Of a stretch of 64,000 nt of DNA, positions 1 to 64,000 are shown piece after piece. Origin of the DNA: Octopus vulgaris. Lineage: Eukaryota. Position numbers and translations under genes: made by a program. A model generated the notes under the pieces. It did no database searches. It was not told where the DNA came from and saw nothing but the letters and a program-made list of their open reading frames with translations. The DNA lies in NCBI GenBank assembly GCA_951406725.2, contig OX597828.1:58714001-58778000 (forward strand), read 5' to 3'. The number at the start of each line of letters is the position of its first letter. Position 1 is the first letter of the stretch.

Positions 1-367
1 CGCTTTATTAGTTGGTTTTTCCAGTTTCTATCGGATTATGTTTATGAGTGGGTAGAATTACATGGTGGATGGGTACGTATTTAACATTTTGTTTCTTTCT
101 GCTTTTAAATGCATAAATATATGGAATTAAAAATTTAATTGTTATTTTAATTTATAAAGAAAAACAAAAGGAAAGAGCTTCTCTTTGGTAATTTTCTTTT
201 TGTTATCTAAAAGTAATGTTTATTTTGTCTCACCTTTATTACTCTCATTGACAATCAGATATTATTGTCAAACCAACAAGCAAGCCTCTAGAAATAGCAG
301 CCAAATCTCCCTCAAATCATATCCTACCACCTTGAAACAAAAGTACATCTCAGACAATGTAGTTATA

Positions 368-715
368 GATCATCATCATCATCGTTGTTGTTTAATGTCC
401 GCTTTCCATGCTGGCATGGGTTGGACAATTTGACTGAGGACTGGCGAACCAGGCTCCAATCTGATCTGGCAGAGTTTCTACAGCTGGATACCTTTCCTAA
501 TGGCAACCACTCCGAGAAGGTAGTGGGTGCTTTTATGTGCCAGTCAGGCAGTACTGGCAACACCATGCTGAAATGGTGTTTTTTACGTGCCACCTGCACA
601 GGGGCCAGTCCAGTGGTACTGGCAACGACCTCACTTGAATGTTTTTTCACGTACCACTGGCACAAGTGCCAGTAAGGCGACGCTAGTAATGATCATGCTC
701 GAATGGTGCTTTTTT
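368..715 (-). mobile_element. RTE LINE 3' end with (GAT)n tail, representative of many copies
   Basis: Same sequence as 45817-46200. Other copies near 11960-12415(-), 15671-15870(-), 19090-19245(+), 20612-20837(+), 24478-24688(+), 25983-26307(-), 26583-26875(+), 35675-35878(+), 36968-37323(+), 39463-39710(-), 40240-40830(-), 41185-41495(+), 42227-42552(-), 57392-57650(-). Confidence 0.85.
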
Positions 716-1467
716 TTTGTGTGTTTACATTCCCATAACATAGTGGTTTGGCAAAAGAGACCAATCAAATAACTACCAGGCTTGAGGGGAAAAAAAGTAT
801 TGGGGTTGATTCATTCAACTAAAATTCTTCAATGTGGCGCCCCAGCATAGCTATAGTCTAATGACTGAAACAAGCAAAAGATAAAAGATACAGCTATAAG
901 TTAACTAAAACCTTGTGTGTGGAATTTTGTAGGTAGAAACTGTGTAAGTCTTTTGTACACATCTGTGTTTGTTTAGACTGGTCTTAAGAAAGCATGAACC
1001 ATGCAGTTTATGTTGTATCCTATGATGGGTTGTACTGTAGCACTTTGACGAATATAGCTCAATAAAATAAGTAAAAAGAGTAAAGACCCCCTTCGGTCAT
1101 AAATGATTATGGGAATGCACCTAGAACGTTCCTTCCGAGGCACAAGTCCAGGCAAGGTTGTTTTATGGAAGACCAGCACTCACCCATGCATACTAGGTTC
1201 CCCTCTCCATGCCACTGATATTATCTGAGGGAGAGGCAAAGGGGCCGATACAGCTTGGCACCAGTGATGTCTCAACTTATTTCCACAGCTGAGTGGGCTG
1301 GAGCAACATGAAATAAAGTGTCTTGCTCAAGAACAAAACACACAGCCTGATGCAGAAATCGAAATAACTACCTCATGATTGTGAGCCTGTACTAGAACAA
1401 CTAAATCCTTGAGGTTAGTGCTCCATCATGGTTGCAGTCCAGTGACTGAAGCCAGTAAAAGCAACTA

Positions 1468-1945
1468 CACTGTGTAACATGATTTTTGTCCTTGGGTAGC
1501 AACTGTTATTTCCTATTTGCTTACTCTTAGAAAATATGAAGAACGGTTAATATTTCCTTCAAACTTTGCTTTTGTTTCAAAGAATTTCTCTCAGCATATG
1601 GCTATGATACTCCCCACACTACTCCTGCTCATGGTCAGAAATGCACATACTGTCAGCCACTAAGGGACATGCACAACTGGTTATGATCAAGCCATTAACA
1701 AACAAATCTGTGGTACTGTGCAGAATCCTTCCTATAATGATATTTCTGCTTCAGCAATTCAGCACTTAATCTGTCTGAAATGTAATGGAAAATAGGTCAG
1801 TTTCAAAACATTGATGTCCAGATAAGAAAAGCAAAATTTGAAGGGAATTGTAGTCATTTCCTTTGATTTCTAAAGAGAGGCAAATAGGAAATAACTCTTA
1901 CTGACCAAAGACAGTAATAAAAAAACCAACTTTTGTTACACAGTG
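1468..1945. mobile_element. TA-flanked MITE (TIR CACTGTGTAAC); second, inverted copy at about 15899-16634
   Basis: TA-CACTGTGTAAC...GTTACACAGTG-TA; internal sequence is the reverse complement of 15900-16634, which carries a SINE insertion. Confidence 0.75.
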
Positions 1946-2170
1946 TAATGGGTTGTACTGTAGCGCTTTGACAAATATAGACCAATATAATAAGTACTGC
2001 AACAACTAAACCCTGGAGGTCAGTGCTCCAGCATGGTTGCAGTCAAGTGATTGAAACAAGTAAAAGCAACCAGAAACTATTTGACAAGCTGAGAGATAAA
2101 GACAACCAGCATTTAATTCTTTACCATTGATACCATTTGTGTTGCAAAACATTTGATACAGAGATGCTTA

Positions 2171-2932
2171 TCCTTCATTCTCCTGTCATTGCCTCCGTGA
2201 GGCTCAATGTTCAAAGGTCATGCTTCACCACCTCATCCCATGTCTTCCTGGGTCTACCTCTTCCACAGGTTCCTTCCACAGTTAGGGAGTGGCACTTCCA
2301 CACCCAGCTGACCTCATCCATACGTAACACATGACCATACCAGCACAGTCGTCTCTCTTGCACTCCACATTTGATGCTTCTTATGCCCAACTTTTCTCTC
2401 AGGGCATTTACACTCTGCCATGTGTGCTCACTGACATCACTCATCCAGTGGATCATACCAGCTTCATTTCTTTCAAGCCTATGTATGTCCTCAGCATTCA
2501 TGGCCCATGTTTCACTGCCTTGTAGTATGGCAGTTCACACACATGCATCATACAGTCTACTTTTCATCTTGAGCAAGAGGCCCTTAGTTACCAGCAGAGG
2601 TAGGAGCTCCCCAAACTTTGCCCAGGCTATTCTTATTCTAGCCACTTACACTCTCAGAGCAACTGCCCCCACTACAGACTTGGTTGCCTAGGTAGCAGAA
2701 GCTATTAACTACATCTAGTTTCTTCCCCTGGCATGTGATGAAATCTGTTTTCTGTACATCTTTGGTGTTTATTGCCCCTGTGCATCTGCCACACACAAAA
2801 TTCTATCTTCCCGGTTAACCTTCCTTTGATATTGCTGCACCTTTTATGTGTCTATAGCTTACACCACGTATATCATATGGAGTTTCTACCCATGCCTTTT
2901 CTATAGATTGAACAGAGCCATCTACCTGGAGG
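2171..2932 (-). mobile_element. RTE LINE ORF C-terminal fragment, degenerate
   Basis: ERRLCWYGHVLRM and [20 protein letters not shown]; homologous to 46480-47210. Confidence 0.88.
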
Positions 2933-3195
2933 GTATAAACTTTCTGTAAAAATTAACTACTCCTAAAAATTCTCTGAGTAGAAGTTAATTAAGATGTGTG
3001 CACCCATAATAATATATTTTAGTAACATGTGTTACATAAGTGTCTCACTCTGAGTGTGATAAGTAGAACACAGGTAACTGAAATGTGTGACATGTATGAG
3101 ACTCATTCAAATGCCAGGTCTGAAGCAAAAGCTGTATTGAAGTTGCCTATTATTAGTTTCCTTTTTTTTTCTCCTTATATTATTGTTTATTGATG

Positions 3196-3230
<35 letters not shown>

Positions 3231-3449
3231 CCTTCTTCTTCTTCTTTGTTTGACTTTCGCATTACATTTGTACAAGTTGGCTCCAAGTCTCACCCAGAGA
3301 CCTCATGAGACCTCAAGAGTTGGAAGTTCATGCTGGTGTTATGCCTAGGGTGCCATATATTTGGTTTTATACTTAGTGTTGTACTAGTGAATGTCTAAAA
3401 AACCATACAACAATTATGTTTGTTTTAAAACTTGAGATTACAACTTGAG

Positions 3450-3496
<47 letters not shown>

Positions 3497-5329
3497 TGTT
3501 GTTGTTGTTATTATTATTATTACTATCATTATTGTTGTTGTTATTATTATTATTATTAATATTTTTGCATTTTTTCTTTTCAGTTTGCTGTTTTGAACCC
3601 AACATACTACAACAAGTATATAATGCTTAGCACTGTTGTTGCTTGTATGCTAGCCATAGGTATTTACAGATGGATGAAAAGATAGCAAGTTCACTAACAA
3701 TTAATATTTTTACAGTCTTTGTTTTTCTCCATCTCATACACAAACACAAACACACATACGTTATACTTTGTTTATTTTGGAAAGGTGAGAAAAAAAAATT
3801 TGAAACAATTCTCAATATTCTTGCCAAATGACAAATTATTTTCATCAGAAACATTGTAATAATGCCATTTAATTTGACTGAGCAATTTGAAAATTTAAAA
3901 AAAAAAGGGATCTGCAGATTTTCCACTGCTATCAGATAGGTTTGAATAATTTGTACTTCACGTGTTTCTTGATGAAATCTCAGATCTAAGATTCTTAGAT
4001 CATTTGGAACTTTGTTAAAGAAGAATGCTGAAAATGTGTCCAAATATTGTCTGAACTTACCAACTGCGTTCAGTGTCGAAATTTTGAAAGTTTATTCTAT
4101 TCGGTTTTAAATTCAGCAATTTCTGAAATTTATTTTCATTTTGGAGTATCTCTGATCGCTCTCACTCCGGGGACATATTTTGTTCCCACTAAATTAAATA
4201 AAATGTTTTCATTGATAACTTAAAATGAGTTACATAGAATATTTATGAATGACACATTTTTCATAAGAATGAAATTACAAATTTTCTACTTCCAGTTGAA
4301 ATTCTGAATCGGACAATGAATGTTTCATTCTCAGAGCCTAACATTTGTTTTGTTAAGTTACTTCAGTAAATTAAATCTGTCTGTCTGTCTTTTCTCTCTC
4401 TCTCTCTCATATAAATTATCGCATACAAATTATTTGCGCCCAGCTTCTCAATCATTCTACCTCCCATGATTTCCAATGATTTAATACATCTTGATGAAAC
4501 ATTCATATCTTATTAGAATTTTTTCTGTACAGACATATATAAATATATAGATTATATTCCATATACATGTGTGTGTGTGTGTGTGCAGGGGAGGGGTAAA
4601 TATGGCTATATGTATAAAAATATAAACATATCCATTATTCATGTGTATGTGTGTATATATATTTATATATATGTGTGTGAGTGTGTGTATATATCTATAT
4701 GTATATGTGTGTGTGTGTATATCTATATGTATATGTGTGTGTGTGTATATACATACATGCATACATACATACATACATACATACATACATACATACATAC
4801 ATACATACATACATGCATGCATGCAGGTAACCCCAACATTACTGAAAATTTGGCTGAAGCATGGAGTTCTGTAATGCGAAACTTAATTTCCCAGTGATTT
4901 TGTGTTATAAATTGAGATGTGTTCTGTTGAATGGTTGTGTGTTTAAGATGTTCAATCCTCAGCCATGTGATTTCAGGTTCAGTCTTGATGTATGCTACCT
5001 TGGGGGGCAAGTGTCATCTACTGCAGTCCCAGGCTAACCAATGCCTTGTAAGTGAATTTGACATTGTAAGTTCAAGTTGAATGATGTCCATCTTATATGT
5101 ATATATTCATGTGTGTGTGTGTGTGTGTCTTTATATACATATATATATATCAACAAGATATTGTGACAATACAAAAACTGTAGGGTCTAAAGAAACTATA
5201 GAAGTTACTTCAGTATATTAAATCTGTCTGTCTGTCTTTTCTCTCTCTCTCTCTTTCTCTGTGGAGCTTCTGTATTCCCTTCAATTCTTCATTAGATAAA
5301 CTTTCTCTTCCCTCTGGGACTCTAGCAAT

Positions 5330-6300
5330 GCCACCCTATCATTGAATCTTCTATAGTTTCTTTAGACCCTACATTTTTTTCTATTGTCACAATATCTTGT
5401 TGAACTTGATGTCAACTTTCACCTGTGGAAAACCTATAAAGTCATTGATGTAGTCTGACCCTATATTGTGCCAAACACCATTCATAGCTGAGGGTTTCAT
5501 TTTATCCCATGATTCAGCTATGTTTATCAACAATGCTGAACATTGAGCTTTTTCCAGAATCCTCTGAATGCTCCAAACCAATTGCTTTTATGAATTGCAT
5601 AAAAGTTCTCAGCTTGCCTTGATTTTAACTATCTCACCTCGATCCATTGACTGGAGCAAAGAAGTTGAGTTACTGGAGATATATTCAACTCTCAATTTTC
5701 AGAAAGATAATTTGAGTTCACTTGATTGCTTGATGCATTGTTAAAAAAGGAGCAATGCTTTGTTGAAAATATGCTTGACACGGTACCTTTTTACTGCAGG
5801 GCAAAAAATGTTGTTTGTAAACCAGTCTTAAAAAAAGGCTCAAATCATCCAAGCTTATTTGAATACCAAATCACAGACAGATTAAACTTACTTTAGCCCT
5901 TGAAAACCCTAGGATTTTAGGAGTGATCCAATTTAAAGAATTTATATTCATATGCCCTGCAGTATTTCCTCCTACAAAGATCATCATGCGATTTTTGGAA
6001 GCTTTGAACTCTGGTGCTAATTTTCCTTCGCTTTCATTAGAACTTCTTCATAGGTACACACTTTGAGATAATCCCTGTCATTCACATTGTACACTTGTTT
6101 TGGTGAATACTTCTGTCAGCAATAACTTTTGTCAGTTCCACAGCGTAATTAGTAGCAACCTATGTATCAGCACTAGTAGCTTCACCAGACATTTTAACTT
6201 TCAAACCAGTGATTGCTAGCAAGAAAAAGTTTTGCACCATCCACTTTCAGCAAATAATCATAAAAACATTTAGCTTTCACTCAAATGACCATCACATTTA
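5330..6300 (-). mobile_element. Tigger/pogo transposase remnant
   Basis: Minus-strand peptides SGEATSAD, FKASKNRMMIFVGGNTAG, NPRVFKG and SNSTSLLQSMD; heavily degraded. Confidence 0.8.
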
Positions 6301-7769
6301 TTGACATTTTATTCATTCTGATGGCCATGCCACACCCTCAAGAACCATTCCAAGTGTCCCTTCCTATCTGTGGGAGTTGGGTAGAAAAAGGAAAACAATG
6401 CCCAGGTATTTAACAGAGTAGCTACTGAAGCACCAAACCTGTTGTTCATCTGTAGGCATCACAACCTTTAACTATTTTGTTAACATATGCTACCTTTGTT
6501 TCAATTAATTTTTAAAATAATGAAGAATTTATTAAAATAACTTTCTCATTATTAAGCTGGGGTTTGGAACAATTTATCCAAAAATTTTAATGGAAGATTA
6601 TAATTTAGACTACTTTAAAACAGTAAATTTCGGTCATAGATTTTGGGGTAGTCTCAGGTGGGATGATATCAAAAGGGTTAATGTTTTTGCTGGGTTTTCC
6701 TCCTGTTTGAAACCTTTGTAAAACAGCTGTATTAACCCAGGATAATCCCTGAACCCTTCAGGCATTCAAACCAGCCATATCCAGCCCCAAATGTTTTCCC
6801 TGTTTTTGTCGGAACCTGGCCTCTCACACCTACCCTACAATGTTATTCTAAAAATATACAATCACATCTTTGCAATATTAAAATTACAAGATAATGCGTG
6901 ATTAATTCAAAACCGTGTGAATAAATAAGCAGAGAACATTTGACAGAATAATTTGAATGCTTCAGGCATTAATGACGCCTTTTCATATTACTGGCATCAC
7001 TTCCACTTGATGGTTACTTTCTGGCTGTACTTTACCTTAGCATACATCTTAAAAACATGCTACACCTTATAATTTAGTGGTTAAATACTATGAAATTCTC
7101 CATTAAAGAGTAACATGCTGAAGTCTGAAGAAATTAGTGATATTCTATATTCAGCAAAAAGTAGTTTTGTGACTTCAAAGGTAAAAATATGAATGTGTAA
7201 ATGAAAAAAGTAAGGCAAAAGTGAGAGGAAGCACTGTTGGCACCAAGATCCCAGTCAGTTGAATTGATGCATGCAGAAAGAAAATGGAGAGATGCCAAGG
7301 AGTGAGTGGCATCTGGAAAATATGCTGAGATCAATAGACAACAAGGTTGGCTCAATTTGTGTAGGTGATGAGGAGGTGTGCAAAAATGACACTTTTGTGA
7401 TTTAAAAGCTTTTAAAATTGTTTTACAATTTACATAAGGGTACTATTCCATAACCTTTGTTTTGGGGATGTAGGGGATGCCTTTATGTATGTATGTGTAT
7501 GTTTGGTTTAATATATACACTGATATATATATACAGTATGTATATACATATGTGTGTGTATGTATGTATATATATATATATATCACCATGCATATATTGT
7601 ATGTTGATATATATGCACACATTCATACCTGTACACATGTATATATGTGTATATATATATATATATATATGAATATATGTATGTACATATATATATGTGT
7701 ATGTATGTACATATGTGTATGTATATATTTATATATATGTACATATATATTTATGTATGTATATATATA

Positions 7770-7809
<40 letters not shown>

Positions 7810-8729
7810 TATTGATAAAATATCCATCATTATGGCTAATGAACTTTCGAACTTTATAATTGTCCTTTTTCGCAATCAATGACAATAAATCCTAATGGTG
7901 GGCATCCTTTGAATTTTAACGATGTTTCAAATTGCTAGTGTGAAATATTAATTTTGCTAAACTTTCTATGTTAAAATCATTATCGTTATCTTTCGCAATG
8001 TTTCCATCCTAGTTTGTATTGACTAATTTAATTTTTTTTAAGAATTCAACTTTGGAAAACATTTTTGCTTTAAATTTAGGTTAGTGAAAATTTCTTTCAA
8101 AAGTTTAAATCAATTTTTCTTTAAATTTAAAAAATTTACTTAAATTTTTAAAAGTTGTTAATTTCATAAATCTACTTTGATTTTAAAAAGCTATTTTTTT
8201 TTAATTTTATAAATTTCCTTTAATTTGTAAAAAATGTCTAAAAAAAATTAGCGAAGTTAATATTCAAAAATTTTTTTAAAAATTTAATTCTTTAAATTTT
8301 ATTATTCATCAAAATAGTTTTTTTCTTTCTTTCTCTTTTTTCTTTATGGGTGATATAAAATAATTATTGCAGTTTTCAAATGAACTCATTTAAAATAAAA
8401 CAGAAAATTAAAAAAAAACATATTGACTTATTTGAAATTGTTTGTGGTTACCTTGCAAATTCTTACAAATTTTTAAAATTTTAGTTTTTCAAATAATTTT
8501 TGTTAATGCTTCTATTTTAACTTAATCTAATTATATATAACTTTTTTTTTCTAATTTTTTTTCTTTTTATTATAAAATTATGAAAATTTCTAAACAGTTT
8601 CATTATCCCAAAAAATTTGTGCAGTTTTAATAATAATAAGTGAGGTGGCGGCTGAAAATCTATTTGTGTCAGTGTGTATACATACATACATATATTTGTA
8701 TACCTATATATACATGTATACCTATACGA

Positions 8730-8765
<36 letters not shown>

Positions 8766-8808
8766 GTACATGTATACCTATATGTATTTATAAATATATA
8801 TACATATA

Positions 8809-8847
<39 letters not shown>

Positions 8848-9278
8848 ATGTATATATACATATATTCAAACACACACACATATATATATATAGGCACATG
8901 TTTACCTATATATATATATCTGTATATGTGTGTGTCTGTGTGTATGTATGTTTATATATAAATGTATATACTGTAATTGCCAGCATATAAGGTGTATTTT
9001 TTTATTTGTTTTTTTTTTCTTCCTATTTCTAAACCCTGCATTTAATGTGGCTGTATTGCAAATGGGACACTAAGCATTGTATGCTAATGGGCTGGGTGAG
9101 CATAAGTCGGCTAGACACAGTAAATGTTATTAATAATGAAATAGTTAAAACAGGACAAAATTTCAGTGTTAGCACAAACTTATTATCGTCTCATTTTGCC
9201 TCCTTCCTCAGCATATGTAATTCACACTTAATATGGGACTTATATTATTTAATGGCTGTGTTAATTTTAAGTAGGATG

Positions 9279-9612
9279 AGACCCCTTTGGTCATGAATGA
9301 CCATGGGATTGCACCTGGAAAGTTACCCTCCGAGGTACAAGTCTGGGCAAGGTTGTTTATGGAAGACCAGTAGTCGCCTATGCATACCAGCCTCCCCTTT
9401 ACATACCACTGATGTCATCCAAGGGAAAGACAAAGGTCGATACAGCTTGGCACCAGTGACATCGCAACTCATTTCTACAGCTGAGTGAACTGGAGCGAGA
9501 TAAAATAAAGTGTCTTGCTCAAGGACATAATACGCAGCCTGGTCCAGGAACCGAACTCACAACCTCACAATTGTAAGCTTCACGCTCTAATCACTGAGTC
9601 ATGCACCTTCAC
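9279..9612 (-). mobile_element. SINE-like repeat family C; second copy at about 1084-1388
   Basis: Two homologous copies beginning AGACCCC(C/T)TT(C/T)GGTCAT, tRNA-like head at the right end. Confidence 0.7.
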
Positions 9613-10087
9613 TTTAAGTAAAAAAATTTTTTCTTAAATTAAGTAAATGAAAACTTCTCCAAGAAAGATGATTGTCAACCTTCGTCCTTCACCTATTTGC
9701 TGATGATGACAAAACTATAGCAAAGGTGCTTCATGCTTGTGGCTGATCATTATTACATAATGCATCACAGCCAGAGATATAAGTTGTACATCCTGTATGA
9801 CAATACCCTTGGGTAAAATATAAAATAAACTATACAGTAGAACTGAACAAAGATAAGGTTGAAATATGGAACATATTTTCATAGTTTATTTATGATAAAT
9901 TTATGGTTTTCTGCATTATTTCAGCGTTCTCTTGTATATGTTTACATACGTAATTGTACATTTTCTCCTAAAAAAAAATGTTAATATATCTTTCAGTAAG
10001 GTTATAATGAAACATTAAATTTGTTTTTTTCTGAAAAATATTCTTGTAAAATAGGGATGCTGCCTAGTATAGTTTGAATGTGTGAGT

Positions 10088-11124
<1,037 letters not shown>

Positions 11125-11436
11125 TTTTTGCTTGGAGCTATTGCAAGAGGATATTCAACTGATTAAATGATTCTGGCAATAGAAAAGAAAAGGTTTTCTT
11201 TCATTTCTTTTTGTTTGATTTTTTCTTTGTTTTGTAAAAAAAAAATGTTATATTCTTCTGAATACACGTTTCTCCTTTTTACAAATTTTGTTTTACTATT
11301 TTATTTGCTTAAAAATCTTTTCTAATTTTTTTTTAATTTTATTTTATACTAAAATAAGAAAAACAAAAAAGTTTTCTATCTGCTCAACTGGAAATAAAAT
11401 AATGTTAAATAAATAATGAATTATTTTATTTATTTA

Positions 11437-11794
11437 TTAGCACTATGACCCTGCAACACCGGGTCATAGTGCTAGTGCATGCATATACAGCTGCGTGCGT
11501 GCGCACATACACTCGAGTACTGTCCAAATCTCCGACCAATCCCATACAGCTAGCTGGCATTCAATTGGCGTATCAAGTTTCGGGCATTTTGATTGGGTTT
11601 TGGATAGAAAATTCACAAAAAAGTCACTTCTATTGATTTTTTAATGGCTTTGCGGGGTGACTGGGGAAATGTAAAGATGTGCACGACCACCCTTGGACGG
11701 TTTTCAATGACCATAGAAAGTGTGAGTCCTCTAACTGAAAAATTGTGGATTTGTATAAAGGACGCAGACATTTTGCCATTTATATATAGAGAGA
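11437..11794 (-). mobile_element. Non-autonomous Helitron
   Basis: Minus strand starts A|TCTCTCTATATATAAA and ends CTAA|T (CTRR), with a 14-bp terminal hairpin TAGCACTATGACCC/GGGTCATAGTGCTA at 11438-11474. Confidence 0.7.
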
Positions 11795-14700
11795 TGATGT
11801 TCTGATCAAACACAGAATGTAGATTAAGATGTGATTTCTCTTGTTTTCCTCAAGTGATAAGCATGTGTCTGAGGATGAACATTATGAATACATTGAAACT
11901 GTTTAGAATTGTAACCATTGCATGGAGACAAGTTGAAACACTTTATCACTATAATGTACTCATCATCATCATTTAACGTCCGCTTTCCATGCTGGCATGG
12001 GTTGGACGATTTGACTGAGGTCTGGCGAACCAGACTCCAATCTGATCTGGCAGAGTTTCTACAGCTGGATGCCCTTCCTAATGCCAACCACTCCGAGAGT
12101 GTAGTGGGTGCTTTTACATGCCACTGGCACGAGGGCCAGTTTGGTGGTACTGGCAACGGCCATGCCCAAATGGTGCTTCTTACGTGTCACCTGCACAGGA
12201 GCCAGTCTAGCGACGACCTCGCTTGAATGTTTTACGTGCTACCAGCACAAGTGCTAGTAAGGCAACGCAGTAACGATCACGCTCGAATGGTGTGCTTAAC
12301 GTGCCATCGGCACAAAGGCCAGCTTGTTGCTCAGGCAACGATCTCGCTCGTATGGTACTCTTAGCGCTCCACTAGCAACGGTTGCCAGTCACCGAGTTTG
12401 ATTTCGACTTTGATTTCAAACTCGGTGACTGGCATCCGTTGCTTAGCTAAAAACACAAAACAACACAAACAAATTTTCAATTTTAATATTATAAAGATTT
12501 ATTAAGTTTATAATTTTTATTAATAATAATGGATGCTTTTATTAATCACATAATAGTTTTTTTTAGATAGGCACAAGTTCTGAAATTTGTAGGGAGATTA
12601 AATTGGCCCAAGTATTTGACTGGTACATTATTTTATTGAACTTGGAAAGATGAAAAAACAAAGCAACTCAGAATGCAGAGAAGAAACACTGCAGAGAAAT
12701 TTTGTCTGATACTTTAATAATCCTGCTAATCCACTACCTTGATAATGGTTCCAAATTTCGGCACGACGCCAGCAAGTTTGGGAAAAGGACAAGTTGATTA
12801 CATCGACTTCAGTACTCCACTGGTACTTTATTTGATTTTATCAAATTTGCCATAAAGGTAGTGACTTGACCTGAGACAGCATTCACCCGGGGTGGGTTGA
12901 GCTGGCTTCATTCATCCTCAATGCTGCATCTCTCACAAACGCTGACCAGGCCATCATTACAGCTACAGGTCAAGGTGAGGCTGACATTAAAACACGAATC
13001 GACCTCACTCGCCAAGCCTATAAAGGCAGTACATAGAGAAAGGTAGCTTGCTGGCTGGACACGGACATTTGTCCATAAAGTGTAATAAAATTGTAAGAGG
13101 GTTAATACCTCATTCAGTATTTTTAAAAAAAGAACAATGTTTTAGAGAAGCAAATGTCGGTGGGCACTTTTTGTCTTCTCCCATCCTTATCATCCAATGG
13201 TACTTATTTTACCGAACCCGAAAGGATGAAAGTTGACATCAATAGAATTTGAACTTAGAACGCGAAGACAGATGAAATGTTGCTAAGCATTGTGCCAGCT
13301 CACCACCTCCCAATACCTTAATAATAATAATTTATTAAATAGACATAAAGCCTATCTGGGGGGGAAGTGGTGGGTCAACAATGAACTGATGTCAAAACAA
13401 ATGCTGCGGGGCACTTTATCCAGTACTAACAATTCTGCTAAGCCACTATATTGGTAACTTTCTTGTATAGATAGAAGACCTGAAAGTTGCCTGTTTATAT
13501 CATCTCCACTACATACAGGTACTTTATTTTGTCAACCTGTGAGGGATGAAATGCAAAGTCAATCATGGCAGAATTTGAACTCAGAACATCAAAAAAAAAA
13601 AAGAAAAAGAAAAAGACAGACAGACCAAATATGCCACTCTTAACGATGATGCCAATCTCCCTTCTTAATAATAATTGCTTCTAATATAGGCACATCATTA
13701 TCTTCATCATGTGCCTATATATATTTAGGTACAAATCCAGAAATTTGGGGGAAGGAGATTAGTTGATAATAACCACAGTGCTTCAGTGATATTTCAATTA
13801 TTGACTGCTAAGAAGATGAAAGGCAAAGGCAGCCTTGACAGAATGGACCTAATTACCACAAGGTGTTTTTTTACTAATGCTTTACAGATGCTACAAATCA
13901 ACCACACTTATTTATATTTCTTTTAAATTTTGGCACAAGGTCAGCAACCTTGAAGGTAAGTGGGAAGTCGATCACAGCAAACCCAGGGCTCAGGCAGTTC
14001 TTGTTTTATCAATACCGAAAGGATGAAAAGCAAAGTTGACTTCAGCAGCATTTGAACTCGGAAGTGGTGGCACACTGTAAAGCGGTTGGCATTAGGAAGG
14101 GCATCCAACCATATATTTCTTTACTGCCCACAAGGGGCTAAACATAGAGGGGACAAACAAGGACAGACAAAGGGATTAAGTCGATTACATCGACCCCAGT
14201 GTGTAACTGGTACTTAATTTATCGACTCCGAAAGGATGAAAGGCAAAAAGAACTCACAATGTAACAGCAGACGAAATACGGCTATGCATTTCGCCCAGCT
14301 CACATCCAACCATAGAGACCACACCAAATCAGACTGGAACTTGGTGCAGCTATCTAGCTTGCCAGCTCTTGTCAAACTGTCCAACCCATGCCAGCATGAA
14401 AAACAGATGTTAAAGGATGATAAAGATAAAAAACTGGAAGAAATGCTGCTCAGCATTTTGTCTGATCTGGTAACAATTCTGCCAGATTAACTGCATTCAC
14501 TGTTCTTACAAGAAAAGTAAAGATAAGGATGACAGTGTCACATGACAACTTGCTGGGGCTGCCTGCTGGAGCCTAGCGGCAGGTATTTAAAGGGAAAAAT
14601 TTGACAAGTCAGTCGGTCACCGGCTGACACTCACTGACGCTACATCGAAGAGGCCAGGGAACAGAAGAAAGAAGTAGAAAGAAGACATGCACCCAACACC

Positions 14701-15377
14701 AGAGCTGAAGACACCTCCGAAAGGGGAGGGGGCGCCACGTCAAAACGGTAGAGGAGTAGGGGCCGAAACCGGACGTGGTTCCTGCTGATGATGTCTTGAG
14801 CTAACTGGATCCTATAAAGGAGCTGTTGTGGTAGCAGACCACGCAACACGGTTGTAATTCCTCCTAAAACTTAAAGTTTATACTAACCATTTGTTATACA
14901 AACAGAATTAACAATTTAGAGAAAAGAAAATTTGCTGTTTTATTACAAAGTTAATTTTTATGAAATAAAAGGAAAAATATATTGCTCCTAAAATAAACCT
15001 TGCATTTTCCCCCCTCAAAGTCTACAAATATATATAATCACTGTGTTGTGTACACAGATTCTGATAAACAAAATTGTGTTGATGAATAAGAAAACCAATA
15101 AAAAGCAGACAGAATTCAGTTTATTGCTCATATTTATACAGCAGCCAATAAGACGTTGGTGGGTTTGTTGTCAAGACTAATTTTTATGTGTATATCTTAG
15201 AAATATGTCTATAAAAATTGATTTAAATACTATTAAAAAAAAAACACACATTTAAGAGAATTCCTATCACTTAAGCAGTGTAATAATTATTTTAGAAAAT
15301 TGTGATATTTTTAACATATTTTCACTTTATTTACTATTGTCTTTATTTTTATCAAAAAAATGTTTGTTTTTTCGTTT

Positions 15378-15512
15378 TCATAAACTACCTCCACCAATAT
15401 CTCCAAATATATATTCTAGTGCAGCCTGTATATCTCCACCTGCTTCTTGGAGAGCATGTAGTGCCAAACCTTCATCTGTGATACCCATGTCACGAAGCTG
15501 TTGGAGCTGGGT
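15378..15512 (-). CDS. UBL7: UBL7 last coding exon (UBA domain)
   Basis: TQLQQLRDMGITDEGLALHALQEAGGDIQAALEYIFGDIGGGSL then TGA. Confidence 0.93.
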   Translation of the reverse strand, partial: TQLQQLRDMGITDEGLALHALQEAGGDIQAALEYIFGDIGGGSL

Positions 15513-18500
15513 CTAAAAACAATTAAAGAAAGTACAGCTTAGTTTTAAAATATATTTTCAAAGCGAAAAACGAAAACTACTTGGTCATCCATGCTGACAC
15601 AGGATTGATAAACTTGAAGAATTAATAGTTGCTTCTTCATAATTCTTAACTTGTATATTTCCATAGACTACATCATCATCATCATCGTTTAACGCCCATT
15701 TTCCATGCTAGCATGGGCTGGACGGTTCGACCGGGGTCTGGGAAGCCAGGAGGCTGCACCAGGCTCCAGTCTGATCTGGCAGTGTTTCTACAACTGGATG
15801 CCCTTCCTAATGCCAACCATTCCATGAGTATAGTGGGTGCTTTTTATGTGCCACCGGCACAGGGGCCAGAGGAGACTGGAAATACACATTCCAATAATAA
15901 CTGTGTAACAAAATTTTAATTTCTTTTTACCTGTCTTTTGGTCAGTAAGTGTTATTTCCTATTTGCCTCTCTTTAGAAATCAAAGGAAATGACTACAATT
16001 CCCTTCAAACTTTGCTTTTCTTATCTGGACATCAATGTCTTGAAACTGACCCATTTTCCATTACATTTCAGACAGATTCAGCACTGAGCTGCTGAAGAAG
16101 AAATACCTATTTCTTTTCTACTCACAAGGGGACAAACAAGGACAGACAAACGGATTAAGTTGATTACATCGACCCCAGTGCATAACTGGTACTTAATTTA
16201 TCGACCCCAAAAGGATGAAAGGCAAAGTCGACCTCGGCGGAATTTGAACTCAGAACATAACGGCAGACGAAATACGGCTACACATTTTGCCCAGTGTGCT
16301 AACGTTTCTGCCAGCTCGACGCCTTATTTCTGCTGAAGCAGAAATACCATTATAGAAAATATTCTGCTCAATACCACAGATTTCCTTGTCAGTTGCTTGA
16401 CCATAACCACTTAAGCATGTCCCTTAGTAGGCTGACAACATGTGCATCTCTGATCATGAGCGGGAGTGGTGGAGGAGCACCTTATTCATGTGTTTATAGG
16501 GGTTCTGAAGGGTTTGAATAAATGTAACAAAAGCAAAGTTTGAAGGAAATGTTAGCCATTTCTCATACTTTCCAGGGGTCAGCAAATAGGAAATACAAGT
16601 TGCTCCCCATGGACAAAATTCGGGTCATACAGTGTAATAATTGTTTCTGATTTAGGCAGAAAAGCAGTAAGTTTGAAGGGAAGGCTAAGTCAATATCAGT
16701 GACCACAGAACTTGATTGAGACTTCATAGTATTGACCTCCACAAGGATGAAAGGTAAAGTTGGCTCCTGTCAAATTTGAACTCAGATCATAAAGAAATAC
16801 CATGAGGCATTCTTTCCAACAATTTTGCCAAAAGGGCAGCCATTTTGGGGGACGGGATGAGTCGATTGCATTGACCCCAGTGTTTAACTGGTACTTAATT
16901 CATCGACCCCCAAAAGGATGAAAGGCAAAGTCGACCGTGACAGAATTTGAACTGGGAACATAGTGACAGGCGAAATGGTTAGCACACCAAGCAAAATGCT
17001 TGGTATGCTAACCATTCTGCTAATAATAATAATCCTTTCTACTATAAGCACAAGGCCTGCAATATGGGGAGAGGGGGCTAGTTGATTACATCGACTCCAG
17101 TGCATAACTGGTACTTATTCCCCCCAGGATGAATGGCAAAGTCAACCATGGCGGAATTTGAACACAGAATGTTTAAACAGATGAAATGTTGGTAAGCATT
17201 TTGTCTGGCATGCTAACAATTCTAGCAGCTCACCACTTTACTAATAATACTAATAATGGTTTCAAATTTTGGCACAAAACCAACAATTTCAAGTCAATTA
17301 CAACAACCCCCAGTGCTCAACTGGCATTTATTTTATTGACCCTGAAAGGATGAAAAGCAAAGTCAACCTCAGTGGAATTTGAACTCAGAACTTAAAGATG
17401 GGAAAAGATGCTATTAACCCATTCTGCCAGCTTGCTGCCTTCCTCCTCTTCCTACTAATGAATGATGATGATTAACAATCATTAGGACTGATGGACGAGC
17501 CAACAAAATCTTTAAGTTGCATGGAATGGAAATGTTATTAAATAAATAATATACACATCTTCCTCTTACCTGAGTAGCAACATACTGAGCGTGTACCATG
17601 GCTTGTTGGAAGAAGTCACTACTGATGGGTGGTGAAGCACCAATACTATCAGATGTTGATGCTGCATCCTACAATATTAACAAAAAAATAATTATAAGGC
17701 AGAGAAGGAAAAGGAGGAAATCATAAAAGCAGAAATACTATATTTCCTTTGACACGCCGGGCGAAATGCTTAGCGGTATTTCGTCTGCCACTATGTTCTG
17801 AGTTCAAATTCTGCCAAGGTCGACTTTGCCTTTCATCCTTTCGGGGTCGATAAATTAAGTACCAGTTACATACTGGGGTCGATCTAATCGACTTAATCCC
17901 TTTGTCTGTCCTTGTTTGTCCCCTCTATGTTTAGCCCCTTGTGGGCAATAAAGAAATGATATTGAACTCACAACGGCTGAGTCAATCAGCTGACGGTCTT
18001 CCCAACATGAACCTAGCCAGGCAGAAAACAGAAATGATGCATTTAATAAATGAAAAAACTGTTCAGATTCTGACAAAAAGCTCTTAAGAGCTAAACAGAG
18101 ATTACCTGTTGGTCAAAATAGCAGAAACATCTCGAGAAAACCTGCGTTCGTGCATTTCTATTGCTTTTAGATTTTTTTCCTGTTTTTCAGCTACTATTTT
18201 CGGAAAGACTTTTTGCCCCCTCCCCCTCCAATTTCTTCATTTTTCACTTTTTTCCATAACTCTAACCCTAAAATTCCAATCCTAACCCTTACCCTAAAAC
18301 CCCAACCCCAACCCTAACTCTAAAAACCTAACCCTAAAACCAGTACAAATGCACAAACAATGTCATAAATAACAGTGACAAATGAAATATACACCACCGA
18401 TAGTTGTTGTTGTTGACAAACAATGGCAGTAATTTTATTCAGTTGAATACACGTCATTGATTGGTTGAAATTACCGAAATACGACTAACTTAACATGAAA

Positions 18501-18800
18501 TAACTTTGGAAATATAAACTTTTCTCAACGACACTAAGAGAAATAGATGTTTTATATGACACATTCTACCAGTGTCCGAAGTTTGAAAGTGTTTAGTTAC
18601 AAAAAATTAATTTCTCGATCTGCCATTCAAAGGGAAAAGATCCAAATATTCTTTTAAAAAACCTTTCATTTAATTTTACCAAAATTTGTTTTCCATACTT
18701 GTTGAAAAAGTCTCAATGACTGAAACTGGTACTAAAATGGTTTTTATGATAAAATTATTTTAGCATTTTCTACCTTGTCTTATTTTCCTTATCTATATAC

Positions 18801-18881
<81 letters not shown>

Positions 18882-21800
18882 CATAAATATATACATACAG
18901 TTCTATATTTAAGAGAAGAGGAATTATGTACATTATTCACATTATTTACATTTGACAGATATTTGTCCTCATCTTATTTGTTGTTACCACAACCTTTCAG
19001 CTAATATATCCTCCAGCCTTCATCAGGTGTCTTGGGGAAATATCGAACCTGGGTTCTCATTCCTGAGGTATTTTTCGATATTATTATTACTACACTCTCA
19101 GAGTGGTTGGCGTTAGGAAGGGCATCCAGCTGTAGAAACTCTGCCAGATCAAGATTGGAGCCTGGTGCAGCCATCTGGTTCGCCAGACCTCAGTCAAATT
19201 GTCCAACCCATGCTAGCATGGAAAGTGGACAGTAAACGACGATGATAATAATGATTATTATTATTCAGGTCACTGCCTGGAATTAAACTTGTAATCTTGG
19301 GGTTAGTAGTCCGTGCTCTTAACCACTATGCTATATGGCATAGTGGTTAAGAGCGCTGGCTACTAACCCCATATATAAAATATATACATACATATATACA
19401 TAAATATACATATATTGATAGCCGCGCCTCTTTACTTTCACCTCCTTCTCCAAAAAAAAATTTTTTTTCTTTTTCCTCCCTTGCTTGGCAAACCCCAGAA
19501 AATTCTTTTTAAAAAGGCCAAGAAGTCTAAATTTGAACCATTTTTTGATAAATCCGATAGCATAAAAAAGTGCTAAAAATGTAAATATGATGTAAATAAA
19601 TAAAAGAATATACACAATCATTGGCGGTGCCCCAGCATGGCCACAGCTCATGAGCTGAAACTAGAATCAATCAATCATTCAACATTCTGACACCCTTATT
19701 ATTCTAAATATATATAATGGTCATTTTTTTTAGTTTCTGCTTGCCAAATCCACTCACAAGGCTTTGGTTGGGCCGAGACTACAGTAGAACACTCTTGCTC
19801 AAGATGCCATGCAGTAGGACAGAACTCAAAACCATTTGGTGCGGAAGCAAACTTCTTATCACATAGCCACGCCTCACCCATTATTTACTTTTGAAATTAA
19901 TTCAACAGAAATATATTAAGAAAAGAATGTTATCAGCCACAGCATACAGAATGATGTGTGTGTGAGTGTATGTGTGTGGGGGTGCACATTTGTGTGTGGA
20001 AGCATGCTGCACATTTCCAGGCACTTTGGGATAGTATTTGAAGACTAAATACATATAGCAACTCGGTTGTATGGAAACTATTCTTCTGGTAGAATTTGAA
20101 TGAATCCTTGCAAATCAAAAAACACTACCGGTCAATTGTATAGCGTTTCTGCTGTTTACAAAACACGGGGTAAAATTATTTGATGATAAAAATTCCCATG
20201 AGAAGAGATCCCTAACAATGCTCTGTGAATATGGCCACAGCATATATCAACAGTAACACATTTAAGGATTAACAAACTCGTTTATATTTACACTATGATT
20301 TCATGAGTTTGATCTGTAATTGTCATCAGGTGTCTTGGAACCAAATATGATAATCCCAGACAGGAATTGAACTCAAAACTTTTATATCTTAATGAACTGA
20401 GCTACATGCACGGTGGTCAGACTAAATCCATTCTAGATGCACTCTTTCTTACAAACAATTTAAAAGCAGAAAAAAAATACCAACATTGTTACCAAGCCAA
20501 CTAGGGTGCCACTACAGGATCACAGAACTTGCTAGAAATAACAGCTAAATCTTCCTCAGCACACACACACTGCTAATTTCAAAAAAGGATGGACATATTG
20601 TATAATGCAAACCAGTGGCCATTGCCAGTACTACCTGACTGGCCCTCGTGCCGGTGGCACGTAAAAAGCACCCACTACACTCCTGGAGTGGTTGGCATTA
20701 GGAAGGGCATCCAGCTGTAGAAACTCTGCCAGATTAGACTGGAGCCTGGTGCAGCCATCAGGTTTGCCAGTCCTCAGACAAATCGTCCAACATGTGCTAG
20801 CAGGGAAAGCAGACGTTAAACGATGATGATGATGATGAAAGCTTTAGAAATGCAATTGCTAACAATAATAAAAGTCTGTGGATTCATACATCATCAACCA
20901 TTCTTGCTCTATAATGTATTACAAAACTAAAGAAGGGGAAAATATCAAATACTTTAGAAATGCTTAGTAAAATAAACAAATAAACGTTGTTTGATCCTGC
21001 TGTGTTATGCTTTACAGTATTATATTTTTAGAAATTGATGTGAAGTTTCATTACTTACAGACATTCGAGCTCCTGATGTTGATGGGTCAGAAAAACCTGC
21101 TGGTACACTGGCCGCAGCAAGAGCCGCAGCAAGCTGTGAAGCTGTTATACCCTGAATAGAGCTTCCGTCAAGCTAAATAAAAAGGAGAGAGGAACCACGG
21201 ATTAAGAACCACAGATTTTCTTTTCTCTTTAGTAATGAAGGAATGAAGAGCAAAAATAATTTTGTTAAGATGCAATTCAGAGATAGATATTTAGCTAATA
21301 AAGTAAAAATCTAGCTTAGATCAATACTATCAATACCAAATTTACTACTCTAGACAAGAATTTTATTACTTTTATGAATTTTATAACCCATTTTCCTTAT
21401 TTTACTTGGGCCTGCAAGTTACTTGATGAACTCAATATCAGCATCACAAACCAAAAACAATAACAGCTTCTGTAAAGTGGTTGGTGTTAGGAAGGGCAGC
21501 CAGCAGCAGGAACCCTACCAAAGCTAACATTGGGGCTTGATGCAGTTCTGTAGCTTATCAGATCCTCTCAAACAATCCCATCATTGCCAGCATCGAAAAA
21601 TGGACATTAAATGATGATGGTGATGATGAGGATAATTTAGTCATAACACAAAGTCTAAAGGCTTTGATTATTCACTGGTGTATTGAGAAGTTGGCTTAGC
21701 AGAGTCCTTTCCTACCCACATTATCCTCATAGTAAAATGTTGACTTGAGCAGTTAACAAAAACATTTGTGAATTTTAAGGTGCTTTTGATGTTTACAGTG

Positions 21801-23786
21801 TTATTTCTCTGGTTGAGCTTGCTTGAATTTGTCCAACTTGATCCCATTTTCTAGATCATCCACCACAACCCTGCATAGCAAGGCAACATTCAGGGTTGAG
21901 ACAGATCTGGTCAATGAAAGTTTGTTCCTACTGGACTGACAATCTCTGTTGATCCATGTCAGACTGTTCATAGCAAAGACTCACTAACGAGTTCTTGTCT
22001 AACTCTCCAGCAATGTCCTGCATTTTAACATTCGTGTGTTATACTTACCTGTAAGGGTGACTGTTCTTGGGTATGAAGTGGTGATGCAGATTCTTCATCA
22101 TCTGACATTTGATCAAGAGAGTATGCAGCTGGAAGGAAAAAAAAAAAAAAAAAAAAGAATATACATTGAGTTATGTAAGAATATACATTAGTATGATCAG
22201 AGCAGAAATATATCAGCATGGCTAAAGAGCTTATCAGTAAATTCAAGACTGTTCTATTTGAGCTGAAAACCTAATAACATTACTTCTACAAAAGGTGGAG
22301 AGCTGGCAGAATTGTTAGCATGCTGGACAAATTGCTTAGCAGCATTTTGTCTGTCTTTACGTTCTGAGTTCAAATTCTGCCACGGTCAACTTTGTCTTCC
22401 ATCCTTTCGGAATCAATAATTGCTGGCCTTCTGCCAAACTTTGGAATCAATATTAGTTCTATACTTCCGAAATTTGAAAGTTTACGTTGTATTTCAACAA
22501 CTCTAAACTTCCCAACCAAATATTAATTCCCAAATTTGAAACGAAGGAAAAGATACAGGCAACAAATTTATCCTTACATAGAATTTTAATTTCTTGAACT
22601 TGGATAGAAGACCAGCAAAGACTGTAATATAATTTACTCTTTTACTTGTTTCAGTTGTTTGACTGTGGCTATGCTGGAGCACCGCCTTTAGTCGAGCAAA
22701 TCGACCCCAGGACTTATTCTTTGTAAGCCTAGTACTTATTCTATCGGTCTCTTTGGCCGAACCACTAAGTTACGGGGACGCAAACACACCAGCATCGGTT
22801 GTCAAGCAATGTTGGAGGGACAAACAGACACACAAACATATACACACATATATACGATGGGCTTCTTTCAGTTTCCATCTACCAAATCCACTCACAGGGC
22901 TTTGGTTGGCCTGAGGCTACAGTTGAAGACACTTGCCCTAGGTGCCACGCAGTGGGACTGAACCTGGAACCATGTGGTTCGTAAGCAAACTACTTACCAC
23001 ACAGCCACTCCTGCGCCTATAAATTTAGTTCAATATAACCTTAATACCAAGTAGAAAAGCACTCACCTGAAGACAAAAAGCTCTCCCCAGCCTTAGCTCC
23101 CTGTTCATTGACAGTGGCAGCTATCAACTGGGCAACATGATAAAATGCAGGATGTTCATCGATTATTCTGAAAATTCAAATAAAAATACAATTTAATTAA
23201 GCATTTCAATGTAGAGTCTGAAGCATAGCAGAACAGTTACATATTTAGAAATGAGTAATACGTCATCTCCTCTCACTGCTACTCCAGGGGTTTTTACTCC
23301 TTGGAGTATACTGGTTTCATAACACTGCCTGCACTTTGCTACTCCTGACTCACACATCTGTCTTTCTCTCTCTCTCTCTCTCTCTCACTCATCTTGACAC
23401 CTATATAGTATCTATCCACTCACTTCCAAGTCCTGCATTAACCCCCATACCCAGTCCTTCTTCCCCAGGATGTTGGTCCTCTGGAAACTAGTGAAGTAGA
23501 TGTGGTTTTCCATTAACCACATCTACTTCACTATGTACATATATACATACACATCATATATATATAAAAGGCGGTGAGCTGGTAGAAACGTTAGCACGCC
23601 GGGTGAAATGCTTTGCGGTATTTCGTCTGCCATTACGTTTTGAGTTCAAATTCCGCGGAGATCGACTTTGCCTTTCATCCTTTCGGGGTCGATAAATAAG
23701 TACCAGTTACGCACTGGGGTCGATGTAATCGGCTTAATCCCCTTGTTTGTCCCCTCTATGTTTAGCCCCTTGTGGGTAGTAAAGAA

Positions 23787-23838
<52 letters not shown>

Positions 23839-24293
23839 TTCTTTACTACCCGTCCTGTCTCTCACTGTTATATATTTATTTTTCAACTGTTTATATATAA
23901 TTTTTTTTTACTGTTTATATGTTTGTACTGTCGTTACCGTCTTGCTTTTTTTACCATTTTTTACCCCTCTGCGAAAAGATCTCAGAATTTTAATTGATTT
24001 GCTTTTCGCAGGAAGGAAGTTTCTTCGAAGTATACGTCTCGCTTTTATCCTTCGAAACGTAGAGTAGATGAAACCTTAGCGACTGAAGAAGGGGATTTTT
24101 CGTTGTGCTTATTGTCCTGTATCTCTTTTTTTCTTTTTTGCTTGTCCTGTTCCTTGGTTTGTGTCTATGTTTTTCGTCTCTCTATGTGTTCGACGTCTTT
24201 TTGGTGTCCTGTACACATATATGCGTGTATATGTACATGTAGAGGTAGGTACGTACATATATGTTTATATATATGCATATGTTCTATTATATT

Positions 24294-24330
<37 letters not shown>

Positions 24331-27300
24331 CTGAAGTTGTCTGCAGCTCTTGCTGCGGCCAGTGTACCAGCAGGTTTTTCTGACCCATCAACATCAGGAG
24401 CTCGAATGTCTGTAAGTAATGAAACTTCACATCAATTTCTAAAAATATAATAGTGTAAAGCACTTTTGGCAGTCCATAAAAAAGCGCCTGTGCAATACCA
24501 CGTGTGGTGCCATGTAAAAGTACCCTGCACACTCTGTAAAGTGGTCAGCATTAGGAAGGGCATCCAGTAGTAGAAACCCTGCCAAATCAGAGTGGAGTCT
24601 GGTGCAGCTCCTCAGCCTGCCAGCTCTGGTCAAACCATCCAACCCATGCCAGCATGGACAACAAACATTAAACGATGATGATAATGATTTCAGAATTTAA
24701 TATCACAAATAATATAAAAATTTGCTTACTGTCGAATTTGCTTTGTTTTATGCAGCTGGAGTAAGAGTTTCAAATCCTGGAACATTACTAAAAGACAATG
24801 TGAAAGAAAAGATGTTATTCAATTACCCATTTATTGTGTGATGATGATAAAAATTTTAATTAAATGACAGGTGAGGTTGTTTTGTGAACCTGTCCAAATA
24901 AATCTATTCCACTACAGCATGGGAAAGCAAATAAATATGATGGTAGTGAATGCCATAAGGTGCAAATATTAGATTTATCAGGATAAGGCAAATGGAATTG
25001 CCTAAAAAAAACCCAAAAATCTCACAAGTCTTCAAAAAATTTGCATAGTCCAACAGTTCAGAGATCAGGAAGAATCTTGAAAGTTGCACATTTATACCAT
25101 TACATAGAGTTCAATTGAACACCATATTTTCCAACATAAGTAGAATTTTCAGACCAAAATTGTGAAAAATATAAAAAAAAGAGGGGGATGTTGACTTATA
25201 CATCAAGATGGCTTTGGCAGACCAGAATTTGGAAAAATAGTAATGATGTTTGAATGCTTAAACCAAGCAACAGATTAAGTCTATCGCCCAGAATTCAGAA
25301 CACAAAGAACCAGAAAAAAAAAAAAAAATCATGTGATGCCTTTAACAATTCTGCCAATCCACATTCTGGACTGGCACTTTATTTTACTAATCACCCTACC
25401 CACAAAAAAAAAAAAAAAATCTATCATTTCCTCACACATCCTTCTTCTCTTCTCTGTTGGCACCTCTATCTCTCATTACTAGCATGCATCTCTCTTGCTC
25501 TTCTCCATTACCTCAACCATCATTGCCTCTCCTCCATTACTCCTTTCTATCACAATATCACTGACACTGATTCTCTTCTTGTTCTCTGCCACAACTCTAT
25601 TATCCCTCCCATTAGCCAGGTTATTTCTATTCACTCTTTCAGCAATCCCAAAGATGCCACCTCACAGTCAGGGTGTTTTTATGCAATTTTTTTTAACAAC
25701 ACTGCCCCTCACACTCTTCTGTCATGCTTTCACACCTAACAACCTGGCCCACCTTTATTACTCTCTTCTATCACTCTCCCATTCTGGTTGTCTTCGACAA
25801 CTTTCTCCCTTCTCTCACTTTTACTCCTTGCTCTTATCATCCTGGCTCTCTTCTATCACTTCCTTTCTTTCCCTCAGCCATCTGTGAGGGAAAGAAAGGA
25901 ATGAATAATGAGAGACACTGCAAAAAAGAAAGGATCATTCAGTCTGTATTTAGTTGAGGACAGGACAACCTTGTTAGAGTTAATCATCATCATCATCATC
26001 GTTTATCGTCCGCTTTCCATGCTAGCAGGAGTTGGATGGTTTGACCGGGGTCTGGGAAACCAGGAGGCTGCACCAGGCTCCAGTCTAGTCTGGCAGTGTT
26101 TCTACAGCTGGATGCCTTTCCTAACGCCAACCACTCCATGAGTGTAGTGGGTGCTTTTTACGGCCACGATTGGTTGGTGCTTTTTATGTGCCACTGGCAC
26201 GGAAGCCAGTCGAGGCGGCGCTGGCAATGGCCACGTTCGGATGGTGCTTTTTATGTGCCACCAGCATTGGTATCACAACTAAAATTTCCATTGATTTTTG
26301 GTCGATGAAGAAAAGGTAACAATGAAAGGTAGGGAGAACTCTTTAGTCTCAGCAGAGACAAGACAACCTATTTGATTCCAATGCTGCAATAAATGTACTT
26401 AGGGAGAGTCAGTGAAGTAATTAGCTAGAAGGGCATTTAGATACAGAAACCATGATCCAAATGGAATGTGGTTCCAGGTTCATTTAGGAGGAAAGTAACT
26501 GAAAATAACAACTGATTCAAACTGTAACAATCAGTGCAACCCATATAGCCATAGTAGACGTATGATGGTATGACAATGTTTATTCGAGCGTGATCGTTGC
26601 TAGCATCACCTTACTGGCACCTGTGCCGGTGGCATGTGTAAAAGATTCGAGCGAGGTCGTTGCCAGTACCACCTGACTGGTCCCATACCAGTGGCACATA
26701 AAAGCACCCGCTACACTCTCGGAGTAGTTGGCGTTAGGAAGGGCATCCAGCTGTAGAAACTCTGCCAGATCAGACTGGAACTGGTGCAGCCATCTGGTTC
26801 ACCAGCCCTCAGTCATTTGTCCAACCCATGCTAGCATGGAAAGTGGACGTTAAACGATGATGATGATGATGATGAAAAAGACTTAAGATAAGTAAAATAA
26901 CTTACTTAAAACTGTCATATCATTGGCAAGACCAGGTGTAGTAAGGATTAGGTTTTCCACAGCATCAGAGTCCATCAACATATTTTCAACCTGTAAATTA
27001 ATCCATATTTACAAATTCCAACATAATTTCAAGGGAATTTTCTTGAAACCCTATTATTTGAATACATGTAAATGATATTTTATGTCAAACATGATTACAT
27101 TCTGTTGTTTCTTCTTTTTCCTTGTGCCATCAGGATGCTAAAAATTATTATATTACATTTACAAGGCACTCAACTAATAAGTTCAGTATTATTATTATTA
27201 TTGAGTGAGAGAGCAGAGCATGCCATCAAAGTGACACTGGGGTAAAATATACAAAGCCCAGTATACCCATCATGACTACCCGTCTGATAAGGGTACACCA

Positions 27301-30300
27301 GGCACAGGCATCACAACCATATGTGTGCAACATGGGGATCTCATATCAAGATAATCAGCACATGACCTTGCAGGTGGGGACCCAGTTAGAATTTTCTTCT
27401 GGTCGTGTAGCCCATCCAGCTCAAAAGGTCCCTGAATAAGGATTGTTTAAGGATGTTGAACAAAACACCCATGTTTCCAAACATGAATTATCCAAACCTC
27501 CAAGATTTCCTTTCAACACATGGTTATGATGCTCCCCCACTACTTCTGCTCATGATCAGAGATGCAGATATCATCAGCCACTAAGGGACATGGTCAACTG
27601 GTTACGGTCAAGCAACTGACAAGCAAAAAGTAGTAAGCTGGCAGTATTATAAGCATGTCAGACACAATACTTAACAGTATTTCTTCTGGTTTTACAGATT
27701 GGTTTCAAATTCCACCGAATTTGACTTTGCCTTTCATCCTTTTGGGGTCAATAAGATAAGTACCAGTTGTGTACTGGGGTCGATGTAATTGACTAGCTAA
27801 AATTTCAAGCCTTATGCCTATAGTAGAAAGATTTATTATTTTCATTATTATTAAACATTTTTTGATACTTTTAGGCAAGAGGCTTCTAGCTATGTGGTTA
27901 ACAATTTACTTTGTAACAATGCAATTCCAATTTTGATTCAATGGCTCAATAACCAAGACAAGCATCTTCTACGAATCTTCAAGTACAACTGTACCTTGTG
28001 AGTACAGTTTGGTAAAAGAAAACTGTGCGAAAGTCTGTCTTTTGATTATGGCCATACTGGTGCACCTCTTGAAGGGCTTGTTTTTAGTTGAGCAAATTAA
28101 CCTGAGTTCTTATTTTTAAGTCTGGTACTTATTCAGTCACACTTTTGTGAAGGGGATGTAAACAAACCAACACTGGTTGTCAAGTGGTGAGGCAACCACA
28201 AACACAAATGCAGAGACACATACATATATATGATGAGCTTCCATGCAATTTCTGTTGATGACCAAATTCACTCACAAGGCATTGGTCAGCTAGAAGCTAT
28301 TATAGAAGATACATGTCCAAGGTGCCACGCAGTGGGACTGAACCTGAAACCATGTGGTTGAGAAGCTATCTTCTAAACCACACTGCCATGCCTGCACCCA
28401 AGAAATGTATAGCTGTTGTTTTGAGCCTGCTTGGTGTGGGTAAGCTTTACAGTAAAGAGGAGAAACCAGGGTTTTTTTATCAATATACATAATGTCTACA
28501 AAAACATGTTCAAAATTAAATCACTTACTGTTGTCCTGTAAGAAGGATTAAAAATTGCCATTCTGAAAGCAGTTAACACTTTGGCAATTTCTGTTTCATT
28601 TGGTTTTCCTAAAAGTAACAAATAAAAATATAAATACATAATTTATCATATTGATAATAAAATTAATAATAATAATAAACCGGATATTGTTGTGAAAGAC
28701 TGAACTGAAAATTATTTGAGAATGATCCCTGGCTTGCCATCCATACAAGAAGTGCAAAAGATTGTTTTAACTGGTACGTCACACGTATTAAGAAAAGCAC
28801 TGTCATTGTAAGACTGGTTACTACATAACTTTATTTGATTTTGTGAATGAACAATCTGGTGTTTATTTTAATGGCCTATCAATGTATACAGTGTGTTTCT
28901 TTGTCCTAGGTATCAGGAAGACACACAGCAAGAAATAGAAACAAAATTGAAAGACGAATAACTCATAATAATAATCCTTTCTACTGGAGGCACAAAGCCT
29001 GAAATTTGAAGAAGGGCTGTTAGTCTAAACAATCAACCACAGGTACTTTACTAAAGTACCTGCACTTTATTTTCATCAACCATGAAAGAGTGAAAAGTAA
29101 AATTGTTTTAACAGGATTTGAACTCAGAAAGTTCAGAGCCAAATTCTGGAACAAGACCAACAATTTTGGGGGTGGCAGTAAGTCAATTACATTGACATTG
29201 GTGTCCAACAGGTACTTATTTTATCAACTCCCAAAAGGATGAAAGGCAAAGCCAACCTTGGTGGAATTTGAACTCAGAATGTGGAAACAGAGGAAATGCT
29301 GCCAAGCACTTTGCCTGGTATGCTAATGATTCTGCCATTGTGCCACCAGAATAAAGCATTTTCTCTGACACTGTAACAACTCTGCTAAATAATATATATA
29401 AAATACTGATATGATGCAATTGTTTATATGATTTTAAATTACACCATCTTATGTACGTTCCATCAACATATACTCTCTTTACTCTTTTGCTTGTTTCAGT
29501 CATTTGACTGTGGCCATGCTGGAGCACCGCCTTTAGCTGAATAAATTGACCCCAGGACTTATTCTTTGTAAGCCTAGTACTTATTCTATCAGTCCCTTAT
29601 GCCGAACTGCTAAGTTATGGAGACGTAAACACACCAGCATCGGTTGTCAAGCGATGCTGGGGGGACAAACACAGACACACAAACGTATACACACACACAC
29701 ATACATATATATATACACACACATATATACGATGGGCTTCTTTCAGTTTCCGTCTACCAAATCCACTCACAAGGCTTTGGTCGGCCTGAGGCTATAGTAG
29801 AAGACATTTGCCCAAGGTGCCACGCAGTGGGACTGAACCCGGAACCATGTGGTTTGTAAGCAAGCTACTTACCACGCAGCCACTCCTATGCCTATATAGT
29901 AATTATTGGGTATGTAATACTAAATTATGCAATCCGCATTTGTTGTCAAACCATTAGAGACCTGCAATTATTAAGCATAATTGTTGGAGCGAACATCTGA
30001 CGGTAGTAGGAGCCATCAAAGATATGACTCATGATTGCAGCAAATAGATTGTGGAAGGACACTACATATTTGTCAAAGAAAAAAAGGGACACATTTTTAT
30101 ATAGAACAGTCCATGCTGAAGCAGACATGAGAAAGAGTGTTATCAAAGTCTATGAAATATATGTGATTGTTGCCTTAGTGTCTGCTTTATTGTTTCTTCC
30201 TGACTACTGCTGTTTTATTGTGATGTATAAGTATATTTTCTCTGAAACAAAAAAAAAAAAAATAATAAAAAAAGTCTTAGGATCTTTTCGGTTTGAACGG

Positions 30301-33127
30301 CAGTTTTTAAAAATAATTTCCACGTAACTAAACACTTTTAAACTTCGTATACTGGTAGAATGTGTTTATAAAGCATCTTTTTCTCTTGGCTTTATTGAGA
30401 AAATTCTGTAGTTTGTAAGATATTTGTTGTTTTTTTCTTCAATTTCTGCAATTTCAACCAATCAATGATGTCTATTGAGGTGAAAACATTCTATGCTCTA
30501 TGAATATGTCCCTCGTTTAAGAAACATATTGGGTTTACTTACATTTCTGAAGAAAAAAAAGATACCCTCCCCTCCTAACTCTAACCCTAACCCTAAAACA
30601 GATTGAAATGCAATAGATCGATATTAGGGTCATAATTATGGGTGACAATTTCATATGACACCGCTAGAAAAAACTGCCGTTCAAACTGATAAGCTCCAAG
30701 TCTTATACTTACCGGAGTCTACAGGTTCTTTCACATTTTTCTTCACAGCATAAACCATAGAACCATTCTTCACACCATATGATTCTAAAGTCTTTGTTCT
30801 TTGTAAACAATTACCACAATAAACCAATTCTGTTGGTAAGAAGAAAAAAAACCAATGCATAATTTGTCTTTCTAAAGCAAAACACTGATTTTTGTAGGGA
30901 AACAATAGATTTTGTATAATATTCTAAGGTATTTGCTTGACTTAAGAAGGATGAAAAGCAAAAGGTGAACCTGTGCCCCACCATACAAAAATGATTGTTG
31001 AACTTGGGGCCTAGAAGGAGAAAATTAAATAATGTAACGCATATATACTAAAACTCTATTATCATTTGTTGTTCAGAGATATTCAACTTAGCTGTAGGTA
31101 ACAAATGAGATCACATTTTCTGAATTCAGAACAACTTTGCTTTTAATTAGTCTATAGTCAACAAACAAGCCTGTCATATATCACTGTTCCACATCAACAA
31201 TTAAAGGTTTGCTCCAAAAATCGGCAACACTGTGACAACTAACTTTCTTCAGGTTGAAATTCTTGTGTTGTCTTTTAATAAAGTTGTCCTGAATGACAAG
31301 CACTACCTTCATGAATTTAATCGAACAAATCGATTCCAATACTTATAATTTTTTCTCAGTTTGGTACTTATTTTGTTGGTCCCTTTTTGCCAAAATGCTG
31401 AATTAAGGACGTAAACAAACCAACACCAGCTGTCAAGCAGTGGTGTGTGTGTGTGTGTGGGGGGGGGGGCAAACACAAAAGATGCACATGCACACACACA
31501 TATATATATATACAAGGTACTACTTGAGAACAGTGGACCCGGTGAGCGCACTCGCGTATCCGCCCTAGCTAGTCATGACTAGTCGATCCTTACTTTGTGT
31601 TTTTGTGTGTTATTTACTTTGTTTAAAAAATTATTTACCTTGTGTTTTTGTTTTATTTATTTTGTTTTATTTATTTTGCTAGGTAGTCGTTTTAGGATCG
31701 ACTGGTCCTGACTAGCTAGCGCGAGTGCGTGCACCGGGACCACTGTTCTCAAGTAGTCCCTATATACAACAGGTTTCTTTCAGTTTCCATCAACCAAATC
31801 TACTTACACAAGATTTGGTCAGGTGAGGGCTATAGTAGAAGACACTTGCTACAAAGTGGGACTGAACCTGGAACCATGTAGTTGGGAAAAATATTGTTTT
31901 TATAAATAGATCTGACCTGTGAGCTATAATTTCATATCTCAAATACAGAGGTTCCCTAATTATTTAATTACAGATCACCTCTGACCACACAGACCAATGA
32001 TCAAAAGCATGACATTGTTTTCTCTTTATGATTCTACAAAATTATACCATAAATCCACAAAAACTGTCGAAAAAAGTAAAAACTCTTTTCTTTTGCTCAC
32101 ATTTATCATATATGATACTCAAAACATATAGACCTGAAGAAGTTACAGTTGTTTTAGAGCAGATAATTTTCGACTCTATTCTTAAGGGATGCCTTTTAAT
32201 TTATTATTTATTTCCCAAAAGTCTACGATGCTAATACGATATCAACGAAATGCAATAAAGCAGTTATCATGCTATACATATTTGGTTGCTGAAATGATGT
32301 TTTCTGTTTAAAAAATCTCATCAAAAATATAATTCTACAGCTACACACACATATAAACCTCGCTGAGAATTAACTGGAATTATAGCTCAAGGTCTGTTTT
32401 TGGTGATGCGTTAGGGCTGATGGCAAAACAGCTATCTCTATAGACATCAATATAAATGTTATATGAATGCCAACAGCAAGAAACTTTTGTATAAATTGCT
32501 TTCAAATATTTTAATTGACACAAATTTTTGACATGAAGTGCAACGAATTAAGTAAACACGTATAAATGCTTGGGATATATTTTCGTAACCATCTCATATT
32601 TACAGGTTCTTATATCGAAATATATGATTTATGTTAATTTTGGATAATTAAAAAAAATGTTAAGTTCTACTGCAAAGATTTATTTCTATTGATTAAATAA
32701 ATCGTCAGCTGAGAGAGAATTTTTAAATAAATCTGTATACTTTCGTTAGATTCGTATAAAAGAGGCTGAACTAAATAGAGTCAAAAATGCATTAATTATT
32801 AAGATAGTTAAAATATAATTAACCCTATACTTAGTTTTTGTTTCTAAACTGCGTGAATTCGTGGATATTCAATTTCAAAATCTGGACCCAAGAAACACAA
32901 TTTCGTTAAACAAGCAAAAAAATGAAAACAACATTTTTTTATTTACAAAAATCAGTTCACTTTATCTCCATAACCAAAGCGAAAAAAATCTTACCAATTT
33001 CTTTGTCTGATAGAGTAACATTTTCCGAAATTCGGTTTATAAATTCGTTGACCATAGAATTCAGATCGATTGACTCCAACTGGAAACGATTTTGATCAAA
33101 GAAACATCGAACGTTGATGGTGGCCAT
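15378..33127 (-). CDS. UBL7: Ubiquitin-like protein 7 (N-terminal UBL, C-terminal UBA), 10 coding exons, 333 aa
   Basis: Exons 33127-32995, 30829-30713, 28608-28529, 26990-26906, 24787-24730, 23167-23067, 22128-22049, 21172-21059, 17668-17570, 15512-15378. All introns GT-AG, phases compatible, total 1002 nt. Motifs ELVYCG..L...KTLESYGVKNGSMV, TPGLAND, HPAF, ITASQLAAALAAAS and QLQQLRDMGITDE..ALHALQEAGGDIQAALEYIF match UBL7 as I recall it. Confidence 0.93.
17570..17668 (-). CDS. UBL7: UBL7 coding exon 9
   Basis: DAASTSDSIGASPPISSDFFQQAMVHAQYVATQ; AG/GTAAG. Confidence 0.9.
18900..19335 (-). mobile_element. tRNA-headed element with hammerhead-like core, interrupted by an RTE tail
   Basis: Head GCATAGTGGTTAAGAGC...AAGTTTAATTCC at 19335-19262; CTGATGA-stem-GAAA at 19031-18986. 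Confidence 0.55.
21059..21172 (-). CDS. UBL7: UBL7 coding exon 8
   Basis: LDGSSIQGITASQLAAALAAASVPAGFSDPSTSGARMS; AG/GTAAG. Confidence 0.9.
22049..22128 (-). CDS. UBL7: UBL7 coding exon 7
   Basis: AAYSLDQMSDDEESASPLHTQEQSPLQ; long polyT tract, AG/GTAAG. Confidence 0.9.
22635..23020 (-). mobile_element. tRNA-derived SINE family B (GGCGCAGGAGTGGCTGTGTGG head), representative copy
   Basis: Copies at 29475-29893(-), 48220-48628(+), 62126-62499(+), 28030-28400(-); internal (CA/TA)n; GAGTAAA-type tail. Confidence 0.85.
23067..23167 (-). CDS. UBL7: UBL7 coding exon 6
   Basis: QIIDEHPAFYHVAQLIAATVNEQGAKAGESFLSS; AG/GTGAG. Confidence 0.9.
23569..23790 (+). mobile_element. tRNA-derived SINE family A (GGCGGCGAGCTGGCAGAA head), representative copy
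   Basis: B-box GAGTTCAAATT and shared body GACTTTGCCTTTCATCCTTTCGGGGTCGAT. Copies at 43274-43511(+), 17752-17957(+), 16108-16325(-), 14112-14298(-) and many degenerate ones. Confidence 0.85.
24341..24462 (+). repeat. Inverted duplicate of UBL7 exon 8 3' part plus intron 8 donor (partner 21008-21129)
   Basis: 122 bp, reverse complement of 21008-21129 with 2 substitutions by manual alignment. Confidence 0.95.
24730..24787 (-). CDS. UBL7: UBL7 coding exon 5
   Basis: IMFQDLKLLLQLHKTKQIR; phase 1 to phase 2 bridges exons 4 and 6. Confidence 0.85.
26906..26990 (-). CDS. UBL7: UBL7 coding exon 4
   Basis: VENMLMDSDAVENLILTTPGLANDMTVL; AG/GTAAG. Confidence 0.9.
28529..28608 (-). CDS. UBL7: UBL7 coding exon 3
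   Basis: GKPNETEIAKVLTAFRMAIFNPSYRTT; AG/GTAAG. Confidence 0.88.
28690..28975 (+). mobile_element. 3' end of an R4/Dong-like LINE in a (TAA)n tract
   Basis: NYLRMIPGLPSIQEVQKIVLTGTSHVLRKALSL-stop (28710-28811) resembles the C-terminus of REL-endonuclease LINEs; (AAT)n on both sides. Confidence 0.65.
30280..30697. mobile_element. MITE, TIR GGATCTTTTCGGTTTGAACGGCAGTTTTT
   Basis: Imperfect TIRs, internal CCCTAA motifs; near-identical copy at 33250-33646 and a related inverted element ending at 18643. Confidence 0.8.
30713..30829 (-). CDS. UBL7: UBL7 coding exon 2
   Basis: ELVYCGNCLQRTKTLESYGVKNGSMVYAVKKNVKEPVDS; AG/GTAAG. Confidence 0.93.
31515..31761. mobile_element. MITE with long imperfect GC-rich TIRs nested in a SINE
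   Basis: ACTACTTGAGAACAGTGG...CCACTGTTCTCAAGTAGT; arms of about 70 bp around a T-rich core. Confidence 0.8.
32995..33127 (-). CDS. UBL7: UBL7 coding exon 1
   Basis: AAAATGGCC start; MATINVRCFFDQNRFQLESIDLNSMVNEFINRISENVTLSDKEI; GTAAG donor. Confidence 0.85.
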
Positions 33128-33148
33128 TTTGTTAAGAACATCAACCCA

Positions 33149-33169
33149 ACTTCCGGTTTACTTCCCAAT
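33149..33169 (-). promoter_or_regulatory. UBL7 proximal promoter motifs (ETS site CCGGAAGT, CCAAT)
   Basis: ACTTCCGG at 33149-33156 and CCAAT at 33165-33169, 20-45 bp upstream of the ATG. Confidence 0.45.
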
Positions 33170-33249
33170 TGGCTTTTTTATGCAATAAATACCATTGTTT
33201 TGCAAATTAATATTCAATATCAGATAAAACGAATGACATAAAACCTATC

Positions 33250-33646
33250 GGATCTTTTCGGTTTGACCGGCAGTTTTTTAAAATAATTCCACGTAACTAA
33301 ACACTTTTAAACTTCGTATACTGGTAGAATGTGTTTATAAAACATCTTTTTCTCTTGGCTTTATTGAGAAAATTCTATAGTTTGTAAGATACTTGTTTTT
33401 TTTTTTCTTCAATTTCTGCAATTTCAACCAATCAATGACGTTTACTGAGGTGAAAGCATTCTGTGCCGCATGAATATGTCCCTCGTTTAAGAAACAGATT
33501 GGGTTTATTTACATTTCTGAAGAAAAAAAAAATACCCATGCCCCACCCCTAACCCTAACTCTAAAACAGATTGAAATGCAATAGATCGATACTAGGGTCA
33601 TAATTATGGGTGACAATTTCATATGCTGTTCAAACCTAAAAGATCC
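33250..33646. mobile_element. MITE, same family as 30280-30697
   Basis: GGATCTTTTC...AAAAGATCC; about 120 bp upstream of the UBL7 ATG. Confidence 0.8.
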
Positions 33647-33852
33647 AATTAAAATTTAATGCTTACAAAATGAGAAAAATAGAACTTACAGCATTTTTAA
33701 AATCTTTTACTTGTTTCAGACATTAGACAGCGACCATGCTGGGGCACCACCTTTAAGAATTTTCAGTTGAATGAAAGAAACAAGCATAGAACATGAGATG
33801 TAGTTTGGTTCATTGGTGGGGCGTAATATGTAATGTGTAGATGGAGAACATA

Positions 33853-34280
33853 TACGAAGAGGTGCTGAAAAGTTCCTGGTTTTGTGTAAAAGAAAATACA
33901 GGAGGATCAGTTAATTGTGATCTTATGTAATGTATTTCATTCTCAAATTCACAATCTAATCATAGCGGCCCTTCAGTTTTTCTAAGCCCTGAAAAAGAAA
34001 CAGGTCTTTTGTGATACCCTTAAAACTAGAAACGTTTCAGCACCCCTTGTGTGTGTGTGTGTGTATGAAAACAAGGGAGTGCTGAAAAGTTCCTGGTTTT
34101 GGATTTTAAAAAAACTATAGGAGGATCAGTTAATTTTTATTTTATTCAACATATTCCCATCTTAGATTGGTGCACTTATTGCAGCATTCTTCAGTTTTTC
34201 TAAGCCCTGTAAAAGAACTTGGAAGGTTGGGTGTCAAACCAGGCCTTTTGTGGTACCCTTAAAAGAAGGAACTCCCTCAT
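33853..34280. mobile_element. Two tandem mariner-like MITEs of about 200 bp
   Basis: Both begin G(A/G)GTGCTGAAAAGTTCCTGG; the first ends TTTCAGCACCCC. Confidence 0.65.
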
Positions 34281-34329
34281 AATACATAGCACTTCCAAAA
34301 TTCAATTCCACTAAGGTGGGTGGATCTTC

Positions 34330-37300
34330 TCAAGAACCTCATGTCATTAGACATCTTGAGCCATTGCCATCTCTTCTATGCCACTCAGTATCTTCAGACT
34401 GGCCTTCACTATTTCATCTCAATCATCCTTTCCATCCACTTTAAGTGATTGGCACTTCCTTATAGAGTTGTCCTCATACAAATGACCAAACCATCATAGT
34501 CTTCTTTCTTGCAGCCTGCATCTTTTACTCTTGCATACCTAACTTCTCTCTCTACACTGATGTTGCACATCCACTGGAGCATACTAACTTCATTCCTTTC
34601 TAGTCTATGTGTATCCACTGCTTTCAGGGCCCATGTTTCGCAACCATAGAACATAACAATTCATACACATGCATCATATAATTTGCTTTTCACTGAGAGA
34701 GAGAGAGAGAGACAGAGGCCTTTTGTTGCCAGCAGAAGTTATAGCTCTCTGAACTTTCTCCATCCTATTCTTGTACTAACAACTCTACATTTAGAACATC
34801 CTCCTCCACAACTAATTTGGTCACCTAAGTAACAGAAACCGTCTGCAACCTACAGGGAACTTCCTGGGGTTTTAAGAAAATCTAATTCCTATGTGTTCTT
34901 AGTGTTTATTGTTCCTGTGCATCTGCCACATACAAAGACAACTTTCTCTGTTAATCAATCTGTGATTCTATCACACTTCTTAAGGGTTTACAGCTTGCAC
35001 TGAATTCCTTCCAACACCTTTTCTACATATTGTGCAGGGATTTTTATTTGACACAAAGAGATTATTATCCACTTTCTTGCTAACAACAACTTTGATCTTC
35101 ACTTGGTTAGCTTTAAAACCCTTTGATTCCAGGTTTTGCTTCCATACCTGGAATTTCTTTTTGAATTCTGCTAAAGATTTCACTATAAGAGTGAGGCCAT
35201 TAGCATATAGCAATTCCCATGAGCAGCCAGTCTTAAATTTCTTTGTTATGGCCTGGAGGACTATGATGATGAATGAAAGGAGACTGAGAACTGAGCCCAG
35301 GGGAACTCTTACATGTACACTAAATTGATCATTGTACTAATGGCTAATTCTCACTTTACTAACAACACCCCTATGCATGGCTTGTATAGCTGTAATAAGC
35401 CAGACAACCAGATAATAAACCATAGGAATCTGCCAAAGGCTTTCTCTAAGCCTGGGGTCAGGGAACTTTTTAACCAGTTACCCCAAAATTTATTTATTTA
35501 CATCAATGTTACCCCTTGATTTAAAAGGAAGATTCTTTGAATTGAAAAGAATTATTGAATCTATTTATATGGAAAATGCAATTATAAATATAGAAAGTAC
35601 AAAACAAATGTGATAAAATAAATTAATATTCTCATTATGAAACAAAAGGATTTTTCTAGAAACTTTTTCCCTTTAGGCTCCTGTGCCGGTGACATGTAAA
35701 AAGCACCCATGACACTCTCGGAGTGGTTGGCATTAGGAAGGGCATCCAGCTGTAGAAACATTGCCAGATCAGACTGGAGCCTGGTGCAGCCCACTGGCTT
35801 ATCAGACCTCAGTCAAACCATCCAACCCATGCCAGCATGGAAAGCAGACGTTAAACAACGATGATGATGATGATGATGCTTTGGAGAAATCATGTTTCAT
35901 TTTTATTACAATTACATCAAAATTCGAGCATTTTGATGCCAAAGCATTTTGGATACAGTCTTCGGGGGGTTCAATAGATTACTCTGCTTTGTTTTGATGT
36001 TCATTAGAGTGGAAAACCCTTGTTTGCAAAAGTAGGTGGTTGCAAAAGCCAGCAACGTTTTTCACTGCCTCCTCATACCAAAAAAAAAAAAATTTTTTTG
36101 TCATAACAAGGAATATGTTTTTTTTTAAATATAATTTTACTAATGTCTAATGACTCTTCATTACCCCCAGGAATTTCTTTTTACCCCATTTGGGGTAATT
36201 TACCCTGGTTCACCAACCCTTGCCAATGAATGATCAGTACAACGGTTTACATTTGGCCAAATACTTCTCCTCTAGCTTTTAACTAGGAAGATGGCATTTG
36301 TAATATTCCTCCTTGGCACAAAATCAAACTGCATCTCATCTAGTCTGATTTTGTTCCTAATCATGCTGTAACTCTCTCTGTAACTTTTATGACCTGTCCT
36401 ACAGTTTGATACCTCTGTGATTGTTTCTTTAAATCATCTCCTTTACGCTTGTAACCACTAACTATAATGCTACTACTCCAGTCATTAGATATGACACCTT
36501 CCTGTATCACCTGATTAACTATACAGGTTACTAAGCTGTATCCTATTCCACCAGATATTTTAAGCTTCTCAATGGTAATTTGCAATAGTCCAGAGGCTGT
36601 CCTAGTCTCCATATCCTTCGTTGCTTTATTTATCATACTGCTGTCAACTCTGACGGCTGGCCCTCAGGTGGGTCCATATTAAGGGGACATTCCCTCTCCT
36701 ATACGTTCTCCAAGTTTCATAACTTTTCATAGAGGCATTTCTAATAAGTGCAAGCATACCAGTATTCATTCACACACATTTCTCATCCACAACATCTCTA
36801 TTATCTTTGATACATTGCCTACCAACCCAGAACACCACATGCTCTAGAACTTTGGCAAATATCCTACTTTCTACTCCTCCCTCTGCCATGTAAACTTGTT
36901 GCCTAGCTTCCCCTCTTCTTATTTGATATAATTCTCTGCTGCTATCATTTTTCTAGACCTGCTTTTATAGCGTGATTGTTGCCAGAGCAGCCAACCGGCT
37001 TCCGTACCTGTGGCACGTAAAAGGGCACCATTTGAGCGTGATCGTTACCAACATTGCCTTACTGGCACCTGTGCTGGTGGCATGTGTAAAAAGATTTGAG
37101 CGAGGTCATTGCCAGTATCGCCTGACTGGCCCCCGTGCTGGTGGCATGTAAAAAGCACCCACTACACTCTCGGAGTGGTTGGCGTTAGGAAGGGCATCCA
37201 GCTGTAGAAACTCTGCCAAATCAAGATTGGAGCTTGGTGCAGTCATCTGGTTCGCCAGCCCTCAGTCAAAATCATCCAACCCATGCCAGCATGGAAAGCG

Positions 37301-37560
37301 GACGTTAAACGATGATGATGATGTCTACCTTTTTGCTCCATCACCCTCGACTTGGTTGCACCAGTCACAGATTTGGTCTGTAGCCCTTAGTTGGTTGTCC
37401 TGCATGAACTTCCAGTTGTCATCTAAACTGTATGTTCCCAATTCCTCCATTAGAATATCTCTAAACTTCTGCTAGTTTGCTGCGGTCTTTGAGCTTCTAT
37501 AGACTGGTTTGTTTCTTTGAGTCTTTCTAGCTTTGATTCTGAAGTCACTAACAACTAACA
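34330..37560 (-). mobile_element. Old degenerate RTE LINE between the two genes, interrupted by later insertions
   Basis: Fragments FYGCETWAL, LLYANGLTLI, VIQEGVISNDW collinear with the 46-48 kb element; interrupted near 35450-36220 and 36968-37323. Confidence 0.8.
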
Positions 37561-37998
37561 TAGCTATGCATGTGTGTGTGTGTGTGTGTGTGTTGTAAAC
37601 AACATAGTAAGATGTTGGTTTTTGTTTCGCGCAAAACGTTTAAGTGCTCGATTCGTACCTACAAAAATCTCGTAGTGCGCAGTAGATATATAGGGAACAA
37701 CAAGTCACCCAATGGGAATAAAGATATGCGGAGTTAAGCCTGTATATTACTACATTGATTTTATAGCGAAATAGAGACGGGAGAAAGTGAGAAAGGTGGT
37801 AGAGAGGGGAGAAAGAGAAGAGGAGAGAAAGGGAGAAAGAGGGGAAAGAAATAGAGGAGGAAGGAAGAGAGGGGAATGGATAGATAGAAATATATATGTG
37901 CTGAATGCCATGAGGTGAACGACTTATTTCTATTATCTCAATACATGTGTCAAGGGAGGATAACTTCCTAGTTACCGATCATCTCCCTTGATTACGTA

Positions 37999-38020
37999 AA
38001 CATGGCGTTGCTACCATAAC
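37999..38020 (+). promoter_or_regulatory. CLUAP1 promoter: YY1-like AACATGGCG overlapping an RFX X-box-like GTTGCTACCATAAC
   Basis: Motifs 43-64 bp upstream of the ATG of a ciliary gene; one X-box half-site (GTTGCT) matches consensus. Confidence 0.45.
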
Positions 38021-38062
38021 TTTAAACTATTCTATTTATTGTATTACCAAAATTCCACTAAA

Positions 38063-38084
38063 ATGTCTTACCGTGACCTTCGAA
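38063..38084 (+). CDS. CLUAP1: CLUAP1 coding exon 1
   Basis: ATG TCT TAC CGT GAC CTT CGA A then GTAAGT (MSYRDLR). Confidence 0.92.
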
Positions 38085-39228
38085 GTAAGTTATTTTCAGA
38101 TATGAATAATATTTACTTCCTATTTTGTCATTGAACATACTTTTTGCTTCAGTATAAGTTCACGAAAATGTTGTTAGTTTGTTGTTTGTTGTAATTATTT
38201 TGTTGCTAAGCAAAATTCGGAGCTAAAATTACTAAAATTACTATCTTTTATGTAGTTTCGATAAATCAAGAAACAAAACTATTTTGTTTGTAAATCTCAA
38301 AGACATGATTCATATTTGTTGTAATAGGTGTAAAACAACATGTAACCAAATATAAAAAAAAGGGCAGAAACTGGAGTTTAACCGTTGTTGTTGTATGCGA
38401 ATGACTTACAGTGTTAATTTAATTTCAATGTCTTGTTATCTCTTGAATTATTTAAGTCTTATTTTTATCGCCTTTTTATTATATATATAACACAAAACAT
38501 TAACAAACAAATCCAAAACCGAAGAAAATACAAACATGAGCGAAGAAGAAAAAAAAAATGAGGAAAAGCAGGAAGAAATAAATAAAGAAAAAAAGTTTCG
38601 GTTGAACTTGTCCAGTGGCTCAAATGGTCTTCCAGTGGCTCAAATGGTCATCCACTGGCTCAAATGGTTGCACAGCAGAACGTTCGACGTAACCTTCTGA
38701 AGCAACCCAACACGCTGGCAGTATAACGACGGGAGATGGGGTTGCTAAGGCATTGCAACAGCCAAGACACTCATGGGCATCACTTGACACTGCCGTCAGG
38801 CCTATCATCTCTAGGTAGATAGGAGTAGTTTGCCGAACGACTAGGTACAATCTCACGACATGGTTCATCTTATGGGTGGAGTGTAGCAGTTCGAATCTGT
38901 TGCTTTTTATCTAATTTTCATTTTCTTTTTGTAAGCCTTGTAAGTTCTGATGATGTTTATAACAGAGACTAACAGGTGTATTCGATCGGAACATGCTCGT
39001 ATATATATATATAAAACAAGAAAGAAGAAAAAATGTGTTTATATCTATGCAGTTGGTCAGTTCTTTCAATAGAAGATGACAAGTTGATTCTGTTGAGTTG
39101 TGTCCCTTCTCTCTGTACCAGACTGAAAAATGAAGTGAGAATGATGTCAACTACAAACTCTGGGAACAGTGAAATTAGTGAAACTACTTGAAGTTTAGCA
39201 TATATATACATATATATATATATATATG

Positions 39229-39280
<52 letters not shown>

Positions 39281-39707
39281 GACAGACAGAGCCGAAATTG
39301 CGAGGATGATCCGGTTCTTGACTGAAGATTTGAGGCTTCGAATGACCTGTCCCTGTTTTTTGTATTGTCTATTTGAATGTTTTGCGTTCTTGTCCCATTT
39401 TGTATTTTTATATATATACACATACATATATATATACATATATACATATATATATATATATACATCATCATCATCATCATCGTCGTCGTTTAACATCCGC
39501 TTTCCATGCTAGCATGGGTTGGACGGTTCAACTGGGATCTGTGAAGCCAGAAGGCTGCAGCAGGCTCAGTCAGATCTGGCAGTGTTTCTACGGCTGGATG
39601 CCCTTCCTAACGCCAACCACTCCGTGAGTGTAGTGGGTGCTTTTTACATGCCACCAGCACAGGTGCCAGACGGAGCTGGCAAACGGCCACGGACGGATTG
39701 GTGCTTT

Positions 39708-39756
<49 letters not shown>

Positions 39757-39864
39757 CACATACATATATAGAAAAATAAACCCCCAAAACCCTCAGATTA
39801 TGAGGAAATAATTTATGGTTTGCATCAACAAACAGAATAAATAAAATTCGCAAAATATTTCTAC

Positions 39865-39913
<49 letters not shown>

Positions 39914-42900
39914 ATTTATGATGTATATACTTTTATAAATGTCTTCTGATGAGAAACTTTCTGTTTTATTCCATTTTTCAGATTTCACTGAAATGATGAG
40001 AGCTTTAGGCTATCCACGACTTATATCCATGGAAAACTTCCGGAAGCCAAATTTTGCCCTAGTTGCTGAGATATTATTATGGCTGGTAAAACGGTAGGTG
40101 AACCAGTCACCATGGCTGTGTGAAAGTTAACATACATTCACCTAAAGTATTCCAGATTTTTACTGTTTTTCTTTGTAATGTTTGGAAATGGTATAAGATA
40201 TATTTTGGCCATGTCTGTTACATGGAACAATATCAGGTAATCATCATCATCATCATTTAATGTCTGTTCTCCATGCTGGCATGAGTTGGACAGTTTGACT
40301 GAAAACTGGTAAGCCGGGGAGCTGCACCAGGTTCCAATCTGATTTGGCATGGGTTCTACAGCTGGATGCCCTTCCTAACATCAACCACTCCAAGAGTGAA
40401 GTGGGTGCTTTTTACGTACCACCTGCACAGGTGTTAGTTATGTAACACCGGCATCAGCCACGACTGCGATCTCACTTGGCTTCACGGGTCTTCTCAAGCA
40501 CAGAATATCGCCAAAGGTCTTGATCATTTGTCACTGCCTCCATGAGACCCAATGTTCAAAAGGGTGCTTTTAAGTGCCACCAGCATAGGTGTCAGTTATA
40601 TGACACAGGCATCGGTTATGACTACAATTTCATTTGGCTTGATGGGTCTTCTTCTCAAGCACAGCATATTGCTCAATTTTCAAAGAGTGCTTTTGATGTG
40701 CCACCGGTACGGGTGCCACTTATGCAACACTGGCATTGGCCACCACTAGAATTCCACTTGGCTTGACAGGTCTTCTCAAGCATGGCAGGGGTCTGCTCAA
40801 CTTTCAAAGGGCGGTTTTTATGTGCCATCAATGTGGGTGCTAGGCTTACCTCTTGCTCCCCAATCCTGCCATTTTGGCCCTGTGCCACTGTGTCATTGCA
40901 TATGCCTGGCACTTTGCCACCATCCCTATCCTGCTGTCTGTCTGTCTCTCTCTCCTTCTCCTGCACCTCCTCTAGGTTGGGTAACGGCAACACACCTGTT
41001 TCTGTCTTTATTCCTGATCTTTCTCTCTCTCTCTCTCTCCAGCCAGCTTACCTTGTACCTCCTCTACAGCAAGACACCTGTTTCTGCCTCTCTGTCTCAC
41101 TATAGCCTTTCATCATCCGACACAAGGTCACCTCCTCCAATGCTCCCTCCCCTCTCAAACGAGGTTTTTTTTTTCTGTTTTGAAAGCACTTGGTGACATG
41201 TCAATGAAGGTGCCACTTAAAAGCACCCAGTCCACTCTAAAGTGGTTGGCATTTGGAAGGATATAAGAGCTGTAAAAACCTTGCCAAAACTGATCTTGCC
41301 TGTGCTTGTGCCATATAAAAAAGCAATAAGTCCACTCTGCTGAGTGGTTGGTGTTAGGAAGGGCATCCAACTGTAAAAATCCTGCTAAAACAGTTACCGA
41401 AGTCTGGTGTAGGCTTTTTCCTGGCCAACTCTTGTCAAACTGTCTGCCCCCACCCCATGCCAGCATGGAAGGTGGACGTTAAATGATGATGATGATTTCA
41501 TCAGAGGTCTGCTCAGTCAGGTTTGACTTGGGGTTAAAAAACATCACCGTCATCTTCATTATTATCATCATCAAGTTTTTAAAAATATTGTCTATTTTCT
41601 TCTTCAGATTTGAGCCAACTGCCTCCATCCACTCTGACACTGACACTCAGCAAGATCGTGTCCTTTTCATTAGATCTGTGACAGAGTTTATGGTAGGGTT
41701 TCATCATCTTTATTTAATGAAAATAATATATTACTTTCTCTTTGGTGTACTTTTTTTTTTAATTAACCATATGTCTGTAGAATACTCAGCCACTTGGATA
41801 GTAATTCAACGAACAAGTAATTCAGTTGATCAAATAACTGAATACTCTTTGTTGAAACAAATGGAGATCCATTTAACCTGCTGGTTAAACCTACCTAATG
41901 CCTGTCAAAGTTTGTACCATTTTATATTATAAAAGAGAAGCTGATCTCTGCCTCTCTGTCCGTCACAACATCTATCAGAGGGAGGAGAGAAGGGTAAGAA
42001 TCGAAAGAGGAAATAACCCCTTTTACACAACATTTATTTAGAAGAAGAGGAGAAAAAGTTGAGAGAAACTGTATATGAGAGAGAGAAAGAGAGAGAGTGT
42101 GAAAGGGATAGATAAATAGATAGATAGATAATGTTGTCACCATGGCAATTTTAAGTGCAACACAACACAAACTTCAAAAAAAAAAAAGCTATGGATACTT
42201 TTTGGTTGTTTCTGCATGTCTTTCAACATCATCATCGTTTAACATCCGCTTTCCATGCTAGCATGGGTTGGACGATTTTGACTGAGGGCTAGCGAACCAG
42301 ATGGCTGCACCAGGCTCCAATCTTGATCTGGCAAAGTTTCTACAGCTGGATGCCCTTCCTAACGCCAACCACTCCATGAGTGTAGTGGGTGCTTTTTACG
42401 TTCCACCGGCACGGGGGCCAGTCAGGCGGTACTGGCAACGACCTCGCTCGAATCTTTTTACACATGCCACCGGCACAGGTGCCAGTAAGGCGACGTTGGT
42501 AACGATGACACTCGAATGGTGCCCTTTTATGTGCCACTGGCACAGAAGCCAGTTGACTGTGGAATATTATTCATTGGTGAATTAGAAAAGAAGTAGTGAA
42601 CATTGTTAACCTTAGTATGTTACTTTTTTGTGACACCGTATTTTGTTCTGCAACCATGATATATTAGAAAGCATATTAAACACTTTGTAAGTCCATACTG
42701 TATTACTTCTTTGATTTTGTAGCTTTTTACCATTTGGAATGATTTACTAGGATTTGCTTGAAATCTTTACAGGCCATAAAATCTCATTTGAAGTTAAACA
42801 GCAAAAAACTTTACCAAGCTGATGGCTATGCTGTGAAAGAATTGCTGAAAATAACATCAGTTTTGTACAATGTTATGAAGACTAATGAATTTAATTCATT

Positions 42901-45900
42901 GGACGATACTGAAAGCAATGAAAGTGGTCCAATCTCCTTTGATATATCATCTAAAGTAGGTGTTCTTTAATATGTTTTAAAATTTGTTTTAAATTTTAAT
43001 TGTAAAACTGGAAGTATGGATGGTTTTATCTTTTACCAGTTATTTTTGGGGATAAATTTTGTTATCATATTTCTGTTGGAAAACACTGCATTTGTACTAC
43101 AACTAATTTTGAAAATACTAAAGAATTTTGTAAAATATTTTGTCATTATTAAGTTAGTGTCTGGAGCATAAATTAACATGGAATTTTGATGTAAAGTTTT
43201 AACTAAAATCACTTTGAAACATGAAACTTATATCATTAAACCAAGGGCGATCCCAGACAGATTGGTATCACTAAGGCGGCGAGGGGCTGGCAGAGTGGTT
43301 AGCACCTACTGGGCGAAATGCTGAGCGGTATTTTCTCTGCTGTTACGTTGTGAGTTCAAATTCCACCAAAGTCGACTTTGCTTCTCATCCTTTCGGGGTC
43401 GATTAAATAAGTACCAGTTACGCACTGGGGTCGATATAATCGACTTAATCCGTGTGTCTGTCCTTGTTCGTCCCCTCTGTGTTTAGCCCCTTGTGGGTAG
43501 TAAAGAAATAGGTATCAAAAGGTATTCCCTTTAGTATAACTGTGCTGTGATGTCTATAGTAAGTTTTGATAATTCTTGGTTGTAGTTGTTGCCTTTACTG
43601 TGTTTCATGTCCATCACTGACAGAGATAAGCCAGTTTAATCTAATGATGGACACAGAAGTTTGAGCAATTTACTCTATGAGCATTATCTGTGTCAGTATT
43701 TTGAAAATTGTAAGCTTGTTGGAAATTTAGAGAGAGGTATGAAATGTATAGTTTCTTTTGAATCTATTTCTTTCTGAAGCATGTTATTCTCGAGATGCTG
43801 TGAAACCCACTTTGGTGGTTGTAAAGTTGTAAAGGTGCAGTATTAGACAAGAACAACTTTGAAAACTAAATTCTTTCTCATACATTTGTCACCTTTACCT
43901 TGTGGATTGTTTTATTTGTTTGTTCATTTTACATCTGTTTTTCAATGCTATCATGGGTTAGATCACACTATAAAATAAGCTGCACACACTTGCTGATAAG
44001 TAAAATATGAGTTCATTTCTCTTCACTTTTTGATTGTGACTGTCTCATTGAAGTTATTAAAAATGTGTTGAAAGAATAATGTGTATTGCAAGCACAATTA
44101 AACAATCGGAACTATGTAACAGACTCAACATAATCTGTCTGTATTAAACCTGTTAGACTATGAACAATGTTGGTTATGCTTTGACAAACCTGATATGAAA
44201 ATAAGTATGTAGTACAGATTTAGCAAATTCATTGTTGTATATCAGAGGAAAGTGAATATGGTTGGACTTGAACCCATAACCCCAGTGAATGAAGTACAGT
44301 AACCACTCCGTTGTACTGTGCATTCTAAAAATATGTATATATTAGCAGCAGCAGCAGCAGCAGTAGTAGTAGCAGCAGCAGCAGTAGTGTGTATAGGTGG
44401 GTGTGTTGTTGTTTGTGTATATGTGACAGTTTCAAAAATTTATTACTCACTTCTCTTGCAAATAATATAAATGTTGTGTCTATAATAAATTAAATCTTTG
44501 ATTCTGTTCCATAGTTACATACAAAACTATTTCAGAATAACATTGTAGATTCATTGTTATGGTACATTGGATGAATAAATATTTAGCCTTATATATCCAC
44601 AATTATATATTTATCTTATATTAATGATTATCAGATGAATTTTATTTGTTTTTCTTAGATTTGGTCTCACTTTGACCTAAACCAAAATTGAAGTGAGACG
44701 ACAAACAGAAAAAGGTTTCTGCTTTGTTCTGTTTAGGTATTTCAAAATATTTTAAAATCAGTTTTTTTAAATGTTGTAACCTATCCATCTATTCTGTAAG
44801 TTCCCAGTTGTTTTATCTTTATAAAAATTGTTTACCGTAAATCCTCAAGTATAGTCCGCCCTTGAGTATAATATGCAGGGGATTTTTAGGGGGCTGTACC
44901 TCTGAAAAACCTAAACCTTGTGTATAATACGCACCCCTTCTCTAACTTGAGTCAAGGAAGTCTATATAACGTCCTTGGTTTGTATTATTGCATATATAAT
45001 ATAATGCAAACGTGTAGCTTTTTTGTTCATTTTGTTTGCAGAAAGTAAAGAAATAACAGTAATAACGTTTAATAAATGTTGCTTATTGAAAGTTATGGAT
45101 GATTTAAGGTATTTTCGAGCCCGACATCACAAAATGCGTCTGAATAAACATTGCCGGACAGCAAATAGAGACTTGGACATTGCTTAGAATATAATTTTCA
45201 TTTTTAACCTAATATATAGTACGCACTAGGGATTTTGACCTTTAAATTTTGGGAAAAAATGCGGATTATACTCGAGGATTTATGGTACTAAAATTCAAAT
45301 TAATTTTGAAAAATACTTTTAAAAGTCTTTAAAAATGAATCCTCTTTAATTTCAGGAATTTTCTTTCTTTATGTTTTGTGGTATTTTTGTCTGTAAATTA
45401 ACATTTTATTTTCTCCAGATTGTTGATTTAAAAGAAGCTCGGAAATTGGCATCAGAGATAACACTAAAAGGAGCTACACTCTATGACCTCTTGGCAAAGG
45501 AAGCTGATTTACAGGTGAGTTTTTGCATGTCAGGATTTCATTGTTGAGGTTGTTGTTTGTAGAACTTCATTATCTACATTTCTTTTCTTTTTTTCCCAGT
45601 ATGATAGAATGGGATTGTTGGATTCAAGAGCAGGCATGGCTGTGTGCTTAAGAAACTCACTTGGGAACCACATAGTTTCAGGTTCAGTCCATCAGTGTGG
45701 CACCTTGGGCAGTTGTCTTTAACAATGGCCCAGGGCTAACCAAAAATGCTTTGTGAGTGGATTTGGTAGGCAGAAATGTGTTGGAAGCCCATTGTGTGTG
45801 TATGTATATATATATATCATCATCATCATCATTTAGCGTCCGCTTTCCATGCTAGCATGGGTTGGACGGTTTGACTGGGGTCTGGGAAGCCAGAAGGCTG

Positions 45901-48137
45901 CACCAGGCCCAGTCTGATCTGGCAGTGTTTCTACGGCTGGATGTCCTTCCTAACGCCAACCACTCCGTGAGTGTAGTGGCTGCTTTTTACGTGTCACCCG
46001 CACAGGTGCCAGACGGCGCTGGCAAATGGCCACGGATGGATGGTGCTTTTTATGTGCCACCCGCACGGGGGCCAGGTGAGGCTGGCAACGGCCACAATCG
46101 GATGGTGCTTTTTACATGCCACCGGCACGGAGGCTAGTCGGGGCGGCGCTGGCCACGGCCACTATCGGATGGTACGCTTACGTGTCACCGGCACTGGTAT
46201 CGCAGCTGCAATTTCCATTGATGTTGATCGACTTCGATTTTGGTTCTGATTTCTGATTTGATTTGATTTGATTTGATTTTGATTTTGATTTCCGATTTCC
46301 ACTTGCCTCAACAGGTCTTCACAAGTGGAGTTTTGTGTCCCAAGAAGGAAGGGTATGCATAAGTCGACTGGCTACATACCAAGTAGAGGCCACGGGTAAT
46401 GGTCTCACTAGTCCTGCCGAGTCTTCTGACGCACAGCATACTTCCATAGGTCTCGGTCTCTAGTCATCTCCTCAGTGAGACCTAAAGTTCGAAGGTCGTG
46501 CTTCACCACCTCGTCCCAGGTTTTCCTGGGTCTACCTCTTCCACAGGTTCCCTCAACAGCTAGGGTGTGGCACTTTTTCACTCAACTATCTTCATCCATT
46601 CTCGCCACATGACCATACTAGCGCAAACGTCTCTCTCGCACACCACATCTGATGCTTCTTAGGTCCAGCTTTTCTCTCAAGGTGCTTACACTCTGTCGAG
46701 TATGAACACTGACATTACACATCCATCGGAGCATACTGGCTTCATTTCTTGCGAGCTTACACATATCCTCAGCAGTCACGGCCCATGTTTCACTGCCATG
46801 TAGCATGGCTGTTCGTACACACGCGTCATACAGTCTGCCTTTTACTCTGAGCGAGAGGCCTTTTGTCACCAGCAGAGGTAAGAGCTCTCTGAACTTTGCC
46901 CAAGCTATTCTTACTCTAGCAGTTACACTTTCTGCACACCCACCCCCGCTGCTGACTTGGTCACCTAGGTAACGGAAACTATCAACTATTTCTAGTTTTT
47001 CTCCCTGGAAAGTGGCAGAAGTTGGTCTCAGAGCATTTTCAGTTTTTATTGCTCCTGAGCATCTGCCACATACAAAAACTATCTTCCTAGTTAGCCTTCC
47101 TTTGACATTGCTGCACCTCTTATGTGTCCATAGCTTACACTTGGTGCATCTTATAGAGTTTCTACCTACACCTTTTTTACAGATCGAGCAGCGCCATCTA
47201 CCTGAAGGAATTTGTGATTTGTCTACCTTCCTACTTATTAGTACTTTGGTTTTAGCTATATTGACTCTGAGGCCCTTCGATTCTAATCCTTGCTTCCACA
47301 CCTGAAACTTCTCCTCCAGTTCTGATAGAGACTCAGCAATTAGAGCAAGGTCATCAGCATAGAGGAGCTCCCAGGGGCATCCTGTCTTGAATTCCTCCGT
47401 TATTGCCTGGAGGACTATGATAAATAGGAGGGGCTGAGGACTGAGCCTTGGTGGACCCCTACCTCTACCCAGAATTCTTCACTGTACTCGTTGCCAACCC
47501 TCACCTTACTAGCAGCGTCCCTGTACATGGCTCGCACAGCTCTCACTAACCATTCATCTATCCCTAGTTTCCTCATTGACCACCAGATAAGGGATCAGGG
47601 GACCCTGTCGAAGGTTTTCTCCATGTCAACAAAAGCCAGGTACAGGGGCTTGTCTTTGGCTAGGTATTTCTCCTGCAGCTGCCTTACCAAGAATATAGCA
47701 TCAGTGGTACTTTTCCCTGGCACGAACCCAAACTGCATCTCATCTAAACTAACTCTCTCTCTAATTAGTTGGGCTATAACCCTCTCCGTAACCTTCATTA
47801 CCTGATCTAACAGCTTGATACCTCTGTAATTATTTGTATCTAGGGCATCACCTTTACCTTTGTAGCAGTTGACTAGTATGCTGCTGCACCAGTCATTGGG
47901 TATGACTCCTTCGTGTATCACCTGGTTGACTATACGGGTGACTAGGCTATAGCCAACACTACCAGATATTTTGAGCATCTCTGCAGTGATTCCTGATGGG
48001 CCTGGGGCTTTCCCTGTCTTCATGCTTCTAATTGCCTTAACTACCAAGGAACTGTCAACTCGGATAGCTGGTCCCTCTGTTGGGTCAACATTTGGCAGAC
48101 TCTCTTTATCCCATTCATTTTCTTTATTCAGCAACCT

Positions 48138-48222
<85 letters not shown>

Positions 48223-51200
48223 CACATGAGTGGCTGTGTGGTAAGTAGCTTGCTTACCATCCACATAGTTCTGGGTTCAGTCCCACTGCATGGCACCTTG
48301 GGCAAGTGTCTTCTACTATATCCTCGGGCCGACCAAAACTTTGTGAGTGGATTTGGTAGACGGAAGCTGAAAGAAGCCTGTCGTATATATATGTATATGT
48401 ATATACATGTGTGTCTGTGTTTGTCCCCCCCCCAACATCGCTTGACAACCGATGCTGGTGTGTTTACATCTCCGTAACTTAGCAGTTCAGCAAAAGAGGC
48501 TGATAGAATATGTACTAGGCTTACAAAGAATAAGTCCTGGGGTCGATTTGCTTGACTAAAGGTGGTGCTCCAGCATGGCCGCGGTCAAATGATTGAAACA
48601 AGTAAATGAGTAAAAGAGAGTAAAGAGTATATATAATTAGCTGAGGCATTGCTAGACTAATAACCTTTATTCAGTCGATAAAAACTTTGATGAAGTTACA
48701 TCTTGATTTCTCTTACTATTTATATTTTGAAGGAAAGTCGATCCTCTGTTATTGCACGGCCCCTGGAAATAAACGAAGTTGAAAAAGGAATAAATGCATC
48801 AATGAAGATAGTTCAGGTAAGGTAAAACAGAATTCAAGTGGAATGGCATGGTTGGATGGATAAGTGATTGATGTTGTATCGAAGTGGAACTTGAGCAGAA
48901 AAGATGAGAGAAAAGACTGAAAGAATTAGGCTGGAAAAGATGTTGGAAAAGATGAGAGAAAAGACTGAAAGAATTAGGCTGGAAAAGATGTTGGGAAAGA
49001 TGAGAGAAAAGACTGAAAGAATTAGGCTGGAAAAGATGTTGGAAAAGATGAGAGAAAAGACTGAAAGAATTAGGCTGGAAAAGATGTTGGAAAAGATGAG
49101 AGAAAAGACTGAAAGAATTAGGCTGGAAAAGATGTTGGAAAAGATGAGAGAAAAGACTGAAAGAATTAGGCTGGAAAAGATGTTGGAAAAGATGAGAGAA
49201 AAGACTGAAAGAATTAGGCTGGAAAAGATGTTGGAAAAGATGAGAGAAAAGACTGAAAGAATTAGGCTGGAAAAGATGTTGGAAAAGATGAGAGAAAAGA
49301 CTGAAAGAATTAGGCTGGAAAAGATGTTGGAAAAGATGAGAGAAAAGACTGAAAGAATTAGGCTGGAAAAGATGTTGGAAAAGATGAGAGAAAAGACTGA
49401 AAGAATTAGGCTGGAAAAGAGAAAAGATGAGAGAAAAGACTGAAAGAATTAGGCTGGAAAAGATGTTGGAAAAGATGAGAGAAAAGACTGAAAGAATTAG
49501 GCTGGATGAAAGATGTTGGAAAAGATGAGAGAAAAGACTGAAAGAATTAGGCTGGAAAAGATGTTGGAAAAGATGAGAGAAAAGACTGAAAGAATTAGGC
49601 TGGAAAAGATGTTGGAAAAGATGAGAGAAAAGACTGAAAGAATTAGGCTGGAAAAGATGTTGGAAAAGATGAGAGAGAAAAGACTGAAAGAATTAGGCTG
49701 GAAAAGATGTTGGAAAAGATGAGAGAAAAGACTGAAAGAATTAGGCTGGAAAAGATGTTGGAAAAGATGAGAGAAAAGACTGAAAGAATTAGGCTGGAAA
49801 AGATGTTGGAAAAGATGAGAGAAAAGACTGAAAGAATTAGGCTGGAAAAGATGTTGGAAAAGATGAGAGAAAAGACTGAAAGAATTAGGCTGGAAAAGAT
49901 GTTGGAAAAGATGAGAGAAAAGACTGAAAGAATTAGGCTGGAAAAGATGTTGGAAAAGATGAGAGAAAAGAAAAGACTGAAAGAATTAGGCTGGAAAAGA
50001 TGTTGGAAAAGATGAGAGAAAGACTGAAAGAATTAGGCTGGAAAAGATGTTGGAAAAGATGAGAGAAAAGACTGAAAGAATTAGGCTGAAAAGACTGAAA
50101 GAATTAGGCTGGAAAAGATGTTGAGAAAAGATGAGAGAAAAGACTGAAAGAATTAGGCTGAAAAGATGAATTAGGCTGGAAAAGATGTTGGAAAAGATGA
50201 GAAAAAGACTGAAAGAATTAGGCTGAAAAGATGGAAAGATGAGAGAAAGACTGGAAAAGATGTTGGAAAAGATGAGAGAAAAGACTGAAAGAATTAGGCT
50301 GGAAAAGATGTTGGAAAAGATGAGAGAAAAGACTGAAAGAATTAGGCTGGAAAAGATGTTGGAAAAGATGAGAGAAAAGACTGAAAAGAATTAGGCTGGA
50401 AAAGATGTTGGAAAAGATGAGAGAAAGGCGGAAAAGATGTTGGAAAAGATGAGAGAAAGAATTAGGCTGGAAAAGATGTTGGAAAAGATGAGAGAAAAGA
50501 CTGAAAGAATTAGGCGGAAAAGATGAAAAGATGAGAGAAAAGACTGAAAGAATTAGGCTGGAAAAGATGTTGGAAAAGATGAGAAAAGATGTTGGAAAAG
50601 ATGATGAGAAAAGACTGAAAGAATTAGGCTGGAAAAGATGTTGGAAAAGATGAGAGAAAAGACTGAAAGAATTAGGTTGGAAAAGATGTTGGAAAAGATG
50701 AGAGAAAAGACTGAAAGAATTAGGCTGGAAAAGATGTTGGAAAAGATGAAAAGAGAAAAGACTGAAAGAATTAGGCTGGAAAGATGTTGGAAAAGATGAG
50801 AGAAAAGACTGAAAGAATTAGGCTGGAAAAGATGTTGGAAAAGATGAGAGAAAAGACTGAAAGAATTAGGCTGGAAAAGATGTTGGAAAAGATGAGAGAA
50901 AAGACTGAAAGAATTAGGCTGGAAAAGATGTTGGAAAAGATGAGAGAAAAGACTGAAAGAATTAGGCTGGAAAAGATGTTGGAAAAGATGAGAGAAAAGA
51001 CTGAAAGAATTAGGCTGGAAAAGATGTTGGAAAAGATGAGAGAAAAGACTGAAAGAATTAGGCTGAGAAAAGATGAATTAGGCTGAAAAGATGTTGGAAA
51101 AGATGAGAGAAAAGACTGAAAGAATTAGGCTGGAAAAGATGTTGGAAAAGATGAGAGAAAAGACTGAAAGAATTAGGCTGGAAAAGATGTTGGAAAAGAT

Positions 51201-54200
51201 GAGAGAAAAGACTGGAAAGAATTAGGCTGGAAAAGATGTTGGAAAAGATGAGAGAAAAGACTGAAAGAATTAGGCTGGAAAAGATGTTGGAAAAGATGAG
51301 AGAAAAGACTGAAAGAATTAGGCTGGAAAAGATGTTGGAAAAGATGAGAGAAAAGACTGAAAGACTGAAAAGATGAGAGAAAAGACTGAAAGAATTAGGC
51401 TGGAAAAGATGTTGGAAAAGATGAGAGAAAAGATGAATTAGGCTGGAAAAGATGTTGGAAAAGATGAGAGAAAAGACTGAAAGAATTAGGCTGGAAAAGA
51501 TGTTGGAAAAGATGAGAGAAAAGACTGAAAGAATTAGGCTGGAAAAGATGTTGGAAAAGATGAGAGAAAAGACTGAAAGAATTAGGCTGGAAAAGATGTT
51601 GGAAAAGATGAGAGAAAAGACTGAAAGAATTAGGCTGGAAAAGATGTTGGAAAAGATGAGAGAAAAGACTGAAAGAATTAGGCTGGAAAAGATGTTGGAA
51701 AAGATGAGAGAAAAGACTGAAAGAATTAGGCTGGAAAAGATGTTGGAAAAGATGAGAGAAAAGACTGAAAGAATTAGGCTGGAAAAGATGTTGGAAAAGA
51801 TGAGAGAAAAGACTGAAAGAATTAGGCTGGAAAAGATGTTGGAAAAGATGAGAGAAAAGACTGAAAGAATTAGGCTGGAAAAGATGTTGGAAAAGATGAG
51901 AGAAAAGACTGAAAGAATTAGGCTGGAAAAGATGGAAAAGATGAGAGAAAAGACTGAAAGAATTAGGCTGGAAAAGATGTTGGAAAAGATGAGAGAAAAG
52001 ACTGAGAAAAATTAGGCTGGAAAAGATGTTGGAAAAGATGAGAGAAAAGACTGAAAGAATTAGGCTGGAAAAGATGTTGGAAAAGATGAGAGAAAAGACT
52101 GAAAGAATTAGGCTGGAAAAGATGTTGGAAAAGATGAGAGAAAAGACTGAAAGAATTAAAAGATGTTGGAAAAGATGAGAGAAAAGACTGAAAGAATTAG
52201 GCTGGAAAAGATGTTGGAAAAGATGAGAGAAAAGAAAAGATGAAAGAATTTGGAAAAGATGAGAGAAAAGACTGAAAGAATTAGGCTGGAAAAGATGTTG
52301 GAAAAGATGAGAGAAAAGACTGAAAGAATTAGGCTGGAAAAGATGTTGGAAAAGATGAGAGAAAAGACTGAAAGAATTAGGCTGGAAAAGATGTTGGAAA
52401 AGATGAGAGAAAAGACTGAAAGAATTAGGCTGGAAAAGATGTTGGAAAAGATGAGAGAAAAGACTGAAAGAATTAGGCTGGAAAAGATGTTGGAAAAGAT
52501 GAGAGAAAAGACTGAAAGAATTAGGCTGGAAAAGATGTTGAAAAGATGAGAGAAAAGACTGAAAGAATTAGGCTGGAAAAGATGTTGGAAAAGATGAGAG
52601 AAAAGACTGAAAGAATTAGGCTGGAAAAGATGTTGGAAAAGATGAGAGAAAAGACTGAAAGAATTAGGCTGGAAAAGATGTTGGAAAAGATGAGAGAAAA
52701 GACTGAAAGAATTAGGCTGGAAAAGATGTTGGAAAAGATGAGAGAAAAGACTGAAAGAATTAGGCTGGAAAAGATGTTGGAAAAGATGAGAGAAAAGACT
52801 GAAAGAATTAGGCTGGAAAAGATGTTGGAAAAGATGAGAAAAAGATGTTGGAAAAGATGGGAAAAGATGAGAGAAAAGACTGAAAGAATTAGGCTGGAAA
52901 AGATGTTGGAAAAGATGAGAGAAAAGACTGAAAGAATTAGGCTGGAAAAGATGTTGGAAAAGATGAGAGAAAAGACTGAAAGAATTAGGCTGGAAAAGAT
53001 GTTGGAAAAAAGATGAGAGAAAAGACTGAAAGAATTAGGCTGGAAAAGATGTTGGAAAAGGATGAGAGAAAAGACTGAAAGAATTAGGCTGGAAAAGATG
53101 TTGGAAAAGATGAGAGAAAAGACTGAAAGAATTAGGCTGGAAAAGATGTTGGAAAAGATGAGAGAGAAAAGACTGAAAGAATTAGGCTGGAAAAGATGTT
53201 GGAAAAGATGAGAGAAAAGACTGAAAGAATTAGGCTGGAAAAGATGTTGGAAAAGATGAGAGAAAAGACTGAAAGAATTAGGCTGGAAAAGATGTTGGAA
53301 AAGATGAGAGAGAAAAGACTGAAAGAATTAGGCTGGAAAAGATGTTGGAAAAGATGAGAGAAAAGACTGAAAGAATTAGGCTGGAAAAGATGTTGGAAAA
53401 GATGAGAGAAAAGACTGAAAGAATTAGGCTGGAAAAGATGTTGGAAAAGATGAGAGAAAAGACTGAAAGAATTAGGCTGGAAAAGATGTTGGAAAAGATG
53501 AGAGAAAAGACTGAAAGAATTAGGCTGGAAAAGATGTTGGAAAAGATGAGAGAAAAGACTGAAAGAATTAGGCTGGAAAAGATGTTGGAAAAGATGAGAG
53601 AAAAGACTGAAAGAATTAGGCTGGAAAAGATGTTGGAAAAGATGAGAGAAAAGACTGAAAGAATTAGGCTGGAAAAGATGTTGGAAAAGATGAGAGAAAA
53701 GACTGAAAGAATTAGGCTGGAAAAGATGTTGGAAAAGATGAGAGAAAAGACTGAAAGAATTAGGCTGGAAAAGATGTTGGAAAAGATGAGAGAAAAGACT
53801 GAAAGAATTAGGCTGGAAAAGATGTTGGAAAAGATGAGAGAAAAGACTGAAAGAATTAGGCTGGAAAAGATGTTGGAAAAGATGAGAGAAAAGACTGAAA
53901 GAATTAGGCTGGAAAAGATGTTGGAAAAGATGAGAGAAAAGACTGAAAGAATTAGGCTGGAAAAGATGTTGGAAAAGAAGATGAGAGAAAAGACTGAAAG
54001 AATTAGGCTGGAAAAGATGTTGGAAAAGATGAGAGAAAAGACTGAAAGAATTAGGCTGGAAAAGATGTTGGAAAAGATGAGAGAAAAGACTGAAAGAATT
54101 AGGCTGGAAAAGATGTTGGAAAAGATGAGAGAAAAGACTGAAAGAATTAGGCTGGAAAAGATGAAGAAAAGACTGAAAGAATTAGCTGGAAAAGATGTTG

Positions 54201-57200
54201 GAAAAGATGAGAGAAAAGACTGAAAGAATTAGGCTGGAAAAGATGTTGGAAAAGATGAGAGAAAAGACTGAAAGGCTGGAAAAGATGTTGGAAAAGATGA
54301 GAGAAAAGACTGAAAGAATTAGGCTGGAAAAGATGAGAGAAAAGACTGAAAGAATTAGGCTGAAAGAATTAAGATGTTGGAAAAGATGAGAGAAAAGACT
54401 GAAAGAATTAGGCTGGAAAAGATGTTGGAAAAGATGAGAGAAAAGACTGAAAGAATTAGGCTGGAAAAGATGTTGGAAAAGATGAGAGAAAAGACTGAAA
54501 GAATTAGGCTGGAAAAGATGTTGGAAAAGATGAGAGAAAAGACTGAAAGAATTAGGCTGGAAAAGATGTTGGAAAAGATGAGAGAAAAGACTGAAAGAAT
54601 TAGGCTGGAAAAGATGTTGGAAAAGATGAGAGAAAAGACTGAAAGAATTAGGCTGGAAAAGATGTTGGAAAAGATGAGAGAAAAGACTGAAAGAATTAGG
54701 CTGGAAAAGATGTTGGAAAAGATGAGAGAAAAGACTGAAAGAATTAGGCTGGAAAAGATGTTGGAAAAGATGAGAAAAGAAAAGACTGAAAGAATTAGGC
54801 TGGAAAAGATGTTGGAAAAGATGAGAGAAAAGACTGAAAGAATTAGGCTGAAAAGATGTTGGAAAAGATGAGAAAAGATGAAAGAATTAGGCTGGAAAAG
54901 ATGTTGGATGAGAGAAAAGACTGAAAGAATTAGGCTGGAAAAGATGTTGGAAAAGATGAGAGAAAAGACTGAAAGAATTAGGCTGGAAAAGATGTTGGAA
55001 AAGATGAGAGAAAAGACTGAAAGAATTAGGCTGGAAAAGATGTTGGAAAAGATGAGAGAAAAGACTGAAAGAATTAGGCTGGAAAAGATGTTGGAAAAGA
55101 TGAGAGAAAAGACTGAAAGAATTAGGCTGGAAAAGATGTTGAAAAGAAAAGATGAAAAGATGTTGGAAAAGATGAAAGACTGAAAGAATTAGGCTGGAAA
55201 AGATGTTGGAAAAGATGAGAGAAAAGACTGAAAGAATTAGGCTGGAAAAGATGTTGGAAAAGATGAGAGAAAAGACTGAAAGAATTAGGCTGGAAAAGAT
55301 GTTGGAAAAGATGAGAGAAAAGACTGAAAGAATTAGGCTGGAAAAGATGTTGGAAAAGATGAGAGAAAAGACTGAAAGAATTAGGCTGGAAAAGATGTTG
55401 GAAAAGATGAGAGAAAAGACTGAAAGAATTAGGCTGGAAAAGATGTTGGAAAAGATGAGAGAAAAGACTGAAAGAATTAGGCTGGAAAAGATGTTGGAAA
55501 AGATGAGAGAAAAGACTGAAAGAATTAGGCTGGAAAAGATGTTGGAAAAGATGAGAGAAAAGACTGAAAGAATTAGGCTGGAAAAGATGTTGGAAAAGAT
55601 GAGAGAAAAGACTGAAAGAATTAGGCTGGAAAAGATGTTGGAAAAGATGAGAGAAAAGACTGAAAGAATTAGGCTGGAAAAGATGTTGGAAAAGAGAGAG
55701 AAAAGACTGAAAGAATTAGGCTGGAAAAGATGTTGGAAAAGATGAGAGAAAAGACTGAAAGAATTAGGCTGGAAAAGATGTTGGAAAAGATGAGAGTTGA
55801 AGACAATTTGAGTCACTGGCACTCTTCCTTACTGGTTTAGGTTGCAAGAGAAATGTTTATGATATTTGTTTCTTAAACAAGTCTTTCGAATCTGAAATCC
55901 TGTTTTCCTGTTTCACAGAGTGATATTCAAAAAACTGTTGCTATGTTGGAGAATATTGCTGCCGATGAATCAACTTTGGATAACAAAATTGAAAAGAGGA
56001 AAATAGAACTTGACAGAAATCAGAAAAGATTGCAGACTTTACAAAATGTTAGGTTGGTTGTTCACAAAATTTCTGTGAGATTTTCTTTTCTTTTTTTTCT
56101 TTTGAATGAATTTTGAAACTTTTTATTGAATAACAAATGTCAGTCCTCCTCCTCCTCATCATCATTTAAATTTGTTCTCCATCCTGGCCTGGGTTCGATG
56201 GTTTGACAGGATCTGATGAGCTCCAGGTCTACATTGAGATGCAATGTCAGGCTTGACATGGTTTCTATGGCCAGATGCCCTTCCTAATTAATGCCAACCA
56301 CTTTACAGCCTGTAGTGGCTGCTTTTTTTTGTGCCATCAGCACCGGTGAAGTTGCTAAGTTACAAGGCAAGAAAATAACAAGAAAAGGAAAAAAGCTATC
56401 TTGAGTGAATGGGGGAAATGTTTTAGAGGATGGGAGGTGGCTTTATGGCAGGTGTGGGAGGTTAAAGCATGATAAAGGGACAGGTTCAGGTGTTATTTTT
56501 CATAATTAATGTTGAGCTACAACTAGAAACTGTAAGTGTATAGAAGCAGCTTACAAAAAGTTTACCGTAAATCCTCGAGTATAGTCTGTTCTTGAGTATA
56601 ATATGCAGGGGATTTTTAGGGGGCTGTACCTCTGAAAAACCGAAACCTTGTGTATAATACGCACCTCTTCTCTAACTTGAGTCGTGTGTAATTAAGCTAG
56701 CAACACCTAGCCGAACAAACACTTCTGAACATGCGTAATACAATAATGGGAATGTAAATATGTTTGCAAATTGTTTTTGTTACATGTTATTCTGTGTTCT
56801 GAATACTTTTATTCTAATAAATGTTGCTTACTGCAAGTTATGGATGATTCTTTTATGACTTCATTGCTTTCAGGCTTAGCTTAAGGTATTTTCGTGCCCG
56901 ACATCACAAAATGTGTCTGAATAAACATTGCCTGACAACAAATAATCTTGGACATTGCTTAGAAAATATTTTTCATTTTTAACCTCGTATATAGTACGCA
57001 CTAGGGATTTTGACCTTTAAATTTTGGGAAAAAAGTGTGGATTATACTCAAGGATTTACGGTATATTGATTTTATCAACAGACATAGAATAAACTTCAGT
57101 TCAATATGAATGAGCTAGGTTTATTTTATTGCTCTGTCAGGGGAGGAATGGAGTCTCTATGGGCCTCTGAGACTGGTAGAAATAGAGAGCAGGTTATCTT

Positions 57201-60200
57201 CAGACAGGGACACCTGACTTGAATGTTTGCAATAATGTGGATTCTGTGAAAGGTTCCCAATGGCCAGATCATAGTATTGAGTACAACCATTTCACTCCTC
57301 ATAAAGGCCACCACTGAATTTTCCCTGGTTTTGATGTCAGTCGCTTTGTAGATAATATTCTCAAAAATGTTCATATATATATTCTCCATTTCATCATCAT
57401 TTAATGTCTGTCTTCCATGCTGGCATGGGTTGGACGTTTTGACAGGAGCTGGCCAGGTAGAAAGCTACTCCAGGCTACTGTATCTGTTTTAGCATGGTTT
57501 TTATGGATGGATGCCCTTCCTAACACCAACCACCCTGTAGTGTGGATTGAGTGAGTTTTACATGACACAAGCACAGGTGAGGTCAGTTTTGGCATGGTTT
57601 TTACAGCTGGATGCCCTTCCAAATGCCAACCACTTCATGCTTTTTATGTGGCTCCACTTCTAAAACATAATTTTTGTGTCCTTTATAGAGACATAATGAA
57701 ATGATTCCACTAATCCTTAAACTGGCTTTCATTTCACTTGTACAATGTAAACTACAGAAAGACACGATCCAAATTTGTGGTGTTACCTAGCTTAAAGTGC
57801 AGTTGTTCATATCCAGCCTTCCCTGAAAAACATGTCTGAGCATGGGGAAATATCACCTTACATAGGGAAAAGTGAGGGCTAGTGACAGCAAGGGCATTTG
57901 ACATAGAAAATTTGCCTCAACAAATTCCATCTGAGCCATGTAAACATGAAAAGTGGACATTAAATGATGATGCTTTAGAAATATCTTTTTTGCATCAATA
58001 TAATTCTTACAGAGAGTCTCATTTTTATTTTAAGGCCTGCTTATATGGATGAATATGAAAGGCTGGAACAAGAATTAGAGAAACTATACGAAGCTTACAT
58101 TATCAAGTTCCGCAATCTCACATACCTTGAACAACAACTTGAAGAATACAGTAAAATGGAACAAGATAAAGTGAAAGTTTGTATATTTCATTGTTGGTGT
58201 GTTACTGTATTTTTTGGTATACAAGTCAATGTAGAATATTTTAGGGTAAACATGTTGTGTAAACATCGAAACATCATCAGTTGCTTTCCAAATCCTGAAG
58301 CATTTTACATGGAATTTTTGGTCTGGGAAATTCAACTTGTATGCCAGGAAATATGGCATTTGTTCTATCAGTAGACTTGTTAGGTTGTTTGTAAACATCA
58401 CATACTTGTGTACTATATTGATATTTGATTTATCAGCTGTTAGATCTGTGGTATGACAGATTTTATGTTATTATTGATTCTCTAGGAAAATCAATATGCT
58501 CTGAAATCGACAGCCGAGGCATTACGCCAAGTTGAAAGAGACCCCAAGAATATTTTTGATGAAGATGACGAAGACGATGATTTCAGCCAAACCTCAGGTT
58601 AGTATCTTTGTTTATGATTTATTTCATGTTAGTATTTCCAACTTATACACGTGTCTTTTCTGATTTAATGGTATATAATGGTATTGGCACCTAGATTTGG
58701 TTTTAAATTCTTGTACTAATTTAAGGCTTTAATTGTTGATTGGGGGTCAGATAGGGACCTTGTAGTAATTATTCTGATCTTTTATCATTTACTTGTTTTA
58801 ATCATTAGACTGTGGTCATGCTGGGGCACTGCCTCAAATTTTTTTAGTTAAATGAATTGGTCTCAGGACTTATATATACTTTAAACCTGGTATTTATTCT
58901 ATTGATCTCTTTTGCTGAACCACTAAGTTACAGGCATGCAAATACACCGTCAGTGGAGGCACATGGCCTAGTGGTTAGAGCAGCGGACTCGTGGTCGAGG
59001 GATCGCGGGTTCGAATCTCAGACTGGGCAGTGTGTGTGTTTATGAGTGAAACACCTAAGCTCTACGCGGCTCCGGCAGAAGGTAATGGCGAACTTTGCTG
59101 ACTCTTTCGCCACAATTTTCTCTCACTCTTTCCTCCTGCATCTAGCAGCTCACCTGTGATGGACTGGCATCCTGTCCAGGTGGGGAACCCATACGGCAAG
59201 GAACCGGGAAACCGGCCCTTATGAGCCAGGCATGACTTGAGAAGCAACAAACAACAACAAATACACCAGTTGTGAAGCAGTAGTGGGGAACAATCACAGA
59301 CACAAAGGTTCACACATATGATGGGCTTCTTTCAGTTTCTGTCTACCAAATCCACTCATAAGGCCATAATATGAGACACTTGCCCAAGGTGCCATGCAGT
59401 GGGTTTGGATCCAGAACCATGTGGTTGGGAAGCTAGCTTCTTACCCCCCCCCCCCACACCTTCACCTATCCTTTGCATTTTCAATTCCAATCCTACTAAG
59501 GTCAATTTTGACTTTCATCTCTCTCCTGGAGTGGGTCAATAAAAAAAAAGTGCCAACCAAGAACTGGCTCTCAGAATTGGTTAAGCTTCACTGTGATAGG
59601 GCTGTTGGGTGAGATCATTCACTCCAAGGAATGGAAGAGGAGTAAAAACCTACAGAATTGGTTCCTAGAGCAGTGGAAGAATGTTATTTTCTCGGACAAG
59701 TCATCCTTTACCTTATTTCCAAACACCAGCCGAGTATACATGTGGAGAGAGCCAAAAGATGCATTTGACCCAGACTACCTTCTTCCAACTGTTAAACATG
59801 GAGGAGGATCTGTGGGGTGGGGCTATATCTTGGAAATCCGCCAGCCCAATGATTTTCCTTCATGGCAGAATTAATAAAGACTATTTAAGCATTTTATTTG
59901 ATCAAATTCATCCTATGGTTGAGGATCTGTTTCCAGAGGGAAATGGAATCTTTCAGGATGATAATGCACCAATTCACACAGCTAAAGTTGTTACTGAATA
60001 GCACAAGGAACATTCTAGTGGAGTTGAACATCTTATCTGGCCACCACAGTCCCCAGATCTCAATATTATTGAACATTTATGGTGCATTTTAGAAAAACAA
60101 GTAAGGAGTCGATATCCTCCACCATCATCACTACAGGAACTGTTTTAGCTGAAGAATGGACAAAAATTCCTTTAGAAACAATTCAAACTTTGTATGAGTC

Positions 60201-61811
60201 CATACCTTGTAGAATTCAAGTTGTAATTGCTGCCAAAGGCAGTCCTACCCCATATTAAAATAAATTAGTTTGAAATTTTAAGGTGTTTCCATTATTCTGT
60301 ATATTATATAATAATGATGGTATGGTCATGGGGCTGGAATGCGTTTGATCATAAATTTGCTTGATCAGGGCTGGTCTGGTGCCAAGTATCAATATCCAAT
60401 GGATTATATTTATCTCATTCTAACACTAATAACTATTTCCTTGCACTGCACATTTGAATTTACAAGTTTTATGTGAAGTGAGAGAATCCCTTTGTAATTA
60501 TTAAAAGCTCTAGAACCCTAAACTCTCTCTATGGTTTGTCTCTTTTCTTTTGCCTTACAGATGTCTTAGACAGTGGTTCTGAATTAGATGATAGTCAGGT
60601 TCAACGTCCAATTCGACCTGTCCACAGCAGAACAAGGCCTGAAGGTAAATTCTAGAAAATGAAAGATTCTGTTGTTAAGCAAGGCACCATACTCTACTTC
60701 AGACTATTGTGCATGGCTCTATATTTTACTTTCATATTATTGTTCAGCAAGACACCATACTTTACTTCCTACATGTAAAAAATGTGTTTCAAATTCTTAT
60801 GATTCCTGTTATTTGTTTTGCTGTAGGTGCCAGCTTGACACATAGTGAGAGAAAAGCTCATGTGCAAGGTTCAATGTTCATTGATGACTCAGAAGATGTA
60901 AGTAAAAGAGAAACATCCAAAGATATTCCCTATTCTTGTCCTTACAGCTGATTGGAAAACTTGAAATATTTTCTGAACAAATTTAACTGTCTTTTTCTAA
61001 TATACAAAATATGCTGGGGTTTATTCTTTTTTTAATGGCATTAAGTATTGGACAGCAGCATTGGACACTGCTATTGGCCTTAAGACGAAGGCATTAATCT
61101 CACAGCTTCTTATCCTCTGCATCCAAATACAAATTCTTAGTTAAGTAGAATTACTTCTGATGATTAGAGTACAATCCTGAGTCTGTGGATTGTAAAATAT
61201 ACAAAAGAAAACCAATTTGGATTTACTGAAATTTTACAACTTTTGTTCCCAAGGAATTGGAATATGGCAAAGGCAAGAATAAAATACTTGTTCTTTGTGT
61301 GTATCCCAGTTTATAGAAATAAGTACACCATATCTGTGTGAGTTGTAAGAGTCAACTAAAAGTGGTTGGTGTCTTAAAAGGCATTAGGCCAGAAAGTTGT
61401 TTCAGATAGTATGTCAGCCTGAAAGAGCTGATGATAGCAATTCTTGAAATGTTCTGAATTTAAATAACTATCAAACCTAGCATTGGTATATACTGTAATT
61501 GAAAAAAACACAGAAGAGTTGTGGTTGATGGAAATCTTGTTTGCTTGATTTCGTATTTTCTTTTATCCAAAGCCAGGAGCTTTTCAGCATCCTGTCACAC
61601 ACACTCACATATATAAAATTGTAAATTTTATTTATTTTCACAACAGGAATCTGGCAGTGACTCGGATATTGATCTTGATGATAACAATGAGGGTGATCTT
61701 GATGACGATGAAGATATTGAAATAGCAGTGAAATCGAAAACAGCACCAGGCAGTGCTGTGCTACGACACAAAATGATTGAAGAAGACGATGACAGCGACA
61801 ACGATTTCTAA
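38063..61811 (+). CDS. CLUAP1: Clusterin-associated protein 1 / intraflagellar transport protein IFT38, 12 coding exons, 429 aa
   Basis: Exons 38063-38084, 39982-40093, 41608-41692, 42773-42955, 45419-45514, 48733-48816, 55919-56052, 58035-58176, 58486-58597, 60561-60644, 60827-60897, 61647-61811. All GT-AG, total 1290 nt. Starts [32 protein letters not shown], contains [22 protein letters not shown] and RPAYMDEYE, ends with acidic tail DDDSDNDF. Confidence 0.96.
38611..38670 (+). repeat. Three tandem copies of a 20-bp unit TCCAGTGGCTCAAATGGTCN
   Basis: Units at 38611, 38631 and 38651 in CLUAP1 intron 1. Confidence 0.9.
39982..40093 (+). CDS. CLUAP1: CLUAP1 coding exon 2
   Basis: [38 protein letters not shown]. 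Confidence 0.95.
41608..41692 (+). CDS. CLUAP1: CLUAP1 coding exon 3
   Basis: [28 protein letters not shown]. Confidence 0.95.
42773..42955 (+). CDS. CLUAP1: CLUAP1 coding exon 4
   Basis: [37 protein letters not shown]...FDISSK. Confidence 0.95.
44835..45285. mobile_element. TA-flanked MITE (TIR CCGTAAATCCTCGAGTATA)
   Basis: TIRs and TA duplication; second copy at 56565-57061. Confidence 0.85.
45419..45514 (+). CDS. CLUAP1: CLUAP1 coding exon 5
   Basis: [32 protein letters not shown]. Confidence 0.95.
45817..48137 (-). mobile_element. 5'-truncated RTE-clade LINE (RT, Cys/His finger, 3' UTR, (GAT)n tail)
   Basis: [56 protein letters not shown] and GRGRPRKTW motifs; two nonsense codons; 3' UTR ends in (GAT)n near 45817. 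Confidence 0.93.
48733..48816 (+). CDS. CLUAP1: CLUAP1 coding exon 6
   Basis: [28 protein letters not shown]. Confidence 0.93.
48898..55796 (+). repeat. 48-bp minisatellite array, about 144 units, in CLUAP1 intron 6
   Basis: Unit GAAAAGATGAGAGAAAAGACTGAAAGAATTAGGCTGGAAAAGATGTTG, near-perfect with patches of indels. Confidence 0.98.
55919..56052 (+). CDS. CLUAP1: CLUAP1 coding exon 7
   Basis: [45 protein letters not shown]. Confidence 0.94.
56565..57061. mobile_element. TA-flanked MITE, same family as 44835-45285
   Basis: TA-CCGTAAATCCTCGAGT...AGGATTTACGG-TA. Confidence 0.85.
58035..58176 (+). CDS. CLUAP1: CLUAP1 coding exon 8
   Basis: [47 protein letters not shown]; an in-frame alternative donor after 58170 is possible. 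Confidence 0.9.
58486..58597 (+). CDS. CLUAP1: CLUAP1 coding exon 9
   Basis: [37 protein letters not shown]; AG/GTTAG. Confidence 0.85.
58949..59257 (+). mobile_element. Young tRNA-derived SINE with target-site duplication
   Basis: A-box TGGCCTAGTGG, B-box GGTTCGAATC, TCG in the anticodon position, (CAA)n tail, TSD CAAATACACC at 58939 and 59258. Confidence 0.88.
59590..60300 (+). mobile_element. Tc1-family transposase 3' fragment
   Basis: [49 protein letters not shown]; stops and frameshifts. Confidence 0.9.
60561..60644 (+). CDS. CLUAP1: CLUAP1 coding exon 10
   Basis: [28 protein letters not shown]; strong polypyrimidine acceptor. Confidence 0.83.
60827..60897 (+). CDS. CLUAP1: CLUAP1 coding exon 11
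   Basis: [24 protein letters not shown]; AG/GTAAGT. Confidence 0.85.
61647..61811 (+). CDS. CLUAP1: CLUAP1 last coding exon
   Basis: [12 protein letters not shown]...[10 protein letters not shown] then TAA. Confidence 0.92.
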   Translation, partial: ESGSDSDIDLDDNNEGDLDDDEDIEIAVKSKTAPGSAVLRHKMIEEDDDSDNDF

Positions 61812-61914
61812 TACAGTTCTTGGTAATGATGGAACGATTTTCTGCCTGATTATTGTGTAAAATATTTCAGTTCATTTAATTTTTTTTCTTTTTACCAAAA
61901 ACATACTGTTCAAA

Positions 61915-61924
61915 AATAAATAAA
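61915..61924 (+). terminator. CLUAP1 polyadenylation signals (two overlapping AATAAA)
   Basis: AATAAATAAA about 105 nt after the stop, followed by T-rich sequence. Confidence 0.6.
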
Positions 61925-62543
61925 CTATTTTCAGTTTTCTTTGGAGCATGGTTTAGTATTTAAAAAAAAGTTTTTTTACTTGTTTCAGTCATTTGCCTGT
62001 GACCATGCTGGGGCACTACCTTGGAGGCTTTTTTAGTTGAGCAAATCAATCTGAGGACTTATTTTTTTAAGCCTAGTACTTATTCTATTGGTCCCTTTTA
62101 TGGGGACATAAACAGACCAACACATAGGCGCAGGAGTGGCTGTGTGGTAAGTAGTTTGCTAACCAACCACATGGTTCCGGGTTCAGTCCCACTGCGTGGC
62201 ATCTTGGGCAAGTGTCTTCTGCTATAGCCCCGGGCCGACCAATGCCTTGTGAGTGGATTTGGTAGACGGAAACTGAAAGAAGCCTGTCGTATATATGTAT
62301 ATATATATAAGTGTGTGTGTCCCCCTAGCATTGCTTGACAACTGATGCTGGTGTGTTTACGTCCCCGTCACTTAGCGGTTCGGCAAAAGAGACCGATAGA
62401 ATAAGTACTGGGCTTACAAAGAATAAGTCCCGGGGTCGATTTGCTCGACTAAAGGCGGTGCTCCAGTCAAATGACTGAAACAAGTAAAAGAGTAAAGAGT
62501 TGTCAAGCAGTGATAAGGGGACAAACACAGACACAAACTCATA

Positions 62544-63821
62544 CGAGGGGCGTTCAATAAGTAATGCCCCTGACCCACTTCCCATAGCAGTAGAGCAACG
62601 AAACTTGGAACAGTTATTAGTCTTTTTCTACATAAGAACCACCCAGAGTTATGCATTTCTCCCATCGTTTGATGCAGCTCTTAAGACCGTTTTTGTAGAA
62701 GACCCCAGCTTGTTCCTCCAACCTGAACGTGACTTCAGAAATCAAGGCTGCATCATCTGGGAAACGCTTTCCTTTCAAAAGCAACTTCATGGCTGGGAAG
62801 AGGTGAAAATCAGAGGGTGCAAGGTCAGGAGAGTAGGGGGGTGGGGGAGGAGTTCATAGCCGCACACCTGTGCTTCTGATCTGGCGACACGCGAGTTGTG
62901 AACCGGAGCGTTGTCCTGCAGGAGGAGGATGCCTTTGCTGATCTTGCCCTGCCTCTTGATTTTGATAGCTTCTCTTAATTTCCTCAAAAGTGAAGCATAA
63001 TAGACTCCTGTAATTGTGGCACCCTTTGCCAGGAAATCTGTCTTCACTACTCCGTCCTGATCCCAGAAGACTGTAAGCATGACCTTGCCAGCGGAGGGCT
63101 GCACCCTTGCCTTTTTTAGAGGAGGTGAGTCATGGTGCTTCCACTGCATTGACTGGGCTTTACTGACTGGACCCAGGTTTTATCCTATGCAATCAGTCTT
63201 TTGAAAAATTTTGACTCATCTTCTTGGCACATCTCCAAATTCATCCTCGAGCAATCGACGCGTTCTTGCTTCTGGAAAGGTGTGAGCAGCCTGGGAATCC
63301 ATCTGGCAGACACCTTTTGCATATGCAAATGGTCATGAATGATAGTTTCCACAGACCCGGTACTAATCTTGACCTCATGGGCTATTTGGCGAATAGTTAT
63401 GCATCAATCTTCCAAAATGGCAGCCTCAACTTGACGGACAGACATCTCATCAACGGCAGAAGGGGGCGACCAGATCTGGGAGCTGTTTCCACAGAGTTCC
63501 GACCATGTTTGAATTCATGATGCCAGCGTTTTACAAGGTCATATGATGGGGCATCATCACCATAAGTTACTTTCATTTCATCAAAAGTCTCCCGTGGTGT
63601 GCGTCCTTTCAAATACAAAAACCGGATCACTGCTCGACACTCAACTGGCTCCATTTCACACTTGGCTCAGTTCAAACACCTGTAAATCAGAAACTACAAT
63701 TAGTTCAGAGCTGTAATTTGCCACTTAATCTATAGAGATATAGATAATTGCACATGCAAAATTTCAGCTAGATCAAACAACTGCAAGTGGGTCAGAGGCA
63801 TTACTTATTGAACGCCCCTCG
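62544..63821 (-). mobile_element. Full-length mariner transposon with frameshifted transposase
   Basis: 37-bp TIRs CGAGGGGCGTTCAATAAGTAATGCC(C/T)CTGACCCACTT with 1 mismatch, TA on both sides, 1278 bp. Transposase 63654-62617 has HTH, KVMLTVFWD and LLQDNAPVH, split by frameshifts. Confidence 0.95.
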
Positions 63822-64000
63822 TAGATATACACATATCCATCTATATATAATTGTTCAAGAGGAAAACAAACGTTAAGGCGAGGAAAATATTTCAAATCAT
63901 ATACAGTGTTATTATTGGAAAAAATTCAGTCCTACAGCTGTTTCTAGGATAAAGAAAGCCATTGTGAGGCAGTAACCTCTTACACAACTCAAAAAAATCA

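Follow-up and report, generated by a model that had tools for sequence, protein, structure and literature searches.

How did an inverted copy of the end of a coding exon come to lie in an intron of the same gene, and could such a copy turn the pre-mRNA into a target for editing or regulated splicing? This question is raised by the UBL7 locus of Octopus vulgaris, which we analysed in a window of 64,000 nt (all positions refer to this window). Our verdict, based on sequence analysis, is that the copy is a recent templated patch and a candidate RNA-duplex substrate. As to how it arose, we hold it to be marginally more probable than improbable that this very recent patch was made at the insertion of a young Penelope-like element, and that its consequences for the RNA are probably small.

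The host gene lies on the minus strand and has 10 coding exons, and its product is identical to records named "ubiquitin-like protein 7" in O. vulgaris and O. sinensis. Coding exon 5 (24730..24787, minus strand, 58 nt) lies upstream of the inverted copy and is followed by exon 6 (23067..23167, minus strand, 101 nt), exon 7 (22049..22128, minus strand, 80 nt) and exon 8 (21059..21172, minus strand, 114 nt). Exon 8 is of phase 0-0, so that its skipping preserves the reading frame, and the linker encoded by its 3' half is gapped, variable and poorly conserved. The annotated exon skip in UBL7, common to the records of the two species, is not that of exon 8 and concerns exon 9 (17570..17668, minus strand, 99 nt), which is missing from the X2 isoform. 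A protein lacking exon 8 was found neither among the 6 cluster members nor as a separate octopus match. Of UBL7 relatives in metagenome contigs, 137 pattern matches were obtained and none was confirmed.

The source arm (21008..21129, minus strand) takes in 71 nt at the end of exon 8 and the adjoining 51 nt of intron 8, with the GTAAGT splice donor. Its inverted copy (24341..24462, plus strand) lies in intron 5, with the exon sense on the plus strand and antisense in the pre-mRNA. After reverse complementation 120 of the 122 positions are identical, and both differences (21017 and 21125 in the source, 24453 and 24345 in the copy) sit at junctions, at most 10 nt from the ends. The preliminary description of this DNA had thus read the arrangement correctly: a 122-bp inverted copy with 2 differences, covering the stated parts of exon 8 and intron 8, placed in intron 5 and closing a loop of about 3.2 kb around exons 6 and 7 (together 181 nt, frameshifting when skipped). 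The core of the copy (24346..24452, plus strand) is 100% identical to the source over 107 nt and is likely the true templated tract. A 191-nt query across exon 8 gave 2 matches in the species' own 2.8-Gb genome, namely the exon and the copy, which excludes chance and a repeat family within the reach of that search; membership of a repeat family was rejected on this ground. The sequence that donated the copy is intact, occurs once and lies 3212 nt away in UBL7 itself.

At its right end the copy leads into an older high-copy repeat (24453..24688, plus strand). Relatives of this repeat are 79-90% identical to it, and the final 10 nt of the copy overlap with its head motif. Nine of these nucleotides (24454-24462) form a microhomology with the source. 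In the 13 family heads listed, the motif at the head of this repeat agrees with the right end of the copy, which explains the one C-C mismatch between the two arms without any mutation. At its left end a 13-nt linker of uncertain origin (24328..24340, plus strand) separates the copy from a (TA)n tract (24306..24327). This linker is similar in sequence to the opposite strand adjacent to the source end (21131-21145), a match equalled or beaten by only 2 of 3000 random windows, and it also resembles the head of the older repeat: taken with the first 6 nt of the copy, it scores 14 against one of the 13 heads, the same as against the opposite-strand source (14), and 2-9 against the other heads. The likeness to the opposite strand suggests template switching at the left junction. 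Neither an A tail nor a poly(A) tract was found at the copy junctions, and no target-site duplication is visible at the insertion-bearing allele.

The (TA)n tract adjoins the constant end of a truncated 454-nt piece (23852..24305, plus strand) of a very young element that targets (TA)n and has head-to-tail units of about 870 nt; this piece ends 35 nt from the left end of the copy. We compared it with 34 fetched copies, which are its top matches and so biased towards close relatives, and against 18 of these it shows 1 substitution in up to 449 nt. The constant end is common to all 34 within a few bases and the other end is variably truncated, with lengths ranging from 345 to at least 4978 nt. 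Head-to-tail partial tandems (pseudo-LTRs) of the units of about 870 nt occur, one array reaching 5.8 kb, and (TA)n directly follows the constant end in each of the 24 element loci displayed. An Rfam search on 941 nt, the window holding only half of the unit, gave no hammerhead match; its 10 matches all fell below the gathering score and were set aside as TA-rich chance matches to miRNA families. Canonical Penelope-like elements (PLEs) carry a hammerhead ribozyme in the terminal repeat, and Naiads lack it. The neighbour shares with PLEs, in particular with Naiads and non-autonomous derivatives, the single truncated end, the head-to-tail partial tandems and the (TA)n site, and is probably a non-autonomous Penelope-like retroelement; with the constant end taken as its 3' end, it would run antisense to UBL7. 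In the one long array traced to its end (30 kb), no reverse transcriptase (RT) or GIY-YIG frame was found joined to it. Naiads are described as preferring (TA)n and as occurring in Octopus (PMC8557442), and passages on PLEs report that these can move intron-containing host sequence in trans, leaving palindromic junctions (PMC3846280). The upper bounds for a chance adjacency of copy and element, calculated post hoc with all 2058 candidates counted as copies, are about 1e-4 overall and 1.3e-3 given the (TA)n tract.

The truncated end of the element borders a perfect palindrome of 78 nt centred on (TA)n (23774..23851), a fold-back duplication of the left flank. Scars of a similar kind were surveyed at the other element copies. 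One of them, L075, carries a 288-nt, 97% identical inverted copy of its flank at 164 nt beyond the constant end, and another, L086, carries a long fold-back. Fold-backs were counted at 1 of 33 other element copies and, among the control (TA)n tracts, at 3 of 201 (p=0.46), a count which set aside L059, with arms that seem part of a palindromic repeat also present beside L066, and L064, which has no left flank; near-junction rows of L054, L061, L065 and L072 were likewise set aside as repeats, judged by eye. Including the window copy gives p=0.15 and including the doubtful L058 gives p=0.04, and a single case of the L075 type has a probability of P=0.21 from background. Inverted patches as a general product of this element family were rejected, the enrichment not being significant. 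In 464 kb of sequence we found 8 other inverted pairs, of which 6 were examined: 2 belonged to repeat families and 4 were single-copy local patches, one with a repeat at one end. These four have diverged (93-98% identical to their sources), and the nearest (TA)6+ tract is 829-5234 nt away from them, so patches arise without this element as well. At a density of roughly 2-22 per Mb, single-copy local inverted patches are common in the octopus genome.

Since mismatches are confined to the ends of the copy, its core is perfect, microhomology marks its junction and a young element and a palindrome lie beside it, these surroundings look like a fresh insertion scar and not like an evolved switch. 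In the reading that we slightly favour, a young Penelope-like element would have inserted at the (TA)n tract in intron 5 of UBL7. A broken end in the older repeat would have annealed via the 9-nt microhomology to intron 8, 3.2 kb off, been extended by about 107 nt into exon 8 and then been rejoined beside the element, and the other junction of the element would have been closed by fold-back synthesis. The template may have been DNA or nascent unspliced pre-mRNA, the geometry being compatible with both. A more far-reaching version, which we consider quite improbable, holds that the RT of a Penelope-like element inserting antisense was primed on the nascent, unspliced UBL7 pre-mRNA and returned part of this RNA to the locus as DNA, instantly creating a perfect editing-complementary sequence (ECS) through which exon 8 is measurably edited or its splicing altered. 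A single run would then have copied patch and element on one strand, and a piece captured in this way would necessarily be inverted relative to the gene.

The patch may also owe nothing to the element. A double-strand break in the head of the older repeat could have received a templated insertion of the class 2 type with short homology at both ends, the young element having landed separately in the adjacent (TA)n. The possible reading of the linker, together with 6 nt at the start of the copy, as what is left of the repeat's head, given the one head that ties with the source (14 vs 14), agrees with this, as do the frequency of single-copy inverted patches and the distance of the other four from (TA)n tracts. 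It requires, however, two very young events within 35 nt of each other, improbable by chance, and the fit of the linker to the opposite strand adjoining the source is equalled or surpassed by no more than 2 of 3000 random windows; we judge an independent patch unlikely. Much less probable still is an artefact of assembly or polishing, in which the copy, or only its perfect identity, was made in silico. The left flank, a young multi-copy element with (TA)n, is a poor anchor and polishing could homogenise the arms, but the contig measures 78 Mb with no N in the window, the junctions are biologically typical (microhomology into an old repeat, fold-back) and the similar patches elsewhere are diverged from their sources. 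The usual long-read chimera, moreover, differs from a 107-nt inverted patch at 3.2 kb. We find it hardly credible that the arms are an old, selected regulatory duplex held identical by concerted evolution: the copy does cover exactly the donor and an in-frame exon, but it shows no compensatory changes or internal mismatches and is embedded in a brand-new insertion complex, and there is a tendency, weak in pre-mRNA, for long duplexes of near-perfect pairing to be purged (PMC7006430).

The nearest known systems for the copy are the class 2 templated sequence insertion polymorphisms (TSIPs), with which we group templated insertions by MMBIR or polymerase theta. TSIPs share with the UBL7 copy a short patch, an intact donor, microhomology at the junction, the lack of poly(A) and a linker that is short and untidy, and intronic sequence is a known class of template for them (PMC5110952). 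Unlike class 2 TSIPs, with their distant donor, the copy derives from a local donor in the same gene, 3.2 kb away; it is moreover inverted, spans an exon-intron border and adjoins a fresh retroelement insertion. Captures by PLEs, as described in the passages compared, lie between pseudo-LTRs at new sites, whereas the UBL7 patch lies outside the constant end of the element and comes from the very gene that was hit; a short capture of this type was not found in those passages.

On the RNA level, the two arms are predicted to form a duplex of 122 bp and -225.4 kcal/mol with one G-U pair, one unpaired position and 107 uninterrupted pairs, bearing out the G-U wobble and C-C mismatch named beforehand. 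Folding each arm in a 722-nt segment (within 300 nt of the arm), a scope smaller than the 3.45-kb span that holds both arms, put the cost of opening local structure at 39.1 + 34.6 kcal/mol (about 74). In an RNA that carries the two arms together, a stable duplex is predicted, much stronger than its local competitors. The arm holds 13 exonic adenosines, 9 of which are silent and 4 recoding (S240G, D247G, T250A and M255V), matching the codons given previously (AGT, GAC, ACA and ATG). Inside the duplex we found neither mismatches nor compensatory changes, the only two differences being at the ends, and tuned ADAR features were rejected as an explanation of these since both are junction positions.

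Whether such a duplex is formed often is another matter. Coleoids edit far more than human. In human, Alu editability declines on a length scale of about 800 bp; it is reduced when the pair spans gene segments and dips at very high identity (PMC4066801). Applied to the 3212 nt between the arms, this human rule gives 0.018 (about 2%) of the near-neighbour value, rising to 0.17 if introns 6 and 7 leave first and the loop shrinks to 1397 nt. By this analogy, the 3.2-kb spacing and the position of the arms in different gene segments lead us to expect weak editing. We infer that the duplex would form in a minority of transcripts, before removal of intron 5, with at most low and unselective editing and no regulated switch. 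A newborn active element would instead form its duplex frequently enough for ADAR edit clusters on both arms, recoding of S240, D247, T250 or M255, weakening of the donor, or in-frame skipping of exon 8. The energy balance (-225 against about 74 kcal/mol), the unique partner without same-family competitors and the preserved frame speak for it, as do sources describing abundant neural recoding in coleoids (PMC9068888) and young near-identical repeats as prime ADAR targets (PMC9989829). The spacing and segment layout speak against it, and so do the absence of exon 8-lacking members in the cluster (0 of 6), the annotated skip falling on exon 9 and the location of the recodable residues in a variable linker; on balance we rate it rather unlikely. 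UBL7 had no row in the searched supplement files of PMC8382921, PMC9699675, PMC6881472 and PMC9989829, files that may lack named site tables. The "built-in switch" proposed at the outset is unsupported, given the scar-like junctions, the commonness of patches, the distance and intron layout, and no exon 8-skipped protein found. The anatomy does permit an exon-intron duplex, and the suggested snapshot of a new editing substrate agrees with the youth of the copy. The copied letters are indeed unique and not repeats, but the event that brought them into intron 5 was probably connected with the insertion of a repeat.

The ECS duplexes known so far are conserved and imperfect, and most of them reach into the next downstream intron. 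Like the intronic ECS of ADAR recoding sites of the GRIA2 type, the UBL7 copy is an intronic complement, within one pre-mRNA, of the end of an exon together with its donor; unlike these, it is perfect, lies upstream with two exons in between and is evidently new, and as an editing substrate it is a candidate. With inverted pairs of Alu or other young repeats it shares a long near-identical inverted arrangement within one pre-mRNA as a probable by-product of mobile-element activity, but its arms are single-copy coding sequence, shorter (122 bp vs about 300) and farther apart than well-edited human pairs (PMC4066801). In the titles and abstract openings searched, with subscription literature mostly outside that scope, we found no described case in which a local inverted copy of an exon gave rise to an editing substrate.

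Most work on the origin of coleoid recoding sites concerns local hairpins in coding sequence or repeat pairs. A locally templated inverted patch would be a third route, in which a single mutation renders the entire end of an exon double-stranded. If capture from pre-mRNA were true, the roughly 2-22 patches per Mb would represent an unrecognised and continuing source of ADAR recoding clusters in coleoids; if the copy has no effect, it is nothing more than an ordinary repair scar, of which there are probably thousands, in the linker of a housekeeping-type protein. Since the UBL7 copy is recent, pairs with a unique partner and could still be polymorphic, alleles with and without it would offer a natural control for editing and splicing. 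With respect to exonisation of the antisense copy itself, two acceptor-like sites were scored, accompanied by weak donors only.

UBL7 lies on the minus strand in 10 coding exons (exon numbers here count coding exons only), and its product is identical to the ubiquitin-like protein 7 records of Octopus vulgaris and O. sinensis. Intron 5, between exon 5 (24787-24730) and exon 6 (23167-23067), contains at 24341-24462 a stretch identical at 120 of 122 positions to the reverse complement of 21008-21129, with differences at 21017 (copy position 24453) and 21125 (24345). The source arm consists of 71 nt of exon 8 (21172-21059; 114 nt, phase 0-0) and 51 nt of intron 8. The loop encloses 181 nt of exonic sequence (exon 6 and exon 7, 22128-22049), the predicted duplex has one G-U pair and one mismatch, and four of the 13 exonic adenosines in the arm are recoding ones, the same four that had been named beforehand. 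A 191-nt exon 8 query against the species' own genome (2.8 Gb, 227 contigs) returned two matches, the exon and the copy, in a search that ignores very common words and whose match number is not a copy count. The copy is genuine at the assembly level, and the preliminary description of it was correct. On the plus strand, at 24340-24411, an AG created by the difference at 24345 and the copied donor frame the copy, and an exon of ~65 nt would be possible in a putative antisense transcript.

Judged by its junctions, the copy is most plausibly a patch templated recently, in connection with the insertion of a young retroelement. Leftwards from it come a 13-nt linker, 22 nt of (TA)n and a 454-nt piece (23852-24305) of a very young element: at 24289 the piece differs from all 34 fetched copies, and against 18 of them this is its only difference, gaps aside, the 34 being drawn from the 40 best matches and hence biased to close copies (reported identities of 100 are rounded values). 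One end is constant among the element copies, with (TA)n next to it in 24/24 printed loci, and the other is cut short at differing points; units of ~870 nt stand head-to-tail in arrays of up to 5.8 kb. This anatomy matches that described for Penelope-like elements, of which the Naiads favour (TA)n and are present in Octopus (PMC8557442). The single long array that was followed had no reverse-transcriptase frame attached to it, and no Rfam hammerhead match was obtained in the 941 nt searched, so that 'Penelope-like' is here a purely anatomical term. The family, sampled at loci L053-L086, is apparently still active, with near-identical copies across many contigs; no autonomous partner was identified along the followed array. 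At the element's truncated end, 23774-23851 forms a perfect 78-nt palindrome centred on (TA)n, a fold-back copy of ~20 nt of the flank. The linker's origin is ambiguous: only 2 of 3000 random windows align better with it than the opposite strand just past the source end, and among 13 older-repeat heads one matches it with equal score.

That older repeat (24453-24688), bordering the copy on its right, belongs to an old high-copy family; relatives are 79-90% identical, and the alignments of several of them run on into the copy's final 6-13 nt. Its head motif equals the last 10 nt of the copy plus the following base, which makes 24454-24462 a 9-nt microhomology common to source and target; the base behind the C-C mismatch at 24453 then probably belongs to the target and did not arise by mutation. 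The other mismatch (24345) lies 5 nt from the copy's left end, in a CpG and at a third codon position where it is silent; it may stem from the junction, reflect an allele or be a single mutation. The 107-nt core between them (24346-24452) has zero differences. The bottom-strand order (old repeat, patch, linker, (TA)n, element) is that which a single synthesis run would yield, in which a break end would prime on intron 8, run into exon 8 and then switch to the element. On this strand the patch reads as a cDNA of UBL7 pre-mRNA and DNA invasion would give identical letters, so that its sequence fits either template. Penelope elements are reported to mobilise intron-containing host sequence, with palindromic junctions (PMC3846280), and class 2 templated insertions to show microhomology, to lack poly(A) and to allow intronic sources (PMC5110952). 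That a Penelope-like reverse transcriptase captured the host gene's own nascent RNA, at once making an active editing substrate, we regard as improbable.

Whether element and patch arrived together was weighed against chance and against other element copies. Chance adjacency to a young copy has an upper bound of ~1e-4, or 1.3e-3 given the (TA)n tract, both bounds being post hoc and taking all 2058 candidates as copies. At the oriented element locus L075, the element's left flank recurs inverted over 288 nt at 97% identity (3816-4101 / 5142-5425), 164 nt past the constant end, between two right-flank copies and near the contig end, and at L086 (oriented, ~3385-3530) a long fold-back palindrome of flank occupies the truncated end. 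Set against these cases, clear fold-backs occur in 1/33 other element copies and 3/201 control tracts (p=0.46), the excess reaching p=0.15 when the window is counted and p=0.04 when the doubtful L058 is counted, and one L075-type case is expected from background with P=0.21; L059, L064 and near-junction rows of L054, L061, L065 and L072 were left out of these counts. A general link of the family to fold-backs or inverted flank copies is not significant, and this counts against it. Taken together, the adjacency bounds and the L075 and L086 cases make a single complex event likely for the UBL7 locus, short of proof. Short tandem duplications were also seen at the truncated end in L054, L063 and L083, and at L082 (oriented, 280-2728) duplications of 0.2-1 kb, inverted as well as direct and 99% identical, form a complex arrangement ~0.9 kb away from a young element copy.

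The window and 200 kb on either side (464 kb) were surveyed for pairs of at least 40 nt, at least 90% identity and at most 20 kb apart, giving 9 low-copy inverted pairs, including the UBL7 copy, and 4 direct rows. Six of the eight other pairs were checked genome-wide: two were repeat families and four single-copy at full length, one of these carrying a repeat at one end. The four are 5150-5204 / 5348-5403 in the window (56 nt, 95%) and L116 6332-6639, L126 5051-5323 and L106 3791-4005 (215-308 nt, 93-98% identical, partners 640-1290 nt away). None lies near a (TA)6+ tract (829-5234 nt), and none looks coding by eye. The density in this single region, 8.6 single-copy patches per Mb (95% interval 2.3-22), would scale to a genome-wide number in the thousands to tens of thousands, hundreds of them exon-containing before selection, on the assumption that an exon is touched by a few percent of the sources. 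Inverted patches being common by this scaling, the UBL7 case would represent a frequent process, as the youngest of its local examples. Our preferred reading places it in a widespread class of local inverted copies, an exon end and its donor having been taken here by chance.

The copy had been proposed as a built-in dsRNA switch, by ADAR editing or splice masking. Pairing of the arms is predicted at -225.4 kcal/mol, and opening the best local structures (up to 300 nt) around each arm would cost 39.1 and 34.6 kcal/mol, folding having covered the arms and 300 nt around each; for any effect, kinetics matter more than duplex stability. In human Alu pairs editability decays on a scale of ~800 bp, is lower when the partners sit in different gene segments and drops for pairs of very high identity (PMC4066801). 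Applied to octopus by analogy, this rule would give 0.018 of the near value at 3212 nt, or 0.17 with introns 6 and 7 removed first. Neural editing is far higher in coleoids (PMC9068888), where an analysis of transcript sequences explained site clusters mostly by structures spanning from tens up to a few hundred nt (10.1101/2021.06.16.448723). Selection acts against near-perfect duplexes, weakly in pre-mRNA (PMC7006430). On paper the copy may resemble an editing-complementary sequence, but that class forms imperfect duplexes, unlike this one. The four recodable residues fall in a gapped linker that is divergent even in Argonauta.

Being 114 nt in phase 0-0, exon 8 would preserve the frame if skipped. 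Neither the 6 cluster members nor any separate octopus match is a protein lacking exon 8, which is weak evidence because gene models miss minor forms. The annotated short isoform (X2), in records of both O. vulgaris and O. sinensis, keeps exon 8 and lacks exon 9 (17668-17570). Exon 9 is flanked by an inverted repeat pair (16127-16298 / 17753-17924; 90% over 172 nt, 1455 nt apart), a candidate loop-out that would fit the known isoform better than the exon 8 copy does, and by a second inverted pairing (16860-16976 / 17778-17893). Elsewhere in the window, 48898-55796 is a 6.9-kb tandem array of a ~48-nt unit; many indels separate the units, and both strands carry open frames that are long and repetitive. 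A 286-codon open frame at 46621-47478 (minus strand) resembles, by eye, a LINE reverse-transcriptase fragment and has older relatives at 2179-2932 and 34554-35391.
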